This document shows positions 1 to 64,000 of a stretch of DNA of 64,000 bases, piece after piece. Position numbers and translations under genes: made by a program. Numbering within the stretch: position 1 is the stretch's first letter; each line of letters begins with the position of its first letter. The notes below the pieces were generated by a model. It did not search any database. It was not told the DNA's origin and worked only from the letters and a program-made list of their open reading frames with translations. Origin of the DNA: Candidatus Aminicenantales bacterium (lineage in GTDB: Bacteria > Acidobacteriota > Aminicenantia > Aminicenantales > Saccharicenantaceae); contig JBEKVN010000013.1 of the NCBI GenBank assembly GCA_049513915.1, forward strand, positions 78,265 through 142,264. The letters are read 5' to 3'.

Positions 1-1015
1 CGAGGCCGCCTTCGGGGCCGGGGTGGTCTTCGAGGCCATCAACGAGAACTTGGACCTCAAGGTCAAGCTCCTGGGACAGATCCGGTCGCGGCACGCGGGC
101 GACCCCTGGTTTCTGACGAACACGTCCTCCATCCCGATCCACGAACTCGATAAGAAGGCGGCTCTCGGCGGCCGGATCATCGGATTCCACTTCTACAATC
201 CGCCGGCCGTCCAGAAGCTCGTCGAGCTGATCCGGGCGGAGACGACGCTCCCGGAACTGGCCGATTTCGCGGCCCAGTACGCGAAAAAACTCAGGAAAAC
301 CGTGGTCCCCTCGCGGGACGTCGCCGGCTTCATCGGCAACGGGCATTTCATAAGGGATGCGCTCTACGCCGTTTCTGAAGTCCAACGCCTGGCCGGGGAC
401 TTCGGCTTCGCCGAATCCGTCTATATGGTCAACAAGGTCAGCCAGGACTTCCTGATCCGCCCCATGGGCATTTTCCAGCTCATCGATTATGTCGGCCTCG
501 ACGTCTGCCGAAGCATCCTACGGGTCATGAACGAACGGCTGGCCGGCGGTCATCTCCAAAGTTCGTTGATCGACAGGTTGGTCGAGATGGGGATCACGGG
601 CGGGCAATTTGCCGACGGATCCCAAAAGGACGGCATCGTCAAGTACGAAAAAGGGCGGCCGGCGGGCGTTCTCGATCCTGACAAAAGGCTCTATGTCTCC
701 TTCGCCGACATCGCGCCGCGCGCAGACGGGCGACTCGGCGACCCGCCCTCCGCCGCCAAACCCTGGAAAACCGTCATCCAGGTTCCAAACCGGACGGCCT
801 ACCTCGACGGCTATTTTCGTGAGCTGGCCGCGATGAGAACTCTGGGCGCCGACCTCGCCAGAAGATACGGTCTTAAGTCCAGGGACATCGGCCTCGGGTT
901 GGTGAGGGACCGGGTCGCCGAGCGCGAAGAGGACGTCAACACGGTCCTGCTGACAGGCTTTTATCATGCCTACGGCCCGGTCAATCGCTATTTCGACGGA
1001 GAGGATACGCCATGA
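1..1015 (+). CDS. 3-hydroxyacyl-CoA (3-hydroxybutyryl-CoA) dehydrogenase, 5-prime truncated at window edge
   Basis: Reading frame is open to base 1. NAD-dependent HBD-type motif IGFHFYNPP and a C-terminal dimerisation-like region. Stop overlaps the next start (ATGA at 1012-1015). Confidence 0.75.
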   Translation, partial: EAAFGAGVVFEAINENLDLKVKLLGQIRSRHAGDPWFLTNTSSIPIHELDKKAALGGRIIGFHFYNPPAVQKLVELIRAETTLPELADFAAQYAKKLRKTVVPSRDVAGFIGNGHFIRDALYAVSEVQRLAGDFGFAESVYMVNKVSQDFLIRPMGIFQLIDYVGLDVCRSILRVMNERLAGGHLQSSLIDRLVEMGITGGQFADGSQKDGIVKYEKGRPAGVLDPDKRLYVSFADIAPRADGRLGDPPSAAKPWKTVIQVPNRTAYLDGYFRELAAMRTLGADLARRYGLKSRDIGLGLVRDRVAEREEDVNTVLLTGFYHAYGPVNRYFDGEDTP

Positions 1016-2259
1016 ATAAACGCCGGCGGAAAGTCTTCATGACGGCGGGATATCAGACAATCGCCCTGGGAACGGGGCGGAAGGAATTCAATCCCACAAC
1101 GCCCCGGCCCGGACTCGAGGACTATATCCGGGAGGCGGGCCAGGGGACACTGAAGCAGATCGGAGGCGGGGCAAACGTCGACGAAGGCGTGATCAGCAAT
1201 TTTATGGCCGCCCGCTTCAACCGGCAGGGCAACCTCGCGGCCCTGATCCCTATGATCGACGAAAGCCTGCGCTGGAAGCCCTCGACGCGCGTCGAGGGCG
1301 CCTGCGGTTCCGGAGGACTTGGCCTTATCACCGCGATCAAGTCTGTGCTGGCCGGCACCGCCGAGGTCGTCCTGACGGTCGGAGTCGAAGTCCAGAACAC
1401 GGTCAAGGCGATCTACGGCGCGGACATCCTGGCCGGTGCGGGCTGGTACCGAGGCGAACGGAAGACCGGCCACGCCTATTTCTTTCCGTCTCTCTTCAGC
1501 GACCGGGCCGGGGCTTACTTTGAAAAATATGGTCGGGACAAAACGCGGAGGGCCTTCGCCCGATGGTACCGGAACGCCGTCGAGAACGCCCGGCTCTGCG
1601 AGACGGCCCAGGAATTCCACAACGCGTGCGAAGACCTCGAGACGCTGGGCCTGACCGAGCCGAACCCGCGGAACTTCGTCGACCACCTCAACGTTTACGA
1701 CTGCTCCAAGGTCTCCGACGCGGCGGCCGCGATCGCCGTCGCCTCGGAGGAGGGATTGAAGCGCTGCGGTATCGCCGGGAAGGACGCGGTGGAGGTCTTG
1801 GGGTGGGGCCAGGTCGAGGCCGATCTGACCATGCCTCCGGCGGACCTGACCGAGCTCGAGACTTCAAAACGGGCCGTCGAGAAAGCCTTCGAATCGTCGG
1901 GGGTCCGCCGCGAGCAGCTCGGCACGGTGGAATGCCACGACTGCTTCACCATCTCCGGACTCCTCTCCGTCGAGGCCATCGGCTTCGCCGGGAAGGGCGA
2001 AGGGCCGGACTATGTTCTCGAGGGAAAAACATCGCGCGGGGGGGAGATCCCCTTCAACACGTCCGGAGGGCTGATCGGCTGGGGGCATCCGACGGGCGGG
2101 ACCGGCGTGCGCCAGGCCGTCACGGTCTGGCAGCAGCTCACGGGGAGGGCGGGCAAGTGGCAGTTGGAAATCTCGCCGAAGAAGCCCTATGCGCTCTCCG
2201 TGAACATGGGCGGGAACGACAAGACCGTCGTCGCCGTCGTCTACAAGCGGGCGGCCTGA
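1012..2259 (+). CDS. thiolase-family acetyl-CoA C-acyltransferase (SCP-x/archaeal-type thiolase)
   Basis: 415 aa. Gly-rich thiolase core (EGACGSGGLG) and a C-terminal GWGHPTGGTG motif like GHPLGATG of nonspecific thiolases. Translationally coupled to the upstream dehydrogenase. Confidence 0.7.
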   Translation: MNKRRRKVFMTAGYQTIALGTGRKEFNPTTPRPGLEDYIREAGQGTLKQIGGGANVDEGVISNFMAARFNRQGNLAALIPMIDESLRWKPSTRVEGACGSGGLGLITAIKSVLAGTAEVVLTVGVEVQNTVKAIYGADILAGAGWYRGERKTGHAYFFPSLFSDRAGAYFEKYGRDKTRRAFARWYRNAVENARLCETAQEFHNACEDLETLGLTEPNPRNFVDHLNVYDCSKVSDAAAAIAVASEEGLKRCGIAGKDAVEVLGWGQVEADLTMPPADLTELETSKRAVEKAFESSGVRREQLGTVECHDCFTISGLLSVEAIGFAGKGEGPDYVLEGKTSRGGEIPFNTSGGLIGWGHPTGGTGVRQAVTVWQQLTGRAGKWQLEISPKKPYALSVNMGGNDKTVVAVVYKRAA

Positions 2260-2317
2260 CCCGGCGAGGATTTGGGCCGCTGCCGGGGCTCACGTCCCCG
2301 GACTCCCGCGAAGGGGA

Positions 2318-2346
2318 TTGAATTCCCGCCATCCTTTTTATATACT
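2318..2346 (+). promoter_or_regulatory. sigma70-like promoter TTGAAT-17-TATACT upstream of pta-like gene
   Basis: -35 TTGAAT at 2318-2323, 17-bp spacer, -10 TATACT at 2341-2346, about 35 nt upstream of RBS AAGGAG and the ATG at 2382. Confidence 0.4.
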
Positions 2347-2381
2347 GCTTCCTTTCTTAACCTCATGAAAAGGAGTCATCC

Positions 2382-3359
2382 ATGGCGAACACATTCATCC
2401 AGGACATCCGTCATAAAGCCGCGAAAAAGTTCCTTAAGGTCGCTTTCCCCGACGCCGAGGACGTGAGGACGCTGAAGGCCGCCCTGATGCTCAGGGACCA
2501 GAAGATCGCCCAGCCCTGGCTCGTCGGGAACACGGAGGCGATCCTCAAAGTCGCCAGGGACAACGGCCTCGCGCTCGAGGGCATTCCGATTATCAACCCG
2601 GCCGCCGACGGGCACAAGGACGAACTCGTCAAGCTGCTCTTCGAGAAGCGGAAAGCCAAAGGCTGGACGCTCGAACAAAGCGCGGAAGCCGCCCGGACGT
2701 CCCTCTACTACGCGGGCCTGATGCTCGCGACGGACAAGGTGGGCGCGGTCGTCGGCGGCAACATCTCCTCGACGGGCGACGTCATCCGGGCCGCCATTCA
2801 CACGGTCGGCACGGCGCCCGGGATCGCCACAGTCTCGAGCTATTTCATCATGGTCTTCCCGGAAAGGCTCTTCTGTTACGCGGACTGCGCCGTCGTCTGC
2901 AATCCGACCGACGCCCAGCTGGCCGACATCGCCATCACGTCGGCCAAGAATTTCCAGGCCGTCACGGGGCAGGAGCCACGGGTGGCCATGCTGTCCTTCT
3001 CGACCAAGGGGTCGGCGACGCATGCCGACATCGACAAGGTCGTCAGCGCGACGAAAATCGCCAGGGAGAAGGCGCCGGCGCTCCTCCTCGACGGCGAGAT
3101 GCAGGCCGACGCGGCCCTCGTGGCCTCGGTCGGGGAGCGGAAGTGCAAGGGCAGTCCGGTCGCCGGCAAGGCCAACGTCCTCATTTTCCCGGACCTCGAC
3201 GCCGGCAACATCGGCTACAAGCTGACCGAGCGCCTGGCCGGGGCCGAGGCGGTCGGGCCGATCGTCCAGGGCCTGAACAAGCCCTATTGCGACCTCAGCC
3301 GCGGCTGCTCGGCCGACGACATGGTCAACGTCGCCGCCATTTGCAGCCTCATGGCGTAA
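2382..3359 (+). CDS. pta: phosphate acetyltransferase / phosphate butyryltransferase (Pta/Ptb family)
   Basis: 325 aa with Pta/Ptb family conservation (C-terminal SRGCSADDMVNVAAI-type motif). RBS AAGGAG present. Confidence 0.75.
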   Translation: MANTFIQDIRHKAAKKFLKVAFPDAEDVRTLKAALMLRDQKIAQPWLVGNTEAILKVARDNGLALEGIPIINPAADGHKDELVKLLFEKRKAKGWTLEQSAEAARTSLYYAGLMLATDKVGAVVGGNISSTGDVIRAAIHTVGTAPGIATVSSYFIMVFPERLFCYADCAVVCNPTDAQLADIAITSAKNFQAVTGQEPRVAMLSFSTKGSATHADIDKVVSATKIAREKAPALLLDGEMQADAALVASVGERKCKGSPVAGKANVLIFPDLDAGNIGYKLTERLAGAEAVGPIVQGLNKPYCDLSRGCSADDMVNVAAICSLMA

Positions 3360-3385
3360 GCGCATTCGAACTCCCCGTCTTCCGG

Positions 3386-3415
3386 TTGACTTTCCCGGCA
3401 GGCCTCAAATATAGT
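3386..3415 (+). promoter_or_regulatory. sigma70-like promoter TTGACT-18-TATAGT upstream of ACD gene
   Basis: -35 TTGACT at 3386-3391, 18-bp spacer, -10 TATAGT at 3410-3415. Confidence 0.4.
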
Positions 3416-3454
3416 AATCCTTCCCCGCAAGGGACATCTTAAGGGAGCCAGCGC

Positions 3455-5590
3455 ATGTCATCATCTTCCGTCAACTCAGCGAAGTTCAAGATCCTGGACG
3501 GCCTGTTGAGGCCGAAAACGATCGCCGTGGTCGGCGCTTCGGGCACGCCGGGGAAACTCGGCTACACGGTCCTCAAGAACATTCTCGCCAACGGATACAG
3601 CGGCACCGTATACCCCATCAACCTCAACGACCCCGAGATCCTGGGCCTCAAGGTCTACAAATCCGTCCTGGACGTCCCGGGAGAGATCGACGCGGCCATC
3701 ATCTGCGTTCCGGCCAGGTTATGCGCCCAGGTCACCGAAGAGTGCGGAAAAAAGGGCGTCAAGGGCCTGATCGTCATCACGTCCGGTTTCAGCGAAATCG
3801 GCCGGAAGGACCTGGAGGAGGAGATCGTCCGGATCGCCTTGAGGTATGGGACCCGAGTCCTCGGGCCGAACATCGTCGGCATCATGTCAAACTCGGACAA
3901 GCTCAACGCCTCCTTCGCGCCCTTCCTCCCCTTCCCCGGCAAGCCTTCGCTCGTTTCCCAGAGCGGGGCCCTCATCGTGGCCATGGACGCCGCGACCTAC
4001 TTCCGGCGCGTCGGCTTCGACAAGATGATCTCGGTCGGCAACATGGCCGACGTGGACCTCGCCGACTGCATCGAGTGGCTCGACGCCGACCCGAACACGA
4101 CCTGCATATCCCTCTATATCGAAGGCCTGAAGAACGGCCGGCGCTTCATCGACGCGGCCCGGCGCGTCCGGACGCCCGTGGTGGCCCTCAAGGCCGGGGT
4201 TTCCGCCCACGGCGCGGCGGCGGCGGCCTCGCACACGGGGTCCCTGGCCGGGGCGTCCAAAGTCTACGAGGCCGCCTTCAACCAGGCCGGGATCGTCCAG
4301 GCGGTGGACCTGAACACGCTTTTCGACCGCAGCCTCGCCCTGTCACTCCAACCGGCCATGAGGGGCGACAACCTGTTCGTCCTGACGAACGGCGGCGGCG
4401 TGGGTGTCCTCGCGACAGACGCGGCCGAACGCTTCGGGGTCCCGCTCCAGTTCGCGCCGCCCGACCTCCAGGCCGAGCTTCGCAAGCATATGCCCGAATT
4501 CGGCTCGGCCAAGAACCCGGCCGACCTGACCGGCATGGCCGGAAAAGACTGGTATTATGAATGCGTCAAGGCCATCCTGGCCCATCCCTGGGTGGACGCC
4601 CTGGTTATCCTCTACTGCGAGACGTCGCTCACGGTCCCCATGGAGGTCGCCCAGGCCATCCATAAGAGCATCCTGGATTCGGGCGTGACCGATAAGCCGG
4701 TGGCCATCGCCTTCGTGGGCGGCGAGCAGTCGGAGGAATGCCTGCACTGGTTCATCGAGAAGGGTCTCCCGGCTTACGAAGTGCCGGACAAAGCGGTCAA
4801 CGCGGTCGCCGCCCTGCGCGAGTACTCGAGGATCCGGTCCCTGGTCACCGAGATCCTGCCCGAGCCCGGCGGCAAGTCGCCAGACCAAGCCAGAGAAGTT
4901 ATCGCCGCCGCCCGCGCCCAGGGCCGGACCGTCCTGACCGAGGTCGAGGCCAAAGAGGTCTTTTCCGCCTATGGGCTCCCGGTGGCCGCGACGGTCCTGG
5001 CCCGAACCGAGGACGGGGCGGTCACGGCGGCGAAGAAGATCGGATACCCGGTCGTCATGAAGATCGTCTCGCCCGACATCATCCACAAGTCCGACGCGGG
5101 CGGGGTCAAGGTCAACATCAAGGACGACGGCGGCGCACGCTCCGCTTACCGGGCCATCATGGCCGCCGCCAAGACCTATAAGGCCGACGCGGACATCCAC
5201 GGGATCGCCGTCCAGCCGATGGCGCCGTTCGGGACCGAGGTCATTCTCGGCTCCGTCGACGACCCGAGCTTCGGCCCCACGGTCATGTTCGGGCTGGGGG
5301 GGGTCTTCGTCGAGATCCTCAAGGACGTGACGTTCCGGGTCGCGCCCGTGTCGTCCACGCAGGCCGGCCGCATGCTGGAGGAGATCGAAGGCGCGCCGAT
5401 CCTGGCGGGGGCGCGGGGTGAATCGCCCAGGGACCGGGAGGCGCTCATCCAGCTCATCATGGCCTACTCACGGATGATCCTGGACCTCGAGGACGACATC
5501 GCCGAGTCCGACGCGAACCCGGTCTTCGTGTACGAAAAAGGGAAAGGGCTCGCAGTCGTCGACGCCCGGATCATCCTCAAGAAAAAATAG
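3455..5590 (+). CDS. ADP-forming acetyl-CoA/acyl-CoA synthetase, fused alpha+beta (NDP-forming, ATP-grasp)
   Basis: 711 aa. N-terminal CoA-binding/succinyl-CoA-synthetase-like region (IAVVGASGTPGKLG). C-terminal ATP-grasp beta domain (KEVFSAYGLPVA, VVMKIVSPDIIHKSDAGGVKVNI). Confidence 0.8.
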   Translation: MSSSSVNSAKFKILDGLLRPKTIAVVGASGTPGKLGYTVLKNILANGYSGTVYPINLNDPEILGLKVYKSVLDVPGEIDAAIICVPARLCAQVTEECGKKGVKGLIVITSGFSEIGRKDLEEEIVRIALRYGTRVLGPNIVGIMSNSDKLNASFAPFLPFPGKPSLVSQSGALIVAMDAATYFRRVGFDKMISVGNMADVDLADCIEWLDADPNTTCISLYIEGLKNGRRFIDAARRVRTPVVALKAGVSAHGAAAAASHTGSLAGASKVYEAAFNQAGIVQAVDLNTLFDRSLALSLQPAMRGDNLFVLTNGGGVGVLATDAAERFGVPLQFAPPDLQAELRKHMPEFGSAKNPADLTGMAGKDWYYECVKAILAHPWVDALVILYCETSLTVPMEVAQAIHKSILDSGVTDKPVAIAFVGGEQSEECLHWFIEKGLPAYEVPDKAVNAVAALREYSRIRSLVTEILPEPGGKSPDQAREVIAAARAQGRTVLTEVEAKEVFSAYGLPVAATVLARTEDGAVTAAKKIGYPVVMKIVSPDIIHKSDAGGVKVNIKDDGGARSAYRAIMAAAKTYKADADIHGIAVQPMAPFGTEVILGSVDDPSFGPTVMFGLGGVFVEILKDVTFRVAPVSSTQAGRMLEEIEGAPILAGARGESPRDREALIQLIMAYSRMILDLEDDIAESDANPVFVYEKGKGLAVVDARIILKKK

Positions 5591-5595
5591 CCGCC

Positions 5596-5677
5596 TCTAT
5601 TTCGGTGACACACAACTAAATACACTAATTAGGGACCTGTGCCTATTTCGGTAATTAGTTGTGTGTCACCGAAATTG
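5596..5677. repeat. AT-rich palindromic intergenic element, family A copy 1
   Basis: Perfect 20-bp inverted arms TTTCGGTGACACACAACTAA (5600-5619) and TTAGTTGTGTGTCACCGAAA (5655-5674), plus an internal direct repeat CTATTTCGG. A second copy lies at 21895-21975. GC is far below the window average. Confidence 0.6.
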
Positions 5678-5693
5678 AAAGCTGCCCGGCCGA

Positions 5694-6566
5694 TTACTTA
5701 CAACAAAGGTTGTATTTCTTGAGCAAATGGTCCGGCTGATAGGACAGCTTGGCCTTGCGCAGCCCCGGCACGCCCACGTCCTGCTCGCGGTTGATGAAGC
5801 GGAAGCCGGACCACTCGCGGCGCACGAATTCGCGGTTGATCCATTGGGCCAGGCCGGGGAAGGCGGGGTTGGCGATCTCGATCTGAATGAGGGCCGTGTC
5901 GTCGGTTAGCGGCGTGCCGATGGTGAAGGCCTCGACCCTCCCGCCTACGGACACGACCGCGCCCGCGAGGTCGAGCTTCTCGAAGAGGAGCAGGGCCTCG
6001 AGGATGGCTTCCTTTTCGGCCTTCATGTACGGGTCGCCGTTGCCCTTCTCCTCGAACCACTGAGAGAGGAGGCGGCGGCAGTCGTCGGCGTGTTCGCTCC
6101 GGAGCCGCTCGTAGGCGTGGGCGAACGTGGACTCGAACTTCCTGATGCGGTTGCGCTTTCCGTCGTACTTCTTGCCCTTGAGCTCCGCCAGGTCTTCCCG
6201 AAGATAGACGTAATCGAAGTTGTCGCGGTCTTCCTCGATCTTGTAAGGGGCGCCGTACTGCCGGACAAAAGCTTCGGGCACGCGGGACAGGCGCGGGGCG
6301 TGGGTTAGGCAGGTCTCGATCGTCTTTTCGATTTCGTTCTCACCTGCCGGCGGCAGAAAATAGGCCGGCTCGAACGTCGGCTCGACGAGGATGCAGAGGT
6401 TCCCGTTGAGGGCCGTGTAGCGGGGACGCTCGGAATCCTTCCAGATGAAGATGTTGGGGAAGCTCATCTCGCAAACCCCGGACGGGTTCACGTCCAAGTA
6501 CCGATTGACGAGGTCCCGGTCGTCGAAGCCGAGAGGTTTGAATTCGGGATATAGCGGAGGATTCAT
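5694..6566 (-). CDS. DUF2156-family protein (MprF C-terminal-like aminoacyl-transferase fold)
   Basis: Conserved DUF2156-like sequence. Likely start is the ATG at 6566 (MNPPLYPEF), which overlaps the GNAT stop in an ATGA arrangement. The ORF track extends to 6617. Confidence 0.6.
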   Translation of the reverse strand: MNPPLYPEFKPLGFDDRDLVNRYLDVNPSGVCEMSFPNIFIWKDSERPRYTALNGNLCILVEPTFEPAYFLPPAGENEIEKTIETCLTHAPRLSRVPEAFVRQYGAPYKIEEDRDNFDYVYLREDLAELKGKKYDGKRNRIRKFESTFAHAYERLRSEHADDCRRLLSQWFEEKGNGDPYMKAEKEAILEALLLFEKLDLAGAVVSVGGRVEAFTIGTPLTDDTALIQIEIANPAFPGLAQWINREFVRREWSGFRFINREQDVGVPGLRKAKLSYQPDHLLKKYNLCCK

Positions 6567-6976
6567 GACACCTTTCTCACCATGACGGTGCACAGCCGCG
6601 CGTCGCAGCCTTCGCACCAGGCGGTCTTCCGCTTTTCGGGGAACGTCGCGGGGATTTTCCGGGCCTTTTCAAAGCCGCACGTCTTGAAGAAACCCGGGAC
6701 AACGGTCGCCAGGTAAACTTCGCCGGAGGCCGCGTCCATCAGGGCCTCGACCAGGGCCTTGGCGAGGCCCTTCCCCCGGTGCCCGGGGTCGACCCCCAAG
6801 GCGCAAAGCTCCAGGCAATCGGTGTGCTTCTTCAAGCCCACCAGGCCGACCACCCGGCCCTCGGCTTCCGCCACCCAGAGATCATCCCTCTCTATGCCGG
6901 GGTAATCCAAGCCCAGGGTCCGGGCCAGTCCGACGGCGAGGGGGACGTCTTCCGGGACGGTTTTGCGGACGCGCAT
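6563..6976 (-). CDS. GNAT family N-acetyltransferase
   Basis: 137 aa with acetyl-CoA binding motif (GVDPGHRGKGLAKALV). Stop overlaps the start of the downstream DUF2156 gene. Confidence 0.7.
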   Translation of the reverse strand: MRVRKTVPEDVPLAVGLARTLGLDYPGIERDDLWVAEAEGRVVGLVGLKKHTDCLELCALGVDPGHRGKGLAKALVEALMDAASGEVYLATVVPGFFKTCGFEKARKIPATFPEKRKTAWCEGCDARLCTVMVRKVS

Positions 6977-6985
6977 AAGTGTTTC

Positions 6986-6994
6986 ATTATACCA
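6986..6994 (-). promoter_or_regulatory. extended -10 element TGGTATAAT on minus strand about 9 nt upstream of GNAT start (possible leaderless/short-leader transcript)
   Basis: Minus-strand reading of 6986-6994 gives TGGTATAAT. The GNAT ATG is at 6976 with no Shine-Dalgarno in between. Confidence 0.3.
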
Positions 6995-7071
6995 GAATCC
7001 GGCCCGTTAAACGATGAACGCGAGCCCCCGGCCCAAACGATTGGAAGCTCGGGCATCGGCCCAGCTTTTCG

Positions 7072-7101
7072 TTGACAGCGCTCCCGGGGATTATCTATAG
7101 T
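7072..7101 (+). promoter_or_regulatory. sigma70-like promoter TTGACA-18-TATAGT upstream of BNR-repeat gene
   Basis: -35 TTGACA at 7072-7077 and -10 TATAGT at 7096-7101. Divergent from the GNAT promoter. Confidence 0.4.
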
Positions 7102-7130
7102 TGTACTTCGCGATCTCCAGGAGGTGAACG

Positions 7131-9533
7131 ATGTCCATATGCGGGAAACGCGTCCCGGGAAGAATGTTTCTTCTATCCGCCCTGCTTCTGTCTCTAGCGC
7201 TCATCCCATTTGCCCAGCAGGCCAAGAAGCCGGCGGTCCTTCAGTCCACGAGCCCCGAGCTGCGGCTCAAAGGCTTCGCGGAGTATCAGGCCATGCTCAA
7301 GGCCTCGAAGTTCAAGGACCTGAAATGGCAATATCTCGGCCCGAACAACGTCAGCGGCAGGGTGACGGACGTCGCGGTTGTCGCCCCGAAGGGCAAAAAC
7401 TACACGATCTACGTCGCCGCGGCCTCGGGAGGCGTCTGGAAGACGGAGAACGAGGGCACGACCTGGGCGCCGATCTTCGAACACGAGGTCTCGGCGGCCG
7501 TCGGAGACATCGCCGTCGCCCCGTCGAACCCCCAGATCCTCTGGGTCGGGACCGGCGAGCACAACATTTTCCGGAGTTCCCAGGCCGGCTGCGGCGTTTA
7601 CAAAACGACGGACGGCGGCAAGACGTGGGCCAACATGGGCCTCACCGACACCAACACGATCGCCCGGATCGTCGTCCACCCGAAAAGTCCGGACGTCGTT
7701 TATGTCGCGGCCTCGGGACACGAGTGGACGTCGAACCCCGAGCGGGGCGTCTTCAAAACGACCGACGGCGGCAAGTCCTGGGCCAAAGTCCTCTTCGTCA
7801 ACGACCAGACCGGTGCCGTCGACCTGGTCATGGATCCGAAGGACAACGACACGCTCTACGCCGCCACGTGGCAGCGGACGCGCAAAAAATGGAACGACCC
7901 GCGGAACTTCTCCGACTACACGGGAAGTGGGATTTACAAGACCACCGATGCGGGCAAGACGTGGAATCCCATCAACGCCGGCCTTCCGGAGGCGAAGTCC
8001 CGCGGCCGGATCGGGCTCGATATCTGCCTGACGAAGCCCAACGTTCTCTACACGCTGGTCGACAATTACGAGATCGCCCGCAAGCCGACGGCCGAGGAGC
8101 AGACGGATTCCTACGGCCTCCCCTCGAGCGGGATCATCAAGGGGGCCACGGTCTACCGCTCCGACGACGGCGGCGCCTCCTGGAAACAGGTGAGCGGCCT
8201 CACACCCGAACAGAAGACCTTCATGGAACGCCACTCCAACACCTACGGCTGGGTCTTCGGCCAGATCCGCGTCGACCCCAACGACGCCGATACCGTGTAC
8301 ATCATGGGCGTGCCGTTCAGCGTCTCGACGGACGGGGGCAAGACCTTCGCCCATGTCGAGAGCCCGGGCGGCGACAACCACGCCCTGTGGATCGACCCGG
8401 ACAATTCGAATTACCTGATCAAGGGCTTCGACCAGGGCGTCGCCGTGTCCTACGACAAAGGCAAGAACTGGCGGTACTGGCAGGACGGGATTCCCGTCTG
8501 TCAGTTCTTCAATATCGCCTATGACATGGCGACGCCTTTCAAAGTCTACGGCTCGATGCAGGACCACGGCAGCTTCCGGGCGCCCGTGGACCTCAGCCAG
8601 GGCCGGGACAAGATCCCCGTCCAAAAGTTCGAGAACGCCCCCGGCGGCGAGGGCTCGAACCAGGCCATCGACCCGAACGATCCCAACGTCGTCTTTTCGG
8701 CGGGCTTCTATGGGACCATCATGCGCTCCGACTACGGCAAACCCGGCGAATATCCCGGCTGGCCCTACACCAAGTCGCTCCTGCCCGCGCCTTACGAGAA
8801 CGAGCCCCGCCTCCGCGGCCAGTGGCTCGCGCCGTTCATTCTCTCCCCGGTCAACCCCAATATCGTCTACCACGGCATGCAGTTCGTCTTCCGGTCGCTC
8901 GACAGGGGCGACACGTGGGAAAAAATCAGCCCCGATCTGACATGGAACACGGCATCGGAAATGGGCGATATCCCCTACCATACCCTCTTCGCCATCTCCG
9001 AGTCGCCGCTCCGGTTCGGCCTCGTATACGCCGGGACCGACGACGGCCGGCTCTGGGTCACGAAGGACGGCGGCAAGGCCTGGCAGGAGATCACGGCCGG
9101 CCTCCCGCCCGGGAAATGGATGTCGCGCGTCGTCGCCTCGTCCTACAAGCTGGGCACGGTGTATCTCACCCAGAACGGGAAACGGGACGACGATTTCACG
9201 CCGTACGTCTGGAAATCGGCGGACTACGGCAAGACCTGGGTGAGCATCGCCAAGGGCATCCCCGTCGGTCCGGTCAACGTCATCCGGGAAGACCCCGTGA
9301 ACGAAGACATCCTCTACGTGGGGACAGATATGGGCGTCTACGTCACGACCGACGGCGGGAAGACCTGGATGACCCTGGGGTCGAACCTGCCGACCGCCTA
9401 CGTCCACGACCTGATCATCCACCCGAGGGACAACGTTATTGTCATCGCGACCCACGGCCGAGGCATGTGGGCCCTCGACGCCAACCCGGTCAACGAGAAA
9501 GACAAGCGGCGGAACTTCTTTTACGGGGACTGA
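7131..9533 (+). CDS. secreted BNR/Asp-box repeat protein (sortilin/VPS10- or GH74-like beta-propeller glycosidase)
   Basis: Signal peptide. At least 8 S/T-x-D-x-G-x-T/S-W/F Asp-box motifs (GGVWKTENEGTTW, TDGGKTW, TDGGKSW, TDAGKTW, SDDGGASW, STDGGKTF, TKDGGKAW, TDGGKTW). Confidence 0.7.
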   Translation: MSICGKRVPGRMFLLSALLLSLALIPFAQQAKKPAVLQSTSPELRLKGFAEYQAMLKASKFKDLKWQYLGPNNVSGRVTDVAVVAPKGKNYTIYVAAASGGVWKTENEGTTWAPIFEHEVSAAVGDIAVAPSNPQILWVGTGEHNIFRSSQAGCGVYKTTDGGKTWANMGLTDTNTIARIVVHPKSPDVVYVAASGHEWTSNPERGVFKTTDGGKSWAKVLFVNDQTGAVDLVMDPKDNDTLYAATWQRTRKKWNDPRNFSDYTGSGIYKTTDAGKTWNPINAGLPEAKSRGRIGLDICLTKPNVLYTLVDNYEIARKPTAEEQTDSYGLPSSGIIKGATVYRSDDGGASWKQVSGLTPEQKTFMERHSNTYGWVFGQIRVDPNDADTVYIMGVPFSVSTDGGKTFAHVESPGGDNHALWIDPDNSNYLIKGFDQGVAVSYDKGKNWRYWQDGIPVCQFFNIAYDMATPFKVYGSMQDHGSFRAPVDLSQGRDKIPVQKFENAPGGEGSNQAIDPNDPNVVFSAGFYGTIMRSDYGKPGEYPGWPYTKSLLPAPYENEPRLRGQWLAPFILSPVNPNIVYHGMQFVFRSLDRGDTWEKISPDLTWNTASEMGDIPYHTLFAISESPLRFGLVYAGTDDGRLWVTKDGGKAWQEITAGLPPGKWMSRVVASSYKLGTVYLTQNGKRDDDFTPYVWKSADYGKTWVSIAKGIPVGPVNVIREDPVNEDILYVGTDMGVYVTTDGGKTWMTLGSNLPTAYVHDLIIHPRDNVIVIATHGRGMWALDANPVNEKDKRRNFFYGD

Positions 9534-9534
9534 G

Positions 9535-10131
9535 ATGCCCCGGCTTGGCCGGGAGACGGGCGCTCTGCCGGGGCTGACCGTCGAACTCGAGGGCGTCGGG
9601 CCCATGCTCTTCGAGAAGAGCCGGCGTGCCCGGCGGGTCTCGGTGACCATCCGTTCCTCCCTAGGCGTCCGGGTGGCCGTTCCCACGCGTGTTTCATTCG
9701 AGGAGGCCCGACGGCTCGCGGCGGCCAAGCGCTTCTGGATCCGGCGGACGCTCGCCCGGGTCGAGCGGGCCCGGGGTCGGTGCCGGGAAGCGGTTCTCGC
9801 CGCCGGCCAACTCGACAAACGATCCGCCCGCGCTCTGCTCGAACGGCGGCTGGAGGAGCTGGCCGCGGAGCATGGCTTCATCTGCCCAGGACTCAGCGTC
9901 CGGACCCAGAGCACCCTCTGGGGAAGCGCCTCGCCCTCGGGACGCGTTCAGCTCAACGCCCACCTGGCCGTTCTACCGCAAGAGTTGGCCGATTACGTCA
10001 TCATCCACGAACTCGTCCACACCCGCGTCCGGGGCCACGGCCGGGCATTCTGGACGGAGCTCGCGCGGCACGTTGCCGATGTCCGCGGCTGCCGGGCCCG
10101 CCTCCGCGAATATTCGCTGGCGCTGTTTTGA
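9535..10131 (+). CDS. M48-family/YgjP-like (DUF45) zinc metallohydrolase
   Basis: HExxH zinc motif IIHELVHTRVRGH near the C-terminus. Size and layout match YgjP/SprT-like proteins. The start at 9535 was chosen just after the upstream stop. Confidence 0.65.
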   Translation: MPRLGRETGALPGLTVELEGVGPMLFEKSRRARRVSVTIRSSLGVRVAVPTRVSFEEARRLAAAKRFWIRRTLARVERARGRCREAVLAAGQLDKRSARALLERRLEELAAEHGFICPGLSVRTQSTLWGSASPSGRVQLNAHLAVLPQELADYVIIHELVHTRVRGHGRAFWTELARHVADVRGCRARLREYSLALF

Positions 10132-10240
10132 CCGGAACGAGAGAAGGTTCAGCGCGCCGGGCCATCGTCTCGCCGGTAAACCAATCCGGGCGCGTCTTCG
10201 TAAATGGAAATGATAAGATTCGCACCGAGGAGGAGAATTC

Positions 10241-10798
10241 ATGGATGACCCAGATCTGAAAGAAATCCGCGATGCCATCGGGAAACTGACCCTGCGCAAC
10301 CGCCGGCTCACGTGGGCGTTGACGGCGTCCGTGTCCGTCCTGGCTCTCGGGATCATCGCGCTGTCCGTTTTCAGATTTCCGTCGAAGAGCGCTGTTCCTG
10401 CCGATGGCGTCCTCACGCTCCGCGGGCTGGTCATCCTCGACGCCAACGGCGTGGAACGGGTCAGGATCCAGGCCCCCCTCCCCGACCCCCTGATCCTGGG
10501 CAAGCGGTTTCCTCGCGGCGGGGCGGTCAGCGGCATTCTATTGTCCGACGAGGAAGGCAACGAGCGGAGCGGCTACGTGACCTCCGACGGCTACCCCAAC
10601 GTCTTTTTCACCCTGGACAGCCTGGCCCGCCAGCACGTCCTCTTCATCACGGAACCGCAAGGCGACCCAACGCTGCGACTGTGGGATGGGGCAAGCGCCG
10701 CCACGCTTTCGGCGGGATCGGACGGCCCCGGCCTGAAACTCACGGCCGGAGAAAAAACGCTGCTGGAAATCCCCGCCCGCCGGCCGGCGGGCAAATAA
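10241..10798 (+). CDS. hypothetical membrane-anchored protein
   Basis: RBS GAGGAGG 8 nt upstream. One N-terminal TM helix (LTWALTASVSVLALGIIALSVF). No recognisable catalytic motif. Confidence 0.45.
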   Translation: MDDPDLKEIRDAIGKLTLRNRRLTWALTASVSVLALGIIALSVFRFPSKSAVPADGVLTLRGLVILDANGVERVRIQAPLPDPLILGKRFPRGGAVSGILLSDEEGNERSGYVTSDGYPNVFFTLDSLARQHVLFITEPQGDPTLRLWDGASAATLSAGSDGPGLKLTAGEKTLLEIPARRPAGK

Positions 10799-10811
10799 GG
10801 GAGGCGGGGCC

Positions 10812-11825
10812 ATGAAAATGTCGGCCAAATTCTTCTTCGGTTGCTTGGTCGCGTGCGGGGGGATTCTCGCCGCTCCGCGCCTCCCCGCTCAAGAAGGCGT
10901 TGGGGCTTCCGGAATCTGGAAAGGGCATGAGGCCGGGATCAGCGGCGTGGCCTTGAACCCGGACGGATCCCGGCTCGCGACGAGCGGGTTGGACGGAGCG
11001 GTCCGGCTCTGGGACACGGCCTCCGGCCGGGTCCTCCGGGTTCTGCGCAGCCGCGATGCCGAGTTCTACGCCGTCTCGTTTTCGCGGGAAGGGAAATTCG
11101 TCGTTGCGACCGGAGATAAAGGAATGGTGACGGTTTTCGACGCTCAATCAGGGAGCATCCTCCGGGAGCTCCGGGGGCTTGAGGGTTGGTCGGCGGGTTT
11201 GGCTCTCTCTCCCGACGGCCGGTTCGCGGCGGCCTGGAGCATGGACGGTCGCGTCCTCGTTTGGGACATCGAGGGCGACGGGAAGCCGCGTGTCCTCGCG
11301 GGAGACGCCAGGAAATGGGGGATGGCGCTGGCGTGGTCCCCCAACGGCCGCGTTTTGGCGGCAGGGAGGGCGTCCATCACGCTCTGGGACGTCGAAAAAG
11401 GTGTTCGCATGGGAGATCTTTCCGGCCACAGGGATTTCGTCAGGGATCTGACGTTTTCGCCGGACGGGCGCCTCCTGGCGTCGACGGGCCTCGACAAAAC
11501 AGTCAGGGTTTGGGACGTCCCGGCCACCCGCGAACGCTATGCCCTCAGGCCTGAAGGCTTTGTTCATCCCTCGACCCAAGGTCCCGTGACCGAACCGATC
11601 CGTGTTCCCCTGCTCGCGGTGCGTTTCTCTCCCGACGGAAAAACGCTGGCGACCGCCGGGGCCGACCGCCTCGTGCGCCTCTGGGACGCCGAAACCGGGC
11701 GTTTTATCCGGGCCTTCCAGGGGCATGCCATGAGCGTCACGGGGCTGGCATTCAGCCCGGACGGGAAAACCCTTTATTCCGCCAGCCTGGACAAAATCAT
11801 CCGTGTCTGGCGGCTTAAGCCCTAA
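10812..11825 (+). CDS. WD40-repeat beta-propeller protein with signal peptide
   Basis: RBS GGGAGG. Repeated WD40 units ending in LWD/VWD/TVFD (GAVRLWDTASG, VRVWDVPA, LVRLWDAETG, IIRVWRL). Confidence 0.7.
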   Translation: MKMSAKFFFGCLVACGGILAAPRLPAQEGVGASGIWKGHEAGISGVALNPDGSRLATSGLDGAVRLWDTASGRVLRVLRSRDAEFYAVSFSREGKFVVATGDKGMVTVFDAQSGSILRELRGLEGWSAGLALSPDGRFAAAWSMDGRVLVWDIEGDGKPRVLAGDARKWGMALAWSPNGRVLAAGRASITLWDVEKGVRMGDLSGHRDFVRDLTFSPDGRLLASTGLDKTVRVWDVPATRERYALRPEGFVHPSTQGPVTEPIRVPLLAVRFSPDGKTLATAGADRLVRLWDAETGRFIRAFQGHAMSVTGLAFSPDGKTLYSASLDKIIRVWRLKP

Positions 11826-11884
11826 GGAAGACCTGGACTTCGCGGAAAGCTTTCGCCGGTCCTTTTGCTAAAGGACAATGTAAT

Positions 11885-11953
11885 ATCTACTTGACATTTT
11901 GTATACTATATATTACATTCATTTGCATAAGCAAAGCAAAGGAGGCTTAGAAG
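11885..11953 (+). promoter_or_regulatory. AT-rich promoter island with TTGACA and TATACT/TATATT boxes and RBS AAAGGAGG
   Basis: About 70 bp at under 30% GC in a 66% GC background. Contains TTGACATTTTGTATACTATATATTACAT. Sits immediately upstream of the membrane-protein/XRE gene pair. Confidence 0.35.
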
Positions 11954-12418
11954 ATGCATCCACAGGTCAAACACGCAAGATTTAATCTGATCGTTTGCGC
12001 CGTCACGGTGGCGGTGACGGCGGCAGCCTATGTGGTGGCATTGGCTTTGGTCGGTCCTCACAGGGCGCGGGGCGCTTTCGGATTCCTGGGATTTCTGGGA
12101 CTGCTCGGCTTGGGCCCGACCTTCTACCGAGAGAAACTGGCCGAAGGCGGCGTGGTCCTTGACGAACGCGACAAGCAGATCGCGGACCGTTCCCGAGTGA
12201 TCGCGTGGAGCGTCACCTGGCTTTACTGGTGTTTGGTATGCATGGGCGTGTGGCTCTGGGTGGCGCTTCGATCGGGCCTTGCGGCCTTGGAGGCCCCGTT
12301 CGTACCCGCGGAATGGCCGCCGTTGGTTTTAATGGCGGCGTTAATTGTCTTTATGATGGCCTGGTCCATATCCATCCTGGTCCATTATCGGCGAGGGGAT
12401 GTGGCGGGCGATGAGTGA
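11954..12418 (+). CDS. small 4-TM membrane protein (DUF2178-like) partnered with XRE regulator
   Basis: Four hydrophobic helices. Stop overlaps the start of the next gene (ATGA). Confidence 0.5.
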   Translation: MHPQVKHARFNLIVCAVTVAVTAAAYVVALALVGPHRARGAFGFLGFLGLLGLGPTFYREKLAEGGVVLDERDKQIADRSRVIAWSVTWLYWCLVCMGVWLWVALRSGLAALEAPFVPAEWPPLVLMAALIVFMMAWSISILVHYRRGDVAGDE

Positions 12419-12617
12419 GCTGACCAACCGGATCCGCCGCTTCCGGTTTGACTGCGGCGAGATGACGCAGCAGGAACTGGCGGAGAAGGCCGGCGTCACC
12501 CGCCAGACGATTATCGCGCTCGAAGCGAACCGGTACGTCCCGTCCCTGCTGCTCGCTCATCGCATTTCCCACGTATTCGCCGTTCCGATCGAAGATGTCT
12601 TTCAATTTGACGATTAA
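12414..12617 (+). CDS. XRE-family helix-turn-helix transcriptional regulator (Cro/CI type)
   Basis: 67 aa with HTH motif MTQQELAEKAGVTRQTIIALEANRYVPS. Start ATG overlaps the upstream stop. Confidence 0.75.
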   Translation, partial: SELTNRIRRFRFDCGEMTQQELAEKAGVTRQTIIALEANRYVPSLLLAHRISHVFAVPIEDVFQFDD

Positions 12618-12638
12618 GGCCTGGGAAAAAAGGGCTGA

Positions 12639-12667
12639 TTTAAATCCTCCATCGCATTTGCTATAAT
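12639..12667 (+). promoter_or_regulatory. promoter-like TTTAAA-17-TATAAT upstream of DPP4 gene
   Basis: -10 TATAAT at 12662-12667. RBS AGGAGG precedes the ATG at 12717. Confidence 0.3.
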
Positions 12668-12716
12668 CCCCGCCTTGCTCATGCCACAGAACGTTCCTTT
12701 CTAGGAGGTCTCATCC

Positions 12717-15437
12717 ATGTCTCATCCAACCAGTCTCCGAAAGGCCGTCGCTCCGGCGGCCACGTTGGTTATTTTCCTGAGCTTTGCGATTCTGAGCCCG
12801 GCCGCCGCCCCCGGCGCCGAAATGAAGAAGGCCGACAAGGCCAACTATGAGCTGGCCGCGCGCTTTACCTCGGCCAAGGTCGGGAAGCTCGTCTTCGACA
12901 CTTCCGTCCAGGCCCACTGGCTCGAGACGGGCGACAGGTTCTGGTACAGCTGGGAAACGAGCAAGGGACGGTCGTTTTCCATCGTCGACCCCCTGCGCGC
13001 CACGAAGAGCCCGCTCTTCGACAACGCCCGGATGGCGGCCCTGCTGACCGGGATCGTCCTGACCCCGTATGACTCCCAGCACCTGCCCTTCCGGACCGTG
13101 AAATTCATCGACAAAGACACGGCCCTCCGCCTGGAGCTCGAGGTCCAGAAGGACTCGGACGTCCGCCTCGGGGACAAGATCGTCAAGGCCGGGGACATCG
13201 AGAAGAAGCGCGAAGACGCCAAGAAGGCCAAGGAGGAGGAGGCCAAGACGCAGGAGAAGAAAGACCAAGAGAAGAAGGAGCAGGACAAGAAGGACCTGGA
13301 AAAGAAGGAGCTGGATAAAAAGGACCAGGATAAAAAAGACGCCGATAAGGACAAGGCCAAGGAGCCCGAGAAAAAAACGACCACCCTCTATTTCGAGTAT
13401 CAGCTCGCCACGGGCACGCTGACGCTCCTCCCCGACTACGAGGCGCCGCCCAAGCGGCCCAAATGGGCGTCCGTTTCCCCCGATGAAAAAATCGTCATCT
13501 TCGCCCGCGGCTTCAACCTCTTCATGATGGACGCCGAGAACTTCAAGCTGGCCCAGAAAAAAGCCGACGACGCGGCCATCAAGGAGGTCCAGCTCACGAC
13601 CGACGGCGAGGAGCACTATTCCTACGCCCGTGACCTCAATGAGGAAGATAAGAAGGAGCTCCAGAAGGACGAGAAGGACCGCAAGGATTACCGCGTCCCG
13701 GCCGGCTATATCGTCTGGTCCAAGGACTCGAAAAAGTTCGCCTGTGTCCGCGAGGACGAACGCAAGGTGGGCGACCTCTGGGTTATTAACGTCCTGGCCA
13801 ACCCGCGCCCGACGCTCGAAACCTACCGCTACGCCATGCCGGGCGAGGAAAACCAGGCCCAGCCCGAGCTCCTCGTTTTCGATATCGCGAGCAAGGGCAA
13901 GGTCAAGATCAAGGCCGACGGCTTCAAGGACCAGACCCTGGGGGTCGAGACAGCGCCCCGCCGCAACGTGGACCGCGAGAAGGACTTTCCGCCTCCGTCC
14001 CAGTGGCTGAGCGACACGTCGGACAAGCTCTATTTCGGGCGCCAGAGCCGGGACCTCCACAAGTATGACGTCTGCGTCGCCGACACGGCGACCGGCGACG
14101 TGAAGGTCTTGATCGAGGAGCGCCTGAATACCTATATCGACGTCGAGTCCCTCCGCCTTGTCAACGGCGGCAAAGAAATGGTCTGGTGGTCCGAGCGCGA
14201 CGGCTGGGGCCATTACTACCTCTATGACGGCGACGGCAAGCTCAAGTCGCAGATCACTTCCGGCGAGTTCACCTGCCAGGGGATCGAGGGCGTCGACGAG
14301 AAGACCCGCGTCCTCTACTTCAACGCCTGCGGCCGCGAGCCGAGCGAGGACCCCTACTTTTTCCACCTCTACCGGGTCAACCTGGACGGCACGGGGCTCC
14401 GGCTCCTCAACCCCGGCGACGCCAATCACGGGGCCGACGCCGACGACAACCTGCGCGTGTTCATTGACACGTTCTCGCGCGTCAACACGGCCCCGGCCTC
14501 GGAGCTGCGGGACATGATGGGGAACGTCGTCCTCAAGCTCGAAACGACGGACACGGGCGCTCTTGTCGAGGCCGGCTACAAGTTCCCCGAGCCGTTCAAG
14601 GTCAAGGCCGACGACGGCATCACCGATCTCTACGGCGTCATGTACAAACCCTTCGACTTCGACCCCGCCGTGAAGTATCCGATCATCGCTTACGTCTATC
14701 CGGGCCCCCAGACCGAGAGCGTAACCAAGACCTTCTCGCCCCGGAACGGCAACGTCGCCCTGGCCCAGCTCGGGTTCATCGTCATCGAAGTCGGCAACCG
14801 CGGCGGCAACCCCATGCGCTCGAAGTGGTACCACAACTACGGCTATGGCAACCTCCGCGACTACGGCCTGGCCGACAAGAAGCGGGCCATCGAGGAGCTG
14901 GGCATCAGGTACCCCTATATCGACGCCGACCGGGTCGGCATCTACGGCCACTCGGGCGGCGGTTTCATGACGGCCGCAGCCCTGCTCGTCTATCCCGATT
15001 TCTTCAAGGTCGGCGTGTCCTCGTCCGGAAACCACGAGAACAACATCTACAACCGCTGGTGGAGCGAAAAGCATCACGGCGTCAAGGAAGTCACGGACAA
15101 GGAAGGGAACATCAAGTTCGAGTACAGCATCGAGAAGAACTCCGAGATCGCCAAGAACCTCAAGGGCCACCTCCTGCTCACGACGGGGGACATGGACAAC
15201 AACGTCCACCCGGGGAACACCATCCGGCTGGCCAACGCCCTGATCAAGGCCAATAAGCGCTTCGACTTCTTCCTCTTCCCGGGCCAGCGCCACGGCTACG
15301 GCGACATGAACGACTACTGGTTCTGGATCCGGGCCGACTACTTCGCCAAGTACCTGCTCGGCGATTTCTCCCAGACCGTCGACCTCATCGAACTGCAGAA
15401 GGAGAAAGAGCAAACGGGGGACAAGAAGGGACGGTAG
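12717..15437 (+). CDS. dipeptidyl peptidase IV (S9B prolyl oligopeptidase family) with Lys/Glu-rich insert
   Basis: Signal peptide. DPP4-type N-terminal propeller and a C-terminal alpha/beta hydrolase with catalytic GHSGGG serine motif, later Asp and His (DNNVHP). A 60-aa K/E/D-rich low-complexity insert lies at aa 161-220. Confidence 0.85.
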   Translation: MSHPTSLRKAVAPAATLVIFLSFAILSPAAAPGAEMKKADKANYELAARFTSAKVGKLVFDTSVQAHWLETGDRFWYSWETSKGRSFSIVDPLRATKSPLFDNARMAALLTGIVLTPYDSQHLPFRTVKFIDKDTALRLELEVQKDSDVRLGDKIVKAGDIEKKREDAKKAKEEEAKTQEKKDQEKKEQDKKDLEKKELDKKDQDKKDADKDKAKEPEKKTTTLYFEYQLATGTLTLLPDYEAPPKRPKWASVSPDEKIVIFARGFNLFMMDAENFKLAQKKADDAAIKEVQLTTDGEEHYSYARDLNEEDKKELQKDEKDRKDYRVPAGYIVWSKDSKKFACVREDERKVGDLWVINVLANPRPTLETYRYAMPGEENQAQPELLVFDIASKGKVKIKADGFKDQTLGVETAPRRNVDREKDFPPPSQWLSDTSDKLYFGRQSRDLHKYDVCVADTATGDVKVLIEERLNTYIDVESLRLVNGGKEMVWWSERDGWGHYYLYDGDGKLKSQITSGEFTCQGIEGVDEKTRVLYFNACGREPSEDPYFFHLYRVNLDGTGLRLLNPGDANHGADADDNLRVFIDTFSRVNTAPASELRDMMGNVVLKLETTDTGALVEAGYKFPEPFKVKADDGITDLYGVMYKPFDFDPAVKYPIIAYVYPGPQTESVTKTFSPRNGNVALAQLGFIVIEVGNRGGNPMRSKWYHNYGYGNLRDYGLADKKRAIEELGIRYPYIDADRVGIYGHSGGGFMTAAALLVYPDFFKVGVSSSGNHENNIYNRWWSEKHHGVKEVTDKEGNIKFEYSIEKNSEIAKNLKGHLLLTTGDMDNNVHPGNTIRLANALIKANKRFDFFLFPGQRHGYGDMNDYWFWIRADYFAKYLLGDFSQTVDLIELQKEKEQTGDKKGR

Positions 15438-15455
15438 GTCTTTAGGTGCGGCTGG

Positions 15456-16154
15456 CTAGAATCTTACGCCGAGAAGCATGACGAGGGCGTTGGGTTTGGA
15501 CCTCGAAAAGCCCGAATAGCTTTCGGACAGGATATTCCATACACCCCAATGGTAGCGTACTTCCAGAGACAGCGCGGCCGCACGGGCCGCTAACTCGAGG
15601 CCGGCCCCGAATACGATCGCGGCGTCGAAGCTCTTGGTGATGTCCCGGAGGTTTTCTTCATTTCCAGCCGGCCCCGTCGAATCCGCGCGCGGCTCGGCGA
15701 CGTGAGAAAGAACGTAAGCGAGCTCGATGCCGCTGGCAATGAAAGGCGAGGTGCCCCTCCGGAGCCTAAACTTCAGGAGCAGGGGCAGGCTGATTTCTTC
15801 AAGCTTGAAAACGGTCCTTTCCAGCAGGGCTCCATCCCGCCACTCTGAGAAGTCGTTTCCTTTCTGAACATACATGATGTCCGCTTCCAAGGCGAAGAGG
15901 CGGGATACCGGAAACTCGACTCCCATGCCGAAGCCGAACCCCGGCCGATACCCGTAATCCGTCGCGAAGCGTCCGGAGGCATCATAACGGGACAGGCTAA
16001 ACCCTCCCATGACCTTGTATTCGCGGGCGTCGACCTCGAAAGTTAAGCCAACGAACATGAGGAGCCCCAAAGTCGCCTTCCTCCAGAGGGCCGGGCGCCG
16101 GATCGCCATTAATGGCAAGCTCAAATTTGGTGCTCCTCTGTTGGATGAACTCAT
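15456..16154 (-). CDS. outer-membrane beta-barrel protein (porin/OmpA-like barrel)
   Basis: Alternating amphipathic beta-strands and C-terminal ...LLGVRF ending in Phe. Real start is probably the internal Met of the signal peptide (MAIRRPALWRKATLGLLMF) near 16109. Confidence 0.55.
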   Translation of the reverse strand: MSSSNRGAPNLSLPLMAIRRPALWRKATLGLLMFVGLTFEVDAREYKVMGGFSLSRYDASGRFATDYGYRPGFGFGMGVEFPVSRLFALEADIMYVQKGNDFSEWRDGALLERTVFKLEEISLPLLLKFRLRRGTSPFIASGIELAYVLSHVAEPRADSTGPAGNEENLRDITKSFDAAIVFGAGLELAARAAALSLEVRYHWGVWNILSESYSGFSRSKPNALVMLLGVRF

Positions 16155-16164
16155 CTCATGCCCT

Positions 16165-16719
16165 TCACTTGAACCGGTAGCCGATCCCTATTGCGGCCTG
16201 GAACCCCCCGACATTGAATGATAACTCGACGGGTGTCATCCGGCATGTGGAATATTGAAGATGAAGGTCGACGAACCACTTCGTCTGCAACGGAAATTGG
16301 CCCCCGGCCTCGACCGCCGGGCCCCAGCGTCCATAAGTGACGTCCCCGATGGGATTTACCTCCCTGAAGACATGATAAAGGACGCCTACTCCGGCAAAGA
16401 GCCTGAAGATCCCCGCCGGACGGACGACCCTCAGCCCGCCGCCGGCCGGGACGAGCCAGAGCTTCGTTTGCTCCCCCGTCGGAATCAGGTGGCCCTTCTT
16501 GTAGACAAGGTCGGCGCTCACCCAAAGCTCCAGGCTCTTCCAGACCGCGGAAGAGCCCTCGATCCCCCAGCATGTCCCCCCACCGTAGATGGACTTGAAA
16601 TCGGAATCCGAAGGCTGAAAATATCCGCCCCTGACCGTGACGCTCGTTCCGTTGGCGGCGGCTGCCGGCACAAACAGCAGAAGGAGTATTGAGAACAGGG
16701 CGAGCTTTCTCATGATCAC
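16165..16719 (-). CDS. outer-membrane beta-barrel protein
   Basis: Signal peptide MRKLALFSILLLLFVPAAAA. Beta-strand pattern with C-terminal GIGYRFK. Confidence 0.55.
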   Translation of the reverse strand: MIMRKLALFSILLLLFVPAAAANGTSVTVRGGYFQPSDSDFKSIYGGGTCWGIEGSSAVWKSLELWVSADLVYKKGHLIPTGEQTKLWLVPAGGGLRVVRPAGIFRLFAGVGVLYHVFREVNPIGDVTYGRWGPAVEAGGQFPLQTKWFVDLHLQYSTCRMTPVELSFNVGGFQAAIGIGYRFK

Positions 16720-17375
16720 CTGGCAGCCGGCGGCTTATAGATGAAGTCAACGGCTATACCCTCTCCGCCGTCGGCGGTCACGCCCCAAACCTGGTAGAGA
16801 TAGGAGCCGCTCCGCTGAACGTGGTATTGATAATACCGGAAAGCGCCGCCGCCGACTTCCTCCAGCTTCTCGGAACCTTCCGAGATAACCCAGAGGTCCC
16901 CCCACGGAATGGGACCTAAAACATAGATCCTGTATTTCACGATGTTCAGGTCGTCGTTGACCGGGTTGGGCTCCCATGTCACCTCGTTGGTGTAATCCGC
17001 CATGGCCAGGGAACGCGTCATTAGGGTCCTGGCCGCGAAATTGAGCGGCGGAGAGAACAAGAGCCCTCCGGTGATCGTGACGTTGAGGCGAGTCAGCGGA
17101 AGGGCCTGGGCCGTGACCGTTGTCTCCTGTGACACCAACGAGACAGGAACCGGTTCGGCGGACGAAACCTGCACCTCGAGGCCGGCCGTCCCCACGAATC
17201 CGGGCAGACGCTCGATGAGGCCTTCGGATGAGGCCTTCATGAGGAGGAATCGGAGTCCCCCAAGGCCGTTTATGGTCGTCGTCCCCCCGATGAAGTAGGC
17301 CCCGTCGGCCGCGGGGAGCACGGACAGGCCATCGGACCAACGGCCCGCAACCCCATCGTTTCCGTACGTCCGCTG
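16716..17375 (-). CDS. C-terminal segment of secreted repeat protein, in frame with upstream ORF and separated only by TGA at 17376-17378
   Basis: Manual translation shows ...TPDGEIE-TGA-QRTYGNDGVAGRWSDGLSVLPAADGAYFIGG in a single frame. This segment holds a possible Ig/FN3-like domain (EVTWEPNP...KYRIYV). There is no ATG of its own; the ORF track used GTG. Confidence 0.45.
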   Translation of the reverse strand, partial: QRTYGNDGVAGRWSDGLSVLPAADGAYFIGGTTTINGLGGLRFLLMKASSEGLIERLPGFVGTAGLEVQVSSAEPVPVSLVSQETTVTAQALPLTRLNVTITGGLLFSPPLNFAARTLMTRSLAMADYTNEVTWEPNPVNDDLNIVKYRIYVLGPIPWGDLWVISEGSEKLEEVGGGAFRYYQYHVQRSGSYLYQVWGVTADGGEGIAVDFIYKPPAAR

Positions 17376-18635
17376 TCACTCGATTTCCCCGTCAGGAGTC
17401 AGCTTCGCGAGAAGAGCCCGCCCGTAATTGAATGGGGAAAAAGAATTCGTTTCGCCGGCCGCAATATAGCCTCCATCCGGCGTCTGCTGGATGGATCTGA
17501 ATCGCTCGTCGTAACTCCCGTGGTAGGTCTTTGTCCACTCGACGGCGCCCCCCGCCGAGAGTTTCATGGCCCAGGCATCCCCGTTAAACAAACTCCCGGT
17601 CTCCGCGGCGCTCCCGACCAGGATCGACCCTCCGTCGCCTGTCGGTTTGAAGGAAAGGACGCTAATACCGGACCCCTCATAGGCCGTCTGCCCTTCGATG
17701 TCGCCCGAGGACGAGAGCCGAAGGAGCAGGAGACTCGTGTCGCTTCCGCTTCCCGGAGAAAAAGCAAAGCCGCAAACAGCGTAACCGCCGTCAGACGTCT
17801 GGTAGAAGCCGGAGGGGGCTTCGTCAAGCGTCCCCCCGTAGGTCTTCTGCCAAGCCGGGTTCCCGCTCGAGTCGAGCTTGATCAGGAGGATATCCGATTC
17901 GTCCGGAATGCCGCCCCCCCCCGGGTCACCTGAACTCGCCGCGAGGAGATAGCCTCCGTCGCCTGTTTGCTGAAGGTCGGTGAAATAGTCCCGCTTGCCT
18001 TCGTGATCATATTGCCGCTGCCATTCGATGTCGCCGTTGGAAAGGAACTTGACCGCCAGTAGGCCCGACGAGTTCTCGCCGCCGGCGACGACTCCCCCGT
18101 CGCTCGTCGGATGGATGGACCGGATAAATTGAGTGTATCCCTGTCCTTTCCCCTGTCTGTAAACCCGCTGCCATTCGATCTCGCCCTCGGCGTTCACCTT
18201 CATGACGCAACTGTCATAGGATGCGGGAATTTGAGTCGATGTGTGGCCCAGCAGGAAAAGACCGCCGTCCAGGGCTGGCGACATCCGGAAGCCATAAATA
18301 ACGCCGTTGTTCGAAATGTCCATCGTCCCGGGTCTCGAATAGGTCCTGGCCCACGTCTGGCGGCTCCCGTTGACGCCGCCTCGATATGGGCCGGCCGCGC
18401 GCGTCCGCGCACTGTCCTTCTCCCGGGGCTCCGCTTTTTGGCCGGCCGGGGGCCGCTTCTGCAGGAATTCCCGTGTGTCGACGCCGCCTGGTGAGGGTTT
18501 AGAATTCGGATTTGGGAAACGGGCGTTCGAAGTCGCGGCCACTCCGGCGATCAGAAGGAAGAATAATGCCGACGATCGGACAAGGAATCCAATTCCGGGA
18601 GTTTTTTTCGTTGGCGCGTCCAAGCTCATTTTCAT
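17376..18635 (-). CDS. secreted repeat protein (N-terminal part), about 45-aa repeats with DGGY/GDIEWQ motifs
   Basis: N-terminal hydrophobic signal/anchor. Repeats TSDGGYAV, TGDGGYLL, TPDGGYIA, NGDIEWQRQY, GEIEWQRVY, SGDIEGQ. Ends at a TGA that is in frame with the next ORF. Confidence 0.6.
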   Translation of the reverse strand: MKMSLDAPTKKTPGIGFLVRSSALFFLLIAGVAATSNARFPNPNSKPSPGGVDTREFLQKRPPAGQKAEPREKDSARTRAAGPYRGGVNGSRQTWARTYSRPGTMDISNNGVIYGFRMSPALDGGLFLLGHTSTQIPASYDSCVMKVNAEGEIEWQRVYRQGKGQGYTQFIRSIHPTSDGGVVAGGENSSGLLAVKFLSNGDIEWQRQYDHEGKRDYFTDLQQTGDGGYLLAASSGDPGGGGIPDESDILLIKLDSSGNPAWQKTYGGTLDEAPSGFYQTSDGGYAVCGFAFSPGSGSDTSLLLLRLSSSGDIEGQTAYEGSGISVLSFKPTGDGGSILVGSAAETGSLFNGDAWAMKLSAGGAVEWTKTYHGSYDERFRSIQQTPDGGYIAAGETNSFSPFNYGRALLAKLTPDGEIE

Positions 18636-18800
18636 CCTCTCCCCCGGCCGAATTCGCGGCCGCTCGTTTCAACCCCTGGATACTATCAATCTAGGTTCCC
18701 GGCCCGCCGTTGTCAATGTCCGGCTTCGACAGGGAGAAAATCCCTCTTTTCTTCGCTCGCATTTTGTTATAAAACTGAGCCCGAGAAGAGGTGCCCGCCC

Positions 18801-20129
18801 ATGAACGATAACGCATCCAACGCCGCGTCTCCTCCCGCTCCGCATGCCGGGCCCGCGTCCGCCGCGCCGCCCGCCCGCCACTACGGGATGGTCGCCTTGA
18901 TCTTCCTGACCTTCTTCGTCATCTCGCTCCTGACCAACATCATCGGCCCGCTGGTCCCCGATATCATCAAGAGCTTCGAGCTCAGCCTGACCCTGGTCGC
19001 GCTTCTCCCCTTCGCCTTCTTCATCGCCTACGGATTCATGTCCATCCCGGCCGGCATGCTCCTCGAGAAAACCCGGGAAAAGCCGGTCATGATCGCCGCC
19101 TTCACGCTGGCCTTCGCGGGGGCCATGCTTTTTTCGCTTTTCCCCCGCTACGCGACGGCCATCCTGTCGCTTTTCTTGATCGGGGCCGGCATGGCCGCCC
19201 TCCAGGTGGCCATCAACCCGCTCCTCCGCGTCTCGGGCGGCGAGGAGCATTTCGCCTTCAACTCGGTCATGGCCCAGCTCGTCTTCGGCGGGGCCTCCTT
19301 CCTCAGCCCGTACATCTATTCCTATTTCGTCCGGAACCTGGGCCAGCCCGGCGGCGAGGGCAAGCCGCTCGTCGGCCTGATGTCGAAGCTCGTGCCGGCG
19401 TCGCTCCCCTGGGTATCCGTGTACTGGGTGTTCGCGGTCCTCGTCATCGTGATGATCGCGGTTTTGGCCCTCGCGCGCTTCCCGCTCGTTGTCAAAAAGG
19501 AGGAGGAGCGGGCCGGCGCCTGGGCCACGCACAAAGCGCTCTTTAAGAACAAGGTTGTCCTGCTTTACTTCCTGGGGATCTTCACCTACGTCGGTACGGA
19601 GCAGGGCGTCGCCAACTGGATCTCCCAGTTCCTCGTGACCTACCACAAGTACGATCCTCAGACCATCGGGGCGAGCAAGGTGTCCCTCTTCTGGGGCATG
19701 ATGACGATCGGCGGGATCCTCGGCCTCGTCCTCCTCAAGCTCTTCGACAGCCGGAAGGTCCTGGTCGGGTTCGCGGCCGCGGCCATCGTCTTCTTGACCC
19801 TGGCCCTTTTCGGGCCGGGACCGTTGGCCCTGGTCATGTTCCCGCTCATGGGATTCGCCGCCTCGGTCATGTGGCCCATCATTTTCTCCCTGGCCCTGAA
19901 CTCGGTCTCGAGCCACCACGGCTCCTTCTCCGGGATTCTCTGCACGGGCATCATCGGGGGGGCCCTCGTGCCGCTCGTCATCGGCCGCCTCGGTGACACA
20001 TACGGTCTCCGCCAGGGCATGTTCTTCCTGTACCTGACCCTTGGCTACATCCTGAGCATCGGACTCTGGGCGAAACCGATCATCCTCAACGAAACGATCG
20101 CCCGAAAAAGACAGAGGGAGGCCGCGTGA
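18801..20129 (+). CDS. MFS sugar transporter (FucP / glucose-galactose transporter family)
   Basis: 12 predicted TM helices with MFS signature. Stop overlaps the ROK kinase start. Confidence 0.75.
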   Translation: MNDNASNAASPPAPHAGPASAAPPARHYGMVALIFLTFFVISLLTNIIGPLVPDIIKSFELSLTLVALLPFAFFIAYGFMSIPAGMLLEKTREKPVMIAAFTLAFAGAMLFSLFPRYATAILSLFLIGAGMAALQVAINPLLRVSGGEEHFAFNSVMAQLVFGGASFLSPYIYSYFVRNLGQPGGEGKPLVGLMSKLVPASLPWVSVYWVFAVLVIVMIAVLALARFPLVVKKEEERAGAWATHKALFKNKVVLLYFLGIFTYVGTEQGVANWISQFLVTYHKYDPQTIGASKVSLFWGMMTIGGILGLVLLKLFDSRKVLVGFAAAAIVFLTLALFGPGPLALVMFPLMGFAASVMWPIIFSLALNSVSSHHGSFSGILCTGIIGGALVPLVIGRLGDTYGLRQGMFFLYLTLGYILSIGLWAKPIILNETIARKRQREAA

Positions 20130-20980
20130 GCCAGGACGCCGTCATCGGGATCGACCTCGGAGGAACGAACGTCCGGGCCGGGCTGGTTGTCGGCGGCCGC
20201 CTGGCCGAAGTCCGCTCCGTCCCCGTCCGGAGCCAGGGCACGGAGCGCGACGTCCTCGAGGACATGTTCAGCGCCGTTGATGCGGTTATGCGGAAGGATG
20301 TCGCCGGAATCGGGGCCGGCGTCCCCTCGGTCATCGACCTCAAGAAAGGGGTCGTTTACGACGTCCAGAATATCCGCTCCTGGAAAAAGGTCCCGCTCAA
20401 GACCAACCTCGAGGAGCGCTACCATCTGCCGGCCTACGTCAACAACGACGCCAACTGCTTCGCCGCGGGCGAAAAATATTTCGGCAAGGCCAAGCCCTAC
20501 GATCACGCCGTCGGCCTGATCATCGGGACGGGCCTCGGGGCCGGGATCATCGCCAACGGGCGGCTCTACTCGGGGATCAACTGCGGGGCCGGCGAATTCG
20601 GCATGCTCCCCTACCTCGACCGGAATTTCGAGGCCTACGCCAGCGGCCAGTTCTTCGAGCGCGTCCACGGCACGAGCGGCCGCGAGATGGCCGGCCGGGC
20701 GGAGCGCGGCGACCAGCGGGCCCTCGACATCTTCGCGGAATTCGGCATCCACGTCGGCGAGGCCGTCAAGGCCATCTGCTACGCGGTCGACCCCGAGGTC
20801 ATCGTTCTGGGCGGCTCGATCAGCAGATCCTTCCGCTTTTTCCGCGAATCCCTATGGACGACATTCCAGACGTTCGCCTATTCCATCACGAAGGAGCGTC
20901 TGAAGATCGAAGTCTCCGAGACCGAAAATATCGCCATCCTGGGCGCCGCCGCCCTCTATTACGACGCGCTGGCGAAATAG
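20126..20980 (+). CDS. ROK-family sugar kinase (glucokinase/N-acetylglucosamine kinase-like)
   Basis: N-terminal GIDLGGTNVRAGLV ATP-binding motif and ROK consensus region. Confidence 0.8.
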   Translation: MSQDAVIGIDLGGTNVRAGLVVGGRLAEVRSVPVRSQGTERDVLEDMFSAVDAVMRKDVAGIGAGVPSVIDLKKGVVYDVQNIRSWKKVPLKTNLEERYHLPAYVNNDANCFAAGEKYFGKAKPYDHAVGLIIGTGLGAGIIANGRLYSGINCGAGEFGMLPYLDRNFEAYASGQFFERVHGTSGREMAGRAERGDQRALDIFAEFGIHVGEAVKAICYAVDPEVIVLGGSISRSFRFFRESLWTTFQTFAYSITKERLKIEVSETENIAILGAAALYYDALAK

Positions 20981-20997
20981 GCCGTTGGAGTCATGAA

Positions 20998-21879
20998 ATG
21001 ATCAGACCTCATCAGAAACCGCTCCGGCCGGTCTGCGCCGCAGGGATCCTCGCCCTGTTGACATTCGCCGCCTGGGATCCGGCCCCTGCCCGGGCCGAAA
21101 GCAAGGGTCTCCTCGGCCCGTGGAAGGCCACGGCGGAATTGAGCTTCGTCGTCACCGGGGGCAACACGGCCACCGCGGCCTTCAGCCTCGCCAACACGCT
21201 CAAGCGGAGCTGGGAGAAGGACGCCCTGACCGTCAAGACCTACCTTCTGAGCAGCCATGCGACGACCATCACGAGGACCGCCGTCGGCACCGAAACGGAT
21301 TTCAGCGTCATCGAGCAGAAAACCGAGCGCCTGGTGGCCGAGAACTTTCTCGTGTCGGGAATGTATGACCACCGCCTCTCCAAGAAGGTGGTCCTCCAGG
21401 TCGGCCTCGGCTGGGACCGCAACCGGTTCGCGGGCCTCGCCAGCCGGGTCATATTCACGGCCGGCACGGGCTACGCCTGGATCGAAACGGACCGGACGCA
21501 GTTCAAGACCGACGGCGCCATGACGTACACCCTTCGCAAGTACTTCGGCCAGCCGGCCACGTCGTTCGCCGGTTTCCGGGCGATCGCCACCTTCGAGCAA
21601 AAGCTCTTCGACTCGTCCGCTTTCGCCAGCCAGTTCATCTTCGACGAAAACCTGAAGAGGACGGTCGATTGGCGTTACGACTGGACGAACTCCGTGACCG
21701 CCTCCATCTCCAAGTCCCTGGCGCTCAAGACGAGCGTCCGGCTTCTGCACGCCCACTTGCCTGCGAACGAAGCCGTCCCGCTCTTTGATCCCGAGGGCCT
21801 CCCGACAGGCCTGACCGTTCCGGTCCCGCTGAAGAAAGTCGACACGCTCTTCACGACCTCGATCGTCATCAACTTTTAG
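20998..21879 (+). CDS. DUF481-family outer-membrane beta-barrel protein
   Basis: Start MIRPHQK carries a signal peptide (ILALLTFAAWDPAPARA). Beta-barrel pattern, C-terminal Phe (VINF). The longer ORF from 20854 overlaps the ROK gene and was rejected. Confidence 0.6.
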   Translation: MIRPHQKPLRPVCAAGILALLTFAAWDPAPARAESKGLLGPWKATAELSFVVTGGNTATAAFSLANTLKRSWEKDALTVKTYLLSSHATTITRTAVGTETDFSVIEQKTERLVAENFLVSGMYDHRLSKKVVLQVGLGWDRNRFAGLASRVIFTAGTGYAWIETDRTQFKTDGAMTYTLRKYFGQPATSFAGFRAIATFEQKLFDSSAFASQFIFDENLKRTVDWRYDWTNSVTASISKSLALKTSVRLLHAHLPANEAVPLFDPEGLPTGLTVPVPLKKVDTLFTTSIVINF

Positions 21880-21894
21880 AGCGGCCGGGAGGTC

Positions 21895-21975
21895 ATAACG
21901 GTGACACATAACTAAATACACTAAATAGGGATATGCGTCTATTTCGGTAATGAGTTATATGTCACCGAAATCAAC
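21895..21975. repeat. AT-rich palindromic intergenic element, family A copy 2
   Basis: CGGTGACACATAACTAAATACACTAAATAGGGA...CTATTTCGGTAATGAGTTATATGTCACCGAAAT. Roughly 85% identical to 5596-5677 with the same arm/core layout. Confidence 0.6.
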
Positions 21976-22072
21976 CGGACCGGGTTTGACCGGGCCCGGG
22001 ATTCTTAGTAAAATACTAAGGAATGATGATCGACTTTAGCGGGAAGAGTCTCACAGGAGGAAGGGGGGTGTC

Positions 22073-22504
22073 ATGAAAAAACGATACTGGCGCTGCAACA
22101 TCTGCAACGACGTTCACTACGGAATCGCCCCGCCCGAGCTTTGCCCGACGTGCCAGGCGCTGAACGCCTACGCCGAGATCACGGCCGATGAAGCTCGCAA
22201 GTTCCTGGGCGGCGGCCCCGACGTGACCTTCACGCCGGCCGATTTCCGGCAGGCCATCGAACGGTTCACCTCCGGGAACGAGTTCATGGTCAACCCGGAC
22301 CCGGGCAAGGTCGAAACCCTGGTCGAGGGGATCTTCGAGAATGAGAAAAACCACGGGTTCAAATACTGCCCTTGCCGCCTGCGCACCAAGGACTGGGAAG
22401 AGGATTTGAAACTCGTCTGCCCCTGCAACTTCAAGATCCACGAAACCTATCGCGGACTTCCGAACGGCGAATGCTGGTGCGGACTCTTTGTCAGGAGGAC
22501 ATAA
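22073..22504 (+). CDS. rubredoxin-like domain fused to ferredoxin:thioredoxin reductase catalytic-subunit-like domain
   Basis: N-terminal CxxC...CPxC rubredoxin knuckles (RCNICNDVHYG...CPTCQA). C-terminal CPC-x14-CPC-x15-CWC resembles the FTR catalytic CPC..CPC..CHC arrangement. RBS AGGAGG. Confidence 0.6.
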   Translation: MKKRYWRCNICNDVHYGIAPPELCPTCQALNAYAEITADEARKFLGGGPDVTFTPADFRQAIERFTSGNEFMVNPDPGKVETLVEGIFENEKNHGFKYCPCRLRTKDWEEDLKLVCPCNFKIHETYRGLPNGECWCGLFVRRT

Positions 22505-22785
22505 TGGCTCGACTGCTGATGTTCCACGGGCGGGAATGCCCCCACTGCAAAAAGATGATGGCGGTCGTCGAACAGCTCGAAAAAGAGATGGGCATCGTCT
22601 TCGAAAAGCTCGAGATCTGGCACGACGAGAAAAACGCCGACCTGATGAGGTCCTACAAGCCGGTCATCGCGCCAAAGTGCGGCGGCCAGCTGCGGGTCCC
22701 GACGTTTCTGAACGTCGATACGAGCGACGTCATTTGCGGCGAGGTCGAGCCCGACAAGCTCAAGGCCTGGCTCGAGAAGAAATAG
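22504..22785 (+). CDS. small thioredoxin-fold protein (CPHC active site; Trx/Grx-like)
   Basis: 93 aa, CPHC motif at residues 12-15. Start ATG overlaps the upstream stop (TAATG). Longer ORF-track alternative from 22372 rejected. Confidence 0.6.
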   Translation: MARLLMFHGRECPHCKKMMAVVEQLEKEMGIVFEKLEIWHDEKNADLMRSYKPVIAPKCGGQLRVPTFLNVDTSDVICGEVEPDKLKAWLEKK

Positions 22786-22867
22786 CCTCGCCCCTCGCGG
22801 GGCCGGGGCGGCGGCGCCGGAAGTTTCGTCCGGCGGGCTCCAGGAATCGGGGCGAATCGGGGGACGA

Positions 22868-23947
22868 ATGATCGAACGCTTTGACCCGCTCAAGGGGGAA
22901 AGGCTCCAGATTCTTGACGAGGCGGGCGAGGTTCGCGCCGGACTCGAGCCGGCCCTGCCCGGCGAGGCCCTGCGCAAGATGTATGCGCATATGGTCCTCG
23001 CCCGGGCCGCCGACGCCAAGGCGCTCAAGCTCCAGCGCCAGGGGCGGCTGGGGACGTACGCGTCGAGCCGCGGGCACGAGGCCTGCCAGGTCGGCACGGC
23101 CTCGGCCATGGACGGGCCGGATTGGCTCTTCCCCTACTTCCGCGACCTGGGGACCTACATCACGCTCGGCTATCCGCTCGAGGATTACTTCCATTACTGG
23201 ATGGGGAACGAAGCGGGAATCCGGACGCCAGAGGGCCTGAATATTTATTCCTTCGCCATTCCCGTGGCTTCTCAGATCCTCCACGCCGTCGGCGCCGGGA
23301 TGGCCGCCAATTACCGGAAACTCCAGATTGCCGTGGTCGCGACGTTCGGGGACGGGGCGACCTCCGAGGGCGATTTCCACGAGGCCATGAATTTCGCCGG
23401 CGTCTTCAAGACGCCGAACGTTTTCGTGTGCTACAACAACCAGTTCGCGATCTCGGTCCCGCGGAGCCGGCAGACGGCCTCTGCGACCATCGCCCAGAAG
23501 GCCGCCGCCTACGGCTTCCGCGGCGTTCAGGTCGACGGCAACGATATTCTGGCCGTGTACGCGGCCGCCAAAGAAGCCGCGCAGAACGCCCGGAGCGGCG
23601 GCGGCCCGACCCTGATCGAGGCCTACACTTACCGGATGGGCGACCATACGACGTCGGACGACGCCGCGCGCTACCGGACCAAGGACGAGGTCCTCGCGTG
23701 GGAGAAGAAGGACCCGGTCGCCAGGTTCCAAATCTACCTAAAGAACAAGGGCATCTGGGACGGGGCCTATGAAAAAGAGGTCCAGGACAAGGCCGCGGAG
23801 TTGGTGGAAAAGGCCGTCGCGGCGGCTGAGGCGAAGCCGCCCGCTTCGGTCGAAGACCTCTTCGCCTTCACCTACGCCGCGATGACGCCGAACCTCAAGG
23901 AGCAGCTGGCCGGGGTCGAGCCTTCCGACAAGGAGGCCGCCCGATGA
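22868..23947 (+). CDS. 2-oxoacid dehydrogenase E1 component alpha subunit (TPP-dependent; PDH/BCKDH/acetoin DH type)
   Basis: TPP-binding region GDGATSEGDFHEAMNFAG...YNNQ typical of E1 alpha. Confidence 0.85.
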   Translation: MIERFDPLKGERLQILDEAGEVRAGLEPALPGEALRKMYAHMVLARAADAKALKLQRQGRLGTYASSRGHEACQVGTASAMDGPDWLFPYFRDLGTYITLGYPLEDYFHYWMGNEAGIRTPEGLNIYSFAIPVASQILHAVGAGMAANYRKLQIAVVATFGDGATSEGDFHEAMNFAGVFKTPNVFVCYNNQFAISVPRSRQTASATIAQKAAAYGFRGVQVDGNDILAVYAAAKEAAQNARSGGGPTLIEAYTYRMGDHTTSDDAARYRTKDEVLAWEKKDPVARFQIYLKNKGIWDGAYEKEVQDKAAELVEKAVAAAEAKPPASVEDLFAFTYAAMTPNLKEQLAGVEPSDKEAAR

Positions 23948-24918
23948 TCATGACCATGGTCCAAGCCATCAACCAGGCCCTCGCCCAGGAAATGGCGAGG
24001 GACGACAGGTACCTGCTCCTCGGCGAGGACGTCGGGCGCGACGGCGGCGTCTTCAGGGCCACCGAAGGGTTGGTCGACAAGTTCGGGCCCGACCGGGTCA
24101 TCGACACGCCGCTTGCCGAATCGGCGGCCGTCGGAGTGGCGGCCGGCATGACGGCGCTCGGGCTCCGGCCCATCGTCGAGATCCAGTTCATGGGTTTCAT
24201 CTACCCGGCCTTCAACCAGATCATTTCCCACGTCGCCCGCCTGCGGAACCGGACGCGCGGCCGCTTCCCCGTCCCGCTGACCATCCGGACGCCCTACGGC
24301 GCCGGCGTCCGGGCCCTCGAGCACCACTCCGAGAGCACGGAGGCCCTGTTCTGCCAGATCCCCGGGCTGACGGTCGTTGTCCCATCGAACGCCATTGACG
24401 CCAAGGGACTGCTCATCGCGTCCCTGCGGAGCGAAGACCCCGTCCTCTTTATGGAGCCGACGAAGCTCTACCGGTCGGAAAAACAGGACGTCCCCGAGGC
24501 GGCTTACGAAGTCCCGCTGCGGCAGGCGAAAATCGTTCGGGAGGGCGCGGACCTGACCATCGTCGCCTGGGGCGCTATGGTTCCCGTAGCCATGAAGGCT
24601 GCGGAAAAGGCGGCGTCCGAGGGCGTGAGCACCGAGGTCCTGGATCTCAGGACATTGGCCCCGATGGACCGGGAAACGATCATCGCCTCGGTCAAGAAGA
24701 CCGGGCGGGCCATCGTCCTCCACGAGGCCCCGAAGACATGCGGGCTGGGCGCGGAGATCGCCGCTCTGATCGGCGAGCGGGCCCTGCTCAGCCTGAGCGC
24801 TCCGGTCATGCGCGTCACGGCGCCCGACATCACGATCCCGCTGCCCAAGAGTGAGGACTATTATTACCCGAGCCCGGAGAGACTGCTCCGCGCGATCCAC
24901 GAGATCATGGAGTTCTGA
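23944..24918 (+). CDS. 2-oxoacid dehydrogenase E1 component beta subunit
   Basis: Transketolase-like pyrimidine and C-terminal domains. Start overlaps the E1 alpha stop. Confidence 0.85.
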   Translation: MIMTMVQAINQALAQEMARDDRYLLLGEDVGRDGGVFRATEGLVDKFGPDRVIDTPLAESAAVGVAAGMTALGLRPIVEIQFMGFIYPAFNQIISHVARLRNRTRGRFPVPLTIRTPYGAGVRALEHHSESTEALFCQIPGLTVVVPSNAIDAKGLLIASLRSEDPVLFMEPTKLYRSEKQDVPEAAYEVPLRQAKIVREGADLTIVAWGAMVPVAMKAAEKAASEGVSTEVLDLRTLAPMDRETIIASVKKTGRAIVLHEAPKTCGLGAEIAALIGERALLSLSAPVMRVTAPDITIPLPKSEDYYYPSPERLLRAIHEIMEF

Positions 24919-24920
24919 TC

Positions 24921-26147
24921 ATGGCCAAACAATTCCGGTTCCCCGACGTCGGGGAAGGCATCACGGAAGGCGAAATCGTCCGCTGGCTGGTGAAGGAAGG
25001 CGAGGAGATCAAGGCCGACCAGACCCTGGCCGAAATCGAAACCGACAAGGCCATCGTCGAAATGCCCTCCCCTTACGCCGGGACGGTGCTCAAGCTCCAT
25101 TTCAAGGAAAAGGACATCGTCAAGGTCGGGCAGGTCCTCGTGACGATCGGGGAAAAAGGCGAGGCGGTGCCCGAGGCGGGAGCGGCGGCCCAGGCGCCGG
25201 TCGCGGAGGCGCGGGCCGGAACGCTTTCCGGGACGATAGCCGCTGGAGCCGCGGCCCAGGCCGGCGCGGTTCAGGCCACGCCCAAGGTCCGAAAGCTCGC
25301 ACAGGAGCTCGCGGTTGACCTCGCGGCTATCCAGGGAACGGGCCCGGGCGGCCGGATCACCGAGGACGACGTCCAAGCGGCCAAAGAGAAGCTTCCCGAA
25401 AAGAAACGCGAGATCAAGGTCAAATCGAAATATGACTTCTACGGAACCCTGGAGCGCATCCCGCTCCGCGGCATCCGGCGGGCCACCGCCAAGCACATGC
25501 GGGAATCGCTGGATAAGGCGGCCCACGTCACGCATTGCGACGAGGCCGACGCCACCAAGCTGGTGGCCCTCCGCGACGCGATGAAGCCCGAAGCCGAGGC
25601 CAAGGGCGTCAAGCTCACCTACCTGCCGTTCATCGTCAAGGCGGTCGTCGAGGCCCTCAAGCTCCACCCGACCCTCAACGCGATGCTCGACGAGGAGGAG
25701 CAGGAGATCGTCGTCAAGAAGTATTACAACATCGGGATCGCGGTCGACGTCCCCGACGGCCTGATCGTCCCCGTGGTCAAGATGGCCGACCAGAAATCGG
25801 TCTTCGATATCGCCGAAGAGATCCAGAACCTGGCCAAGGCGGCCAAGGAACGAACGCTTGACCTGGCCGACCTCAAGGGCGGAACGTTTTCCATCACAAA
25901 TATCGGGGTCATCGGCGGGTACGCGGCAACCCCCATCACCAACTATCCCGAAGTGGCCATCCTGGCGTCCATGAAGATCGAGGACCGGCCCCGGGTCGAG
26001 AAGGGGGCCGTCGTCGTCCGGAAAACCATCCCCCTCTGTCTGGCCTTCGACCACCGGGTCAACGACGGCGCGGAGGCGGCCCGTTTCGCCAAAGACCTCA
26101 TCCGCTTCCTGGAGGATCCGGAGAAATTGCCGCTCAAGGGCGAATAA
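24921..26147 (+). CDS. dihydrolipoamide acyltransferase E2 component
   Basis: N-terminal lipoyl domain with ETDKA lipoyl-lysine motif, Ala/Pro-rich linker, E3-binding domain, and catalytic domain with DHRVNDG. Confidence 0.85.
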   Translation: MAKQFRFPDVGEGITEGEIVRWLVKEGEEIKADQTLAEIETDKAIVEMPSPYAGTVLKLHFKEKDIVKVGQVLVTIGEKGEAVPEAGAAAQAPVAEARAGTLSGTIAAGAAAQAGAVQATPKVRKLAQELAVDLAAIQGTGPGGRITEDDVQAAKEKLPEKKREIKVKSKYDFYGTLERIPLRGIRRATAKHMRESLDKAAHVTHCDEADATKLVALRDAMKPEAEAKGVKLTYLPFIVKAVVEALKLHPTLNAMLDEEEQEIVVKKYYNIGIAVDVPDGLIVPVVKMADQKSVFDIAEEIQNLAKAAKERTLDLADLKGGTFSITNIGVIGGYAATPITNYPEVAILASMKIEDRPRVEKGAVVVRKTIPLCLAFDHRVNDGAEAARFAKDLIRFLEDPEKLPLKGE

Positions 26148-26170
26148 GACCCTGTCTTTCCGCGTCCACT

Positions 26171-28051
26171 TTACTGCTTGCCGCAATCGATCGCGGAGAT
26201 CGAAAGGGCGGGCAGAGTCAGGACGTTCCCGGACGGTTTATCGACCTTCGCCCTGACCACCCGGACGGGATTGGCGAACCCGTTGATGATGTCGACCTGC
26301 CGCCGGTCCTGCGCGTCCTTGATGACCTCCCCTCCCCTGACGGCGAAGCCCGGCCCGAAATCCGACAGGTCAACCGTGACGTCCACGGGTTCTGTCCCCG
26401 GATTGACCACAAAGACGGTGACCGCGGATTTGTCTTCGGCGGCGCAGGCCGTCACGTCCACCCCGGCCGGCACGTCGGCCGCCACCCGGAGCGGCAAGGG
26501 ACGCGAATGCTGCCGGTACATGGACATGACGTGGAAGCCGGGCGTCCGGTAGAGCCCCGCGGCGTTGGTCTGGATCGTCCCGCCGCTGAAGCTGTTGGTC
26601 AGGTTCGACCGGCAGGCCAGGGCCACGAAATCGGCGTGGCGATGCAGGACATTGAGGAACTGGGCTTCGAAAATCGCGCAGCCCAGGGTGTTGAGCTTGC
26701 CCCGGCCGAGCCCCCAGTTGCCGGCGTCGATGTTCCACTCCGTGACGCCCATCCGGATCCTGTCGCGGCCGGCCGATTCCTTAATCCAGCCCTCGATCTT
26801 CCGCAGGTCAGAATCCACGCCGTCGAGGTCGGGCTGATAGTAGTGCGGACAGGCGATATCGATGTCCGGGCCCGCGACGTCGATGATTTCCTTCGTCGGG
26901 AAGGACGAGAGGACGAGGGCCTTGGGGTCGGCGGCCCGGACAGCCCGGGCGAACTCCACGAGGCTTTTGACGTATCCGGGAGCGCCGATCTCGTTCCCGA
27001 TTTGAAAGTATCTGACGCCGTAAGGCTCGGGCCGGCCGTTCGCGGCCCGTTTCCGACCCCACTCTGAGTCGGCTGGCCCGTTGAGATATTCGACCAGGCG
27101 CCTGGCGTTGTCCAGCCCGTCTCCGAGGCTGACGCAAACGAGCGGCTCCGCGCCGGCGGCCCGGCAGAAACGCACGAATTCCTCGACCCCGACGTCGTTC
27201 GTGTCCCGCCGGCCCCAAACCCGGTTAACAAAGGACGGCCGGAGGTCGCGGTCGCCGATGGCGTCGGCCCAGCGGTAGGGGCCGGGGTCGATGGTCGAGC
27301 CGCCCCAGCGAAGGATGGGGGGGTCGAGCTCTTTGGCGGCCTCGACGACATCCCGCCGCCAGCCGTCGATGTTGTCCGCGGGCATGAGCGAGACCTTGTC
27401 CAGCCAGAGGCGGCCCCGGCCGCTCGCCTCGATCTCGAAAACCGCCCGGTCGGTCGTGCCCTGCGAAACGAGCGCGCCGGAGAACTTGGTCCATTCGGGG
27501 CCCGGCTTGGGGAGTTCGAGCGCGGCCAGCGTCATCCACGACCCGTCAGGGAGGAGGGTCTTAAGCGAAATCCGGACCTTCAGAGACGACGCGTCGGCGC
27601 GCCAATGCCCTGACACGGGATAGGCCATCCCCTTCCGAACGGCGAGGCCGCCCTGCGTGAGCCGTACGGGGCGGCTTCCCGGCGCGTCCAGCCGGCAGGA
27701 CTGCCGGTCGTTGAACGGATTCGCCGTGTCATACGCCCAGTCGGGACTCTTGTCCCAGTCACGGTCGCAGAGGTTGGGCTCTCCCCGGAAATAGTCCCAG
27801 GTCGAGGTCGGAAGGATGCCTTCGAACCCCCGGTCGCCGAGCATCTCGGCCCACATCCCCGGCACGACATCGTCGAGAAGCTCGACGAACCCGCCGTAGA
27901 GCATGGGGCTAATCCGGCCGCCGTGGAGCGGCTGGGAGGTGATTTTCAGGACGGTCCCGCGGACCGGCGCGCCCGCAATCCCGCGATGCGTCAGCGGCAG
28001 CGAAGTCAGGAACAGGATGGCCAACGCCATCCGGAATCGCCGAGCTGTCAT
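26171..28051 (-). CDS. secreted clan GH-A glycoside hydrolase, probably GH51-like alpha-L-arabinofuranosidase
   Basis: Signal peptide. TIM-barrel region with a GNE acid/base-type motif (FQIGNEIGAPGY). Size and layout match GH51. Family assignment is tentative. Confidence 0.5.
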   Translation of the reverse strand: MTARRFRMALAILFLTSLPLTHRGIAGAPVRGTVLKITSQPLHGGRISPMLYGGFVELLDDVVPGMWAEMLGDRGFEGILPTSTWDYFRGEPNLCDRDWDKSPDWAYDTANPFNDRQSCRLDAPGSRPVRLTQGGLAVRKGMAYPVSGHWRADASSLKVRISLKTLLPDGSWMTLAALELPKPGPEWTKFSGALVSQGTTDRAVFEIEASGRGRLWLDKVSLMPADNIDGWRRDVVEAAKELDPPILRWGGSTIDPGPYRWADAIGDRDLRPSFVNRVWGRRDTNDVGVEEFVRFCRAAGAEPLVCVSLGDGLDNARRLVEYLNGPADSEWGRKRAANGRPEPYGVRYFQIGNEIGAPGYVKSLVEFARAVRAADPKALVLSSFPTKEIIDVAGPDIDIACPHYYQPDLDGVDSDLRKIEGWIKESAGRDRIRMGVTEWNIDAGNWGLGRGKLNTLGCAIFEAQFLNVLHRHADFVALACRSNLTNSFSGGTIQTNAAGLYRTPGFHVMSMYRQHSRPLPLRVAADVPAGVDVTACAAEDKSAVTVFVVNPGTEPVDVTVDLSDFGPGFAVRGGEVIKDAQDRRQVDIINGFANPVRVVRAKVDKPSGNVLTLPALSISAIDCGKQ

Positions 28052-28075
28052 GTCTCCTCCTCTCGAATTCCGGGC

Positions 28076-29137
28076 TCAGTGGCCGTGACGATGATGCGTG
28101 TCCGGCCAATGGCCGTGGGCATGTTCGGTCCCCTCATGGACGTGTTCGTGGGTGTGGGGTTCCCGGATCGGGCCGTCGTGCGCGTGGAGATGGTGAAGGT
28201 CCGCATGGCTGTGGGAATGGGTGTGTGTGGTCCTCTCATGCCTGTGGGCGTGGGCGTGCCTCTCGCCGACGATCAGGGCGACGGCCACGGCCATCAGCAT
28301 CCCGGCCGCCGCCATGGGCCAGCGGACGGCGTCCCTCAAGAGGACGAGCGCGACCAGCGACCCGGCAAACGGCCCGAAACTGAAAAAAGCCCCCGTCCGG
28401 AACGCCCCCAGGCCCTTGAGGGCCCGGATAAACAGGACCAGGCTCAATCCGTAGCAGACGGCTCCGATGAGCAATCCGTAGGCGGCCGCCGCCCCCAGCC
28501 GATATCCTTGTCCCAGGATAAAAGCCGCGGCCGTCGAAACAGCCCCGGCGGCGAGCCCCTTGATCCTGGCAATTTCGACCGGGTCCTTATCCGAGATCTG
28601 GCGCGTCAAGTTGTTATCAAGCCCCCAGCCGATCATCGCGGCGAGAACCAGGACGGGGCCCGTCAGATTGAACCGGCCTTGCCCGGGGTTCCAGGAAAGC
28701 AGCACGCCGGCCGCGGTCATCATGGCCAGGGCCAGCCAGGTCCTCCTCCCCGCATTCTCCCGGAATAGAAAAACGGCGATGAGCGCCGTGGCCAAGCCTT
28801 CAAAGTTCAGGAGGAGCGAGGCCGAAAATCCGGATATCCGGCTCAAGCCCTCCATCAGGCAAACCGGTCCGATGATGCCTCCCGTGAGGACCGCCCCGGC
28901 CAGCCAGGGAAGGTCCTTTTTTTCGAGGTGGGCTTCCCCGCCCCCCGCGGAGCCGTCCCTCGGGCCCACTGCCCGCCTGGTCACGGAATAGGCCGAGAGG
29001 CCGAGAAAAACGCCCAGATACAGGAGGCCCGCCAGCGCGACGGGGCGGACGTCCCCGAGCAGGAGCTTGGCCAGGGGAGTGCTGACGCCGAACAACACCG
29101 CCGAGAGAAGGACCGCGACGACCGGTTTCACGTTCAT
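28076..29137 (-). CDS. DMT-superfamily (EamA-like) transporter with His-rich C-terminal tail
   Basis: 10 TM helices with duplicated EamA halves. C-terminal roughly 60 aa is HxH-rich (HAHAHRHERTTHTHSHSHADLHHLHAHD...HGHWPDTHHRHGH). Confidence 0.7.
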   Translation of the reverse strand: MNVKPVVAVLLSAVLFGVSTPLAKLLLGDVRPVALAGLLYLGVFLGLSAYSVTRRAVGPRDGSAGGGEAHLEKKDLPWLAGAVLTGGIIGPVCLMEGLSRISGFSASLLLNFEGLATALIAVFLFRENAGRRTWLALAMMTAAGVLLSWNPGQGRFNLTGPVLVLAAMIGWGLDNNLTRQISDKDPVEIARIKGLAAGAVSTAAAFILGQGYRLGAAAAYGLLIGAVCYGLSLVLFIRALKGLGAFRTGAFFSFGPFAGSLVALVLLRDAVRWPMAAAGMLMAVAVALIVGERHAHAHRHERTTHTHSHSHADLHHLHAHDGPIREPHTHEHVHEGTEHAHGHWPDTHHRHGH

Positions 29138-29207
29138 GAGACGCCCTCCGATTATAAATCCGCCCGCTCCCCTGGCTCAAGCGGTAATCGTCGACCGGCC
29201 TCAAGAG

Positions 29208-29400
29208 GGGTGAGGGGACAGCCGGAACGTCATGCGCGGTTTAGCCCAAGAATCGCGCTCTCCGAGGGTAGTTCCAGGGGGAACCGCCAAAACTTGTCTG
29301 AGCTCAGCGTAGCGCACGCTGAGCGAGTTGTTTTGGTGCCGAGGAGAGTGGGATTCTTGCGGCGTGAAGAACCGCGCTCTGGAGTGGAGGCTGACCCTTA
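29208..29400. repeat. family C conserved leader block (copy 1) containing a 111-bp hairpin insertion flanked by 8-bp direct repeat CGCGCTCT
   Basis: The block GCCGGAACGTCATGCGCGGTTTAGCCCAAGAATCGCGCTCT...GGAGTGGAGGC matches 48103-48170 except for the inserted 29262-29372. Direct repeats lie at 29254-29261 and 29373-29380. Inner hairpin at 29287-29336. Confidence 0.45.
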
Positions 29401-29406
29401 CCCCTC

Positions 29407-29435
29407 TTGAGGCCCGGCGGGTTTTCGGCTATAAT
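29407..29435 (+). promoter_or_regulatory. sigma70-like promoter TTGAGG-17-TATAAT upstream of EF-G paralog
   Basis: -35 TTGAGG at 29407-29412 and -10 TATAAT at 29430-29435. The same architecture sits upstream of the M16 peptidase at 48223-48251. Confidence 0.45.
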
Positions 29436-29526
29436 ATGGGCTCATTAGCTCGAATTGGATGACTCCGTCAGTCTCGAAGCGGCTCCCTTCGGAATTCCCG
29501 GACAGAGGCGAATAAGCAAAAGGCAG

Positions 29527-31623
29527 ATGTCTATGAGCACAGAAATCACCAGGATGCGGAATATCGGCATCAGCGCCCACATCGACTCCGGCAAGACAAC
29601 CTTGACGGAGCGGATTCTCTTTTACTGCAAGAAGATCCACAAGATCCACGAGGTCAAGGGCAAGGACGGCGTCGGCGCCACCATGGATTCCATGGACCTC
29701 GAGCGCGAGCGGGGCATCACCATCGCCTCGGCCACGACCAACGTCACCTGGGACGACCATTCCATCAACATCATCGACACGCCCGGCCACGTCGACTTCA
29801 CGATCGAGGTCGAGCGCTCGCTGCGCGTCCTCGACTCGGCCATCCTCGTGCTCTGCTCGGTCGGAGGCGTCCAGTCCCAGACGATCACCGTCGACCGCCA
29901 GCTCCGGCGCTACAACGTCCCCTTCATCGCCTTCGTCAACAAGCTCGACCGCGTCGGCGCCAACCCCTTCAAGGTCCGGGACCAGATCGCCGAGAAACTC
30001 GGGCACAACGCCGTCCTCATGCAGATCCCAGTCGGCCTCGAGGACGGGTTCAAAGGCATCATCGACCTCGTGGCCATGAAGACCCTATCCTTCGACGGGC
30101 CCGACGGCGAGATCGTCCGCGCCGGGGAGATCCCGGCCGGGCTCGAAGCCGAAGCCCGGAAGGCCCGCGAAGCGATGATCGACGCCGCCTCCATGTTCTC
30201 CGACGAGCTCATGGAAGCCGCGCTCGAGGGCAGGGCCACCGAGGACATGATCCATGCCGCCGTGCGCAAGGGCACCGTCGCCCGAAAGCTCATGCCCGTT
30301 TTCGTCGGGTCCGCCTTCAAAAACAAAGGAATCCAGCCTCTTCTCGACGGCGTCGTCCGCTATCTGCCCAACCCGGCCGAGGTGGAAAACCGGGCCATCG
30401 ACCTGGACGAGGAGGGCCTGGAGCACGTCCTCGCCGCCGACCCGGACGCGAAGACCGTCGCCCTGGCTTTCAAGCTCGAAGAAGGGCCATACGGGCAGCT
30501 GACCTATATCCGGATCTACCAGGGGAGCGTCCGCCGGGGCGACGAGCTCGTCAACACCCGGTCCGGCCAGAAGATCAAGGTCGGGCGGCTCGTCCGGATG
30601 CACGCGGACGACATGGCGGAAATTCAGGGCGCCGAGTGCGGCGACATCGTGGCCCTTTTCGGGATCGACTGCGCCTCGGGAGACACCTTCTGCAGCCCGG
30701 GCCTGAACCTGGCCATGACGCCCATCTTCGTCCCCGACCCGGTCATTTCCCTGGCCATCACGACCGTGGACAACGCCGCCGCCGACCGGGTGGCCAAGGC
30801 CCTTAACCGGTTCACCAAGGAAGATCCCACCTTCCGAACCCACGTCGATTCCGAGTCCAACCAGACCATCATCCAGGGCATGGGCGAGCTCCACCTCGAT
30901 ATTTACGTCGAGCGCATGAAGAGGGAATACCGGGCCGAGGTCCAGACCGGAATGCCCCAAGTCGCCTACCGCGAGGCCATCACGCACCGTGTCGAATTCG
31001 ACTACACCCATAAAAAGCAAACCGGAGGCGCCGGCCAGTACGCCCGGGTCATCGGTCACATCGAGCCGCTGCCCAAGGGGACTTACGAGTTCGTGAACGA
31101 AGTCCGGGGCGGCCGCGTCCCCCGCGAATTCATTCCGTCCTGCGACAAGGGTTTCAAGGCCGTCCTCAAAAAGGGCCCGCTCATCGGCTTCCCGGTGACC
31201 GGGATCAGGGTCGTCCTGAACGACGGCGCGTACCACCCCGTGGACTCCTCGGACATCGCCTTCCAGATGGCCGCCCAGGGCGCCTTCCGGCAGGTCTACA
31301 TGAAGGCCAAGCCGCAGATCCTCGAGCCCATCATGAAGGTTTCGGTCGAGGGGCCGAGCGAGTTCGCCGGCAACGTCTTCGCCACGATCAGCCAGAGGCG
31401 CGGCATCATCGTCAGCTCGGTCGAGGACGGGATGTTCGCCCGGGTCGACGCCGAGGTCCCGCTCAGCGAGATGTTCGGCTACTCATCGGTCCTGAGGTCG
31501 CTGACCCAGGGCAAGGCCGAATTCACCATGGAATTCCTGAAATACGGCAGGGTGCCGCCGCACGTCGCCGAGCTCCTGACGGAGCAGTACCTGGAAAAAC
31601 AGAGGAAAGCCTCCCAGAAATAA
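29527..31623 (+). CDS. elongation factor G paralog (EF-G2-like translational GTPase)
   Basis: G1 motif [18 protein letters not shown], plus EF-G domains II-V. The ORF track starts at 29455. The ATG at 29527/29533 (MSMSTEITR) fits homologous N-termini better. Confidence 0.85.
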
Positions 31624-31637
31624 TGAGAGGAGATGCC

Positions 31638-32366
31638 ATGACGCTCACGGTCAAGGAAGAACTTATCAAGCGGAGCCCCCTGAGGATCCTCGAAAAATCG
31701 ATCTCGGGCGGGCTCGGCCGCGGAAACATCGGCGTCCTCGCTTCCCGGAAAGGCGTGGGCAAGACGGCCTGCCTGGTCCACATCGCCGCGGACAAGCTCC
31801 TCCAGGGCCAGCACATCATCCACGTCTCCTACGCCAGCCGGGTCGACCACATCCTCATCTGGTACGAGGACATCTTCAAGGAGATCGGGAAGAAGCCCGG
31901 GATGAAATCCGCGCTCGAAATGTACGACGAGCTCATCCGCAACCGCGTCATCATGAACTTCAAGCAGGAAGGAACGAAGACCGAGCAGGTCCTCCGGAGC
32001 CTGGAGGCCATGATCGTCCACGGCCAGGTCGGGGCCGAAACGGTCATCGTGGACGGCCTCGATTTCGCCCAGTCCGGGCCCGAGGACCTCCGGAAGTTCA
32101 AGGAATTCGCCGGCCGCCTCGGACTCGAAGTTTGGTTCAGCGCCTCCCTCCGGGGGGACGAGCCCCTGTTCGACGATAAAGGGATCCCGTTCATGCTCCG
32201 GGACCACCTGGGCGTCATCGACGTCCTGATCTCCCTCCAGCACCACGGCGACCATGTCCATTTCACCCTGGTCAAGGACCACGACCGGCTGGCGCCCAAG
32301 GACATGCGCCTGAAGCTCGACCCGAAAACGCTCCTTATCGCCAGGGATGTCGTCCGGACGGCCTGA
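31638..32366 (+). CDS. single-domain KaiC/RecA-like P-loop ATPase
   Basis: GGLGRGNIGVLASRKGVGKTA Walker A-like segment and hydrophobic Walker B VIVDGLD. RBS GAGAGGAGA before the ATG at 31638. First in-frame ATG at 31623 overlaps the EF-G stop (TAATG). Confidence 0.5.
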   Translation: MTLTVKEELIKRSPLRILEKSISGGLGRGNIGVLASRKGVGKTACLVHIAADKLLQGQHIIHVSYASRVDHILIWYEDIFKEIGKKPGMKSALEMYDELIRNRVIMNFKQEGTKTEQVLRSLEAMIVHGQVGAETVIVDGLDFAQSGPEDLRKFKEFAGRLGLEVWFSASLRGDEPLFDDKGIPFMLRDHLGVIDVLISLQHHGDHVHFTLVKDHDRLAPKDMRLKLDPKTLLIARDVVRTA

Positions 32367-32382
32367 CCGTCCGCGAGCTTTT

Positions 32383-32411
32383 TTGACGCGCCGTTTCTTC
32401 TGTGCTATATG
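32383..32411 (+). promoter_or_regulatory. sigma70-like promoter TTGACG-17-TATATG upstream of HAD hydrolase gene
   Basis: -35 at 32383-32388 and -10 at 32406-32411. Confidence 0.35.
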
Positions 32412-32452
32412 TTTAGTTTTCCATAGATAGCCGGATAGAAGACGACAGGACC

Positions 32453-33106
32453 TTGACTCAAAAACGCCTGGCCATCATCGACCTCGACGGCACTCTCCTC
32501 CGAAGGACGAGCTCGGAGTACTCGTTCTTCCGCTTCCTCGTCCTGCGGGGGAAAATCAGTCCGATCCGCCTGGCGTCGTTTTTTCTGACGTTCGGCCGCG
32601 ACGCCCTGAAGCTCGGGCTTCGCCAGGCGCTCGGCTGGAACGCCACGTATCTCCGGGGAGAGACGCCCGCAAGGGTCGCCGTCTGGGCCGGGAAATTCGG
32701 AAAGGCTTACCTCCGGGACGCCGTGCCCGAGGGGCTCCAGAAGAGGATCCGGGGATTCAAGGCTCAGGGCTGTCTCATCATCCTTCTCTCGGGCTCCCTG
32801 CAGGTCCTCGTCAACGAGCTCAGGGAAAAGCTCGCGGTCGACTTCGTCATCGGCCGCGAACTCGAAATCGTGGGGGGCAAACTCACCGGCCACCGTCTCG
32901 GCATTTATCCCTACGCCCGTCAGAAAGTCGAAGCCCTGTTCAAGAGGATCAAGCCCGCCGAAATCGACTGGAAGGAATCCTGGGCGCTGGCCGACCGGCT
33001 GTCGGATCTGCCCGTCCTGGAACTCGTCGGCCATCCCGTGGCCGTCCACCCCACCGCGGGGCTCCGCCGGCACGCCCTTCAGCACGGCTGGGAAATCATC
33101 GGCTGA
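32453..33106 (+). CDS. HAD-superfamily subfamily IB hydrolase (phosphoserine phosphatase-like)
   Basis: DxDGT motif (IIDLDGTLL) and a downstream HAD motif. Apparent TTG start. Confidence 0.65.
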   Translation: MTQKRLAIIDLDGTLLRRTSSEYSFFRFLVLRGKISPIRLASFFLTFGRDALKLGLRQALGWNATYLRGETPARVAVWAGKFGKAYLRDAVPEGLQKRIRGFKAQGCLIILLSGSLQVLVNELREKLAVDFVIGRELEIVGGKLTGHRLGIYPYARQKVEALFKRIKPAEIDWKESWALADRLSDLPVLELVGHPVAVHPTAGLRRHALQHGWEIIG

Positions 33107-33233
33107 GCCGGCCCGAACAGGGTTCCTCCCGTCATTTCAACGTCGCCGAACTCCCCTCGATCTCCGTCCACCGCTCGGCCCGGCCGGCGGCAAGCAAAAC
33201 CTTGAGACAGAAGGCGTCCGGGCGGGCGCGGTG

Positions 33234-34262
33234 TCATCCCCGGGCCAGGATGACTTTCAGTGTGTCGGCATATTTCCGGCTCGGGGCGTCGGGCGTGACG
33301 AAGGCGATTTCGTCCGGTCCCTTGACGCCCAGCCCGAGTTCGACCGCCCTTTGGATCTGCTCTTGCTCGAAGATCTTCGTGTTCATAATGGCCTCGTTCG
33401 AGCCGAGGTCTTTGAGGACGGCCAGGCCGGCGGCGTCGACCGCGACCCGGTCCGTGCCGGCGATGAAGACACCGGCGCTCGCCTGTTTCCCTTTGCTCGG
33501 GCCGCCGTCGACGAAGGCCTCCACGCCGTCGAGGACGATGAGGCCGGGCTTATAGCCCTGGTTGATCTCCGCGATCATCCGCCTCTGGTCGGGGGAGCGA
33601 TGGAGCTGGCGCATGAGCCGCTTGGGGGTCATCCCCACGGCCAGCTTGAGGGACATGGTGAAGACGCCGCCGTAAGCGTGGGTCTTGAGGCAGCAGGTCG
33701 AGACGACGAAATCGGATTCGACGACCGGCCTCGGAATGAAAAACCCGCCATCCCAATGGTTCCCGGGCGGATTGAAGGGCACCCAGTCCACATCGGCCAG
33801 TTCTTCGAAATTGACGATGCCGAAGCCCAGGGACTTGGCCATTTCGAAGATCCCTTTCTCCTCCATGACCTTCTTAGTCTCCGGCGGGCCGCTTCGTTCG
33901 CCGACGGTGACCGAGCCCGCCCCCCGCTTCTTGAGCTCCCCGACGATCGCGGCGAGCGTGTCATTGTGGGTCGAGCCGGGCGTCGGGTCGGCGGTATTGA
34001 AATTCGGCTTGATCAGGACGCGTTTGCCGGTGAGGGATGGAATCTTCAAAAGCTTCAAGGCCGTTTCGACGCCCTGTTTCCGGTCGGCGGTCTTGACCAG
34101 GGCGATGGTCGTCCCCCCGGCGCCAGTCGCCTTCTCCCCGGCCGACAAGGTCCGGGCCGCGAACGAGCCAGCCGCCGGAACGGCCGCCAGGCCGGCCACC
34201 GTTGTCACCGAGACCTTGATGAAATCGCGCCGCGACCACCTTGAAGAGTCGAATTGTCTCAT
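33234..34262 (-). CDS. DUF362-domain protein with twin-arginine (Tat) signal peptide
   Basis: N-terminal SRRDFIKVSVTTVAGLAAVPAAGSFA matches the Tat motif. DUF362-like core. Confidence 0.65.
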   Translation of the reverse strand: MRQFDSSRWSRRDFIKVSVTTVAGLAAVPAAGSFAARTLSAGEKATGAGGTTIALVKTADRKQGVETALKLLKIPSLTGKRVLIKPNFNTADPTPGSTHNDTLAAIVGELKKRGAGSVTVGERSGPPETKKVMEEKGIFEMAKSLGFGIVNFEELADVDWVPFNPPGNHWDGGFFIPRPVVESDFVVSTCCLKTHAYGGVFTMSLKLAVGMTPKRLMRQLHRSPDQRRMIAEINQGYKPGLIVLDGVEAFVDGGPSKGKQASAGVFIAGTDRVAVDAAGLAVLKDLGSNEAIMNTKIFEQEQIQRAVELGLGVKGPDEIAFVTPDAPSRKYADTLKVILARG

Positions 34263-34424
34263 GTCTGTCTTCTCCTCCGTTTATTATAGCTTATCCGCCT
34301 AAATGTATCGTGCCGGCCTCATCGACTCCTCGGCAAGCGGCCAGGTCGCGGAGAGCGCTGAATTCCCGAGGTATTTTTCCGGGTGATCGGGTTCTTCATG
34401 ATCCTCGGCTCCTCGTGGGGATGT

Positions 34425-36542
34425 TCAAGGCCGGTCGCCGAGCTTCTGAACCCAAATGAAATCGAGACCGATTTCCGGCCGGGAGACGCCCGGTCTGGCC
34501 CCTTTGTATTCGATGACGAGCGTGTGCTCCCCCTGGGACAATTCCACCGGTTCAAGGGAGAAGGTCCTGAGCAGTGTGCGAAACGGGTCATAAAGATCGA
34601 TCGCCTCGGGCTTCCCGGCCCCGGCGGCCGGAAGGCCGTCGAGCCAAGCGGACACGGCGCCCGAGCCCGGAGTCAAGGCGGCCGTGATATGAACCTGCGT
34701 TTTTCCCGGGGAACCGACCTGAATTCTGAATTCTTTCCGGTCTCCCGGTTTCTCCGGCGTCCAGACGAGAAGCCGCCCGCCGGCCCAAAGCCGTCCGTCC
34801 CGGACCGCGGTATTCCTTTTGTCGGCCAAGACCTCCTCGGCGGCGTAAAAAACGGAATTCCGGGCGCCGAACCGGGCGGCCGGTTGCCAGCCTTCGGGAA
34901 GCCGGAGCTCGCGAAGGTCGTCCGGCATGATGGCTTCATGGTCGTCGATCGTGCCCGGACGGGCATAATAATATCCGGTCCGGGCGTACGACATGCCCGG
35001 CGTCCGTTCGTGGCTGCAGAGCTCCAGGCTGAACCCGATCGAGTCCCCGAAGGGGATGGAGTCCAGGACGTGCCAGCGGAAGTTCGTGACGAATCCCCTG
35101 TTGCCCGGCCCGTCGTTTCGCGGCTGGCCGCAGTAGGGGAAAAAGAAGATGTCGGGGGAGGACCATGAATAGTTGTAATAGTCCTCCGAGCCCGTGCCGA
35201 AGATAGAGGGGACCTTGTCGCCGTCGACGAAGACTTTTTCGTCCCCCTCTCCCCACCAGTTTCCCCAGGAAGTCGGCACGGTCGCCGGGTTGAGGAGGAT
35301 GGAGGTCGTGCCGACGTAGACGCCCTTCCCCCTGGCCAGAAGGAACGGCAGGTCCTGGACGTCCTCCCCCGAAGCGATGATGTCGTGATCGACGCGCCAG
35401 CGGGCCCGGAAATGCATCGTCCTCTCGTCCCAGACGAAATCCATGGGCACGGCCTCGCCGGCCGCTCGAACGGGCTGGCCGCCGAGGTTTTCGAGCACCA
35501 GGTTGAGGGATTTCTCGAAGGGCATGATAAACCGGCAGGTCATCCGGCCGTCCTCCCTCACCGAAAAAGGGAGCGACCGGTAGGGGTTGACGCCCGGCGC
35601 CGCCCCGAAGAAATCCCCCACCGGGGACTGGACCTGTCCCCAGGGGAAGCCGTCGCAGACGACATTGAGGACGGTCTGTCTAAGGGCCGCGTCCAGGTTG
35701 TCGGCCTGCAGGCGCAGCCAGAATTCTTCGAGGGCGCCAGGGCCGTCGAGCTTGAGCACGTCCCGCTTTTCCCCGGGCGCGAGGGAAATATCAAAGGCCC
35801 GGGCGGGCTTGGCCGCAGGCAAGGCCGGCCGGGCGTCGGGGTCGGAGAGGGCCAGGGTGACCCGGTCGATCGTTTCCTTGAACCGCGTGATATCGTCCGG
35901 GCGGAAAGAGACGACGGCCGTTCCCGGGACATATCTCCGGACTTCGATATGATAGAAATGGATCTCGTCCAGTTTTCCGACCCAGACAAGACGGAGGCGC
36001 TTGGCGAAAGGGATAGGGGCGTAAGAGGCGTCGCGCTGGTATACGGTGGTCCGGAAGCGTTCGCCGTCGAGCGCCCTCATCTCCGGAAAAACGTCGTAGG
36101 GACGACGGAAGAACGGGTCGGCCTCGCCGTCGTAGAGGGGACGGTCAATGTTGTCCACGTAGAGCCGCACCCGGCCTGAAATCGAGGCGGTCCAAAGGCG
36201 GACGACGGCGCCGGGGCCGGGAACGTCGGCCATGAGGTATTCGCCGGGGCCTGCGCCCTCGGGCGCCTTGAGGACCTTTTCGAAGTTCGGGACCGGCTCG
36301 CCTCCGAACCCGTCCGCGTTCGCGAACCAGTCGGGGCCGCCCGGCACCCGGCTGCGGTGGTCCGTCGAGGAGAACTGAAAGGTGCGGAACGCGGGCTCCG
36401 GGTATCGGGCCAGGGCCTGGAGGTCGATCATTTCCTCGAACAATGTCCCGGTGGTCACCGGCGGCCGGCCGCTCGAACAAGCCAGCCCGCCAATAAGGAA
36501 AAGCCCGATGAGAAGCGCGATAAACCCGGATTCTCTGCTCAC
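34425..36542 (-). CDS. GH172 / DUF2961-family glycoside hydrolase, secreted
   Basis: Signal peptide. Conserved DUF2961 regions including GEGDEKVFVDG and GTGSEDYYN. Confidence 0.65.
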   Translation of the reverse strand: MSRESGFIALLIGLFLIGGLACSSGRPPVTTGTLFEEMIDLQALARYPEPAFRTFQFSSTDHRSRVPGGPDWFANADGFGGEPVPNFEKVLKAPEGAGPGEYLMADVPGPGAVVRLWTASISGRVRLYVDNIDRPLYDGEADPFFRRPYDVFPEMRALDGERFRTTVYQRDASYAPIPFAKRLRLVWVGKLDEIHFYHIEVRRYVPGTAVVSFRPDDITRFKETIDRVTLALSDPDARPALPAAKPARAFDISLAPGEKRDVLKLDGPGALEEFWLRLQADNLDAALRQTVLNVVCDGFPWGQVQSPVGDFFGAAPGVNPYRSLPFSVREDGRMTCRFIMPFEKSLNLVLENLGGQPVRAAGEAVPMDFVWDERTMHFRARWRVDHDIIASGEDVQDLPFLLARGKGVYVGTTSILLNPATVPTSWGNWWGEGDEKVFVDGDKVPSIFGTGSEDYYNYSWSSPDIFFFPYCGQPRNDGPGNRGFVTNFRWHVLDSIPFGDSIGFSLELCSHERTPGMSYARTGYYYARPGTIDDHEAIMPDDLRELRLPEGWQPAARFGARNSVFYAAEEVLADKRNTAVRDGRLWAGGRLLVWTPEKPGDRKEFRIQVGSPGKTQVHITAALTPGSGAVSAWLDGLPAAGAGKPEAIDLYDPFRTLLRTFSLEPVELSQGEHTLVIEYKGARPGVSRPEIGLDFIWVQKLGDRP

Positions 36543-36573
36543 GCGGCCTCCTCCCCCGGCCCGGCCGGTCCGC

Positions 36574-39000
36574 TCACTCGTAAAGGACGAGCTCCCGCTT
36601 GGCCCTGGGCGCAGGATAGGAGGTCATCCAGGCCTCGGGTTTCACTCCGTTGGTTCCGCCCTGGAGAATGAGCACGACGATGTCGACGGTCTTTCCGGCC
36701 GTGGACTCAGGCAGGGGAAAATAGTAAGTGTAGTTCCCGTCTTTCTCGACGTTATGATATTCCCAGGTGTTGCTGGGAAACGAAACGGCTCGGTCCTGGG
36801 CGCCCACCGGCCGGCCGTCAACGCGGAGCGCGGCGTAGGCCCCCTCGTCGCCGTGGTTTCCGTTCAAGGCCACCGCGAGATAAGCGTTTCCGGAGACTTC
36901 TTCCGGCTTGAAAGTGAGCCGCCAGGCGGCCACGGCGGGTTTCAAGGCATAAGGATGGAAGAGATTGGAGGCCCGCCAGGCCGAACGGTCCAGAGGCTCG
37001 CCGCCGAGATAGGCCTCGACCTCGGACAAGCGGCGGGGAGCGCCGCTGACGCGGAGGTATCGCACGGGCCTGTCCGAAGGCGTTTTAAGGACGGCGATCG
37101 TCCCCTTGCCGCCCCAGGCCGGAGCCAGGCGAACCCATGTTTCGAGGTCGGCGGATACCTCGGCCGCGGCGTCCTTCCCGAAGCTGTCCAGGTCCGGGCT
37201 GAGGTCGGCGGCTTGCCGGTCCCGAACCTTGAGCACGATCCTGTCCATCCGGAGGGGCCGGCCGAAGTCCAGCCGGAACGAGCGCCCCGCCAGCCGCGCG
37301 ACGAAGGCCGTCTCTATTCTGCCGTCGAAAAGGTTCCGGTCCCAGATGCCCCGGTTCACGAACATCGGCTTGGAGAAGAAAGCCGTCCGCGCCGCGTCAA
37401 CCTGCGGAATCGCGCTTGGACCGGAGCGGAGAAGGGACCTCACCTCGAGGGCGTTATTGTCCGCCGCGAAGCAGGTCGCCTCGAACAGGGCCTCGGCGTC
37501 CGCTGGAACGGGGCAGGGTTCGAGGTCGCCGATCTTCCGGTGCCAATCGGTCTTCGGCCGCCGGCCGGGGAAATCCACGCGGAGGGCCTTCCCTTCGAGG
37601 AGAAGACTCGCGCCGACCCCGTCCAACACGGCCCGGCGGAACTTGCGGCCGCCGGAGGTCAGACGGATCTCCGATCCGGCCCCCGGTGCCCCCAGCAAAT
37701 TGACAATGGCCGGCTTGCCCGGCGTCTCGCGGACGACGTCATAGTCGCAGCCTTCGACACCGATTTCGGCCAGGGACCGCGACGACGCGGCGATAAGACA
37801 GGACCGGAAGGGCGGCACTTCGACGGCCACATCAGAGCCCCACGGGAAACGGCCGAGCACGGATTCGGAGGGATGGAACCGGCGGACCTCAATCTCCCGG
37901 CTGGTCGCAAGGCCGAGCGTCTCGTCGAGCCGGACGCCATAGGTGACGGGGTTCCAGGTCAGGTTGCGGAGCGTGATGAACCGCGTCGCCCCGTCACCCC
38001 TCGAAACGGCGGAGGGGCCGTAACGGGCTTCGGGCAGGACGATCCCACTCGTCAGGATGTCGCGATACTTGCGGTGGAGGTTGAAGATTCGAGCCAGCCT
38101 GGGAAATTCGTCATCCCTGAGGAGCCAGGGATTGCCGTAGATCGATGGAGCGAGCAGGAGGCACCGGTTGAAGGCTTGGAGGACGAGGTCATCTTCCCAA
38201 TAATCCAGACAGGACGAGAGGCATACGCCGTGGTCCTCCAGCCGCCGGGTGAGGTTCGGCGGCAGTTCCCGGGCCAGGGCGCCGGCCCTATGATGGGCGG
38301 CCGTCCCGCTGTTGGGCATGAAGACGTCGATATAAGTCTCGACGCCCTCCCAGAGGGACACGCTCGCGACGCCGGCGGCGACGCCGAGTTTCACGCGATG
38401 GTTCTGGATCATGAGGTCGGGACGGTAGGCCCGGCAGGCCTCAACCGCCCGACGGAAGACCTCCTGCTTCTCCGGCCTGAGCTGGCCGGCCACGGCGTCG
38501 ATCTTGAAGGCGATGAAGTTATGGTCCCGGCAGAGCGAGACGAGCATGTCGACGCGGGCTTTTTCTTCTTCCGGAGTGTCGCCGAAGCCGTCGGGCCCCA
38601 TCCAGACGCCCAGGCGGCCCCCGAACCCGGCCGCTTTCTTGACCAGAGGCGCGAAGCCGCGCGGAAACTGGGCCTTGAACTCCTCGGATGACAGGGTCCC
38701 GTAGTGGTATGGTATGAGGCGCCCGACGCCGGCCGTATAGGGGCCGTCGTCGATATTGCCCACATCGAGCGAATAGACGTCGAGCGTCATCCCGAACTCA
38801 TCATGGAGCCACTGGAAAAATTCCATGTTGACGAGGGTTTGGGCCTCGGTCGTCCCCTCGTATTGGCTGTTGATCCAGTCGAAGTAGTGGGACTTGGACG
38901 GCGTGAGCTCACCGGCCGGGCTGGAGGCGATGGCCGTGCCGTTCTCCCGGTTCCCGCCCGAGGACGACGCCAGCCAGAGCAGGGACAGGACCAGGATCAT
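36574..39000 (-). CDS. large secreted glycoside-hydrolase-like protein (TIM barrel with FKIDA motif, clan GH-D-like) plus C-terminal beta-sandwich domains
   Basis: Signal peptide at the internal Met (MILVLSLLWLASSSG), so the start is placed near 39000; the ORF extends to 39126. Motifs HYFDWINSQYEG, WMGPDGFG, FIAFKIDAVAG. Family unassigned. Confidence 0.5.
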   Translation of the reverse strand: MILVLSLLWLASSSGGNRENGTAIASSPAGELTPSKSHYFDWINSQYEGTTEAQTLVNMEFFQWLHDEFGMTLDVYSLDVGNIDDGPYTAGVGRLIPYHYGTLSSEEFKAQFPRGFAPLVKKAAGFGGRLGVWMGPDGFGDTPEEEKARVDMLVSLCRDHNFIAFKIDAVAGQLRPEKQEVFRRAVEACRAYRPDLMIQNHRVKLGVAAGVASVSLWEGVETYIDVFMPNSGTAAHHRAGALARELPPNLTRRLEDHGVCLSSCLDYWEDDLVLQAFNRCLLLAPSIYGNPWLLRDDEFPRLARIFNLHRKYRDILTSGIVLPEARYGPSAVSRGDGATRFITLRNLTWNPVTYGVRLDETLGLATSREIEVRRFHPSESVLGRFPWGSDVAVEVPPFRSCLIAASSRSLAEIGVEGCDYDVVRETPGKPAIVNLLGAPGAGSEIRLTSGGRKFRRAVLDGVGASLLLEGKALRVDFPGRRPKTDWHRKIGDLEPCPVPADAEALFEATCFAADNNALEVRSLLRSGPSAIPQVDAARTAFFSKPMFVNRGIWDRNLFDGRIETAFVARLAGRSFRLDFGRPLRMDRIVLKVRDRQAADLSPDLDSFGKDAAAEVSADLETWVRLAPAWGGKGTIAVLKTPSDRPVRYLRVSGAPRRLSEVEAYLGGEPLDRSAWRASNLFHPYALKPAVAAWRLTFKPEEVSGNAYLAVALNGNHGDEGAYAALRVDGRPVGAQDRAVSFPSNTWEYHNVEKDGNYTYYFPLPESTAGKTVDIVVLILQGGTNGVKPEAWMTSYPAPRAKRELVLYE

Positions 39001-39189
39001 CGTCCAGCCCACGGCCCTCTTCACGAAGACGCGGTATGACGAAAGGCCTCCGCGCTGGCGCGCGCCGGCGTCCCGCCGGAGGGAGAGAACTTGCAGCCGG
39101 GCCGGCCCGGAGGGGATTTTTGACATGATGATCCGATCGGCTTGTGAACGGGAGGATAAAACAGGCCCTTCCGGGTGTCAAGGCCGGTT

Positions 39190-40899
39190 TCAGAACGAGA
39201 ATTCGATGCCGGCGAAGAGCCGCTCTTCGAGGCTGCTGACCCGGACCCCCGGGAGCCTCCCCCACCTGTGGATGCCTTCGAAGTTCGCGAAAAGCTCGAA
39301 CGGCATCCGGGGCAATTTCCACCCGGCCCCGAGGAGATAGCGGAACCGGTTGTCGTCGCCGTGGGCGGGGTTCGTGACCTCTCCCGGGAACCGACCCCTG
39401 GAGTCGGCGGAACCCCAGGCGCCGAAGCTCGCCAGGGCACGGGCCCGGAAACCTCCCCACTCCAGGGTCGACTGTCCGGAGACCGTGCCGCCGAAGCCGT
39501 AATAATATCCGTAGTATATGAGCGTCTCTTTCATGCCCTTGACCGTGTCATCGGGAAGGGTGTGGTGGAGCTCGGTATAGGCGTTGTACGCGAGCGAATT
39601 GACCAGTCCGAAATCAAGATATGCCGCGGCCACCGTCCTGAGCTTCCACCCTCGGCGGAAGATCGTCCAATCGACGACCGGGCCCGCGATGTGAAGGAGC
39701 GCCAGCTTGTCGGTAAAATTCCGCGGGATCTCGAGATGGATTTCGGCGCCCAGCTGGAAGGGATCCACGGGCACCTGCTTGATATCGTAATAGTCGATAG
39801 GCCTCTTCCTGTAGTATTCGAAACAAGACCCGAGCCCGACGGTCAGGCTGTAACCCTCGAGGTTGTCGTCGATCTTCTGCCGGTGGGAACCCCAGGGCGA
39901 GGCTTCGAAGGAGAAATTCGTTTCGTCGGTCATCCCGTTGCGGACCGCCTGGTCGAAGGTGATGGAACTGAAATAAGTGTCCTTGACGGTTTCCCGGATG
40001 TCGCCGGGCTTCCCGTATTCCGGGAGCCCGAGGATCTGCGTGTGAACCGCGTAGTACGCGGCGGTTTCGGCGGGCCGGCCGGCCGCGGAGAGGCTCCGGA
40101 CTCCGGCCACCAAGCCGAAGTCGTGCCATCCCGGCTGCACATAGTCCCGGGCCCCCTGGTCCTTGCGGTCCAGCCAGTGGTTGATCTTAAGAACGGGGTT
40201 CATAAAGCTCAGGACCTGGTAGAAAAAGCCGGATTGGTGGGCCAGGTAGTCTCCGACCTGGTACCAGGGCTCGCCGATCGCGAATCCGCCGAGTCCGGTC
40301 ATGAACTGATCGTTGATGGAGATGACTTCCTTCCACTCAATAACGGACTCCCAAAACGTCGAGGTGACGGCCGACATCATCCAGGAATACAGCCAGGACA
40401 TGTGGCTCGTCCGGGCGAACTCATAATAGATCCCGCCGGCAAGGCTGTGAGTCCAGTTGAGCTTGAAGTTGTTCGAGTCGAAGCGCCAGCCGGCGAGGAA
40501 AAGGAGCCTGTTGACTTGGCTGTCCAGGGTTAATTTGAACTGCCAGTCCTCCCGGAAGTGGCTTTTATACCGGATCCAGTAGCTTCCGCCAGAAAAGCCG
40601 ACAAAGATGCCGAGCTCGATCCAGGCCCGCCCCGGCTTGGGATTTTGAAGGATGTCGGGCGCGGCCGGCGCGGACGGCTCTCCCATTTTGCGGAAACCGG
40701 GCAGGACGAAAGAGCGGCTCCAGTCGGCGGGCGCCTCGGAAACTTCAAAGCCTGACGGCGCCGCCAAGCTGAAATGCACCCTTTCCGCGGGCCCACCCGG
40801 GCCGTCCTGCGAGCCCGCGGCGGCAGGCCGCGCACAAAGCCAAATCAGACAAACAGCGGCCAGTCCGGCGGCCAAAGGGTTCGGTCTCTTGCTCTGCAC
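39190..40899 (-). CDS. outer-membrane beta-barrel / secreted protein of unknown function
   Basis: Signal peptide MQSKRPNPLAAGLAAVCLIWLCARPAAA. Aromatic-rich alternating pattern with C-terminal GIEFSF. Confidence 0.5.
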   Translation of the reverse strand: MQSKRPNPLAAGLAAVCLIWLCARPAAAGSQDGPGGPAERVHFSLAAPSGFEVSEAPADWSRSFVLPGFRKMGEPSAPAAPDILQNPKPGRAWIELGIFVGFSGGSYWIRYKSHFREDWQFKLTLDSQVNRLLFLAGWRFDSNNFKLNWTHSLAGGIYYEFARTSHMSWLYSWMMSAVTSTFWESVIEWKEVISINDQFMTGLGGFAIGEPWYQVGDYLAHQSGFFYQVLSFMNPVLKINHWLDRKDQGARDYVQPGWHDFGLVAGVRSLSAAGRPAETAAYYAVHTQILGLPEYGKPGDIRETVKDTYFSSITFDQAVRNGMTDETNFSFEASPWGSHRQKIDDNLEGYSLTVGLGSCFEYYRKRPIDYYDIKQVPVDPFQLGAEIHLEIPRNFTDKLALLHIAGPVVDWTIFRRGWKLRTVAAAYLDFGLVNSLAYNAYTELHHTLPDDTVKGMKETLIYYGYYYGFGGTVSGQSTLEWGGFRARALASFGAWGSADSRGRFPGEVTNPAHGDDNRFRYLLGAGWKLPRMPFELFANFEGIHRWGRLPGVRVSSLEERLFAGIEFSF

Positions 40900-40990
40900 C
40901 TCGGGTTCCCTCTTTTTTAAAAGCTAACATAGGCCTTTCCGAGCATTACGTCAAGACCGGCGGGCGCCCTCCGGGGGGAAATCGGCCTTG

Positions 40991-41091
40991 AAGAATGGGG
41001 ACGAAGAATGGGGACGGTCCTGGTTTTCCATCCGCGGCCCAACCGGGATTTCTCTCGCCTATCCTAGAAAACCAGGACCGTCCCCATTTTC
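40991..41091. repeat. family B hairpin element copy 1 (25-bp inverted arms GAATGGGGACGGTCCTGGTTTTC / GAAAACCAGGACCGTCCCCATTTTC)
   Basis: Arms at 41003-41028 and 41067-41091 around a 38-nt loop. A partial tandem duplicate GAAGAATGGGGAC precedes the left arm. Confidence 0.6.
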
Positions 41092-41226
41092 GTGGTCCGC
41101 GTCACCCTGAAGCTCCACGGACTTGCGTCCGTGGAACCCCAAGAACGGGATTGACAGGCCCCGGACAGCGGCGTTATCATAAGCGGCGTGATTGTCGGGG
41201 GTTTTTCAAATCAACGGAGGTAAAGA

Positions 41227-42729
41227 ATGATGAGAAAGAAACTGTTCGTCCGGCCCGCCCTCGCGCTGGCCGTCCTCGTCCTGCTCAACCTGGCCCTGGC
41301 GGCTCAGTCCTTCGAGGGCGTCAAGAAGCAGGTCCGGACCCATGTGCTGCCGAACGGCATGAAATTCATCGTCCTCGAGCGGCACGACGTCCCGGTGGCA
41401 TCGTTCCATGTCTACGCGGACGTCGGCAGCGCCAACGAATCCTACGGCATTACGGGCATTTCCCATATCCTCGAGCACATGGCTTTCAAGGGGACCACCA
41501 CGATCGGGACGAAGGACTACGCCGCGGAATCGAAGGTCCTCGAAGAGCTGGACAATGTCTACGACCAGATGAAGCGAGAAGAGGCCAAGCCCATCGCGGA
41601 CAAGGCGAAAGCGGCCGAACTCAAAGCCAAGTTCGACGACCTCGAAAAGAAAGCCAAGGACTACGTTGTCAACAACGAGTATTTCGACATGATGATGCGG
41701 CAGGGCGACGCCGGCGTCAATGCCTACACGTCCTCCGACGCCACCCAGTACATCAACTACCTTCCCAGCAACCGCCTGGAATTCTGGATGGCCATGACCT
41801 CGGACCGGTTCCTGAACCCCGTCTTCCGGGAATTCTACAAGGAGCGGGACGTGATCATGGAGGAGCGGCGCCTCGGGGTTGAAACCCAGCCCACGGGCAA
41901 GCTCATGGAGGATTTCGTGGCCGTCGCCTTCAAGGCCCACCCGTACCACCACGAAGTCGTCGGGCACATGTCCGACCTCCAGGCCATCCGGCGGCAGGAC
42001 GTCGAGGACTATTTCAAGAAGTTCTACAGCCCAAGCAATCTAACCGTTGGGATCGTGGGCGACGTTTCGGCGGACGAAGTCTTTCGGCTGGCCGACCTCT
42101 ACTTCGATCGCATCCCGAGCGGGCCCAAGCCCGAGCCCGTCCGGACCAGGGAGCCCGAGCAGTGGGGCGAGAGGCGCGTCATCGTCTCCGCCAAATCCCA
42201 GCCGTTCCTGTTCATCGGTTTCCATGTCCCGGACGCGAAAAGCAAGGACGCCCCGGCCCTCGAGGCCCTCGTCAACATCGTCGGACGGGGCCGGTCCTCC
42301 CGGCTCTACCAGGCCCTGGTCAAGGACAAGAAACTGGCGATCCAGACCAGCTGCATGAACGGGTTCCCCGGGGACAAGTTCCCGAACCTCGTCGTCTTCT
42401 ACGCGATTTCGGCCCAGGGAAAGACCTCGGCCGAATGCCAGGCGGCCATCGAGGAGGAGATCGAGAAGATCAAGAAGGAATCGGTGACGGAAGACGAGCT
42501 GACCAAGTTCAAGCGGAGCACCATCAAGGGGCTCCTCGGCCAGATGAAATCCAACCCCCGGATGGCCGCGATGCTAACCTACGCCGACGTGGTCCTGGGC
42601 GGCTATGAAAAGGCGTTCGACCAGATCGAAGACTACAAAGCTATCACCGCCGAAGACGTCAAACGGGTCGCCAACACGTACCTCGTGAAAACCAACCGGA
42701 CCGTCGGCGAGATCATTCCCGAGAAGTAA
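41227..42729 (+). CDS. M16 family zinc peptidase (pitrilysin-like), catalytic subunit
   Basis: Signal peptide. Inverted zinc motif HILEHMAFKG (HxxEH) and a downstream E. Confidence 0.85.
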   Translation: MMRKKLFVRPALALAVLVLLNLALAAQSFEGVKKQVRTHVLPNGMKFIVLERHDVPVASFHVYADVGSANESYGITGISHILEHMAFKGTTTIGTKDYAAESKVLEELDNVYDQMKREEAKPIADKAKAAELKAKFDDLEKKAKDYVVNNEYFDMMMRQGDAGVNAYTSSDATQYINYLPSNRLEFWMAMTSDRFLNPVFREFYKERDVIMEERRLGVETQPTGKLMEDFVAVAFKAHPYHHEVVGHMSDLQAIRRQDVEDYFKKFYSPSNLTVGIVGDVSADEVFRLADLYFDRIPSGPKPEPVRTREPEQWGERRVIVSAKSQPFLFIGFHVPDAKSKDAPALEALVNIVGRGRSSRLYQALVKDKKLAIQTSCMNGFPGDKFPNLVVFYAISAQGKTSAECQAAIEEEIEKIKKESVTEDELTKFKRSTIKGLLGQMKSNPRMAAMLTYADVVLGGYEKAFDQIEDYKAITAEDVKRVANTYLVKTNRTVGEIIPEK

Positions 42730-42748
42730 GGGAAGTGAGGAGACACCC

Positions 42749-44185
42749 ATGAATAACGCGAAGACCATCCAGAAAGCGATCGCCGGGCTTTGCCTCCTGG
42801 CCGTTCTCTTCGGGGCCGCCTACGCACAGAAAGCGCCGAAGGACAAGTTCGCCTTCGGGCCCCTTCACCCGATCAAGATGCCCAAGGTCGTGGAGGCCGA
42901 ACTGCCGAACGGCCTCAAGCTCTTCCTCGTCGAGGACCCCGAGTACCCGACGATCGACCTGTACGCCATGGTGCGCACCGGCGCCGTTTTCGAGCCGGCG
43001 GACAAGACCGGGCTGGCCTCCATCACGGGGTCCGTCCTGAGGACGGGTGGCACGCAGACGAGGACTGGCGATCAGATCGATAAGGAGCTCGAGACTCTGG
43101 CCGCGACCGTGGAGACCGGCATCGGGGACATGTCCGGGTCTCTCCGGGTGTCCGTGCTCAAGGGGGATTTTGACAAGGCCGTGGCCATCCTCGCCGACAT
43201 CCTGACCCATCCCGCCTTCCGGGAGGACAAGATCAACCTGGCCAAGATCCAGCAGAAGTCCATGATCTCCCGCCGCAACGACGACATCGGCGGCATCACC
43301 TACCGCGAGTTCGACCGGCTGATCTACGGGAAGGACAGCCCGTACGCCCGGCAGATCGAATACGCGACGATCGACGCCATCACCCGTCAGGACCTGGTGG
43401 ATTTCTACAACGCGTATTTCCATCCCAACAACACCCTGATGGCGGTCTGGGGAGATTTCAAGGCGGATGACATGGCCGCCAAGTTGAAAACAGCCCTGGG
43501 AGCATGGACCAAGGGCCGGCCGTCGGCCGCGCCCTGGCCCAAGGTCAATTATGAATTCAAGTCGACGGTCAACTATATCGAGAAGCCCGACGTCAACCAG
43601 GCCAACGTCATGCTCGGCCACATCGGCGGCCTCATGAACAACCCCGACCTCGCCGCCCTGAACGTCATGAACCAGATCCTGTCCTTCGAGCGCATGTTCA
43701 AGCGGGTCCGGACGGACGAGGGCCTGGCCTACAGCGTCTGGGGGAGCTACGGGGCCTCCTACGTCTATCCCGGGACCTTCAACTGCGGCGTCCAGACCAA
43801 GTCCCAGTCCACGGTCTACGCCATCAACATCATGCTCCAGGAGCTGAAGAAGATCACCGAGCGGGAAGTGACGGACGAAGAGCTGGCCAAGGCCAAAGAC
43901 GGCTATCTCAATTCCTACGTTTTCGACTTCGAGAGCAAGGCCCAGATCGTCAACCGCCTCATGTCCCTGGCGTATTACGGCTATCCCCGGGATTTCGCCG
44001 AGAAGCTCAAGCAGGGCGTCGAGAAAGTCACCAAGGCCGACGTTCTCCGGGTGGCCAAAAAATATATCCAACCGGGCCAGGTCCAGATCCTCGTCGTCGG
44101 GAAGAAAGAGGATTTCGACAAGCCGCTGTCCACGCTGGGCGCCGTGAACGTCATCGACATCACGATCCCCGGCCCGAAGAAATAG
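42749..44185 (+). CDS. M16 family peptidase, non-catalytic partner subunit
   Basis: M16 fold without HxxEH. Signal peptide. Confidence 0.75.
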   Translation: MNNAKTIQKAIAGLCLLAVLFGAAYAQKAPKDKFAFGPLHPIKMPKVVEAELPNGLKLFLVEDPEYPTIDLYAMVRTGAVFEPADKTGLASITGSVLRTGGTQTRTGDQIDKELETLAATVETGIGDMSGSLRVSVLKGDFDKAVAILADILTHPAFREDKINLAKIQQKSMISRRNDDIGGITYREFDRLIYGKDSPYARQIEYATIDAITRQDLVDFYNAYFHPNNTLMAVWGDFKADDMAAKLKTALGAWTKGRPSAAPWPKVNYEFKSTVNYIEKPDVNQANVMLGHIGGLMNNPDLAALNVMNQILSFERMFKRVRTDEGLAYSVWGSYGASYVYPGTFNCGVQTKSQSTVYAINIMLQELKKITEREVTDEELAKAKDGYLNSYVFDFESKAQIVNRLMSLAYYGYPRDFAEKLKQGVEKVTKADVLRVAKKYIQPGQVQILVVGKKEDFDKPLSTLGAVNVIDITIPGPKK

Positions 44186-44963
44186 GCCTGTTCGCCGGCT
44201 GGAATTCGGGGCAAGAGGGCGGCTTGACACCGAGATAGACAACCGCGATGCCGCCGGACAGCCGGCGGAAGAGGACGTCGTCGAAGCCTGCCTCCCTGAT
44301 ATTCTCTGCTATTTCCTCTGGCGCCGGGAAGACCCGGATGGACTCGGCCAAATAGCGAAAGGATCCTCCCCCGCGGCAGATCAACCGTCCCGCGAGCGGC
44401 ATCCAGCAAAAAGAGTAGGCGTGATAAAGGGCGCGGAAAAACCGGTTAACGGGGAGGGAGAACTCGATGACCATCAGTTTTCCTCCCGGCTTGAGGACGC
44501 GCAGGAACTCGCCGAGGCCTTTTGCGGGATGGGCCAGGTTGCGGAGGCCGAATCCGATGGTCACGGCGTCGAAAGTCCCGCCGGGAAAACTCAGATCCTC
44601 GGTATCGCCCTGGACGAAGCCGATCGGGGCCCTGGCCGCCGGCCCGCGGGCCCGGCTCTCGCCGACCTCCATCATGGCCCGGCTGAAATCATAGACCACG
44701 ACCTGGCCGGCGGGACCGGCCGGGCGGGCGACGAGCCTGGCCAAGCCCGCCGTTCCGCCGCAGGCATCCAGAACAAAGTCCCCTTCCCCGACGCCCAGGA
44801 GGCTCACCGCGTTCTTCCGCCAGCGGGAATCGAGTCCGAAACTCAGCACCGTATCGGCGAAGTCGTAGGCCCGGGCGATTTCGTCGAACTCGGCCCGGAC
44901 GAGGCGCTTTTTTTCGGCCGGAGTGACCTCCCGGTATCCGAAAGGGACTGTTTCTTTGGTCAA
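44160..44963 (-). CDS. ubiE: class I SAM-dependent methyltransferase, UbiE/MenG (demethylmenaquinone / ubiquinone C-methyltransferase) family
   Basis: VLDACGGTAG motif I (written in read direction). Family length and motif spacing. 3-prime end overlaps the convergent M16 gene. Confidence 0.7.
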   Translation of the reverse strand: MTKETVPFGYREVTPAEKKRLVRAEFDEIARAYDFADTVLSFGLDSRWRKNAVSLLGVGEGDFVLDACGGTAGLARLVARPAGPAGQVVVYDFSRAMMEVGESRARGPAARAPIGFVQGDTEDLSFPGGTFDAVTIGFGLRNLAHPAKGLGEFLRVLKPGGKLMVIEFSLPVNRFFRALYHAYSFCWMPLAGRLICRGGGSFRYLAESIRVFPAPEEIAENIREAGFDDVLFRRLSGGIAVVYLGVKPPSCPEFQPANRPISSGRGS

Positions 44964-45112
44964 CGCATCTCCCGGCCGCAGTTTCCACGGTCCTGCACTG
45001 GGTCCTAATATAGAGGATTACCGGCCCCGACTAAAGACTTTTCGTTCTTCGGCGATCAACCCGGGAGCCGGCCTTGAATTCGCCCGGGGGCTCTGCTATA
45101 AGCAGGGGGTGG

Positions 45113-45202
45113 GGAAAATGGGGACGGTCCTGTTTTTCCGGCTGCATCCCAAGCGAGACTTCTCTTGCTTATATAAGGAAAAACAGGACCGTCCCCATTT
45201 TC
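45113..45202. repeat. family B hairpin element copy 2 (arms GGAAAATGGGGACGGTCCTGTTTTTCC / GGAAAAACAGGACCGTCCCCATTTTC)
   Basis: Arms at 45113-45139 and 45177-45202 around a 37-nt loop similar to copy 1. Preceded by TTGAAT-17-TATAAG at 45075-45103. Confidence 0.6.
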
Positions 45203-45267
45203 AGTCCCCATTTGCAGACCCCGGCTCCGGGGATACGCCCGCTCCGCAGCGCGAAAGGGAGGATCCC

Positions 45268-48075
45268 ATGAAACAGCGCAATCCATCCCGTCAGGCGGGG
45301 ATCTTCGCCTTTTACGCCTTCATTGCTCTTCTCCTAGTCGCGCCCCTGCCGGTCCGGGCCGCGGCCAATGACCTCCAGTATCTCGAGCTCGCGACGCGCG
45401 ACGGCCTCGCCGTGCGCTCTTACCAGGTCTCGAGCGGCGAAATGTTCATCCTTCCCTCCTCCCGGCCGCTCTTTTCGGTCAGGGTCGACAACGTCCTCGT
45501 CTCGACGCTTGACGCGAAGGTCAGCCAGGAGCAGGACGTCATCGCCGCCCGTCTGACCGACGGAGTCACGGGACGCTTCCGGGTCGGCCGCCGGTCCGAC
45601 CGGGGCTGGAGGATCGACATCGTATTCGAAAACGGCTCCAAGAAGCCCGTCGTCCTCGAGAACATCGTCCCCTTCGGCGAAGACCCGCGGGACATCTTCA
45701 TCACCGGCTACGGGCCGCCGGCCCTGGCCCGGGCGGGGCTCTTCCGCCCGGGGAAAAAGCCGGTCAGCGTGATCCTCCCCGATAACGCTTGGGAGCTGGG
45801 CTACGGAGCGGTCGAGCGGCCCGGAGGTTATTCTCTCTGCGGGCTGGCCCGGCGCGGCAAGGGCGCAAAAGCCGAACTCCGGCGCTACCGGACGGTCCTC
45901 GAACCCGGCGGAACCGTTGAATACACGATCTACGCCGACGTCTACTCCGGCGAGTGGCAGGACGGGCTCCGGGCCATGTTCCACGGACGCCGGCTGTTCG
46001 ACCTCGAGAAGTTCGACCGCGCCCTCTACGACCGTCCGGACCTCGCCTGGGTCAGGAAGAGTTTCGTCATGGTGCTGCAGATGGCCTGGGACCGGGAGTT
46101 TTTTGACCGGACGAGCGGCCGCTACGAAATCGAGCCGTTCCTCGAAAAGAGCCGCGCGGTCCTCGGCGGTTACGACGTTTTCGGCATCTGGCCGACCTGG
46201 CCCCGGCTCGGGCTCGACGACCGGAACCAGTGGGACCTCTATCGCGATCTCCCGGGCGGTCTCCGGGGACTGCGTGAGCTCGCCGATCTCGCCCACAAGC
46301 GAGGCACGAAGTTCTTCGTCGCCTACAATCCCTGGGACACGGACACGCGGCGGGAAAAACCCTTCGAAGGGATGGCCGGCCTCATCCGCGATCTCGATGC
46401 CGACGGAGTCGTTCTCGACACCATGGGCGGGTCCACCAAAGAGGCCCAGAAGGCTGCCGACAGCGTCAAACCCGGGGTCATTATGTACAGCGAGGGCATG
46501 CCGGTTCCCGCGGACATGCCCGATATCGTCGCAAGCCGCGTCCACGACGCGCTTGTGCTATCGCCCGTCCTCAACCTCAACCGTCTCATCGAGCCGGAGT
46601 TTACGATCTTCCGGGTCGCCCAGCTCGCCGACGGAGAGCTCCATCGCGAGGTGGCCGTCGCCTTCTTCAACGGCTACGGCGTCGAGCTCAACGCCTTCAA
46701 GGCCGGACGTCCGGACTGGGTCGCGCCGGACCTGCGGACCCTGGGCCGGGCGGCCATGATCCTGAGGGCCAACGCGTCCGTGCTGAACACGCCGGCGTGG
46801 ACGCCGCTCGTCCGGACGCTCGAAGACGGCGTCTGGGTCAACGAATGGCCGGGGGGCGGCAAGACGATTTACACGATCTATTCGGAAGAACCGGCGGGAT
46901 TCGAAGGTCCCCTCTTCTCCGCGACGGCCGGCGGCGGCAGCCATTTCGTCGACCTCTGGAACCACGCCGAGGTCGAGCCCATCGTCGTCGACGGCGAGAG
47001 CTCGGTGCCGGCCTCGCTCCCGCCCTACCCCGCCTCCGCTTCGGGGACGCGGCGCGAAGGCGCCATCGGCTGCGTTGGCCGCTTCGAGAAAGCATTGGAA
47101 GCCGCAATCGACGGGGACGTGCTCAGGCTGAAGTCCTCGCGCGGGGACAGGATCCTGGTCTGGCGGGGAAATCCCTCCTACGAAAAAAGGCCCGAATCGC
47201 TCGAGGCCGGAGCATGGGCCCGGCCCCTCGCGGGGCTGCTCGGCTCCTACCGGGGAAAAATCGTCATCCAGCTCATGGATGGGACCGAGCTGCTGGACGA
47301 GCGCGTGCTCACCATCGAGCCGGGGACACCGCTTAGGACGAGCCCGGCCGAGAAGACGGAGCCCGCGGCCACCGCTCCTCCGGGGATGGTTGATGTCCCC
47401 GGCGCCGACTATGAATTCCGCGTGAACAAGGCCGATACGTTCATTCCCCTGCCGGATTTTTCGAGGCCGCGCAAGGTCGCGGTGGATCGTTTCTTCATGG
47501 ACGCGCGGCCCGTGACCAACCTGGATTTCAAGCAGTTTCTGGATGCCACGGGATACAGGCCCGCCGACGCCGCGAACTTCCTCAAGCACTGGACGGGCGG
47601 GAAGATCCCGGCCGGCCAGGCCGATTATCCGGTCGTCTACGTGAGCTTCGAAGACGCGAAAGCTTACGCCAAGTGGGCCGGAAAGCGCCTTCCCACGGAG
47701 ATCGAGTGGCAGTATGCCGCCCAGGGCACGGACGGCCGGACCTGGCCGTGGGGGAAGACGTTCACGAAAGGGGCGTGCAATGACGGCCTCGGCCGGGCCA
47801 CGCCTGTCAACGCATTCCCCCGGGGGAAAAGCCCGTTCGGGGTCCTCGACCTCGTCGGGAACGTCTGGCAGATGACGGCCGACGTTTACGATACGTCAAG
47901 CTATACCTACGTTATCATCCGCGGCGGCAGCTTCTGGGACCCGACTTCGAGTTCCTGGTACCTGAAGGGCGGCCCGCAGCCCTTGGACGAGCACCAGGTG
48001 CTCCTGCTCGTGTCCCCGGGCTTCGACCGCAGCCCGAACGTCGGATTCCGCTGTGTCAAGGACGCGACCCGCTGA
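45268..48075 (+). CDS. secreted multidomain protein: N-terminal glycoside-hydrolase-like TIM barrel plus C-terminal FGE-sulfatase (SUMF1/formylglycine-generating enzyme-like) domain
   Basis: Signal peptide at MKQRNPSRQAGIFAFYAFIALLLVAPLPVRAAA; ORF-track start 44923 rejected. C-terminal 300 aa has FGE-sulfatase hallmarks (VSFEDAKAYAKWAGKRLPTEIEWQYAA, GNVWQMT, RGGSFWD, NVGFRCV). Confidence 0.65.
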   Translation: MKQRNPSRQAGIFAFYAFIALLLVAPLPVRAAANDLQYLELATRDGLAVRSYQVSSGEMFILPSSRPLFSVRVDNVLVSTLDAKVSQEQDVIAARLTDGVTGRFRVGRRSDRGWRIDIVFENGSKKPVVLENIVPFGEDPRDIFITGYGPPALARAGLFRPGKKPVSVILPDNAWELGYGAVERPGGYSLCGLARRGKGAKAELRRYRTVLEPGGTVEYTIYADVYSGEWQDGLRAMFHGRRLFDLEKFDRALYDRPDLAWVRKSFVMVLQMAWDREFFDRTSGRYEIEPFLEKSRAVLGGYDVFGIWPTWPRLGLDDRNQWDLYRDLPGGLRGLRELADLAHKRGTKFFVAYNPWDTDTRREKPFEGMAGLIRDLDADGVVLDTMGGSTKEAQKAADSVKPGVIMYSEGMPVPADMPDIVASRVHDALVLSPVLNLNRLIEPEFTIFRVAQLADGELHREVAVAFFNGYGVELNAFKAGRPDWVAPDLRTLGRAAMILRANASVLNTPAWTPLVRTLEDGVWVNEWPGGGKTIYTIYSEEPAGFEGPLFSATAGGGSHFVDLWNHAEVEPIVVDGESSVPASLPPYPASASGTRREGAIGCVGRFEKALEAAIDGDVLRLKSSRGDRILVWRGNPSYEKRPESLEAGAWARPLAGLLGSYRGKIVIQLMDGTELLDERVLTIEPGTPLRTSPAEKTEPAATAPPGMVDVPGADYEFRVNKADTFIPLPDFSRPRKVAVDRFFMDARPVTNLDFKQFLDATGYRPADAANFLKHWTGGKIPAGQADYPVVYVSFEDAKAYAKWAGKRLPTEIEWQYAAQGTDGRTWPWGKTFTKGACNDGLGRATPVNAFPRGKSPFGVLDLVGNVWQMTADVYDTSSYTYVIIRGGSFWDPTSSSWYLKGGPQPLDEHQVLLLVSPGFDRSPNVGFRCVKDATR

Positions 48076-48102
48076 TTCTCTTAAGAAAGAGGATTGCGCG
48101 GG

Positions 48103-48170
48103 AGGGCCGAAGGGGAATGGCCGGAACGTCATGTGCGGCTTAGCGCAAGACGCACTCTGGAGTGGAGGCC
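48103..48170. repeat. family C conserved leader block, copy 2 (uninterrupted)
   Basis: GGCCGAAGGGGAATGGCCGGAACGTCATGTGCGGCTTAGCGCAAGACGCACTCTGGAGTGGAGGCC. Matches the two halves of 29208-29400 that flank its insertion. Confidence 0.45.
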
Positions 48171-48222
48171 ATCCCCGAGGCCCTTTCAAAGACGCACAGT
48201 CACGAGACCCGTCCGACCTTTC

Positions 48223-48251
48223 TTGAGCCCGGCGCGAGCGCTGTGTATAAT
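48223..48251 (+). promoter_or_regulatory. sigma70-like promoter TTGAGC-17-TATAAT upstream of M16 peptidase
   Basis: -35 at 48223-48228 and -10 at 48246-48251. Paralogous to the promoter at 29407-29435. Confidence 0.45.
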
Positions 48252-48281
48252 GGGCTTTTCAATCTCCCTGGAGGTGACGGC

Positions 48282-49607
48282 ATGCCGAAAAAAACGTGGC
48301 TCACGATCCTCTTCCTGTCAACATTCGCCCTGTCCCTTTCGGCGGCGTTCAAGAAGGAGGATGTCAAGGTCTACCAGCTCGCGAACGGGCTCAAGGTCCT
48401 CCTCGTCGAGGACCATAACATCCCCAACATCGCCCTCTACACGTTCTTCCGCGTCGGTTCCCGCAACGAGCGGCCCGGCCTAACGGGCGTGTCCCACTTC
48501 ATCGAGCACATGATGTTCAACGGAACGCCCAAGGTCGGGCCCGGCGAGTTCGACCGGCGCATGGAATTCCGCGGCGGGTCGAACAACGCCTATACGGCGG
48601 ACGACATGACGGGCTACACGGACTGGTTCCCGGCCCCGGCCCTCGAAGCCATGATCGACATGGAGGCCGACCGGATGCAGGGCCTGGCCTTCGTTCCCGA
48701 CGTCCTGGAGTCGGAGCGGGGCGTCGTCGCCTCCGAGCGCCGGATGGGCGTTGAAAACAACAACGACTCGATCCTCAACGAGAACGTCCGGGCCACCGCC
48801 ATCATGGCCCACCCGTACCACTGGGACGTCATCGGCTGGATGAGCGACATCCTGAGCTGGCGCCGCGACGAGGTGATCGCCTATTACCGCACATACTACG
48901 CGCCGAACAACGCTATCCTGGTCGTCGTCGGCGACTTCGAGCCGGCCAAAACCCTGGGCCTCATCAAGAAATATTACGAGCCGATCAAGGCCTCGATCGC
49001 GCCCCCCTCCGTTTCGACGGTCGAACCGCCCCAGATGGGGCCCAAGAGCGTCCTCATCCGGAAAGAAGCGCAGGCGCCGTCGTTCATGGTCGTCTGGCAC
49101 GCCCCGAACGCCAAGGATGCCGATTTCCTGCCGCTTTCGATCCTGGCCAAGCCGCTTCTCCAAGGCGAGAGCAGCCGCCTCTACCGGCGTCTGGTCCGCG
49201 AAGAGCAGCTCGCGATCCGCGTCGGGGGCGGAGCGCAGGAGACCATCGACCCCTTCCTGTTCACGATCGACGTCAAGCCCCGGCCGGGCGCCGACTTCGA
49301 CAAGATCGACCGGGTTATCGAGGAAGAACTGGCCAAGATCAAGAACGAGGGGATCACGCCGAAGGAGTTCGAGAAGGCCATGAACATCGTCCGGAACGAT
49401 TTCTACATGGGCCTCCAGACGATCTCCGGAAAGGCCAACCAGCTCGGCGCCTATGAGCTTCTCTACGGCGATTTCGGAAAGCTCTTCACCATCATGGACG
49501 ATTACGCGGCCGTCAAGATCGAAAGGGTGAAGGAGGTCGCGAAGAAATATCTCACGGAGAATAATAAAACGATCGGGAAGCTCGTCCCCGAGGGAGGTGC
49601 CAAGTGA
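48282..49607 (+). CDS. M16 family zinc peptidase, catalytic subunit (second pair)
   Basis: Signal peptide at MPKKTWLTILFLSTFALSLSAA; ORF-track start 48162 rejected. HFIEHMMFNG HxxEH motif. Confidence 0.85.
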   Translation: MPKKTWLTILFLSTFALSLSAAFKKEDVKVYQLANGLKVLLVEDHNIPNIALYTFFRVGSRNERPGLTGVSHFIEHMMFNGTPKVGPGEFDRRMEFRGGSNNAYTADDMTGYTDWFPAPALEAMIDMEADRMQGLAFVPDVLESERGVVASERRMGVENNNDSILNENVRATAIMAHPYHWDVIGWMSDILSWRRDEVIAYYRTYYAPNNAILVVVGDFEPAKTLGLIKKYYEPIKASIAPPSVSTVEPPQMGPKSVLIRKEAQAPSFMVVWHAPNAKDADFLPLSILAKPLLQGESSRLYRRLVREEQLAIRVGGGAQETIDPFLFTIDVKPRPGADFDKIDRVIEEELAKIKNEGITPKEFEKAMNIVRNDFYMGLQTISGKANQLGAYELLYGDFGKLFTIMDDYAAVKIERVKEVAKKYLTENNKTIGKLVPEGGAK

Positions 49608-51004
49608 AAAAGCTCGCCCTGACAGGTTTCGCGCTTGTTCTGGCCGCCGTCCTGGCCGCCCCGGCGCCGCTCGCCGCGGCCGCCCAGCTGCCGGCGCCGG
49701 AAAAGCTCGTCCTCAAGAACGGAATCACGGTCTATTTTCTCAAGAACTCGGACCTCCCGATCGTCAGCTTCCGGATGGTCGTCCGGGGCGCCGGGTCGGC
49801 CTTCGAGCCGGCCGCGGCCGAAGGCGCGGCCAACCTGGCCGCGACCCTGATGATGAAGGGCACGGCCAAAATGGACGCGGACGCCGTCGCCGAAGCCCTC
49901 GATTTCATGGGCGCCAGTCTCGGCATCTCCGCGGCCGACGAGTACGCCCAAGTCAGCGGCGACAGCCTTTCCCTGCACTTCCCGCGCCTCATGGAGATCG
50001 CCGCGGACTGCCTCACGGCCCCCGCCTTCAAAACCGAGGAGTTCGCCAAGGAGCGGGCCCGGAGGATCGACAGCCTCAAGTCCGCCAAGGACAATCCAGG
50101 GGCGGCGGTCCGCTATTACTTCCAGAAGGCCTACTTCGGCGGCCACCCGCTCGGCCACCTGGCCACGGGAACGGAATCGTCCCTGCAGAAGATGACCCTT
50201 CAGGCGGTCAAAGACTTCTACGCCCTGCATTTCCGGCCCGACACGGCCATCGCGGCCGTCGTCGGCGACATCGAAAAGGACAAGCTCGTCGCCCTCCTCG
50301 AATCGACGGTCGGCCGCTGGGCCAAGCCCGCGAGCGCCGCGCCGTCCGACGTCATCCCCGCTCTGCCGCAGCCGAAGGGCAAGACACTCCTCCTCGTCGA
50401 TAAGCCCGACGCCACCCAGGCCTATTTTGTCCTGGGCGCGCCCGGGTACGCCATGGGAGACAAGGTGACGCCTCAGGCCGCGGTCATGAACACGCTATGG
50501 GGCGGACGGTTCACCTCCTGGCTGAACACCGAGCTCCGGATCAAGCGCGGGCTGACCTACGGCGCTTCGAGCGCGTTCCGAACCTGGGTCGCCGGCGGGA
50601 TTTTCACGGCCAGCTCCTACACGAAAAACGACAAGATCGGCGAGATGCTTGACATCACGTTCGGCCTCCTCGGGAAGGGCGCCAAAGAGGGGTTCGCGGC
50701 CACGGACATCGAGAGCAGCCGCAACTATATCCAGGGGCAGTTCCCCCCGACGCTCGAAACCAACGCCAGCAAGGCCGGGGCCTACGTCCGCGTGGCCTTT
50801 TATAATCTCGGCTTCGACTACTACGACAAGTACCTGGCCGCGATCGGGAACGTTTCCGTCGAAGCAGCCAAGGCCGCGGCGGCGGCCCTCCTGCCGCAAG
50901 ACGATTACGTCCTGGTCGTCGTGGGCAAGGCGGCCGACATCCGGCCCCTGCTCAAGAAATTCGGGACCTGGCAGGAAAAGAAGATCACGGACCCTGATTT
51001 TTAG
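49604..51004 (+). CDS. M16 family peptidase, non-catalytic partner (second pair)
   Basis: Signal peptide. M16 fold without HxxEH. Start overlaps the upstream stop. Confidence 0.75.
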   Translation: MKKLALTGFALVLAAVLAAPAPLAAAAQLPAPEKLVLKNGITVYFLKNSDLPIVSFRMVVRGAGSAFEPAAAEGAANLAATLMMKGTAKMDADAVAEALDFMGASLGISAADEYAQVSGDSLSLHFPRLMEIAADCLTAPAFKTEEFAKERARRIDSLKSAKDNPGAAVRYYFQKAYFGGHPLGHLATGTESSLQKMTLQAVKDFYALHFRPDTAIAAVVGDIEKDKLVALLESTVGRWAKPASAAPSDVIPALPQPKGKTLLLVDKPDATQAYFVLGAPGYAMGDKVTPQAAVMNTLWGGRFTSWLNTELRIKRGLTYGASSAFRTWVAGGIFTASSYTKNDKIGEMLDITFGLLGKGAKEGFAATDIESSRNYIQGQFPPTLETNASKAGAYVRVAFYNLGFDYYDKYLAAIGNVSVEAAKAAAAALLPQDDYVLVVVGKAADIRPLLKKFGTWQEKKITDPDF

Positions 51005-51122
51005 TTACCGCACGGGAATATTTGGTTCCCGGTGGGAATTCCCGTCAGCGCGTTTGCGCTCCGGAGAGGTCGGGGGTACAATTTAACCTCAGCGGTATTC
51101 CGCTCTTGAGGAGCAGTCATTC

Positions 51123-51983
51123 ATGAAAAAGACCGTTCTCCTGGCTCTGGCCGTTTCGTTTCTCGTCCCGGCGGCTCTAAGCCCCGGCCAGGCCGATAAG
51201 GTCTCCATCCGCTTCGGTCCCCAATCCGGGGCCGCCTTGACCTACTCCATCAACGGCCAGGTCAACGTCAGCGGCAAGGACTTCTTCGGCAAGGACCTGA
51301 CCCTGGACGCCGACGCCCAGGGCGAGATCCGGCTCAGCGTGATGAATTCATCGAACGACTCGGTCCTGGCCGGCCTGACCACCCCAGGCATCCAGGTCCG
51401 GGCCCAGCTCCCCGACCGGACGCAAACCCAGACCCTCAAAACGCTCGAGGGGAAATCCCTGGAGGTCTCCTTTAACCGGACCGGCAAGGTCATGGACATC
51501 CGCAATCCCGAGGCCCTGGCCCAGGAAAACGTGCTGAACTTTTCCATCCCCCAGATCCTCCGCGACTATTTCCCGGTTTTCCCGGCCCAACCCGTCGGGC
51601 CGGGGGACCAGTGGCGCGAAAGCCGCCGCATCACCCTTCCCTTTCAGGGCCTGGAGCTCCAGGTCAACCTGATCATCGAATACACGCTGAACGATATCCT
51701 CCCGTCCCCCGACGGGCGGAGGGCGGTCGTCTCGGCCGTCTACACGGTCAGCGTCTCCGGGTCCCGGGACCTGGGCGAATCCATGGGCGTCTTCGAAGGC
51801 CAAGGGTCGGGCACAGGATCCCTCGTCTTTCTCATCGACCGAGGCTATTTCACCGAATACCGGCTGGACCTCAGGACCGAGGCCGCATTCGTGATGAAAA
51901 AGGGCGCCAAGCGTCTGCTCGATATGCCCTTTTCCTTTTCTCTCCTGGCCGACGTCAACCTCATCGGCAACACGAGGCCGTGA
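51123..51983 (+). CDS. hypothetical secreted protein
   Basis: Signal peptide MKKTVLLALAVSFLVPAALSPGQA. No recognisable motif. Confidence 0.45.
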   Translation: MKKTVLLALAVSFLVPAALSPGQADKVSIRFGPQSGAALTYSINGQVNVSGKDFFGKDLTLDADAQGEIRLSVMNSSNDSVLAGLTTPGIQVRAQLPDRTQTQTLKTLEGKSLEVSFNRTGKVMDIRNPEALAQENVLNFSIPQILRDYFPVFPAQPVGPGDQWRESRRITLPFQGLELQVNLIIEYTLNDILPSPDGRRAVVSAVYTVSVSGSRDLGESMGVFEGQGSGTGSLVFLIDRGYFTEYRLDLRTEAAFVMKKGAKRLLDMPFSFSLLADVNLIGNTRP

Positions 51984-52024
51984 GCGCAGGCGGAGCGGCG
52001 CGCCGGACTTTTTTCCCCAACCAC

Positions 52025-52053
52025 TTGAATTTCCGGAAAAATGGGGGTATCAT
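52025..52053 (+). promoter_or_regulatory. sigma70-like promoter TTGAAT-17-TATCAT upstream of metK leader
   Basis: -35 at 52025-52030 and -10 at 52048-52053. Confidence 0.35.
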
Positions 52054-52061
52054 TTTTTTTT

Positions 52062-52245
52062 ACATCAGGAGAGGCTCGATCCTAACCGATCGGACCCGGC
52101 AACCTGGGGCGGACACCCGAGGTGCTCACTCGCCAGCGGCGAGGATGTGGTCGCGAAAGCGAACGCGGCAACCAAGTGTCCAACGGCCGACAAACCCGCC
52201 TTCCTGATGATAGAGAGGTGGGTTTTTTTGCGGCCGCGCATTGAC
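52062..52245 (+). promoter_or_regulatory. SAM riboswitch (SAM-I clan: SAM-I/SAM-IV-like) in metK 5-prime leader
   Basis: P1 strands CATCAGGAG (52064-52072) and CTTCCTGATG (52200-52209). Conserved core AGGAGAGGC...GGACCCGGCAACC resembles SAM-I ...AGAGAGGCGGAGGGA...GCCCGGCAACC. Followed by a hairpin plus T7 tract. metK lies directly downstream. Confidence 0.55.
52191..52228 (+). terminator. putative riboswitch expression-platform terminator (ACCCGCC...GGTGGGT + TTTTTTT)
   Basis: 7-bp stem with one G-U around a 16-nt loop, overlapping the P1 3-prime strand, followed by a seven-T run at 52222-52228. Confidence 0.3.
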
Positions 52246-52310
52246 CCGCCGCGACCCCACCTCCCCTGACCGATCTCCGAGACACCCGGCGTTCCGGAAA
52301 GGAGGCTTCG

Positions 52311-53495
52311 ATGGCCACCGATTTCGTTTTCACTTCGGAATCCGTGTCCGAAGGCCATCCCGACAAGATGGCGGATCAGATCTCCGACGCGGTGCTCGAC
52401 GCGATCCTGGCGCAGGACCCCGACGGCAAAGTCGCCTGCGAAACGATGCTCACGAAGAACGTGGCGATCGTGGCCGGCGAGCTGGGCACCGACGCCCGCA
52501 TCGACCCGGTGCAAATCGTGCGCGACGTCGCCCGGGAGATCGGGTACACGGACGCTCATTGCGGCTTCGACCACAAGACCTGCAAGGTCTTCACGTATCT
52601 CGGCCGGCAGTCGGCCGACATCGCCCGCGGCGTCGACCGGAGCGGCGGCGAGATCGGCGCCGGCGACCAAGGCCTGATGTTCGGATACGCCACCGTCGAG
52701 ACGCCCGAGCTCATGCCCCTGCCGATCCGCCTGGCCCACCGGCTCGTCGAAAAGCAGGCGGCGGTCCGCAAGGCCGGACTCCTGCCCTGGCTCCGGCCCG
52801 ACGCCAAGTCCCAGGTGTCCGTCCGGTACAAAAACAAGCGGCCCGTGGCCGTCGAGAAGGTCGTCCTGTCGACCCAGCATGACAGCGAGGTCAAGGACTC
52901 GACGATCCGCGAAGGTGTCATCGCCGAGATCATCGAAAAAGTCATCCCGGCCGAACTCCGGCGGGGGAACGTCGAATATCTTATCAACCCGACGGGCCGG
53001 TTCGTCATCGGCGGCCCCGTCGGCGACACCGGTCTGACCGGCCGGAAGATCATCGTCGATACCTACGGCGGCAGCTGTCCCCACGGCGGCGGCGCTTTTT
53101 CCGGCAAGGACCCGACCAAGGTTGACCGCTCGGCGGCCTACGCGGCCCGCTATATCGCCAAGAATATCGTGGCCGCGGGCCTGGCCGACCACTGCACGGT
53201 CCAGCTGGCCTACGCCATCGGCGTCATCGAGCCGTTCTCTCTCATGGTCAACATCCACAGCGGCGGCCGAATCAGCGAGCGGCAGATCGAAGAGGCCGTT
53301 CGCAAGATTTTCCGGCTGACGCCCAAGGGCATGATCGAGATGCTCGACCTCCGGCGGCCCATCTACCAGAAGACGGCGGCCTACGGTCACTTCGGGCGCG
53401 AGCTCCCGGAATTCACCTGGGAGCGGACCGACAAGGTTCAGGAGTTGCGGGCCTATTTCGGCTACGAGAGCCTGGACGCGCTCAGCCGATCCTGA
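52311..53495 (+). CDS. metK: S-adenosylmethionine synthetase
   Basis: Hallmark motifs [25 protein letters not shown] and [32 protein letters not shown]. Confidence 0.95.
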
Positions 53496-56400
53496 CCCAT
53501 TTCGCGGCCGAAGTGAAATAGAGCCCGGATTCTTTGACCCGCTGGCCGGTGATCTTCTCCCAGAATCGGCCGTAGAGAGCGACCTGCGGCCGGTAATAGT
53601 CCACGAGTTCGCGGAGGGCCGGCCTGTCCTCTCCGGCATCCTTGTCCTCGGGGCCTTCCGCGACACGGTCGGTCTTGTAATCGGCGATGACCCATCCGTC
53701 TCGTTCGAGGAAGGCCAGGTCGATGGCGCCCGAAAGGACGAGCGGCGCGTTCTTGACCGGAGCGACAGGCCTCGCCCCGGCCATTGAGACCAGTCCGGCC
53801 CGGCTGGAGAGTTCCCCGTAATCCGGGTCTTCCGGTCCCACCTTGACCGCGAAGGGGGTCTCAAAGAACTTTGTTTCGGCGGCCATGGCCCTGGCCCAGA
53901 ATTCCGAGGAGATGATCTCCCGGACAAGGGCCGCGAGTTTCTCATCCTCCCCGGCGACGAGGTGCGTCGCTTCAAGCGCGTTTCGCGCCAAGAGCCTGAG
54001 CGTAGCGTCGGAAATCACGAGCGTTCCCTTTTCCGGCGCGCCGTCCCTCCCGGCTTTACCGAGGACGTTCATCATCATGTGGACCGCGGTCCCCCACTTC
54101 ATGCCGAAACCGCTCGCCGGCCATTCCGGCGACGACCTCTCCCGCCTCGCAAGCGAGGTGACGCTTTCGCGGAGATAGCCGGCCCGGGAGGCGGCCCCCC
54201 TCCTCGCGAGAATGCCCTCCCTTACCTTGGCGACCTCGCCCGGCTTTAAAACAAGCTTCCCGGCCCGCGCGGCTTCGCGCTTCTGGTCCGCCTCATGCCC
54301 GGGCCCCGGCCAGGCAAGCTCCGGGATATCTCCCAGCCAACCGTCGAGGGTCCCCCAGGCCTTTTTCGCCCCGAGGTCTCCTCCATACGTGCTCACGACC
54401 AACATGTCCCCGGCCCGGGTGGCCGCGACGTACATGAGCCTGTGCTCTTCGGCCTCGGCATACTTCTTTTCTTCCTCGACGGTCTCCGCCCATCCGGCCG
54501 GTTCAGAGATGGACTGTCTCGCCCATCGCAGCTTCTTTGAAAAAAGAAAATGGCCGCGCGGTCCGGGCATATCTCCGGCCGAAGCGGCCCGCCGGCTCAA
54601 GACCGGCCCCGTGAACCTCACGATGTGTTTGTCCGGCTCGGGCCGCCTCCGGCCGGCCGGATTGGCCAGGATCACGACCGGCGCCTCGAGCCCCTTGGCC
54701 TTATGGAGGTTCATGAGGCGGACGACATCCCGGCGGCCCGGCGTGAGGTTCATTTCCCCGAACGTATCAAGTTCGATCCACTCCGCGACGAAGTCGGCGA
54801 CCGCGGCGAAAGACGTCGTTCCTTCGGTCTCCAGGGCCCGGACGACCTCGACCAGTTTGAGGACGTTTCCGGCTTGGCCCGGCCCGTCCCCGCCGGAGGA
54901 AACGAGGTAGTTGAGGAGCCCCGACGCTTCGAGGACCATCTCCAGGACGTTCGAAGACGCGTACCGCTTCGTCCATGCCCACCAGTCCCGGAGCGTCTGG
55001 AGGGCGCGGCGGACCTTGGCCGCCGCTTCGCCCCCGGGCGCGATCTCGCCCGTGAAAGAGAACGTCCCGCCCGAGGCGCTGAAATCCAAGAGTTCCTGGT
55101 CGCTCACGCCGAAGAACACGCCCTTGAGCACGGCGGCCGCGGCCACGGGATTGTCGGGAGACTTCAGCGCCAGAAGAAGCCGGACGACCTGGCCGATCTC
55201 GTCGCTCTCGGAAAAGGCGGCGCTTCCGGAGATATCATAAGGGACGCCCGCCGCGGCCAGGGCGCGGGCGTAGATGTCCATATTCTTTCTGTAGCGGAAG
55301 AGGACGAGGAAGTCTTCCGGCCTGGCCGGCCGCGCGCCCGTCCCACGCTCTTCGACTTTGAGGTTCCCGGCGCACGCCCAGGCCACGAACCCGGCGATCC
55401 TGGCCGCGTCGAGCGCGGCGATGTCTTCTCCCCTGTTCCATGCGACCTTGGGGATCGAGATTTTGAAAACGCCCTGCGCCGCGTCCGCGCAGTCCGGCCG
55501 CACGGCGTCGAGCCGGGCGAAGCTGGCCTGATACCCGTCGGCCCCGGCCGGGAACGTGCCCTCGAAGATCGGGTTGACCCAGTCGGCGATGCACCGGAGC
55601 GACCGGAAGTTCGCGGTGAGCGGGAGGACCTCTCCGCCGCCCGCTTCGATGCGCCGCTTGACCAGGTTGTAGATGTCGATATCGGCCCGCCGGAATCTGT
55701 AAATGGATTGCCTCGGGTCGCCGACGAGGAAAAGGCGTCCCGGGTCGGGGACGAGCCTGGTCCAGTCCCGCTCGCGAATGTCCCTGCCTGTGATGTAGAA
55801 AAGGACTTCAGCCTGGATGGGGTCTGTGTCCTGGAATTCGTCAACCAGGATTCGCCGATAGCGGTCCTTGAAATACTCCCGGACCTCGGGATTGTCCCGG
55901 AGGAGCCCGGCGGCGACAAGAAGTTGGTCCTGGAAGTTGAGTCTGGATTTTTCGCGGCGCCGGGACTCGTAGAATCTCACGGCCGGCCGCAGGAAGGCCA
56001 GGGCCTTGTCGTGCCGGTATTCGCGCCAGGCCCGCAAGGCCGGGGCCACGACGTCCTCCCGGAAATCCTCGAAGGCCCCCTCGAACGCATCCGCCGCGGC
56101 TTTGTCCGGCCAGCATTTTTTCTTGACGTCCGGGCTCCGGTCCATGAGTTCCAGGCTCTCCATGAGAAGAACGGGGTCCGTGAAGCCCAGCCGGCCGCGC
56201 CGACCGAACAGACGGCGCATCAGGTTCTGGAGCTCGTCCCGGCCGGTTTCGGGGCGTTCGGGGGGCACCGCGACGGCGGCCCGGCCCAGAAACTCCTCGA
56301 GCTCTGAGCGGAGGACCGCGAAGTTGGGGGGGGCCGAGCGCCCGCCCGCGGGTTCGACTTCCGGGTAGAGCGAGAGGCTTTCGAAGGCGTCCCGGAGGTC

Positions 56401-56913
56401 CGCTGGGAAGAGACCGACGTCCTCCATGGCCCGGAGGACGTCTTCGGCCTTGAGTCCGGCCTCGATGAGATAATCGTGCCAGCACGTCTCCCGGAAAAGG
56501 GCGTCATCGAGGTCTTCCATCTCTTCGAACTCCGGGTCGATCCCGCACTCGACGGGACGTTCGCGGATCAGCCGGGCCGAGAAGGAATGGATAGTACCGA
56601 TGAAGCCCTGCTCGAGGTCCCGGAGCGCGGCCCGGAGCCGGTCCTTCTCTTCCCGCCCGAAACTCTTTTCGTCCGGGCGGAGGCTCCGTTCGAGGGCGAG
56701 CTGGAAACGGCCCCGGAGCTCGGCGGCCGCCTTCCGCGTGAAGGTCACCGCCGCCAGGCCCTGCATGGACGACCGCCCCGTGGCGATGAGGGCGATCATC
56801 CGGTCGACCAGGCTCCGCGTTTTTCCCGATCCCGCTCCCGCCTCGACCAGAAACGTGGTATCCAGGTCCCGAACGATCCTGTCGCGGGCATCCTGATCGA
56901 CGGGCTTAGTCAT
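53482..56913 (-). CDS. addA: AddA-type helicase-nuclease (UvrD/PcrA-like SF1 helicase with C-terminal RecB-family PD-(D/E)xK nuclease)
   Basis: N-terminal Walker [12 protein letters not shown] and UvrD helicase motifs. C-terminal nuclease motif [21 protein letters not shown]. Lies downstream of addB on the same strand. Confidence 0.85.
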
Positions 56914-59900
56914 ACCTTTTCAACCTGTCCAAGGCCTCGAAGACCTCCGGGTTGGCCTTGACTTTCCGCTTGGCCTCCTCGGGCGAGCCGCCGCAGACCG
57001 GCGCGAAATCGCAGAAATCGCATTGGGCGTCGGGCCCGGTCACGAAGCGGCCTTTGGCGACCAGGTCGAGAATGTCGTTGAGGAGCATCCGGAACGCCTG
57101 CCGGTCGAATTCCCCGACGGTGATCTCCCGCCCTTCGCCGCGGCGCGTCGGGAAATAGTAGCCGCTTTCCGTAACCCGGGGACGCAGGTCCGTTTTCTCC
57201 CGCTTGAGAATCTGCTCGGCGGCCAGGGCGTAGAGCGCGTGCTGGATGACACGGCCCTTGCCGAACGAACGGAAGCCCTCGTAAGGCCTGTAGCTCCCCG
57301 TTTTGTAATCCAGGATCCGGTAGGTGCCGGGCCCGGTCCCGTCGATGCGGTCGATGGTCCCCCGGAGGACAAATGACCTTTCTTCGCCGAGGCCGATCTC
57401 GACGCCGCTGAACCGTTTCTCGAAGAGGAGCGGCCGGTCGCCGGCGTCCCGGCCGGCTTCGACCCTGAGAAAGATGCCCAGGGCCTCGAAGATGTCCTTC
57501 CGCTCTTTTTCGAAGATGCCCGCGGACGGAGGCGGGATAAGCTCCTTCCATTTGAGGATGACACCGTCGCCGGTTGTCTCCATGAGCGGAGCGTGCTTCG
57601 CCGCGTCGACCCTTTCCTTCTTTCCGCTGACCGCGGTCATGAAATCGCAAAGGATCTCGTGGATGAGACTGCCGCGCTGCATCGGGTCGAGCCACCGGGA
57701 CCGGTCGAGTTCGAGCTCTTCGGGCGGCTCGACGCCCAGAATGTAGCGCAGAAAGTAGCCATAAGGGCATTTGGCCAATAGCTCCAGGCGCGAGGCCGAC
57801 AGGGCGATCTCGTGGTTGATGACCGGATCATAACGGCTGCGGTCGATGCGGACGAGGCCTTCGTATTCAGTCAGAGGATCGCCGCTCCGGGCCTCAGCCG
57901 CTTCGAGCCCGCAACGGAGCGAGGGGAAGTTCTTCATGACGGCATCGACCCCGTCGAGGAACCGTCCGGCGCGGGCGAGGCGGCCGAACCACCAGTCCCT
58001 CTCGTCGACGGCGTTGTCTCCGTCGTCCGGGAGGAAACCGGCCGGGTCCAGTCGTCCGGCCAGGAGCGCTTCGCTCTGGAAAGCCCGTTCGAGGGCCGAA
58101 TAATCCAAGCCCGCATCGCCCCGGGAAAGCCGGTGGGCCTGGAGAAGAACGGAGGAGGGATACAGGGTCCGCTCGTCCATAATGTCGTATGCCGGATAGC
58201 TGAGCGTCACCCTCCCGCGGAGCGATGAGAGCAGGACGGCCATCGCGTAGAGATTCGATTTGAGGGCGTCGGCCGTGGTCGGCAGGAACGGGGAGATCGC
58301 CTCCCGCTCGGAGTCGAGAAGGACCGGGTCCTGCGGGCCGGGCCCGGGGAACGCGGAATCCGTGAGCCCGACGATAAACGTCTCGGGCCTCCCCGAAAAG
58401 CCCCCGGAGTCAAAGCTCGAGACATGGAGGTGGCCGGGGAGCGGCGAGGAGCTGCCGACGGATAGGGACGTGACCAGCGTGCGGAGCCGGTCAAGGGCAT
58501 CGTCGCGGTCCAATGTCCCTGGAGAAGCCGGCCCCTCGCCCTCGCCCGCGGCCTTGCGCAGTTCGGAAACGATGACCTCGAGCGCCTGACGGTCGAGCTC
58601 GGACCGGAGCCGGACCTTCGTTTCGAGAGCCGTCCTGAGTCCTTCGCAGAGTCCAGGGAAATCCAGCTGCCTGCAATCGCCGGATTCCCCGGCCTCGGGA
58701 AAGAGGGCCAGGAAGGAGCCGACCGCCTCCGTCAACCGTCCGATCTCTTCGACGTCGCGCCGCAGGGACGCGATCTCGGCCGGGCTTCGCTCCTCGTCAT
58801 CGCCGTGCGGCGGCCGGTCAAGGTCCGCCTCGCGGCCCGCTCTGAACCTCGTGAGACATTCGATATACCTCTCCCGCCCCCAGCCGATCATGGCCCGCCG
58901 CAGATGGAGGCTGATTCTCAGGGAAACAGATGAATCCTCGGCCGCGCCGGGGAGGAGTTCGAGGTCGCCGGCTTCCACGAGACGCGAGAGGTCGGCCGCG
59001 AGATAGTCGTTTTGGAGCCAGTCGGCCAGTCCCGTGAACGCCCGGCCGGGCGACGTGAACGAAACGGGAATGCCGCCGGCATACGTCAGGGGAAGCCGGG
59101 CCCGCTCGGCCAGGAGATGGAGGATCGCCGGGTAGGCGGGGCCGGGAGGGTGGATGACCTCGACCTCATCGAATCGGGTTTTGCCGGCGGCGATACGCCG
59201 GAGGATCTCGCGGCATTCATTCCCCGGTCCGACGGCCCGGAAGGATTTGAGCGTGCCGTCGCCGACAGGCGGCGACGCGGCCGCCGGGTCGAAGAGCCAG
59301 GGCAGGCGCTCGGCGTCCGATGACGGCGCGGCGGGCGGGGCTGGGGATCCGGGACCGGGCCCCCACCAGAGCCGCGGCTGGTCGAGCCCGGCGACGGGGT
59401 CCCGCGGGACGAGGACGAGCGCCGGCCCCGCGACGGCCTCGACGAGATCTTTTTCCAAACCGCAGAGGCCCTGATCTTCAAGGCACAGGTGCCAGGCCGC
59501 TCTTTTCGAAAGCCGGTCCGCGGCCTGCGTTTTCGTTTTTCCCCGCGGCGGCTTGGAGTCCCAACCTTCCGGAGCGGCCGGCCGCTCGGACTTGATCGTT
59601 TCCAGGGCGAAGAGATACAGCCCTGGGTGGTCCAGGATGTTCCTCTCCTCCAAGATTTTTTCGTAACGGCCGAGGAGAAGGGCAACGTCCCGGGCTTTTT
59701 CTTCCCTCTTGAAGGCCGAGGGAGTAAGGTCGACGCTTCGGACTTTGGCCAACCGGAGCGATTGGATAGCCCGGTGGAGGGCCCGCGCGACGCCGGGCGT
59801 GGGATGGAGCGTGCCGAAATATTCCAGCCGGCCGCCGCTCTTGAGCTCGCGGAAGAGGCCGTCGACGAGGACCAGGAGATCCATCTCGCCAGCCTGCTTT

Positions 59901-60106
59901 TTCCCGAGCGCCGCAAGCTCCACGGCCGCGACCTCGAGGGCCAGGGCGGGAAGAGTGATAAAACGCAGGTTGACCCACCCCTCCCCCGCCGCGGCCAGGG
60001 CTTCCCCGATCTGGTGCCCGATGGAGAAAGACGGGACGATGAAGATTTTCTCGTCCAGCCGGTGCTCCCGGCAGAAGGCCGCCAGGAACCCGATCATCGC
60101 ATTCAA
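56906..60106 (-). CDS. addB: AddB-type helicase-nuclease subunit (inactive helicase-like N-domain with C-terminal PD-(D/E)xK nuclease and Fe-S cysteines)
   Basis: C-terminal RGTIDRIDGTGPGTYRILDYKTG nuclease motif and cysteine cluster QCDFCDFAPVCGG. Overlaps the addA start. Confidence 0.75.
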   Translation of the reverse strand: MNAMIGFLAAFCREHRLDEKIFIVPSFSIGHQIGEALAAAGEGWVNLRFITLPALALEVAAVELAALGKKQAGEMDLLVLVDGLFRELKSGGRLEYFGTLHPTPGVARALHRAIQSLRLAKVRSVDLTPSAFKREEKARDVALLLGRYEKILEERNILDHPGLYLFALETIKSERPAAPEGWDSKPPRGKTKTQAADRLSKRAAWHLCLEDQGLCGLEKDLVEAVAGPALVLVPRDPVAGLDQPRLWWGPGPGSPAPPAAPSSDAERLPWLFDPAAASPPVGDGTLKSFRAVGPGNECREILRRIAAGKTRFDEVEVIHPPGPAYPAILHLLAERARLPLTYAGGIPVSFTSPGRAFTGLADWLQNDYLAADLSRLVEAGDLELLPGAAEDSSVSLRISLHLRRAMIGWGRERYIECLTRFRAGREADLDRPPHGDDEERSPAEIASLRRDVEEIGRLTEAVGSFLALFPEAGESGDCRQLDFPGLCEGLRTALETKVRLRSELDRQALEVIVSELRKAAGEGEGPASPGTLDRDDALDRLRTLVTSLSVGSSSPLPGHLHVSSFDSGGFSGRPETFIVGLTDSAFPGPGPQDPVLLDSEREAISPFLPTTADALKSNLYAMAVLLSSLRGRVTLSYPAYDIMDERTLYPSSVLLQAHRLSRGDAGLDYSALERAFQSEALLAGRLDPAGFLPDDGDNAVDERDWWFGRLARAGRFLDGVDAVMKNFPSLRCGLEAAEARSGDPLTEYEGLVRIDRSRYDPVINHEIALSASRLELLAKCPYGYFLRYILGVEPPEELELDRSRWLDPMQRGSLIHEILCDFMTAVSGKKERVDAAKHAPLMETTGDGVILKWKELIPPPSAGIFEKERKDIFEALGIFLRVEAGRDAGDRPLLFEKRFSGVEIGLGEERSFVLRGTIDRIDGTGPGTYRILDYKTGSYRPYEGFRSFGKGRVIQHALYALAAEQILKREKTDLRPRVTESGYYFPTRRGEGREITVGEFDRQAFRMLLNDILDLVAKGRFVTGPDAQCDFCDFAPVCGGSPEEAKRKVKANPEVFEALDRLKRYD

Positions 60107-60118
60107 ATGAACCCCCGT

Positions 60119-60991
60119 TTACTTCCGGTAGAGGTAGATTTTGTGAGGCCGGGGGCCGTCGCCCGGGATAACCTCCTGGGCCACGATACGGTCATCCCAG
60201 CCCGGGATCCGGTAGTTGTGGGAAACGATGCGCGTGCCGGGCTTGAGATCCGACTCGAAGAGAGGCTTCAGTGTCTCGAGGGATTCCGGCAGCAGGTAAA
60301 GCGCCAGAACCGTGGCGGGGACGATGTGGACCTTCGTCGCGTCCGCGCATATGAAGCGGACCAGGCCCTCGACGCCATCTCTCTTCGCGCCGGCCTCGCA
60401 TTCCTCGACGAGCTTGGGGTCGATCTCGATGCCCACGCCGCGGGCCCCGTAGATTTTCGCCGCCGCGATGACCATCCGGCCGTCGCCGCAGCCGATATCG
60501 TAGACGATGTCATCGGGCCCAACCTTGGCCAGGGCCAGCATCTTCTCGACGATGGCCGGCGGCGTCGGGACATAGGGGGCCAGGTCGGCGGCGTCCTCGC
60601 GGCCGTGCGCCCCGGGGTAAACCCTGATCAGGCCGTTCTCATCATAGCGGAAGGAATAAGGCCGTCCGGGGAAAACCGTATAAGAGCTCCGGCGCGAACC
60701 GTTGTCGAAGGTGATCTCGACCGGAATCTCGGTCACGATCCGGTCGACGGACCCGACGGCCAGCTTGCGTGTCTTCGGCCGGCTCATATATGGGTTGGGC
60801 CCAATGACGTACTGGACGTCCTTCTTGGTGACGTTCCGCAGGGTTGCCTCCTGCCCGTAGACCACGGCAGGATGCCGCGGGTCGAGGATGACCCTGTTCT
60901 CGACCTTGGCGGGAGGGGTGATGAGAAAATAAGCCAGGACTGCGAATGCCAGAAGCCCGGCGGCCCGGAGCAGAAGTTTCTTTGCGCTCAT
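60119..60991 (-). CDS. membrane-anchored class I SAM-dependent methyltransferase
   Basis: N-terminal TM helix. Motif I DIGCGDGR and a downstream acidic motif. Start placed at MSAKKLLL; the ORF extends to 61021. Confidence 0.65.
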   Translation of the reverse strand: MSAKKLLLRAAGLLAFAVLAYFLITPPAKVENRVILDPRHPAVVYGQEATLRNVTKKDVQYVIGPNPYMSRPKTRKLAVGSVDRIVTEIPVEITFDNGSRRSSYTVFPGRPYSFRYDENGLIRVYPGAHGREDAADLAPYVPTPPAIVEKMLALAKVGPDDIVYDIGCGDGRMVIAAAKIYGARGVGIEIDPKLVEECEAGAKRDGVEGLVRFICADATKVHIVPATVLALYLLPESLETLKPLFESDLKPGTRIVSHNYRIPGWDDRIVAQEVIPGDGPRPHKIYLYRK

Positions 60992-61105
60992 CCTATCCAC
61001 CAACCGCGAGGGGGACGGCACGGTTTCCTCTCAACGCGGGAAATTCTCGCCGCGCCCCGAGGTGACCGAGTTTCCTCCGATCGTCAGGGCCCACCTCCGA
61101 GATGC

Positions 61106-62662
61106 CTATTTCCTTATCGGGGTTTCCTTGACCGGCTGGAGCCGGAGGAGAACGGCGCCGTGACGGTTGACTTTCTCGGTGAACCAATTTTCGAACACCC
61201 CCCAATCGTACTGGCGCCAGGCGTCCCGGACCTTCCATTTTCCCTTGATCCCCAGGTCCTCCCAGCGGGCCGTGACGGTCGTTGTCGAATTTCCGCGGTT
61301 GAACAGTCCGACGGCCTTGGAGCCGTCTTCCATGTCCTTGGCCCAGACCTCGCAGTCCTTATCTTTGGAGACGGGCACGGCCTGCTTGCCGAGGGCGTCC
61401 TGGTTGACCTCGATGACCTCGTCGTTGCCGAGAAGCCCCAGCGTGAAATCGTCGAGCTGGGTGATGTCGCCGCCGAAAATGAGCGGGGCGGCGAGCAAGG
61501 ACCACAGCGTCAAATACGTGTACTGCTCGTCCCCGGTGAGCGGGGCGGGGACGAGCTTGTCGTTCCAGAGAATGTAACCGACTAGGATGTTGTCCGGGTC
61601 GTTCCAGCCGCCGGGGCCGGCGAATTTCTCCTTGCCGGCCTGGCCGAAGCCGATCCGCGACATGGACGTCCAGAGGCTCTTGTCCTCGGGCGGGATGCCC
61701 AGGTCCCCGGTCGTCCGCCAGTAGTTGCCGCCGACCTCTTTCCCCCACTCCCAGACATCGCCCATGCCGTATTGGCAGAGGTTGTAGACCATGTCGCGGC
61801 CGACCTTGTTCAAGGCCTCCCGCATGACGATGTAGGGGTGCTTGAGGGACGGAAGTGCCTTGTCGATAGCGACCTCGCCATAGGAGCACCAGTCGTATTT
61901 CAGGAAATCGAAACCCCAAACGGCAAATTGCCGGGCGTCCTGCTCCTCGTGGCCGAAGCTTCCGGCGTAGCCGGCGCAGGTCGCGGGACCCGGCGAGATA
62001 TAGATCCCGATCTTGAGCCCAAGCCGGTGGACGGCGTCACACATGGCTTTCATGTCTGGGAAGTTCTTGTTCGAGCGGAGATTGCCCGCCGCGTCCCGGG
62101 GCTCGCCGCCGATCGCCGGGTCGTCCGATTTGAGCTTGATGTTCCAGCCGTCGTCGATATTGATATAGGTGTACCCGTGGTCGGCAAGCCCTGAGGAAAC
62201 CATGGCCGCGGCCTGGTCCCGGATCATTTTGTCGCTGATATTCGTGTAGGCCATATACCAGCTCGACCAGCCCATGGGCGGGGTCAGGGCGATCTGATCG
62301 CCGACAACGATGCGGAACGGCTTCTCCGAAACGCCGAGCGCGTTTTTGGCCCGGAGCTTGACCGCGTATGTGCCTTTTAAGCTCAGCGTTCCGGTGATCC
62401 GGCCGGTCTTGGCGTCGAGCATCAGCCCGGAGGGAAGGCCCGTCACCGAGAATTCCATGGGGCGGTCGCCTGTGGCGGGAATCGCATAAGCGAACGGCGC
62501 CCCGGGGCGGCAGCCGTAGATCGTCGGGCCGTTGATCCTCGGAGCCGGCGACGGCTTGGGGGTCAGACTGCGCCGCTGGGCTGCAAGAGGCGCGGCCAGG
62601 CAGGCGACCAACAGGGAAGAGATGATAAGGGCTGGAATTCTCTTGCGCGGGCGAACGGTCAT
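61106..62662 (-). CDS. GH27 alpha-galactosidase (melibiase), secreted
   Basis: Signal peptide from the internal Met at 62662 (MTVRPRKRIPALIISSLLVACLAAPLAA). GH27 hallmarks TPPMGWSSWY, YINIDDGW and LKYDWC nucleophile region. ORF-track start 62956 rejected. Confidence 0.8.
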   Translation of the reverse strand: MTVRPRKRIPALIISSLLVACLAAPLAAQRRSLTPKPSPAPRINGPTIYGCRPGAPFAYAIPATGDRPMEFSVTGLPSGLMLDAKTGRITGTLSLKGTYAVKLRAKNALGVSEKPFRIVVGDQIALTPPMGWSSWYMAYTNISDKMIRDQAAAMVSSGLADHGYTYINIDDGWNIKLKSDDPAIGGEPRDAAGNLRSNKNFPDMKAMCDAVHRLGLKIGIYISPGPATCAGYAGSFGHEEQDARQFAVWGFDFLKYDWCSYGEVAIDKALPSLKHPYIVMREALNKVGRDMVYNLCQYGMGDVWEWGKEVGGNYWRTTGDLGIPPEDKSLWTSMSRIGFGQAGKEKFAGPGGWNDPDNILVGYILWNDKLVPAPLTGDEQYTYLTLWSLLAAPLIFGGDITQLDDFTLGLLGNDEVIEVNQDALGKQAVPVSKDKDCEVWAKDMEDGSKAVGLFNRGNSTTTVTARWEDLGIKGKWKVRDAWRQYDWGVFENWFTEKVNRHGAVLLRLQPVKETPIRK

Positions 62663-62769
62663 GGGACACCTTCTTTCGTCGGCTTCAAGGTAATTCAGGT
62701 CGCCGGGAGAGTCAAGAGAGGCAGAACCCCTCCTGGCGCGGGCGCGCTTGGCAGGACTTGCGGGCCCGC

Positions 62770-63882
62770 TCAGAAATTCCAGCGGATCTTGTACCGCTTG
62801 AGCACGGCGTAGCCTTCGTCCGTTTCTTCGGAGGCATACAGGCGGCCTTTCAGGATGAACGGCTGAAGAACGGGGATGACAGCCCGGACAAGATATCTCC
62901 CCTCGGAATCGAACACGTCGAAATAATATCCCTTCCGGCCCGGAGGGCGCTCCCAACTCAAAACATAGATCCGGCCTTCATCGTCGGACACCAGATATCG
63001 AAAGGCGGGATAATACTTCGGAACCTTCAGGACATTCATCATCTCCGGGCGAGTGCCCTCCGTCCGTTCCTTCACGTCCTCCTGCACCACCGGGACGGGT
63101 TCCGGATCGAATTGGATTTTTCGGAGGAGGCGTCCGTTCGTGTCGTGGACTCTGAGCTCGGGCTTAACGGCGTGGCCGCAGACGACGCCGCCTCCGGGCA
63201 GAGGGGCCCACCGGAGCACCGGGAAAAACGGATCATACCCATCGCGGCCGGAGTTCATAAGGGGCGAGGATTCGATAACAAAAAGATCTTTGAACGCTCC
63301 GTCATACTTGTGAAGTTCATAGCGTCCTTCCGGGCCCATGTTTGCTATGCAATATCCGAAGTAGTTCCCGCGGGAGTCGGGCCATATCCCCATGAGGATC
63401 TGGCCGCCCAGGGAGATATCCCGGAGGTAGTTCCCGCTCGCGTCGAAAATGGAGAGCCGGGCCACATTGACCACGACGATTTCGTTATTCTCGTTGAAGC
63501 GGATAGATTGTGGATTCGGGAACTCTCCCGGGCCCTGGCCGGCCTTGCCGAATGTCTTGATGTGTTTCCCATCCTGGCCGAAGACCTTGACGTCCTTGTC
63601 CTTCCCATCCAGGACGAAGATCACGCCGCGGCCGTCCACGGCGATCGAAGTGATCTCGGCCAGCAGTGTGTCGGCGCTGTCCTGGCCGCCGACCGACAGG
63701 TCTTCCTCGAGAGAGAAGGCCCCGGCGCCGTACTGGGGCGAGCGGGGATTCTTGACGACGACGACGTCGCCCTCCTTATCGATCCTTCCCTTCCAATCGG
63801 GCTTCTTTTGGGGGAATGAGAGTGTCGTCAAAATACAAGCCAGCAAGCCAAAACCCAGGGATACCGAAAACCGCCGTCTCAT
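62770..63882 (-). CDS. secreted 6-bladed beta-propeller (NHL-repeat-like) protein
   Basis: Signal peptide at MRRRFSVSLGFGLLACILTTLSF. Repeated blades with IAVDGRG, VFD, YV motifs. Confidence 0.5.
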   Translation of the reverse strand: MRRRFSVSLGFGLLACILTTLSFPQKKPDWKGRIDKEGDVVVVKNPRSPQYGAGAFSLEEDLSVGGQDSADTLLAEITSIAVDGRGVIFVLDGKDKDVKVFGQDGKHIKTFGKAGQGPGEFPNPQSIRFNENNEIVVVNVARLSIFDASGNYLRDISLGGQILMGIWPDSRGNYFGYCIANMGPEGRYELHKYDGAFKDLFVIESSPLMNSGRDGYDPFFPVLRWAPLPGGGVVCGHAVKPELRVHDTNGRLLRKIQFDPEPVPVVQEDVKERTEGTRPEMMNVLKVPKYYPAFRYLVSDDEGRIYVLSWERPPGRKGYYFDVFDSEGRYLVRAVIPVLQPFILKGRLYASEETDEGYAVLKRYKIRWNF

Positions 63883-64000
63883 GGGCACCTCCCCTCCGGC
63901 CATGCCGGACACGTCATATCGCCTCACAGGTTGGCCGCGCGCGCCCGCGTGGCATCCATGTTGGCTATTGTCGGCGGTTCTGAGCTTTGGCCCCCCAGCC

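Follow-up and report, generated by a model that had tools for sequence, protein, structure and literature searches.

Results

Two related palindromes upstream of an EF-G paralog and an M16 peptidase gene

The stretch of DNA analyzed here (the window; 64,000 nucleotides from a Candidatus Aminicenantales bacterium) carries two related intergenic sequences. One lies between a gene for an EF-G paralog and a divergent EamA-family gene, and the other lies ahead of an M16 peptidase gene. A first-pass annotation had reported that a common block occurs at 29208-29435 and again at 48103-48251, and this was borne out: with the extra segment of copy 1 taken out, the cores of the two copies match at 45 of 49 aligned positions, with a 2-nt indel. 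GCCGGAACGTCATGYGCGGYTTAGC has just two occurrences in the window, 29221-29245 and 48120-48144, and none in 100 shuffles (0 expected by chance); CTCTGGAGTGGAGGC likewise has just two, 29377-29391 and 48155-48169. The features of the two loci are as follows.

28076-29137, minus strand: EamA-family gene, divergent (Pfam labels of orthologs)
29151-29180, minus strand: promoter-like site for the divergent EamA-family gene (TTGAGC, 18-nt spacer, TATAAT)
29196-29415, no strand assigned: family-C copy 1, medium-long form (~200 nt), including the copy-specific outer stem (from the fold and the inverted-repeat arms)
29222-29234, plus strand: left core CCGGAACGTCATG, invariant columns in all copies and one side of the asymmetric internal loop
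29234-29241, plus strand: inner stem, left arm GCGCGGTT, pairing with 29370-29377 (AACCGCGC) at 8 of 8 positions
29243-29369, plus strand: interior module of the long-form type, comprising the previously proposed insert and adjoining bases (assigned from folds, homology to long forms and sister copies)
29247-29263 with 29343-29359, plus strand: interior stem P3 (fold of copy 1)
29248-29261, plus strand: direct repeat, first copy AAGAATCGCGCTCT, 13/14 against the second copy and containing the exact 8-mer CGCGCTCT
29271-29284, plus strand: interior small hairpin GTTCC-AGGG-GGAAC (fold of copy 1)
29287-29336, plus strand: interior apical hairpin with tip GCTCAGCGT/ACGCTGAGC (fold of copy 1)
29367-29391, plus strand: second direct-repeat copy (29367-29380), inner stem right arm AACCGCGC (29370-29377) and right core CTCTGGAGTGGAGGC (29377-29391)
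29407-29435, plus strand: promoter of the EF-G paralog (TTGAGG, 17-nt spacer, TATAAT), conserved in 8 of 8 orthologous loci with or without the repeat
29533-31623, plus strand: coding sequence of the EF-G paralog, 696 aa (orthologs 696 aa, 82 to 97% identical); a neighbor, outside the element
48103-48187, plus strand: family-C copy 2, short form (nhmmer 48106-48181, E = 7e-25)
48223-48251, plus strand: promoter of the M16 peptidase gene (TTGAGC, 17-nt spacer, TATAAT), conserved without the repeat in orthologs

The region from 29196 to 29415 is in its entirety one long imperfect palindrome, with a DNA fold of -76.9 kcal/mol (z = -11.4); the RNA fold of 29215-29395 is -98 kcal/mol (z = -7.1). 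Its inverted-repeat arms occupy 29192-29216 and 29395-29419, the outermost stem is formed by CCGGCCTCAAGAGGGG and CCCCTCTTGAGGCC, and the -35 box of the EF-G promoter falls within that stem. The span between core ends is 169 nt. The fold also bore out the hairpin previously described at 29287-29336; the palindrome as a whole had gone unnoticed. Copy 2 (DNA fold z = -4.3) is 96.5% identical to positions 3668 to 3753 of a metagenomic locus, L050. It begins about 28 nt past the stop codon of an upstream plus-strand gene (44923-48075, 1050 aa) and lies 53 nt ahead of the M16 -35 box.

Both copies belong to a dispersed repeat family of Aminicenantes

The two window loci carry members of a single intergenic repeat family, dispersed and imperfectly palindromic, which is termed family C here. 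One scan of 185,579 species-representative genomes with the exact left-core pattern CCGGAACGTCATGNGCGGNTTAGC returned 39 loci. All of them fall in five MAGs labeled Aminicenantes/Aminicenantales, one of these labeled Terriglobales, and 19 of the 39 are in a single MAG. With metagenome copies included, the family has no fewer than 45 members, spread over at least six genomes, and a search of viral contigs found no family-C copies. The family is specific to Aminicenantes (Acidobacteriota).

Family C occurs in modular forms. The short form is ~78 nt long, is represented by 17 copies in addition to window copy 2 and reads ggccgaaGGGGAATGGCCGGAACGTCATGTGCGGCTTAGCGCAAGCCGCACTCTGGAGTGGAGGCCATCCCCgaggcc. 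The long form (~250 to 300 nt; 14 copies, with 216 to 270 nt between core ends) retains both cores and the inner stem and has a conserved interior in place of the 5-nt loop, in the order ...TTAGCC-TTCCCGAAGCGTTTTT-CGAGGGAATCC-[variable hairpin]-GGCGGCGAGGATGTCTGAGC-[variable]-GCTGAGCGAGTTCCGCAGACGCCGAGAAAGAACGGTTCGGGGAGGCGTGAAGAACCGC.... Truncated or degenerate copies also occur, and the cores are common to the short, long and truncated forms. The constant part consists of a GC-rich outer stem, rGGCC[GAA/TC]GGGGA[A/T]TGGCC ... GGCCA[T/A]CCCCGAGGCC, an invariant asymmetric internal loop in which CCGGAACGTCATG lies opposite CTCTGGAGTGGAGG, and an inner stem of 8 to 9 bp (GYGCGGYTT/AARCCGCRC). 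The apex is either the 5-nt loop of the short form or the extended multi-hairpin interior of the medium-long and long forms. Other short repeat modules are found in mosaic association with family C, namely a ~190-nt palindrome ("family X") and the motif GACGCACACGGACAGGACCC.

Copies that are identical over 76 nt lie at nonorthologous loci in two species (L004, L013, L014 and L032), which fits spread or gene conversion. Other copies sit at sites that are orthologous between species (L014/L027, L018/L037, L003/L024 and L025/L034). L014 and L027 differ at 5 positions in 78 nt and their flanks are ~88 to 92% identical, i.e., divergence is similar in the element and around it. The retention of some orthologous copies is compatible with a host function.

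Two candidate structures were rejected on inspection. The "larger interior" of L010/L033, considered as an autonomous copy, turned out to be a left half that is truncated, with other repeats and ordinary genes after it. An apparent insertion in L008 flanked by CTCTGGAG comprises a complete short form and a solo right half. The EF-G-like gene that neighbors L008 is a different paralog (33% identity).

Family-C copies are intergenic and lie in either orientation

The first-pass annotation had interpreted the block as a conserved leader or operator that, together with a shared promoter, defined a regulon of the EF-G paralog and the M16 peptidase, the EF-G copy having been split by a MITE with an 8-bp target duplication. 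The distribution of the family speaks against such a regulon, since its copies, at least 45 of them, occupy all kinds of intergenic context. Every copy is intergenic by approximate, GC3-based gene calls. The neighboring genes are convergent in 12 cases, divergent in 9 and tandem in 17, and the tandem cases are random in orientation, with 8 copies lying one way relative to transcription and 9 the other. Mixed contexts and random orientation fit a repeat element and do not fit a leader or operator. Used as a regulon definition, the conserved block simply retrieves the 39 loci in convergent, divergent and tandem contexts and in either orientation, and across the loci examined we found no fixed position or orientation and no conservation with the adjacent genes of the kind expected of a cis-regulatory site. 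The word "leader" does not apply either: the block is upstream of the promoters in both window loci and is itself the dispersed repeat.

The EF-G and M16 promoters are independent of the repeat

The window has exactly two matches to the pattern TTGAG-N18-TATAAT, one at 29407-29435 and one at 48223-48251, in line with the two promoters of the first-pass annotation. Its description of these promoters as near-identical was overstated. What they have in common is limited to the two hexamers, their spacing and, offset by 1 nt, a CCCGGCG heptamer, and an ungapped comparison of the spacers gives matches at 5 of 17 positions. The distance from the block to the -35 box also differs, being 15 nt in one window copy and 53 nt in the other. 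Copy 1 has a promoter-like site on either side, one at 29180-29151 on the minus strand and one at 29407-29435 on the plus strand. The two are divergent, so that copy 1 may not be transcribed at all.

Orthologous loci were gathered through EF-G homologs. The EF-G promoter (CTCTTGAGGC ... TATAAT) and a conserved leader of ~95 nt are present in all eight lineages (L040 to L047), and the sequence just upstream of the promoter varies by lineage, as listed here with the identity of each EF-G to that of the window.

L044 (EF-G 89% identical): family-C short form upstream of the -35 box
L040 and L041 (97%): 35-nt collapsed remnant, with the left core inverted and the right core missing
L042 and L043 (92%): no core, small hairpin only
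L045 (93%): no core, small hairpin only
L046 (89%): unrelated palindrome with a 20- to 22-bp stem
L047 (88%): unrelated palindrome with a 20- to 22-bp stem

The M16 promoter and the start region GGAGGTGACGGCATG are likewise conserved in L040, L042 and L044, and none of the three has a family-C copy there. The spacer between an E2 gene and an arabinofuranosidase gene is filled by a short copy in L044, measures 23 bp in the window and holds an unrelated hairpin in L041. Where relatives lack the block, each of the two promoters is still conserved ahead of its own gene. They are independent of the repeat and belong to their own genes, and the proposed shared promoter/operator module falls away.

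The 111-bp segment is part of a family-C interior

According to the first-pass annotation, a 111-bp segment of copy 1 was a small, MITE-like, non-autonomous element that had landed in a regulatory region. A repeat element is indeed involved, although the label had been given to the 111-bp segment rather than to the block. A 22-mer specific to this segment (AACCGCCAAAACTTGTCTGAGC) had three matches in one metagenome scan; all three are embedded in family-C cores, and no independent MITE copy was among them. Two of the matches (L048 and L049) are at the orthologous EF-G site, and the third (L050) is at a different locus, so that the same medium-long form exists elsewhere. L050 has the family-typical outer stem, its 6.2-kb contig also bears two short copies, and its apical stem, GCTTGGCGT/ACGCCAAGC, shows two compensated pairs relative to copy 1.

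Copy 1 aligns with the long forms. The interiors of the 14 long forms have TGTCTGAGC, GCTGAGCGAGTT, GCCGAG and GGCGTGAAGAACCGC in common with the supposed insert; CGAGGG also is shared. The P3 helix of copy 1 differs from its long-form counterpart in sequence on both strands, has the same length and still pairs. No terminal inverted repeats were found at the ends of the segment. The inverted repeats within 29190-29420 instead join it to the surrounding block, and its right part (GGAGAGTGGGATTCTTG) pairs with the left block (CAAGAATCGCGCTCTCC). Taken together, the three embedded matches, the homology to the long forms and the lack of terminal inverted repeats indicate that the 111-bp segment makes up the interior of a subfamily of medium-long copies existing as a unit and is not a separate element that landed at EF-G.

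The direct repeat on which the proposed target-site duplication was based is real. The 8-mer CGCGCTCT lies at 29254-29261 and 29373-29380 and is present once in the short copy, as claimed; it is part of a longer repeat that had gone unnoticed, AAGAATCGCGCTCT (29248-29261) against AAGAACCGCGCTCT (29367-29380), with 13 of 14 positions matching. The pair bounding the interior can also be given as two AAGAAYCGCGCTCT repeats. The match decays to 11/14 in L048 and 9/14 in L049, compared with 13/14 in the window, and the first unit reads GAGAATCACGCCCT in L049 and L050. The repeat overlaps the arm that pairs with GCGCGGTT, but this pairing accounts for 8 of the 14 positions only. A 13/14 match is too good for chance, and an old internal duplication is its most likely origin. 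Hairpins with direct repeats at their borders are a classic substrate for replication slippage, and the repeat may be such a duplication or a slippage substrate rather than a target-site duplication.

The sister copies also document turnover at the EF-G site. L048 has the same arrangement as the window, and its flanks are 94.5 to 97.5% identical to those of L045, which is without the element; the site measures 222 nt in L048 (filled) versus 37 nt in L045 (empty). The empty allele differs over the whole 37-nt stretch, and we found no filled/empty pair with clean boundaries. L049 has flanks 95 to 99% identical to those of L040. Its 198-bp element aligns with window positions 29207-29404 on the same strand, but the alignment of the two flanks is reversed, i.e., the unit corresponding to 29207-29404 is inverted in place. 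L040/L041 are a deletion derivative of the L049 allele. Form, presence or absence, and orientation at the EF-G site thus turn over between lineages.

Two observations could be cited for the regulon and MITE interpretation, namely the 13/14 direct repeat, present once in the short copy, and the uninterrupted short form at the orthologous EF-G site of L044. Set against them are the many copies in unrelated contexts, promoters that are conserved without the block and have it upstream at differing distances, a segment that is never found alone, is homologous to the long-form interior and lacks terminal inverted repeats, a direct repeat that is degraded in sister copies, and the same medium-long form at another locus. 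We regard this interpretation as very improbable.

The palindrome is conserved through compensatory changes

A structure of 24 pairs fitted to 20 short copies is paired in 96.9% of cells, and 8 of the 24 pairs show changes on both sides. These values were reached by 0 of 500 shuffles, and sliding the 3' partners by 1 to 3 columns reduced pairing to at most 47.5%. For the 15 long and medium-long copies, RNAalifold gave 64 consensus pairs, 21 of them with compensatory changes. The inner stems of the two window copies differ by the compensatory exchange of GCGCG/CGCGC versus GTGCG/CGCAC, and pair 36/280 of the long-copy alignment is UA in 9 copies and CG in 6. All copies, without exception, have a T:G (U:G) pair at alignment columns 35/66. 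Past the family consensus, most copies extend as a palindrome of copy-specific sequence, for example GAGAGAGT/ACTCTCTC in L006 and GGCAAGAGGCCGA/TCGGCCTCTTGCC in L035. Compensatory changes and complementary, copy-specific outer stems could equally result from selection on folded RNA or single-stranded DNA, which is a point against a non-autonomous element.

These data raise the question of a role at the RNA level. A transcribed hairpin could terminate transcription, block 3' exonucleases or mark a processing site, or the long form could be a structured noncoding RNA, with the conserved internal loop as a site of RNA-protein or tertiary contact. The very stable folds, the compensatory pairs and the invariant U:G pair are in keeping with this, as are some of the positions: copy 2 follows closely on a stop codon, the L044 copy fills a convergent spacer, and a gene converges on the right end of 11 of the 15 long and medium-long copies. 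Copy 1 has an apical hairpin that is followed by GAGTTGTTTT and was flagged as terminator-like, but the scan did not call a terminator in the apical A-run/hairpin/T-run of most long forms. The idea that this central element of the long form is a bidirectional terminator was rejected for the same reason, and a candidate internal promoter of the long form (TTGAGG ... CATGAT) was rejected because it has only 8/12 matches and was unflagged.

Several further results count against an RNA. The outer-stem mismatches comprise 18 G:T and 18 A:C, with transversions dominating (80), and no strand bias of wobble pairs was found in the inner arms. G:U is thus not in excess over A:C on either strand, and together with the 8 versus 9 orientation in tandem contexts this gives no pointer to a one-strand RNA. 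No conserved promoter lies at a fixed distance from the element, and the EF-G copy is between divergent promoters. The core has been destroyed in L040/L041 and is absent in L042/L045, yet the adjacent promoter and leader are still conserved. An Rfam 15 scan of the window, the EF-G locus and one long-form locus matched no family (best, Clostridiales-1, with 21 bits versus a gathering score of 48). We consider an RNA-level role unlikely.

Family C may instead be a structural or protein-binding site in DNA, such as a cruciform or a nucleoid-protein site that insulates or absorbs supercoils, and be kept by selection at "hairpin niches" without being mobile. The EF-G upstream site has some palindrome in 8 of 8 lineages, with unrelated sequences; the invariant asymmetric loop resembles a recognition site; and orientation independence and the position between divergent promoters would be expected of such a site. 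However, the window has no hairpin in the E2/arabinofuranosidase spacer where relatives have one, and the identical 76-nt copies at nonorthologous loci suggest spread or gene conversion more than independent selection of sites. A static DNA site appears quite improbable to us.

Family C is a probable non-autonomous element

As in MITE- and Correia-like elements, the whole family-C unit occurs as multiple dispersed copies with conserved inverted-repeat ends, and it shows presence/absence polymorphism at orthologous sites (the EF-G site, the E2/arabinofuranosidase spacer and the M16 upstream region). We looked for direct-repeat target-site duplications at each possible boundary of 20 aligned short forms and found none outside the conserved sequence; the flanks are inverted-complementary where direct repeats might be. 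Such flanks could arise if the element inserts at hairpin tips, if one flank is copied in inverted orientation or if pairing is selected for. An all-against-all BLASTP comparison of 364 ORFs from the fetched loci (~430 kb) recovered orthologous neighborhood clusters only, with no transposase or recurrent gene, and no transposase-like gene flanked by inverted family-C copies was present in these loci. The inverted copy pair in L050 flanks lipoyl-synthase-like and metallophosphoesterase-like ORFs (translations read by eye).

Discussion

Family C is a hairpin repeat that is dispersed and comes in modular forms. We favor the interpretation that it is a non-autonomous DNA element of the REP/BIME/Correia kind without a specific regulatory role, and put the probability of this at roughly 0.6. 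Such an element would spread, or be homogenized, among intergenic hairpin sites by a trans-acting enzyme and/or by recombination between copies. Recombination, or replication slippage across the direct repeat on either side of the interior, would convert one form into another. Deletion of one repeat unit with the interior would yield a short-form-like element (short to long and long to short are both possible), and recombination with other copies could also swap interiors. The element would have no specific regulatory role for the EF-G paralog or the M16 peptidase. Where it is transcribed, as may be the case for copy 2, the 3' end of the transcript would fold into a very stable hairpin.

A more specific mechanism can be envisaged, in which family C is the cis substrate of a hairpin-specific system for single-strand DNA recombination or transposition and the loop CCGGAACGTCATG/CTCTGGAGTGGAGG is the recognition site. 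The element would be placed at the tips of existing palindromes, or one flank would be copied inverted to the other side. A system of this type would explain the complementary copy-specific flanks, the lack of direct target duplications and the inversion in place. In a variant of this proposal, the ~300-nt long form would be a new structured RNA. We hold the hairpin-specific mechanism to be rather improbable.

The closest known kinds of element are the REP/BIME/REPIN elements and the Correia-type MITEs. Correia elements (CREE/NEMIS) of Neisseria are non-autonomous and palindromic over their full length, and their short and long forms differ by an internal segment. They are intergenic, lie near or overlap promoters and form long hairpins if transcribed. 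Family C resembles them in being non-autonomous and palindromic, in having short and long forms and in its intergenic location near promoters. Unlike Correia elements, it has no TA or other direct target-site duplication and no cognate transposase in the fetched loci, and its outer flanks are inverted-complementary and copy-specific.

Family C also shares with the RAYT-associated REP/BIME/REPIN elements of Proteobacteria an extragenic location, a GC-rich, hairpin-forming sequence, many copies per genome, random orientation, mosaic association with other short repeats and presence/absence polymorphism between relatives. Its unit is larger (78 to 300 nt), however, and forms one asymmetric hairpin with an invariant 13/14-nt internal loop, whereas REPs and REPINs are 20- to 40-nt palindromes or head-to-head dimers; its copy number by the strict pattern is in the tens per genome, not hundreds. 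REPs of the CGTC/GTAG type are 20 to 40 nt long, with a terminal tetranucleotide, an 8- to 9-bp stem starting with A/T pairs, a 4- to 5-nt loop and a CCA-like tail, and no dedicated transposase is known for those tagged with CGTC (PMC3733652). The inner hairpin of family C likewise is preceded by CGTC and has a 9-bp stem and a 5-nt loop. Its CGTC is 3 nt from the stem, though, the stem starts with G-C/U-A, the tail is TCTGG and the whole lies inside a larger conserved hairpin. Membership among the CGTC REPs was not adopted, as these defining details do not fit.

With integron attC sites, family C has in common an imperfect palindrome, a center of variable length and conserved unpaired bases. 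It differs from them in high conservation of sequence instead of structure only and in being dispersed singly rather than in cassette arrays. No R''/R' boxes were seen by eye, as GTTTAGC does not fit GTTRRRY, and we did not adopt this assignment. A literature search on Aminicenantes repeats returned nothing on point. As far as could be found, this is an apparently undescribed repeat family of the uncultivated class Aminicenantia.

For annotation, these results remove a false regulon and a false call of a MITE in a regulatory region. For Aminicenantia, they describe a family with modular short, medium and long architectures, quick turnover and inversion at orthologous sites, and its strictly conserved cores are a good marker for Aminicenantes contigs. 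If the inverted-complementary flanks are due to the mechanism of insertion, that mechanism may be unusual and would be of interest for REP/RAYT-type and hairpin-targeting mobile DNA.

Other features of the window

The leader of the EF-G paralogue lies directly downstream of its promoter:

29436-29532, + strand: 5' leader of the EF-G paralogue, about 95 nt, with the conserved sequence CGTCAGTCTCGAAGCGGCTCACTCCCGAATTCCCGGACAGACG

The leader sequence is strongly conserved in eight lineages. RNAalifold analysis of the leader revealed weak structure only, with no compensatory pairs, and a search of Rfam gave no match.

Two further features were recorded elsewhere in the window:

52057-52185, + strand: SAM-I/IV riboswitch aptamer, scoring 42.2 bits against a gathering score of 41.1
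13197-13678, + strand: GAG/AAG-rich repeat run with 15-nt periodicity (families D1 and D2)

The aptamer is upstream of an open reading frame that is labelled S-adenosylmethionine synthetase in orthologous loci. The repeat run appears to lie inside a coding region, where it probably encodes a low-complexity tract rich in Lys, Glu, and Asp.

The window also contains two pairs of repeats distinct from family C, the dispersed, imperfectly palindromic intergenic hairpin repeat of Aminicenantes:

5603-5675 and 21899-21971: another palindromic repeat, 73 nt, 88% identity between copies, CGGTGACACACAACTAA...TTAGTTGTGTGTCACCG
41007-41091 and 45114-45202: intergenic repeat pair, families D9 and D18, in which GGGGACGGTCCTG and its complement occur

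The copy at 21899-21971 ends 15 nt upstream of a promoter-like site at 21986 (TTGACC, 17-nt spacer, TAAAAT). This layout matches that of the EF-G site, in that the -35 box is directly abutted by a palindrome. The pair at 41007-41091 and 45114-45202 is similar to the GGGACAGTCCC and GGGTCCTGTCC motifs that adjoin family-C copies in other genomes.

Sequences adjoining family C

In the 496 kb of fetched sequence there are 17 occurrences of the motif GACGCACACGGACAGGACCC, six of them directly downstream of a family-C copy; the reverse complement of the motif is found upstream of six family-C copies. A diverged copy, AGACGCACAGTCACGAGACCCGTCCG, is present in the window at about 48190-48215, with approximately 20 of 25 positions matching by eye. 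The loci fetched from other genomes and metagenomes (L numbers) that carry adjoining sequences are as follows:

L009, L017, L020, L023, L027, L029: GACGCACACGGACAGGACCC motif 15 to 30 nt downstream of family C
L001, L005, L007, L017, L019, L020, L023: family X about 60 to 250 nt upstream of family-C long forms
L016, L021, L025, L028, L034, L036: family X, further loci
L008, 970-1130, - strand: complete family-C short form, followed by the solo right half of another copy

A second family of palindromic repeats, family X, has a length of about 190 nt (GGTGGCGCCGAGGCCGTCC...GGGAACCTGTCCCGGTTCCCCC...GGACGGCCTCAGCGCCACC). It often adjoins the long forms of family C, and the resulting arrays are mosaic and BIME-like.

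The pair in L008 is situated about 250 nt upstream of an EF-G-like GTPase gene. The GTPase is a different paralogue, 33% identical to that of the window. We regard the proximity as coincidental and do not take it as a link between family C and EF-G genes.

Unrelated palindromes at family-C sites

Long perfect palindromes with 20- to 22-bp stems, unrelated to family C, were found in three loci:

L046, 2790-2880
L047, 2780-2835
L041, 4103-4162

Two of the three share the ends GAAGGGGTCA...TGACCCCTTC, and the intergenic sites involved are those occupied by family C in other lineages. These sites appear to be general hotspots for hairpin elements.

What the first reader, a model, noticed from the sequence alone, without database searches (positions are those of the whole stretch)
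29527..32366. EF-G paralog translationally coupled to a single-domain KaiC/RecA-like ATPase
A full-length EF-G-type GTPase (G1-G4 motifs, domains II-V) lies away from any str-operon context. Its stop overlaps the first ATG (TAATG) of a 240-aa P-loop protein whose N-terminus (GGLGRGNIGVLASRKGVGKTACLVHIA...VIVDGLD) resembles one KaiC/RadA/DnaB-type RecA-fold domain. EF-G2 paralogs are known in several phyla. Pairing one with a KaiC-like ATPase is, to my knowledge, not standard. It could mark a regulatory or stress-specific translation module. The cluster is driven by the family C promoter.
Basis: partly seen in the sequence, partly recalled or inferred. Interest (0 to 1): 0.55.

Follow-up and report, generated by a model that had tools for sequence, protein, structure and literature searches.

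The report
Mitochondrial-type EF-G with RecA-like partner
In this Aminicenantes bacterium the mitochondrial-type translocation factor EF-G (spdEFG1) shares a two-gene operon with an uncharacterised small RecA/KaiC-fold nucleotide-binding protein, and nearly every relative examined keeps this pairing, which points to an undescribed partner of a core translation factor.

Summary
A full-length EF-G (29533-31623, +) is followed 14 nt later by a 242-aa P-loop protein (31638-32366, +). A sigma-70-like promoter precedes the pair and an intrinsic-terminator-like hairpin sits at the second stop codon.

Two details need correcting:
- The EF-G is not an EF-G2-type spare copy. It carries the KDG switch-I insertion that defines spdEFG1, and its best solved relative is mitochondrial EF-G1.
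- The TAATG overlap is coincidental. The conserved start is the next ATG, behind a strong Shine-Dalgarno site.

EF-G lies directly upstream in 80/80 species genomes and in 74/74 metagenome loci with enough upstream sequence. Seven of ten divergent representatives, down to about 29% identity, also have it. The flanking genes vary, and every well-called partner EF-G has the KDG-type insertion.

I found no report of this pairing. The most likely reading is a dedicated nucleotide-dependent partner of spdEFG1. The mechanism is inferred, not shown.

The parts
29406..29435 (+). Sigma-70-like promoter CTTGAGG-N17-TATAAT for the two-gene operon
   Evidence: Scores 10/12 in the consensus scan. The -35 CTTGAG and -10 TATAAT are invariant in six aligned orthologous Aminicenantes loci. 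The motif CTTGA-N17-20-TATAAT occurs 3 times in the window against 0 expected.
29436..29532 (+). 5' leader with conserved sequence blocks (CCGGC, CCCGAA, GACAGGCGTGA, AAAGG)
   Evidence: Conserved blocks appear in the 6- and 12-sequence alignments. There is no supported consensus structure (3 pairs, no covariation) and no Rfam match.
29533..31623 (+). EF-G of the spdEFG1 (mitochondrial EF-G1-like) subfamily, 696 aa. An alternative in-frame ATG lies at 29527.
   Evidence: Five EF-G domains are present, and TIGR00484 scores 972 bits. The best PDB relative is mitochondrial EF-G1 at 796 bits, against 666 for E. coli EF-G. The switch-I insertion [13 protein letters not shown] is the KDG indel that defines spdEFG1. 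The start follows the orthologs.
31625..31632 (+). Shine-Dalgarno GAGAGGAG in the 14-nt spacer between the two genes
   Evidence: Read directly from the sequence. An equivalent GGAG/AGGAG lies in a 13-30 nt spacer in most of the 80 orthologous loci.
31638..32366 (+). 242-aa single-domain RecA-superfamily P-loop protein. Walker A is G39-V-G-K42-T43 and Walker B is D139. The catalytic Glu position reads HVSYASR. There is a conserved K213 and a C-terminal LDPxTLL motif.
32355..32385 (+). Intrinsic-terminator-like hairpin CGGACGG-CCTGA-CCGTCCG followed by a T-run. The TGA stop lies in the loop.
   Evidence: Found by the terminator scan and read from the sequence.

Best explanation
This is a housekeeping bicistronic operon. 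Gene 1 is spdEFG1, the translocation-specialised, mitochondrial-type EF-G. Gene 2 is a previously undescribed single-domain RecA/KaiC/DnaB-fold nucleotide-binding protein that has been inherited together with spdEFG1 as a fixed unit.

**Proposed mechanism**
- The two proteins are made from one mRNA in a set ratio. A 14-nt spacer with a strong Shine-Dalgarno site separates the genes.
- The small protein binds ATP through an intact P-loop and Walker B.
- It acts as a nucleotide-dependent partner of EF-G, either free or on the ribosome. It could tune the availability or turnover of the translocase to the cell's nucleotide or energy state.
- In this clade the catalytic glutamate is lost. Here it would work as a slow or non-hydrolysing switch or adaptor rather than a motor. 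The divergent EF-G-linked branch keeps a KaiC-like Glu-Glu and probably hydrolyses ATP.

**Shown**
- The identity of both proteins.
- The operon anatomy.
- The fold and the motif status.
- The near-universal synteny.

**Inferred**
- Physical or functional interaction with EF-G.
- ATP binding.
- The switch role.

I put about 0.45 on 'dedicated functional partner of spdEFG1 in translation'. I put only about 0.2 on the specific energy-sensing switch mechanism.
For: **Synteny**
- EF-G lies immediately upstream on the same strand in 80/80 GTDB species-representative loci, labelled Aminicenantes/Acidobacteriota, Spirochaetia and Desulfaltia.
- The same holds in 74/74 metagenome loci of a divergent branch that have room upstream.
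- It holds for 7 of 10 separately probed divergent representatives at 29-38% identity: P0171, P0299 (Syntrophobacteraceae), P0189, P0164, P0236, P0207 and P0154.
- Spacers are typically 13-30 nt with a Shine-Dalgarno site.
- Flanking genes are not conserved: 69 clusters among 119 downstream genes and 63 among 98 upstream genes. Selection therefore acts on the pair itself.

**Specificity for spdEFG1**
- All 77 well-called of 78 full-length partner EF-Gs carry the G[KR]DG switch-I insertion.

**Co-inheritance**
- EF-G and ATPase distance matrices correlate with r=0.85 (0.82 and 0.94 within branches; Mantel p=0.001).

**Nucleotide binding**
- Walker A GxGKT and Walker B D139-G140 are conserved in 93-100% of EF-G-linked members.

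**Expression**
- Both genes are among the most codon-biased ORFs in the window: Nc 33.1 and 31.2 across 37 ORFs.
- A strong conserved promoter and a terminator bracket exactly these two genes.

**Ligand-sensing hint**
- Some lineages fuse a SLOG (nucleotide/ligand-binding) domain to the ATPase, and those genes still sit directly after EF-G.
Against: - No direct evidence of interaction was obtained. No EF-G-ATPase fusion appeared among the 150 best family representatives. The one apparent fusion, P0218, is a frameshifted artefact.
- No complex prediction could be run.
- Three family members are not next to EF-G: P0136 and P0265 sit beside a Bax1-I membrane-protein gene, and P0268 stands alone. 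The protein can therefore function away from the EF-G gene.
- Well-studied spdEFG1/mtEFG1 systems (Borrelia, mitochondria) are not known to need such a partner (my own knowledge, not tested here).
- The distance correlation is also expected from shared phylogeny alone.
- I could not measure what fraction of spdEFG1 genes has the partner.
Confidence: 0.45

Rival explanations
1. Hitch-hiker. The RecA-like protein has a job unrelated to translation, such as recombination or repair mediation like RadA/Rad51 paralogs, or another nucleic-acid transaction. It merely shares the strong constitutive EF-G promoter.
For: The closest folds are DNA helicases and recombinase paralogs. In long variants the fused SLOG domain also resembles DprA, a RecA loader. 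Some family members live away from EF-G.
Against: Promoter-sharing by accident does not usually survive in 154/154 scorable loci with unrelated flanks, down to about 29% identity and across several phyla. No DNA-repair genes recur nearby. The protein lacks the extra DNA-binding or zinc-finger/Lon domains of RadA and the N-terminal domain of DnaB (a single domain of 242 aa).
Confidence: 0.25
2. Hexameric RNA motor. The protein assembles like DnaB, Rho or Elp456 into a ring. The ring engages mRNA, tRNA or rRNA and assists or monitors translocation on structured or stalled messages.
Against: The window's clade has lost the catalytic Glu in 0/36 members, which fits a motor poorly. Oligomeric state and RNA-binding loops were not testable here.
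Confidence: 0.12
3. This is a spare EF-G2-type paralog plus a KaiC-like regulator, forming a stress- or condition-specific translation module.
For: The gene lies outside a str operon. spdEFG-type factors are duplicates within the EF-G family.
Against: EF-G2 models are failed by a wide margin. The KDG insertion and the similarity to mtEFG1 place it in spdEFG1, which the literature treats as the working translocase where EFG I is absent. Codon bias is among the strongest in the window. The promoter is of the consensus housekeeping type.
Confidence: 0.1
4. A KaiC-type timing or signalling protein (autokinase) that happens to be encoded next to EF-G.
For: There are weak hits to the archaeal KaiC-domain models TIGR03881/03880. 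Some relatives carry precomputed PF06745 hits. The divergent branch has a KaiC-like EE.
Against: It is a single domain, not the tandem CI-CII arrangement. KaiC models score 20-23 bits against cutoffs of about 248. No kaiA/kaiB-like neighbours were seen. The EE pair is absent in this clade.
Confidence: 0.03

Closest known systems
spdEFG1 / mitochondrial EF-G1 subfamily of EF-G (Margus et al. 2011, PMC3150367; Atkinson 2015, PMC4342817)
   Same: It has the five-domain EF-G architecture. The KDG insertion in switch I is present. Its highest similarity among solved structures is to mitochondrial EF-G1. It is located outside the str operon.
   Different: It is found here in Aminicenantes (Acidobacteriota), a phylum outside the original spirochaete/planctomycete/deltaproteobacterial range. 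Neither paper mentions a conserved downstream RecA-like gene in the passages retrieved by term search.
Single-domain KaiC-like / RadB-like RecA-superfamily ATPases (PH0284, SSO2452, FlaH, RadB; COG0467)
   Different: No curated KaiC model is passed. There are family-specific invariants H62, Y76, R103, W166 and a C-terminal LDPxTLL. The catalytic Glu is lost in this clade. The fixed partner gene is a translation factor.
DnaB / T7 gp4 / T4 gp41 / Twinkle helicase C-terminal domains (SF4)
   Different: There is no N-terminal helicase or primase domain. The catalytic Glu of the 'S-x-E' motif is replaced. The context is not replicative.
Ribosome-acting ATPases that work alongside the translocase: fungal eEF3 and bacterial ABCF proteins such as EttA (my own knowledge)
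   Same: This is a functional analogy only. An ATP-binding protein modulates elongation or couples it to the ATP/ADP state.
   Different: Those proteins are ABC-type twin-cassette ATPases. They are not RecA-fold and are not encoded in an operon with EF-G/eEF2. No ribosome binding has been shown here.
FusB-type EF-G-binding proteins (my own knowledge)
   Same: A small accessory protein whose target is EF-G.
   Different: FusB proteins are zinc-binding, non-ATPase resistance factors. They are acquired horizontally and are not co-inherited with fusA.
DprA-RecA pairing (a SLOG/Rossmann domain protein working with a RecA-fold ATPase)
   Different: Here the two domains sit in one chain and follow EF-G. 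The window protein lacks the SLOG domain.

Membership tests
EF-G (TIGR00484 equivalog) | Whole-protein score above the curated cutoff, with five domains (G, II, III, IV, V) | tested here: met
   Scores 972 bits against a cutoff of 659.4. Pfam finds GTP_EFTU, GTP_EFTU_D2/EF-G_D2, EFG_III, EFG_IV and EFG_C.
spdEFG1 subfamily | Three-residue 'KDG' insertion in switch I | tested here: met
   The window EF-G reads [14 protein letters not shown]. The diagnostic is stated in PMC3150367. It is present in all 77 well-called partner EF-Gs.
spdEFG1 subfamily | Groups with mitochondrial EF-G1 rather than EFG I | tested here: met
   phmmer against PDB gives mtEF-G1 796 bits, E. coli EF-G 666, T. thermophilus EF-G 645 and mtEF-G2 382. 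This is a similarity ranking, not a phylogenetic tree.
spdEFG1 subfamily | Co-occurs with spdEFG2 in genomes lacking EFG I | not testable with these tools
   Only 64 kb of this genome is available, and it holds one EF-G.
EFG II / EF-G2 | Score above the NCBIfam EF-G2 cutoffs | tested here: not met
   NF009377 scores 392.5 against 890. NF058620 scores 439 against 1000.
RecA-superfamily (ASCE P-loop) fold | RecA-like core with Walker A after beta1 and a Walker B Asp | tested here: met
   [not shown]
KaiC | Curated KaiC-domain model passed | tested here: not met
   TIGR03881 scores 23.4 bits against 247.8. TIGR03880 scores 20.5 against 249.5. Pfam gave no PF06745 hit for the window protein. Some distant relatives have precomputed PF06745 hits.
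KaiC | Tandem CI-CII duplication and a catalytic Glu-Glu after beta2 | tested here: not met
   It is a single 242-aa domain. Positions 65-67 read Y-A-S, and Glu is present in 0/36 members of this clade. In the divergent EF-G-linked branch 28/37 members have at least one Glu at these positions, mostly as a KaiC-like Glu-Glu.
DnaB-type replicative helicase | N-terminal domain plus a DnaB_C domain with catalytic Glu | tested here: not met
   There is no N-terminal domain. The window protein has no DnaB_C Pfam hit. The gp41 'SME' Glu aligns to a non-acidic residue. Only the fold is shared.
Pfam AAA_25 (PF13481) | Gathering score of 27 bits | tested here: not met
   The window protein scores 20.8 bits. 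Several homologs carry the precomputed hit.
Anti-phage defence systems (PADLOC) | Significant match to a defence-system protein model | tested here: not met
   The only match is typeIV_DinG at E=0.0027 and 14 bits. Two other family members gave nothing.

The most novel reading that the evidence does not exclude
The RecA-fold protein is a true additional elongation-cycle factor of 'spd-type' bacteria. It would be an ATP-binding subunit that physically docks on spdEFG1 or on the EF-G-bound ribosome, gating translocation or EF-G release according to the adenylate state. That would make it a RecA-fold counterpart of eEF3/EttA, and the first ATP-dependent partner of a bacterial EF-G. It could also bear on how the mitochondrial-type EF-G1/EF-G2 division of labour arose.
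Probability: 0.2. Interest if true: 0.85.

Novelty: new variant of a known kind. Interest (0 to 1): 0.62.

Why it matters
EF-G is one of the best-studied proteins in biology, and it is thought to work on the ribosome without a dedicated protein partner. Here a highly expressed-looking RecA/KaiC-fold P-loop protein has stayed directly behind the mitochondrial-type EF-G gene in every scorable locus. This holds across Acidobacteriota (Aminicenantes and others), spirochaete-labelled MAGs and Desulfobacterota, while everything around the pair changed.

If the two proteins work together, three things follow:
- It would reveal an ATP-linked layer of control, or an extra step, in elongation in a large and mostly uncultured part of the bacterial tree.
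- It would give a function to a family of several thousand 'hypothetical proteins'.
- It would offer a new angle on the subfunctionalised spdEFG1/spdEFG2 system from which mitochondrial EF-G1 and EF-G2 derive.

The question is directly testable with recombinant proteins.

Tried and rejected
**Family and database searches**
- Curated family assignment of the small protein gave only sub-threshold hits in Pfam, NCBIfam and PADLOC.
- A single-sequence PDB search gave only marginal hits: a spurious PPR repeat match and gp41 at 0.008. The profile search was needed.

**Locus scans**
- The search for related loci with the full 61-sequence alignment failed for lack of a conserved block. It was repeated with a 12-sequence sub-alignment.

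**Fusion evidence**
- A 'Rosetta-stone' fusion was sought. P0218 looked like EFG_IV plus AAA_25, but its sequence is frameshift garbage, so I rejected it.
- I wondered whether the 238-aa gene after the ATPase in L086 might be a second copy or a split SLOG domain. It has no Pfam hit and no evident similarity to either.

**Upstream RNA**
- No known RNA family lies upstream of EF-G. There were no Rfam hits at gathering threshold or at E<=1.
- No consensus structure was found in the conserved leader.
- The 230-nt hairpin is not conserved in orthologous loci, so it is not part of the module.

**Structure tools**
- The afdb50 fold library was unavailable.
- No EF-G+ATPase complex prediction was run.

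**Literature**
- Searches for spdEFG1/2, EF-G plus KaiC-like, RecA-like ATPase plus gene neighbourhood, Aminicenantes plus EF-G, and COG0467 plus elongation factor returned no report of the pairing.

**Not obtainable**
- The reverse conditional (what fraction of spdEFG1 genes carries the partner) could not be measured.
- The presence of EFG I or spdEFG2 in the same genome could not be checked either.
Full report
**1. What is at the coordinates**

The ORF table shows a long + strand ORF ending at 31623 and a second + strand ORF at 31623/31638-32366.

- The first ORF has all five EF-G domains in Pfam. It scores 972 bits on the EF-G equivalog TIGR00484, whose cutoff is 659.
- The second has only sub-threshold P-loop hits: AAA_25 at 20.8 bits against 27, AAA_22, and archaeal KaiC-domain models at 20-23 bits against about 248.
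- The neighbours are an EamA transporter gene on the opposite strand and a HAD-IB hydrolase gene downstream. There are no ribosomal-protein or tuf genes nearby.
- tblastn finds no second EF-G in the 64 kb.
- Homolog names place the window in Candidatus Aminicenantes (Acidobacteriota).

**2. Gene boundaries and operon anatomy**

- *EF-G start.* The closest orthologous loci lack the ATG at 29527 and start at the equivalent of 29533. The modal ortholog length is 696 aa.
- *Second-gene start.* TAATG is physically present, but close homologs are uniformly 242 aa. In the 80 orthologous loci the EF-G stop is followed by a 13-30 nt spacer (mode 14) with GGAG/AGGAG and then ATG. Most loci have no ATG at the stop. 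The real start is therefore 31638, 5 nt after GAGAGGAG.
- *Promoter.* A sigma-70-like promoter (CTTGAGG-N17-TATAAT, 29406-29435) lies upstream. It is invariant in aligned orthologous loci.
- *Terminator.* A GC hairpin plus T-run encloses the stop codon of the second gene.
- The transcription unit is therefore exactly these two genes.
- Both genes are among the most codon-biased of 37 window ORFs, with Nc 33.1 and 31.2. This suggests high expression.

**3. Which EF-G**

- It fails both EF-G2 models by a wide margin.
- Among solved structures, mitochondrial EF-G1 is the best match at 796 bits. E. coli EF-G scores 666 and mitochondrial EF-G2 scores 382.
- Its switch I reads [13 protein letters not shown]. 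That is the three-residue KDG insertion which Margus et al. give as the diagnostic of spdEFG1.
- spdEFG1 and spdEFG2 are described as a subfunctionalised pair for translocation and recycling. The pair replaces EFG I in spirochaetes, planctomycetes and deltaproteobacteria, and it gave rise to mitochondrial EF-G1 and EF-G2.
- The gene is thus most likely a working translocase, not a spare copy. Whether this genome also has EFG I or spdEFG2 could not be tested.

**4. What the small protein is**

- *Family size.* A search of 1.8 billion cluster representatives found 632 clusters at E<=1e-3. Nearly all are 225-245 aa. The word-indexed search found more than 2600 proteins, all named 'hypothetical' or generically 'KaiC/GvpD/RAD55 family RecA-like ATPase'.
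- *Sequence profile.* A 61-sequence profile hits the T4 gp41 DnaB-like helicase at 1.8e-8. Twinkle, RadA, DnaB and KaiC follow at weaker E-values.
- *Conserved residues.* Walker A G39-x-G41-K42-T43, Walker B D139-G140, H62, S64, Y76, R103, W166, K213 and a C-terminal L227-D-P-x-T-x-L233.
- *Catalytic Glu.* The position of the catalytic Glu of this superfamily (gp41 'S-M-E', KaiC 'E-E') reads Y-A-S in the window protein. It carries no Glu in 0/36 members of its clade. In the divergent EF-G-linked branch 28/37 members have at least one Glu at these positions, mostly within an HxS[LT]EE-type motif.
- The window protein probably binds nucleotide but hydrolyses it poorly.

**5. Is the pairing conserved?**

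| Sample | Result |
|---|---|
| GTDB species representatives (551 stretches encode a relative; best 80 fetched) | EF-G directly upstream, same strand, in 80/80 |
| Metagenome scan seeded with a divergent branch (about 30-35% identical to the window protein), 80 loci | EF-G directly upstream in all 74 with room upstream |
| Ten further representatives probed one by one | EF-G upstream in 7 |

- The 80 GTDB loci are labelled Aminicenantes/Acidobacteria (about 41), Spirochaet- (15) and Desulfaltia (1). The rest carry placeholder names.
- The seven positive representatives include Syntrophobacteraceae and the 430-445-aa variants.
- The three negative representatives are P0136 and P0265, which sit next to a Bax1-I membrane-protein gene, and P0268, which stands alone.
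- All 77 well-called partner EF-Gs carry the G[KR]DG insertion.
- Flanking genes are almost never shared: 69 clusters among 119 downstream genes and 63 among 98 upstream genes.
- EF-G and partner distance matrices correlate at r=0.85. This is consistent with inheritance as a unit, although shared phylogeny alone would also produce it.
- Other names in the divergent branch include Acidobacteria, Polarisedimenticolia and Eisenbacteria. MAG labels are taken at face value.

**6. Extra clue from domain fusion**

- In some lineages the protein carries an extra C-terminal domain of about 190 aa and still follows EF-G by 5-14 nt.
- That domain models confidently (pLDDT 91.6).
- SLOG domains typically bind nucleotide-derived ligands. 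This fits a sensing or regulatory role, but it is only a hint.

**7. Interpretation**

- The best-supported statement is that spdEFG1 and this RecA-fold protein form a conserved, co-expressed functional module.
- I propose that the small protein is a nucleotide-dependent partner of spdEFG1. It would be a switch or adaptor in this clade and an active ATPase in the Glu-Glu-bearing branch. It would act on EF-G or on the EF-G-bound ribosome.
- This rests on synteny logic and motif status. No interaction was shown.
- The rival readings are each scored in the rivals section:
  - an unrelated hitch-hiker on a strong promoter;
  - a ring-shaped RNA motor;
  - a stress-specific paralog module;
  - a KaiC-type clock protein.
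- The defence-system reading is rejected.

**8. Comparison with what is known, and novelty**

- The EF-G is a member of a known subfamily, here in a phylum (Acidobacteriota) outside the original 'spd' range.
- The small protein belongs to the RecA/DnaB/KaiC superfamily, but it fails every curated family test applied (see the membership table).
- Full-text searches returned no paper describing an EF-G-RecA-like pairing. Term searches within the two key EF-G family papers retrieved no mention of such a neighbour.
- I therefore rate it a new variant of a known kind: a known factor with a previously unrecognised, tightly linked partner family. It is of moderate-to-high interest because it is cheaply testable and touches a core process.

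**9. Limits**

- I could not run a complex prediction.
- I could not determine the other EF-G genes of these genomes.
- I could not measure how many spdEFG1 genes lack the partner.
- Taxonomic breadth rests on MAG labels.

Noticed in passing
window 29192-29419: A roughly 230-nt nested inverted repeat lies between the divergent EamA and EF-G promoters. Its arms are 29192-29216/29395-29419 and 29247-29263/29343-29359, with a central hairpin at 29302-29324. It folds at -150 kcal/mol (z=-10.9) on the + strand. The 3' arm overlaps the EF-G -35 box. It has no Rfam match, is absent from orthologous loci and from all 175 fetched loci, and occurs once in the window. It may be a palindromic insertion or an inverted duplication of the promoter region.
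   Followed up: partly
window 29151-29181 (-), 29406-29435 (+), 48222-48251 (+): The promoter-like motif CTTGAG-N17-20-TATAAT occurs three times against 0 expected from shuffles. Two copies face away from each other on either side of the hairpin.
   Followed up: partly
window 29436-29532: The EF-G 5' leader holds sequence blocks conserved across 12 Aminicenantes loci: TCGA..TTCGATTTCGG, CCGGC, CCCGAAC and CCGACAGGCGTGA. No consensus secondary structure or covariation was found. It may be a protein-binding or regulatory leader.
   Followed up: partly
window 52057-52185 (+): A SAM-I/IV riboswitch aptamer (RF01725) scores 42.2 bits against a gathering score of 41.1. It is the only Rfam gathering-level hit in the window.
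   Followed up: no
[not shown]
   Followed up: yes
L081:780-2218; L082:5181-6693; L083:3021-4533: Two of the three family members not linked to EF-G sit next to a Bax1-I (BI-1/YccA-like) membrane-protein gene, in two different gene orders. L082 looks Treponema-like, since a TP_0983-family gene lies nearby.
   Followed up: no
L086:6839-7555 (also L087): In a Syntrophobacteraceae-type locus the EF-G-ATPase pair is followed by a 238-aa helical protein with no Pfam hit.
   Followed up: partly
window 32453-33106 (+): A HAD-IB family hydrolase gene follows the operon after the terminator. It is kept downstream only in the closest Aminicenantes loci (L001-L014, L017; further away in L018) and not in more distant ones.
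   Followed up: partly
L004, L005 (EF-G split into two tblastn pieces); L076 (N-run); P0218: In a few MAG contigs EF-G appears frameshifted or interrupted. One database 'protein' (P0218) is a garbled EF-G/ATPase read-through. These look like assembly or sequencing errors, not real fusions.
   Followed up: partly
window 12717-15437 (+) and 41227-42729 (+): Two other ORFs share the very strong codon bias of the EF-G operon (Nc 32.9 each). They may also be highly expressed genes. They were not identified.
   Followed up: no

Follow-up and report, generated by a model that had tools for sequence, protein, structure and literature searches.

Two inverted-repeat elements in divergent intergenic regions

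The window, by which we mean the whole 64-kb stretch of DNA that was analysed, belongs to a Candidatus Aminicenantales MAG and has a G+C content of 63.6%. It contains two copies, and only two, of a long inverted-repeat element. Copy A is located between a DUF3943 gene and the first of two M16 peptidase genes, and copy B is located between a ubiE-type methyltransferase gene and a gene with an FGE-sulfatase domain (Table 1). The distances to the start codons at 41227 and 45268 are 135 and 65 nt, respectively, as given in the preliminary description of this DNA. When we compared the ORFs of the window with Pfam, no transposase was found, and the genes that gave matches were ordinary housekeeping genes; nor was there an invertase near the copies among these ORFs.

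Table 1. Positions of the two elements, their parts and the surrounding genes and promoter-like sites in the window.
Feature	Position	Strand	Basis or remark
DUF3943 gene	39190-40899	-	
Promoter-like site of the divergent DUF3943 gene (context)	40926-40954	-	conservation in L199 read from sequence
Segment missing from orthologous loci (copy A and flanking extras)	40976-41146 (171 nt)		BLAST, alignment
Incomplete tandem repeat of the outer end of the arm (GAAGAATGGGGAC), cut off after GGGGAC	40990-41002	+	sequence
Copy A, left arm	41003-41028	+	core GGGGACGGTCC at 41010-41020
Copy A, loop	41029-41066	+	38 nt, loosely homologous to other family loops
Copy A, right arm	41067-41091	+	core GGACCGTCCCC at 41075-41085
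Second small hairpin CTGAAGCTCCACGGACTTGCGTCCGTGGAA within the inserted segment	41107-41136	+	DNA fold -10.2 kcal/mol, z -4.9
Sigma70-like promoter of the M16 operon, TTGACA-18-TATCAT (context)	41151-41180	+	kept in element-free orthologs
M16 peptidase genes	41227-42729, 42749-44185	+	
ubiE-type methyltransferase gene	44160-44963	-	
Promoter-like TTGAAT-17-TATAAG of the FGE-sulfatase-domain gene (context)	45074-45102	+	hexamers read directly
Copy B, left arm	45114-45139	+	core at 45120-45130
Copy B, loop	45140-45176	+	37 nt
Copy B, right arm	45177-45202	+	core at 45186-45196
Incomplete tandem repeat of the outer end of the arm (GTCCCCATTTGC), next to copy B	45204-45215	+	
FGE-sulfatase-domain gene	45268-48075	+	

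A repeat search delimited perfect arms of 22 nt in copy A (41007-41028 and 41067-41088), with outward pairing that extends to about 41002/41093 across one mismatch, and perfect arms of 26 nt in copy B. The arms of copy A had been described as perfect over 25 bp, which is a slight overstatement in view of this mismatch. The 38-nt loop assigned to copy A was correct, but the string quoted for its left arm was shorter than the interval 41003-41028, which reads GAAGAATGGGGACGGTCCTGGTTTTC. The two copies are 82% identical in an alignment of the whole elements including the loops, confirming that they have near-identical arms and related loops, and the sole difference between their arms is altered on both arms (GGTTTTC/GAAAACC in one copy and GTTTTTC/GAAAAAC in the other). 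The partial tandem copy reported 5' of copy A is also present; it abuts 41003-41015 at the left edge of the element, and a mirror feature occurs at the right edge of copy B, where GTCCCCATTTTCA is joined to GTCCCCATTTGC (45191-45215). The arm 16-mer has four exact occurrences, and five matches are found at up to three mismatches, a number reached by none of 100 shuffled sequences.

Both copies fold into one long hairpin. As RNA, the folds have energies of -53 to -56 kcal/mol (z -6.7 to -9.6 relative to shuffles), and as DNA they have -33.5 and -35.2 kcal/mol (z -7.6 and -10.4), with 0 of 200 shuffles as stable. Single arms hardly fold as DNA (copy B, -5.0 kcal/mol, z -1.6; copy A, -1.7 kcal/mol, z +0.9), and we rejected on these weak folds the idea that each arm of the window elements is a REP hairpin in itself. 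The second small hairpin in the inserted segment of copy A is single-copy in the window, and the same module adjoins family copies in three other loci (L153, L130, and L145). Neither element was matched by Rfam covariance models at gathering score or in E-value scans, and in 20 other loci with family copies Rfam gave only sub-threshold, miRNA-precursor-like matches of the kind expected from generic long hairpins.

The inserted segment of copy A ends 1 nt upstream of the -35 hexamer of the M16 promoter. If the predicted promoters on its two sides are correct, copy A is flanked by two divergent promoters and does not form part of a leader. In the relatives, the promoter-like site of the DUF3943 gene is only ~19 bp from the M16 -35 hexamer, and copy A separates the two. 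Copy B begins ~5 nt past the predicted transcription start of the FGE-sulfatase-domain gene and thus falls within the predicted 5' UTR; the promoter scan did not report this site because its -10 hexamer ends in G. A terminator scan called neither copy.

Absence of the elements from orthologous loci

In three loci with M16 orthologs 94-95% identical to those of the window and with the DUF3943/M16 synteny kept (L199, L203, and L204), the position corresponding to 40975 is joined straight to that corresponding to 41147. In the BLAST comparison, the window intervals 39190-40975 and 41147-44993 directly follow each other in L199, at 4922/4921, and the promoter hexamers are kept on both sides of the empty site in all three loci. 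The element is likewise absent from the more distant orthologs L201, L202, L205, and L206 (77-87%), while L200 (88%) contains an independent solo unit, AAAAAGGGGACGGTCCTGTTTTTCC, located 2 nt upstream of its -35 hexamer. Regarding copy B, a locus with an FGE-like ortholog of 85% identity (L207) keeps the promoter in the form TTGAAA-17-TATAAG as well as the downstream leader hairpin CCCGGCTCCGGGG and the RBS, and lacks the ~95 nt that match copy B and its partial tandem copy. The core motif was not found in two further loci with FGE orthologs of 79-80% identity (L208 and L209). In the closest relatives, a DUF6600 gene takes the place of the interval 44994-48220, which comprises copy B and the FGE gene. 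Each copy is therefore an insertion specific to its lineage, at a point where the genome structure varies, and the elements are not fixed at the same sites upstream of M16 and FGE orthologs across Aminicenantes.

The indel at copy A is 171 nt long compared with the 100-nt element, indicating that more than the bare doublet was gained or lost in this event. No target-site duplication (TSD) was observed at the flanks or empty sites of either copy, save a possible 3-4-nt CGGG at copy A, nor did a defined target emerge; the outer segments of family copies are inverted and not direct. We regard the separation of two divergent promoters by copy A as incidental to its landing site, and the same applies to the -56 kcal/mol hairpin, followed by AUUUUC, that copy B brings to about +5 of the predicted 5' UTR. 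Since copy A parts divergent promoters and copy B adds a hairpin to a predicted 5' UTR, the expression of neighbouring genes could nevertheless be altered.

Since the elements are absent from orthologous loci, they are not conserved cis-regulatory parts of these operons. This bears directly on the proposal that they constitute a structured leader or sRNA acting as a conserved cis-regulatory RNA for the downstream secreted-protein genes. The hairpins are indeed very stable, both copies lie on the same strand upstream of plus-strand genes, and their loops share a motif. However, the element is missing upstream of orthologs over the whole range of 77-95% identity, copy A precedes the conserved M16 promoter, Rfam detected nothing beyond the generic hairpins mentioned above, and in the family described below the loops occur in both orientations and diverge freely while the neighbouring genes are unrelated. 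We consider the leader or sRNA reading largely refuted, with very little probability left to it, and the link to secreted-protein genes coincidental.

Distribution and architecture of the family

A metagenome scan with the pattern GGGGACGGTCCTG...CAGGACCGTCCCC returned 81 stretches. About 30 of them belong to the subfamily of the window, on Aminicenantes-type contigs, with arms of the form GAAAATGGGGACGGTCCTG[G/T]TTTTCC; this subfamily has many copies on at least 13 large contigs from one sample, and its loops are loosely homologous and found in either orientation. When one genome per species was scanned for inverted doublets of the form GGGGACGGTCC-N40-70-GGACCGTCCCC, they were found in at least 117 genome stretches, while by our own arithmetic the chance expectation across the whole collection is ~1-2. 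Among the matches listed, the hosts are Lachnospiraceae and other Clostridia (Bacillota), Syntrophomonas, Myxococcota, Desulfobacterota and other 'Deltaproteobacteria', Planctomycetota (Planctomycetia), Coriobacteriia, Aminicenantes/Acidobacteriota, and Legionella together with other Gammaproteobacteria. Neither the window element nor the Legionella element had a BLAST match in a plasmid collection, and the doublet scan of 2.9 million viral contigs gave 0 matches, suggesting that the element is not phage- or plasmid-borne as such. A text search of the literature with the core gave only unrelated primer and rRNA strings.

Each arm of ~26 nt consists of an outer A-rich segment, the core GGGGACGGTCCT and an inner T-rich segment, and the two arms are separated by a spacer of ~38 nt. 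Across the family, the 11-nt core is constant, while the outer and inner arm segments vary between genomes. For pairs of cores within 130 nt of each other, the orientation is strongly biased, with 214 pairs in the +/- arrangement, 64 in the +/+ or -/- arrangement and none in the -/+ arrangement. The units are organised as two dimers in the window, ~30 dimers in the metagenome contigs, a solo unit in L200, and clusters in Lachnospiraceae and in the Butyrivibrio-type contig L210. Self-complementary flanks with a stem of at least 6 bp occur in 26% of the superfamily, compared with 6% in the control, and are therefore a minority feature. Covariation across copies, which the preliminary description had put forward as a check, was examined within the subfamily: the variable arm position +13 differs on both arms in 6 copies but on a single arm in 5, a pattern in which we see no clear sign of selection over and above the fact that each copy arose recently.

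The copies are intergenic, and many start 2-30 nt past a stop codon; by a crude gene call, 81 contexts are codirectional, 29 convergent and 20 divergent. All-against-all clustering of the ORFs around ~200 copies revealed no recurrent neighbour protein, and the flanking genes were unrelated housekeeping genes. The ORFs lying between two copies in L126, L052, L086, and L092 were also ordinary genes, for example GNAT, MoxR and MFS. Many further copies at random positions, an outcome that had been named in advance as favouring a MITE over a regulatory RNA, are thus what we observed.

The frequent position after stop codons raises another explanation, namely that the element has been exapted at the RNA level, as a bidirectional intrinsic terminator or a stabiliser of mRNA 3' ends in the manner of REPs, or as an attenuator or stabiliser in the 5' UTR in the case of copy B. 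Besides the many copies close to stop codons, including 4 of 4 in Legionella at 3' ends, this explanation would account for the A-tract and the ATTTTC that flank the GC-rich stem on both strands in the Aminicenantes subfamily and for the location of copy B inside a predicted 5' UTR. Yet the two copies of the window occupy divergent regions at 5' ends, with copy A upstream of both promoters; the terminator scan called neither copy, and the outer arm segments in other genomes are not T-rich. As orthologs lack the copies, there is no conserved function tied to these genes, and we consider a role of this kind quite improbable.

The nearly palindromic core also led us to weigh a paired operator or nucleoid-protein site, in which a dimeric protein would bind the quasi-palindrome GGGGAC-G-GTCC at two sites 65 bp apart. 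The two cores are about six helical turns apart, and the core is conserved across phyla, both of which agree with such a site. However, 346 of 379 distinct units have a T directly after the core, and this base disrupts the palindrome; in addition, the copies are not conserved at orthologous promoters. Moreover, the arms reside mostly at the 3' ends of unrelated genes in many phyla, and the protein actually found beside them is a transposase (see below). The operator for a dimeric regulator that had been suggested earlier is thus very improbable.

Several other assignments were tried and rejected. The CGTC-REP superfamily has an unpaired terminal CGTC, a stem of 8-9 bp starting from A/T pairs, a 4-5-nt loop and a CCA tail (PMC3733652), whereas in the window element CGTC is internal (GGACCGTCCCC) and paired in a long hairpin, so that the architecture differs. 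Class 3 TnpA-Y1 elements with a CnGA foot did not match in motif, and the RepRanger paper contained no relevant motif. Sigma-54/ECF promoter-like, hix/inverton, parS-like and tRNA/tmRNA acceptor-like sites did not fit in spacing or distribution.

Tandem copies and rearrangements at the elements

A recurrent feature of the family is a tandem repetition of the outer 12-13 nt of an arm just outside one arm, with the junction immediately behind GGGGAC (or GGGTC). Of 543 cores, 78 have a further GGGAC at most 30 nt outside the arm, compared with 10 of 543 in a control window. Clean tandem cases number ~18, with a period of 11-16 nt, in at least six lineages, and include both window copies. One-sided tandem copies are also present at the TIRs of the transposase genes of P. 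aeruginosa, Acetoanaerobium, and Legionella. Such a tandem copy may be a scar of cleavage and strand transfer, or it may result from hairpin-driven slippage.

Rearrangements were observed at an orthologous copy present in four loci (L141, L192, L176, and L160). The arms of this copy are identical and the loops have diverged; in addition, synteny stops exactly at the element in two contigs, and an arm is tandemly duplicated in one contig. These changes in arm, loop and synteny point to recombination at the copies. The loop of L176 is inverted relative to the other three while the arms are unchanged, which could be read as the work of an inverton, with a site-specific recombinase turning the 38-nt segment round. 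Against this, no invertase is encoded nearby, and the synapses of known invertases of the Hin/Gin type need more room than the 38 nt that separate the 26-bp sites. Since the inversion in L176 coincides with a synteny break, it is explained by recombination between copies, and we give hardly any credence to an inverton.

Association with Y1 tyrosine transposase genes

Di Nocera et al. (2013) described RAYT-like genes with long TIRs as 'TIRtrons' and their enzymes as 'TIRYTs'; the TIRs of these genes share GGGGWSAS and form moderately abundant repeats that occur as singles, dimers and clusters (PMC3733652). Quentin et al. (2018) equated the TIRYTs with TnpA-Y1 subclass 2.1, with flanks of GGGG[AT][CG]A[CG], no typical REPs near the genes and a C-terminal HTH (PMC6006769). 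Bertels et al. (2017) described RAYT group 1 as more widespread than any other group, with members in 21 bacterial classes, and its flanking 16-mers as only moderately repeated (PMC5581495). The literature treats TIRYT, RAYT group 1 and TnpA-Y1 subclass 2.1 as equivalent (PMC6006769, PMC5581495).

A RAYT-like gene was found beside family arms in a clostridial locus (L114). The ORF at 1974-2720 on the minus strand encodes a protein of 248 aa that matches Pfam Y1_Tnp (E 7e-9) and contains HVH and YIMNNP motifs; in NCBIfam it matches the REP-associated tyrosine transposase best, with a score of 52.6 bits where the cutoff is 80. The ORF is flanked by inverted units, with GATGTGTCATCGGGGACGGTCCTTTTTGACACAT ~120 nt upstream of the start codon and a near-identical partner abutting the stop codon, and these units share a 35-nt identity with the arms of a dispersed doublet 1.8 kb away on the same contig. 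The Butyrivibrio-type contig encodes a homolog that is 51% identical to the L114 protein. Its gene has 32-nt TIRs (CATGACACGGGGACGGTTCT...) that carry GGGGACGGTTC in the same geometry as in L114, and a nested doublet 850 nt away has arms identical to the TIRs of the gene. No HTH was detected at E<10 in the two Clostridia proteins with Pfam, which reported Y1_Tnp only.

We then considered seven further RAYT-like genes, identified with tblastn in annotated records, and six of them are flanked by TIRs whose related core reads GGG(G)WCRG. The geometry is again the same, with the 5' TIR 50-160 nt upstream of the gene and the 3' TIR at the stop codon. These TIRs are AGGGACGGTTC in Acetoanaerobium, GGGGTCAGGCC in Sporomusa, GGGTCAGAG in Pseudoalteromonas, GGGGTCAGACCCC in Rhodospirillum rubrum, AAGAATAAAGGGGACAGATCTATTTTCCC in Pseudomonas aeruginosa and GGGTCAGGCC in Legionella adelaidensis; that of P. 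aeruginosa closely resembles the window arm GAAGAATGGGGACGGTCCTGGTTTTCC. The RAYT-like proteins have 245-295 aa, HVH and YIxxNP motifs and a C-terminal extension past the Y1 domain. The window arm motif GGGGACGG agrees with GGGGWSAS at 7 of 8 positions, with G and not A at position 7. GGGGACAG variants are also present inside the family, and the TIR cores of the RAYT-like genes span both forms (GGGGACGG, GGGACGG, GGGGACAG, GGGGTCAG, and GGGTCAG). When an HMM built from 120 RAYT homologs was run against the window and ~1.6 Mb of the loci compared here, only the L114 gene was recovered.

Here, we need to consider that the elements could be palindromic repeats with no tie to a Y1 enzyme in this genome, for instance a MITE that a DDE transposase mobilises, or a family in decay that has no active partner and spreads only through recombination or slippage. 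No cognate transposase was found in the window or in the Aminicenantes loci searched, the synteny breaks, the loop inversion and the tandem duplications attest to recombination and slippage, and CGTC-type REPs without a dedicated transposase have been reported (PMC3733652). On the contrary, the transposase that adjoins family arms is of the Y1 type, with identical arms, in both Clostridia genomes, and a related core is present at six of the seven further RAYT-like genes. The TSD typical of DDE MITEs is absent, and the strict +/- orientation of the arms fits a TIRtron. We judge a repeat of such non-Y1 origin to be unlikely.

Proposed origin of the elements

The elements are repeated, non-coding and inserted relative to close relatives. 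Their arms always have the polarity of a TIRtron, and in other genomes the same arms form the TIRs around a resident Y1 transposase gene. We suggest that each copy is a non-autonomous, MITE- or REPIN-like TIR doublet of the TIRtron/TIRYT class that is mobilised in trans by a Y1 transposase, a reading to which we assign a probability of roughly 70%. The MITE, which was one of the options raised at the outset, is thus supported by the dozens of unrelated intergenic contexts, the empty sites and the dispersed doublets of other genomes whose arms are identical to the repeats flanking tyrosine transposase genes, while the regulatory options are not supported.

According to this proposal, a terminal repeat of ~26 nt, present as two inverted copies around a ~38-nt spacer, would correspond to a TIRtron minus its gene. 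Since the doublets are always oriented like gene-flanking TIRs, the doublet would be the remnant of such a unit after deletion of the gene. As no Y1 gene is present in the window, we infer the transposase link for this genome; the cognate enzyme is probably encoded elsewhere in the Aminicenantales genome and would act in trans. By analogy with IS200/IS605 TnpA and E. coli TnpA-REP, it may act on single-stranded DNA in which the doublet is folded into one long hairpin. The recurrent truncated tandem copies further suggest that cleavage or joining might take place right after GGGGAC. To our knowledge, transposition of TIRYT-associated repeats has never been demonstrated experimentally.

A broader idea, on which we are somewhat short of even confidence, is that the GGGGACGGTCC(T) core defines a pan-bacterial superfamily of REPIN-equivalents for RAYT group 1/TIRYT and that the tandem-copy junction is a cleavage and strand-transfer scar, GGGGWC↓. 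If this is true, it would offer a testable mechanism for an uncharacterised enzyme class, group 1/TIRYT being the largest and least understood RAYT group, and the conserved core and the GGGGAC junction could guide the biochemistry of recognition and cutting by the HUH enzyme. With regard to annotation, the labels riboswitch, sRNA and operator should be avoided for the hairpins that precede the peptidase and FGE-like genes. They are instead recent selfish-DNA insertions that mark differences in gene order among close relatives, and they belong to a cross-phylum palindromic repeat that is now tied to TIR-flanked RAYT-like tyrosine transposases.

Comparison with known systems

The elements have features in common with four groups of known mobile sequences. 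First, IS200/IS605 and PATEs involve the same enzyme superfamily (Pfam Y1_Tnp), and the end-like sequence on one flank of the elements recalls the left-flank target or cleavage tetranucleotide of IS608-type elements. However, the ends of IS200/IS605 are distinct subterminal hairpins and not long inverted repeats, and we know of no described IS200/IS605 counterpart to the one-sided, truncated duplication of 12-13 nt.

Second, classical MITEs such as Correia/NEMIS, RUP and ERIC resemble the window elements in their size of ~100 bp, TIRs of 25 bp, non-coding nature, transcripts that fold into a long hairpin, and insertion close to promoters and gene ends. They differ in being derived from DDE elements and having TSDs (e.g. 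TA), whereas no TSD is found here and the enzyme associated with the family elsewhere is of the Y1 type.

Third, the REPINs (REP doublets; Bertels & Rainey) mobilised by RAYTs of groups 2 and 3, including the REP/BIME sequences of E. coli and Pseudomonas, also consist of inverted repeats with a short spacer that form one long hairpin. They are likewise intergenic with a preference for 3' ends, lack TSDs and go together with a Y1 HUH transposase whose single-copy gene has these repeats on its flanks. REP hairpins carry a conserved GT(A/G)G at their 5' foot; in contrast, the window arms have no GTAG at either end and no CGTC at the foot, and their conserved motif is in the middle of the arm. A single window arm hardly folds alone, while a REP unit is a stable small palindrome, and the L114 transposase scores below the NCBIfam RAYT cutoff.

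Finally, the TIRs of TIRtrons were compared with the elements. The window core GGGGACGG is conserved over 11-12 nt, compared with the published motif of 8 nt, the cognate gene was not found within the 64-kb window, and both the Aminicenantes host and the doublet-dominated organisation are absent from the descriptions of TIRtrons (PMC3733652, PMC6006769, PMC5581495). The likeness concerns the inverted repeats of ~20-35 nt with a core of the GGGG-W-S-R-S type, their inverted arrangement around a RAYT-like Y1 gene (L114 and L210), the additional copies as singles, dimers or clusters, and the wide and patchy taxonomic spread. The window element thus extends the TIRYT/RAYT-associated palindromic repeats, a known kind of element, to Aminicenantes.

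Orthologous copies and the variable island

In four loci (L141, L192, L176 and L160), orthologous copies of the hairpin doublet follow one and the same gene, 13-16 nt past its stop codon, and comparison of these copies revealed identical arms and diverged loops. The loop of the L176 copy is inverted, and the L192 copy carries a tandem duplication of the right arm and part of the loop. On the right flank of the L160 and L176 copies, synteny stops exactly at the element.

In the window, copy B and an FGE-sulfatase-domain gene form a variable island (44994-48220). In three close relatives (L199, L203 and L204) its place is taken by a DUF6600 gene encoded on the opposite strand, and two more distant orthologous loci (L205 and L206) likewise carry a DUF6600 gene at the site. 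L200 is without the whole window stretch 44186-48221, ubiE included.

The window also contains two pairs of M16 (pitrilysin-type) peptidase genes, each pair in tandem, within a span of 10 kb; in relatives such as L200 these pairs are nearly adjacent to each other. The SAM-I/IV riboswitch aptamer and metK constitute a coherent, ordinary arrangement.

Locations of repeat features and other genes
Feature	Location	Strand	Remarks
Orthologous family copies	L141 1577-1653; L192 415-491; L176 1652-1728; L160 179-254
Arm-end duplication, window	40990-41015; 45191-45215		one-sided, partial, tandem; arm's outer 12-13 nt
Arm-end duplication, other loci	L225 520-560; L221 589-633; L226 575-612; many more loci		partial, tandem
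Small hairpin module CTGAAGCTCCACGGACTTGCGTCCGTGG	window 41107-41136		DNA fold -10.2 kcal/mol, z -4.9
Small hairpin module, further loci	L153 8314-8341; L130 768-791; L145 9046-9068
Legionella steigerwaltii copies (L052)	688-766; 1208-1299; 4494-4572; 7743-7821		four, all within 8 kb
Questionable pattern matches	L019, L084, L085, L096 and others
M16 gene pairs	window 41227-44185; 48162-51004
SAM-I/IV riboswitch aptamer	window 52057-52185	+	Rfam RF01725, 42.2 bits vs gathering score 41.1
metK (S-adenosylmethionine synthetase)	window 52311-53495	+	directly downstream of aptamer

Arm-end duplications, companion module and family size

The one-sided arm-end duplication is broken off exactly after GGGGAC (or GGGTC) and was found repeatedly, in several lineages as well as at the TIRs of RAYT-like genes. 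It may mark a cleavage or joining site, or alternatively it may have arisen by slippage. Many RAYT-like homologs (P0242-P0360 in the protein list) are on contigs of only ~0.9-1.5 kb, as would be expected if high-copy repeats on both sides of the gene interrupt the assembly of short reads.

The small hairpin module is positioned 8-48 nt from family copies at four unrelated loci, in either orientation, and might be a companion repeat or a part of a larger composite element.

In a few pattern matches, such as L085 and GC-rich sequences of the L092/L045 type, the inner arms match poorly. Since these may be chance matches or highly diverged members, the at least 117 genome stretches listed in the scan for inverted core doublets do not represent a clean family size. 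The arms of the Legionella copies are double-module, with GGGGACGGTCC followed by GGGACGGACYCC, and each copy has the 3' end of a neighbouring gene at a distance of 5-21 nt, a placement that is REP- or terminator-like.

Follow-up and report, generated by a model that had tools for sequence, protein, structure and literature searches.

To our knowledge, REP-type repeats and domesticated tyrosine transposases have been studied almost solely in Proteobacteria. In the REPIN/REP-RAYT systems, two short units inverted around a spacer form a long hairpin; the repeats are only extragenic, reach tens or more copies per genome, occur side by side as singlets, doublets and clusters, and leave no target duplication (PMC3116915, PMC3337134). 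Di Nocera, De Gregorio and Rocco (2013) divided REPs between two superfamilies, one GTAG-tagged and the other CGTC-tagged (PMC3733652). The CGTC-tagged repeats, which include dRS3 of Neisseria and RPE-4 and RPE-6 of Rickettsia, are laid out as an unpaired terminal CGTC, an 8–9-bp stem starting with AT, a 4–5-nt loop and a CCA tail (PMC3733652). The same study described TIRYTs, i.e., Y1-transposase genes flanked by GGGGWSAS inverted repeats that are also dispersed as dimers and clusters, and found an Acidobacteria-specific enzyme group among them (PMC3733652). The IS200/IS605 elements, which also depend on the Y1/HUH superfamily, have folded single-stranded ends that are recognised by the enzyme, and insert without target duplication.

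The window, i.e., the whole 64-kb stretch of DNA analysed here, contains two copies of a hairpin-forming element. The second, copy 2, is probably a 90–100-nt non-autonomous, hairpin-forming interspersed repeat, REPIN-like or TIR-dimer-like, moved in trans by a RAYT/TIRYT-type transposase. The origin of this feature is ordinary, as the repeat is of a known kind; its value for follow-up lies in an 11-base core found across phyla and in the link to a non-proteobacterial clade of REP-associated transposases. The coordinates of the features at both copies are given in Table 1.

Table 1. Features of the two element-bearing intergenic regions of the window and their neighbouring genes.
Feature	Position	Strand	Description
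Tandem duplicate of the outer 13 nt of copy 1	40990–41002		GAAGAATGGGGAC
Copy 1 of the element	41003–41092	+	Perfect 22-bp arms at 41007–41028 and 41067–41088; fold z = −6.8
M16 peptidase operon promoter	41151–41180	+	TTGACA-18-TATCAT, 11/12 matches; downstream of copy 1
UbiE/MenG-type methyltransferase gene	44160–44963	−	PF01209, 1.5e-60; divergent to the FGE-domain gene
Probable FGE-gene promoter	45074–45102	+	TTGAAT at 45074–45079, 17-nt spacer, TATAAG at 45097–45102; hexamers invariant in the window, L120 and L155
Left arm, copy 2	45114–45139	.	GAAAATGGGGACGGTCCTGTTTTTCC; 26 nt, 100% complementary to 45177–45202; core GGGGACGGTCC at 45120–45130
Loop/spacer, copy 2	45140–45176	+	37 nt, GGCTGCATCCCAAGCGAGACTTCTCTTGCTTATATAA; inner 8-bp hairpin at 45151–45170; aligns with other Aminicenantes-type loops
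Right arm, copy 2	45177–45202	.	GGAAAAACAGGACCGTCCCCATTTTC; core complement at 45186–45196
Tandem partial repeat of the outer arm	45204–45215	.	GTCCCCATTTGC; pairs with GGGG 45111–45114 in the extended fold
Gene for a 935-aa secreted protein with a C-terminal FGE-sulfatase domain	45268–48075	+	PF03781, 3.1e-39; ATG at 45268 after GGGAGG

An inverted-repeat search of the window paired the arms of copy 2 at 26 of 26 positions around the 37-nt spacer. A preliminary description of this DNA had called the arms perfect complements, which is accurate over these 26 nt; the 27th base on the left, G45113, faces A45203 and is unpaired. It had given the loop correctly, and the resemblance that it saw to the loop of copy 1 is borne out by alignment. 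The partial repeat after the right arm is present as described, and the right arm indeed ends 65 nt from the ATG of the FGE-domain gene. Folded as RNA, the region 45105–45215 reaches −65.2 kcal/mol, against −33.3 ± 3.5 kcal/mol for dinucleotide shuffles (z = −9.1), and none of the 200 shuffles equalled it. As single-stranded DNA (z = −8.7), the two strands fold almost equally well, with −38.0 and −36.6 kcal/mol. When up to three mismatches are allowed, the arm occurs four times in the window and 0.00 times in shuffles; these four arms also hold all the exact matches to the core GGGGACGGTCC within the window. Folded singly, the window arms attain −4.1 and −2.5 kcal/mol, no better than shuffles. 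By inspection, no GTAG was found in or beside either arm of copy 2.

The other copy of the family announced by the preliminary description, copy 1, exists 4.1 kb away in the same orientation, with 77% identity over 65 nt including the loop. It is situated in a divergent region between a DUF3943 gene (39190–40899, − strand) and a pair of M16 peptidase genes (from 41227), while copy 2 occupies the 304-bp divergent region between the UbiE/MenG-type gene and the FGE-domain gene. Related genomes were recovered for comparison (L120, L121/L122 and L155), whose UbiE proteins are 81–82% identical to that of the window. NCBI attributes the protein identical to the UbiE of the window to a Candidatus Aminicenantales bacterium. 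At the copy 2 site, L155 has no element, and its promoter, ribosome-binding site (RBS) and start codon are conserved; L120 retains only GGGGAAAATGGGGACGCTCC, which corresponds to the initial 20 nt of the left arm apart from a single change and is joined to the RBS region. At the copy 1 site, no trace of the element is seen in the 150-bp intergenic region of L121, and L120 instead has a small hairpin that is unrelated. Two further loci that share a 568-aa neighbour (L135 and L151) were considered as orthologues of copy 1, and the comparison showed that they are not orthologous.

An exact-pattern scan of JGI metagenomes yielded 32 loci with the arms of the window. About 20 of these belong to the same subfamily as the window copies, with a G+C content of 0.55–0.65, the arm consensus GAAAAATGGGGACGGTCCTGTTTTTCC and loops that align with those of the window; as the copies were gathered by an exact-match pattern, their apparent conservation is inflated. 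A single sample, Ga0187886, has 14 exact-pattern copies on 11 large contigs, pointing to tens of copies per genome. According to a crude ORF/GC3 gene call, the copies examined are all intergenic. They are found in divergent, convergent and tandem arrangements, and those in tandem settings are placed four along the genes and four against them, with no orientation preference. The stem of the subfamily is near-invariant, with one position that alternates between T-A and G-C, and is bracketed by A4–6 and T4–7 runs. Covariation says little here because the stem is almost invariant and the collection was made by exact match. No direct repeats were found flanking about 25 copies, and the comparison of filled with empty sites revealed no target-site duplication, the exact junctions being blurred by sequence divergence.

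Four of these loci (L131, L139, L147 and L153) are orthologous and carry the element 22 nt past the stop codon of the same 142-aa gene. The loop of L147 is inverted relative to those of the other three; therefore, the arms recombine in situ, and the orientation of the element is meaningless. It was also noticed that the outer 13 nt (N7 + GGGGAC) are iterated in tandem at both window copies and at about one-quarter of the other metagenome copies.

Beyond this subfamily, the pattern GGGGACGGTCC-N40–70-GGACCGTCCCC was searched in a collection of one genome per species (596 Gb) and was found at no fewer than 117 loci in about 60 assemblies among the matches listed. For a 22-base pattern with 31 allowed spacings, about one match would be expected by chance in 596 Gb, assuming uniform base composition. 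The hosts among the matches listed fall into at least six phylum-level groups, including Bacillota, Coriobacteriia, Myxococcota, Planctomycetota, Acidobacteriota and Legionella. In detail, the matches listed come from Lachnospiraceae and other Clostridia, Syntrophomonas, Desulfosporosinus, Coriobacteriia, Myxococcota, unclassified Deltaproteobacteria, Planctomycetia, Aminicenantes and other Acidobacteria, Legionella steigerwaltii and a gammaproteobacterial MAG. The G+C content of the listed loci ranges from 29% to 74%. In 89% of the arms at these loci, a T directly follows the core, and a T/A-rich run comes next; the sequence outside the core is lineage-specific. The most conserved bases of the arm are internal and not at its tip, with GGGGACGGTCC at the arm centre.

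In many lineages, each unit is a 29–33-nt imperfect palindrome with two G·T positions, formed by pairing between the two flanks of the core. Among 210 representative arms, the mirror positions 8–12 are paired in 53–69%, compared to 39–48% in controls. Firmicutes singlets fold well on their own (L074, −8.6 kcal/mol, z = −3.4). The window arms, weakly palindromic when taken alone, are therefore less REP-like than the Firmicutes units. Throughout the matches, units are present as singlets, inverted doublets and head-to-tail clusters, often at contig ends. Legionella has four copies within 8 kb, each 5–21 nt from the 3′ end of a gene; this four-copy cluster was examined as the possible bounds of a mobile gene, and no such gene is enclosed. 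As a separate observation, a copy comes after each of three aldolase genes from two phyla. BLAST searches of plasmids with the window element and the Legionella variant gave no match, and the core pattern had no match in viral contigs. A literature search by 10–11-mer sequence retrieved only primers and unrelated constructs.

A candidate partner enzyme was encountered on a gut Clostridia contig from the core scan (L114), which encodes a Y1 protein matching PF01797 (Y1_Tnp). Upstream, the gene is flanked by GATGTGTCATC-GGGGACGGTCC-TTTTTGACACAT, and right after its stop codon lies the inverted copy ATGTGTCAAAAA-GGACCGTCCC-TAATGACACATC. The same contig holds a dispersed doublet at 103–174, whose arms are identical to the gene-flanking GGGGACGGTCC/GGGACGGTCC units. 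The best NCBIfam model for the L114 protein is NF047646 (REP-associated tyrosine transposase) with 52.7 bits, below the cutoff of 80; three other Y1 proteins reach 80.5–85.6 bits against this cutoff. Clustering of the ORFs near the repeats, with HUH/Tyr regular expressions, returned as recurrent neighbours only housekeeping genes and spurious read-through ORFs and missed the L114 gene, which was found by tblastn with real Y1 sequences. The two initial transposase queries were consensus sequences, and the evidence rests solely on the real database proteins that they retrieved.

Further Y1 genes between inverted repeats were located in the Syntrophomonas lineage. In one Syntrophomonas species, sampled many times (L167–L172), a 253-aa Y1_Tnp gene occupies one conserved chromosomal site, with AGAACAGGGGACGGTTCTTCGTTT 64 nt before its ATG and an inverted copy directly after its stop codon. 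Three more genes (L173–L179), from Syntrophomonas STD2_151, a second Syntrophomonas MAG and a Syntrophomonadaceae MAG, have TGACAAGGGGACGGGGTTGTTGACAAC flanks. Collectively, these four genes are flanked by inverted GGGGACGGTTC or GGGGACGGGG units of the GGGGACGG type. The STD2_151 MAG also carries dispersed GGGGACGGTCC hairpins (L031, L038 and L077). Its gene-flanking repeats (GGGGACGGGGTTG...) and its dispersed arms (GGGGACGGTCCTTTTG...) differ past the first 8 nt, and one transposase gene was recovered from it. At the Syntrophomonadaceae locus, four iterations of the outer half-site stand beside the transposase-flanking repeat, an oddity of the same kind as in the window. Y1_Tnp genes bounded by GGGGTCAGGTCT... 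repeats are present at Nitrospirota and Desulfobacterota-type loci as well. In the alignment of the Y1 proteins, neither the HUH motif nor the catalytic Tyr varies, and the closest solved structure to the family is that of E. coli TnpArep (PDB 4ER8).

A tblastn search over 1.16 Mb detected no Y1-transposase gene in the window or in any of the Aminicenantes-type loci; therefore, the partner in the source genome is putative. By analogy with the above loci, we infer that an enzyme of the same kind would be encoded in the source genome and would move copy 2. In that case, the source Y1 gene is expected to be single-copy and bracketed by inverted GAAAATGGGGACGGTCC-type units.

Compared with the REPIN/REP-RAYT systems (PMC3116915, PMC3337134), the element has the same arrangement of two short inverted units and a spacer that give a long hairpin, is likewise extragenic and multicopy (two copies in the 64-kb window and 14 on 11 contigs of one metagenome), lacks target duplications and belongs to a family in which singlets, doublets and clusters coexist. 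In a relative (L114), a Y1/HUH gene is flanked by the same units, and the solved structure closest to that enzyme family is TnpArep. Yet, several differences are present. The GTAG tag is missing, and the conserved GGGGACGGTCC lies at the centre or apex of the unit and not at its foot. The 11-mer is common to several phyla, whereas classical REPs are species-specific, and its hosts are mostly anaerobic Bacillota, Myxococcota, Planctomycetota and Acidobacteriota rather than Gammaproteobacteria. The weak palindromy of the individual window arms also departs from these systems.

The TIRtron/TIRYT families are similar in another respect: Y1 genes flanked by inverted repeats rich in GGGG(A/T)(C/G) were reproduced on L160, L161 (GGGGTCAGGTC) and L167–L179, and in the relatives L114, L167–L172 and L173–L179 the repeats both bracket a Y1 gene and are dispersed as dimers or clusters. 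In contrast, GGGGACGG fits the TIRYT motif GGGGWSAS at only seven of eight positions (G for A at position 7), although GGGGACAG variants in related arms fit it fully. The inverted repeat of the TIRtron on L161 starts at GGGG, whereas that of the window element extends 6–7 nt further out. Neither this 11-mer nor Aminicenantes or Clostridia are listed in the text and supplements of PMC3733652.

With the CGTC-tagged REPs (PMC3733652), the element shares the short palindromic extragenic repeats and their head-to-head dimers, and CGTC is found inside GGACCGTCCCC; a dedicated transposase is not known for the CGTC-REPs. Membership in this superfamily was rejected on the basis of layout, as CGTC here is in the middle of a paired arm and the other features are absent. 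The traits of IS200/IS605 elements given above are common to the proposed system too, but their ends are two different hairpins and not an inverted pair, and the enzymes found here fit the REP-associated model better than the IS200 model. The terminal repeats of Tn3-type and IS5-type elements were likewise set aside: the inverted repeat extends beyond GGGG, and there is no target duplication.

The promoter context bears on how copy 2 may influence the FGE-domain gene. The preliminary description had noted promoter-like hexamers at 45075–45103; TTGAAT-17-TATAAG is present there, with coordinates one base to the left. A consensus promoter scan did not call it because position 6 of the −10 hexamer is G. 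However, neither hexamer varies between the window, L120 and L155, and the promoter is therefore probably real. The stretch CCTTGAATTC...GGCTCTGCTATAAGCA in the upstream region of the FGE gene is also invariant in these three genomes, and the start codon and RBS are conserved in L120 and L155. The hairpin of copy 2 begins 8–11 nt past the −10 hexamer; given the conserved promoter, a transcript starting about 7 nt past the −10 would therefore open with the hairpin. Thus, copy 2 is probably the 5′ start of the FGE-gene transcript, as judged from sequence. At copy 1, the situation is reversed. The element lies 58 nt upstream of the −35 hexamer of the TTGACA-18-TATCAT promoter, which is conserved in L120 and L121, both without the element, so the transcription start site is predicted to be downstream of copy 1. 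The case of a start site downstream of both copies, raised in the preliminary description against a leader RNA, consequently holds for copy 1; at copy 2, the probable promoter precedes the element.

How these observations should be read depends on the alternatives. In a leader-RNA reading, the hairpin evolved in the 5′ UTR to control the downstream gene, e.g., through attenuation or as the target of a protein or ligand. The position of copy 2 about 11 nt past a −10 conserved in three genomes, hence at the 5′ end of the FGE mRNA, makes the 5′-UTR part of this scenario plausible, and both window copies have the same orientation relative to the downstream + strand gene. A dedicated, family-wide leader RNA is nevertheless unsupported: copy 1 precedes the conserved promoter of the operon that follows it, other copies are found after stop codons and between convergent genes, the loop orientation flips in situ, and the genes beside the copies are mutually unrelated. 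Folding showed no sequestration of the RBS by the hairpin at the FGE gene. Rfam searches of the window and both intergenic regions gave nothing at the gathering threshold and only spurious microRNA-hairpin look-alikes at a permissive E-value threshold, and 18 loci of other lineages gave nothing. The comparison of orthologous loci, which the preliminary description had proposed, weighs against conservation of the hairpin, as the FGE leader does without it in L155 and keeps just the 20-nt remnant in L120. A dedicated cis-regulatory leader is thus very improbable, and from the alignment of these loci copy 2 reads as an insertion, not a conserved leader. A co-opted REP-like element might also serve the host as a bidirectional terminator or insulator, as a protector of mRNA ends or by binding a nucleoid or topology protein, and such a role would agree with a mobile origin; as the explanation of the feature, it is unlikely. 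The A4–6/T4–7 brackets of the Aminicenantes subfamily resemble a bidirectional terminator (at copy 2, the A4 and T4 runs are themselves paired), and the constant gene-end position in all four genomes of the orthologous quartet, the four of four Legionella copies at 3′ ends and the three aldolase genes in two phyla that each precede a copy point the same way. Against it, both window copies are placed between divergent gene starts, where a terminator is unneeded; the terminator scan called none; most other lineages have no T run after the stem; and the relatives do without the element at both sites. A terminator or insulator role is possible for the gene-end copies, and it leaves the window copies and their absence in relatives unexplained.

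A classical MITE, i.e., a deletion derivative of a DDE-transposase IS moved by cut-and-paste via terminal inverted repeats, would account for the small element with terminal inverted repeats of 26 nt, its multiple copies at intergenic sites and its presence/absence polymorphism. Yet, a target-site duplication is seen at no examined copy, although the analysis did pick up a genuine MITE, with its 8-bp duplication, within one unit in L087, as a positive control. Moreover, the bases conserved most lie within the arm and not at the tip, singlets and head-to-tail clusters occur, neighbour clustering disclosed no recurrent DDE gene beside the repeats, and the sole transposase found bounded by these units is of the Y1/HUH kind. 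A MITE origin accordingly has little probability. That the hairpin is a chance palindrome or an assembly artefact can be given next to no credence. The source is a metagenome assembly, and nothing else is in favour of this reading; the fold energy and the arm count were never reached by shuffles, related copies are present in dozens of independent assemblies, and the identical sequence was independently assembled in ENA and Logan contigs, the window being 100% identical to an 84.6-kb ENA contig (ena:ERZ27250059:k141_167633) and to a Logan contig.

The preferred reading remains that of a REPIN-like or TIR-dimer-like repeat mobilised in trans. The element would consist of two inverted units of about 27 nt around a short spacer, and GGGGACGGTCC(T) at the unit centre is most likely what a REP-associated Y1 (HUH) tyrosine transposase recognises. 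A single gene at another place in the source genome would encode the transposase, which would act in trans. By the mechanism known from the IS200/IS605 and RAYT literature, the element would be recognised and cleaved as a folded single strand and would insert without a target-site duplication. At the FGE-domain gene, one copy would have landed directly behind the promoter, and the mRNA of this gene therefore probably begins with a very stable stem-loop. A very stable 5′-terminal stem-loop could stabilise an mRNA or create an RNase III site, which for the FGE gene is speculative; any such effect would be a by-product of the insertion and not the reason for the sequence. A weaker possibility is co-option, in which the copy at the 5′ end of the FGE mRNA would now determine how stable the transcript is.

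On a wider scale, the GGGGACGGTCC units may represent a third REP-like superfamily beside the GTAG and CGTC ones, with its own RAYT/TIRYT-type Y1 clade and an 11-nt core identical across at least six phyla, mostly in anaerobes; this proposal is tentative, possible rather than likely. If it is true, the units would offer a natural series, with stems that vary and an apex that is fixed, in which to study how these enzymes read folded DNA, and the question of whether such systems move between phyla would arise. The same architecture is present in Aminicenantes, gut Clostridia, Syntrophomonas, Myxococcota, Planctomycetota and Legionella, with gene and repeat together in at least one case. If the pairing of enzyme and repeat holds, it would provide a cross-phylum test system for the recognition of folded DNA by Y1 enzymes, as well as an annotation marker for metagenome-assembled genomes, in which such repeats break assemblies and create false ORF extensions. 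For the window itself, a candidate regulatory RNA is removed, and two intergenic hairpins are flagged as repeat insertions. The public gene call for the FGE-domain protein starts at 45118, inside an arm of copy 2, and is thereby 50 codons longer; this start is probably an artefact.

The public start of the FGE-domain protein (985 aa) is an ATG at 45118, inside the left arm of copy 2 of the hairpin repeat, and the reading frame is open by chance across the repeat (45118–45267). Since the relatives begin at a conserved GGGAGG-N5-ATG, the equivalent of which lies at 45268 in the window, the repeat has probably misled the annotation, giving the public call approximately 50 spurious N-terminal residues. 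The −10 hexamer upstream of copy 2 shares its bases with a near-palindrome, GCTCTGCTATAAGCAG. This near-palindrome is unchanged in a sequence comparison of three genomes, those of the window and its relatives L120 and L155, and could be an operator instead of, or in addition to, a promoter element. At the promoter of the M16 peptidase operon, downstream of copy 1, a 44-nt insert containing a hairpin, CTGAAGCTCCACGGACTTGCGTCCGTGGAACCCCAAGAACGGGA, abuts the −35 hexamer and is not present in the relatives L120 and L121. Copies related to this insert adjoin GGGGACGGTCC elements in three loci (L126, L128, and L133), and its apex, GGAC-N4-GTCC, is similar to the core GGAC-G-GTCC.

The outer 13 nt of the arm (approximately 7 nt followed by GGGGAC) are tandemly repeated beside many copies of the element. 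In L176, a Syntrophomonadaceae locus, this half-site occurs four times beside the inverted repeat on the downstream side of a RAYT-like gene. The iteration may mark the point where the enzyme cleaves or joins, or may reflect slippage at the base of the hairpin. Among four genomes that share an orthologous site, represented by the metagenome loci L131, L139, L147, and L153, only L147 (1652–1728) has the loop of the element in the opposite orientation, which implies that the arms recombine in situ.

The RAYT-like gene of L176 and its inverted repeats lie directly after a truncated IS256-family transposase ORF, an arrangement suggesting that the gene and its repeats entered this site as one whole unit. 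In L087, from a Lachnospiraceae MAG, a GGGGACGGTCC unit is interrupted by a distinct miniature transposon of approximately 160 bp. Its terminal repeats are GTTACTGTTCACAC, and the 8 bp of duplicated target sequence read GGTCCTTT.

Coordinates of features in the window and in related loci
Feature	Location	Strand	Remarks
Near-palindrome GCTCTGCTATAAGCAG	window 45090–45105		
44-nt insert CTGAAGCTCCACGGACTTGCGTCCGTGGAACCCCAAGAACGGGA	window 41107–41150		
Outer 13-nt tandem iteration	window 40990–41015 and 45191–45215; L127, L134, L140, L141, L151 (metagenome loci); L176:3263–3340		
Truncated IS256-family transposase ORF	L176:2003–2437		PF00872, 144 aa; gene-plus-repeats unit at 2441
Miniature transposon	L087:4944–5105		
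Second-family hairpin copies	window 5596–5678 and 21899–21971		73-nt, 88% identical
SAM-I/IV riboswitch	window 52057–52185		42.2 bits; gathering score 41.1
S-adenosylmethionine synthetase gene	window 52311–53495	plus	position mapped from the L118 gene table
GAG/AAG-rich periodic repeats	window 13197–13678		15-nt and 33-nt

The window also contains a second hairpin repeat family, unrelated to the GGGGACGGTCC elements, whose arms (ATTTCGGTGACACACAACTAA...) in this second family reach 93% complementarity; a similar stretch is found in the flank of L134. Approximately 125 nt separate the SAM-I/IV riboswitch, which scores above the gathering threshold, from the S-adenosylmethionine synthetase gene downstream of it. 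Finally, the GAG/AAG-rich periodic repeats lie within a coding stretch and would encode a low-complexity Lys/Glu-rich segment.
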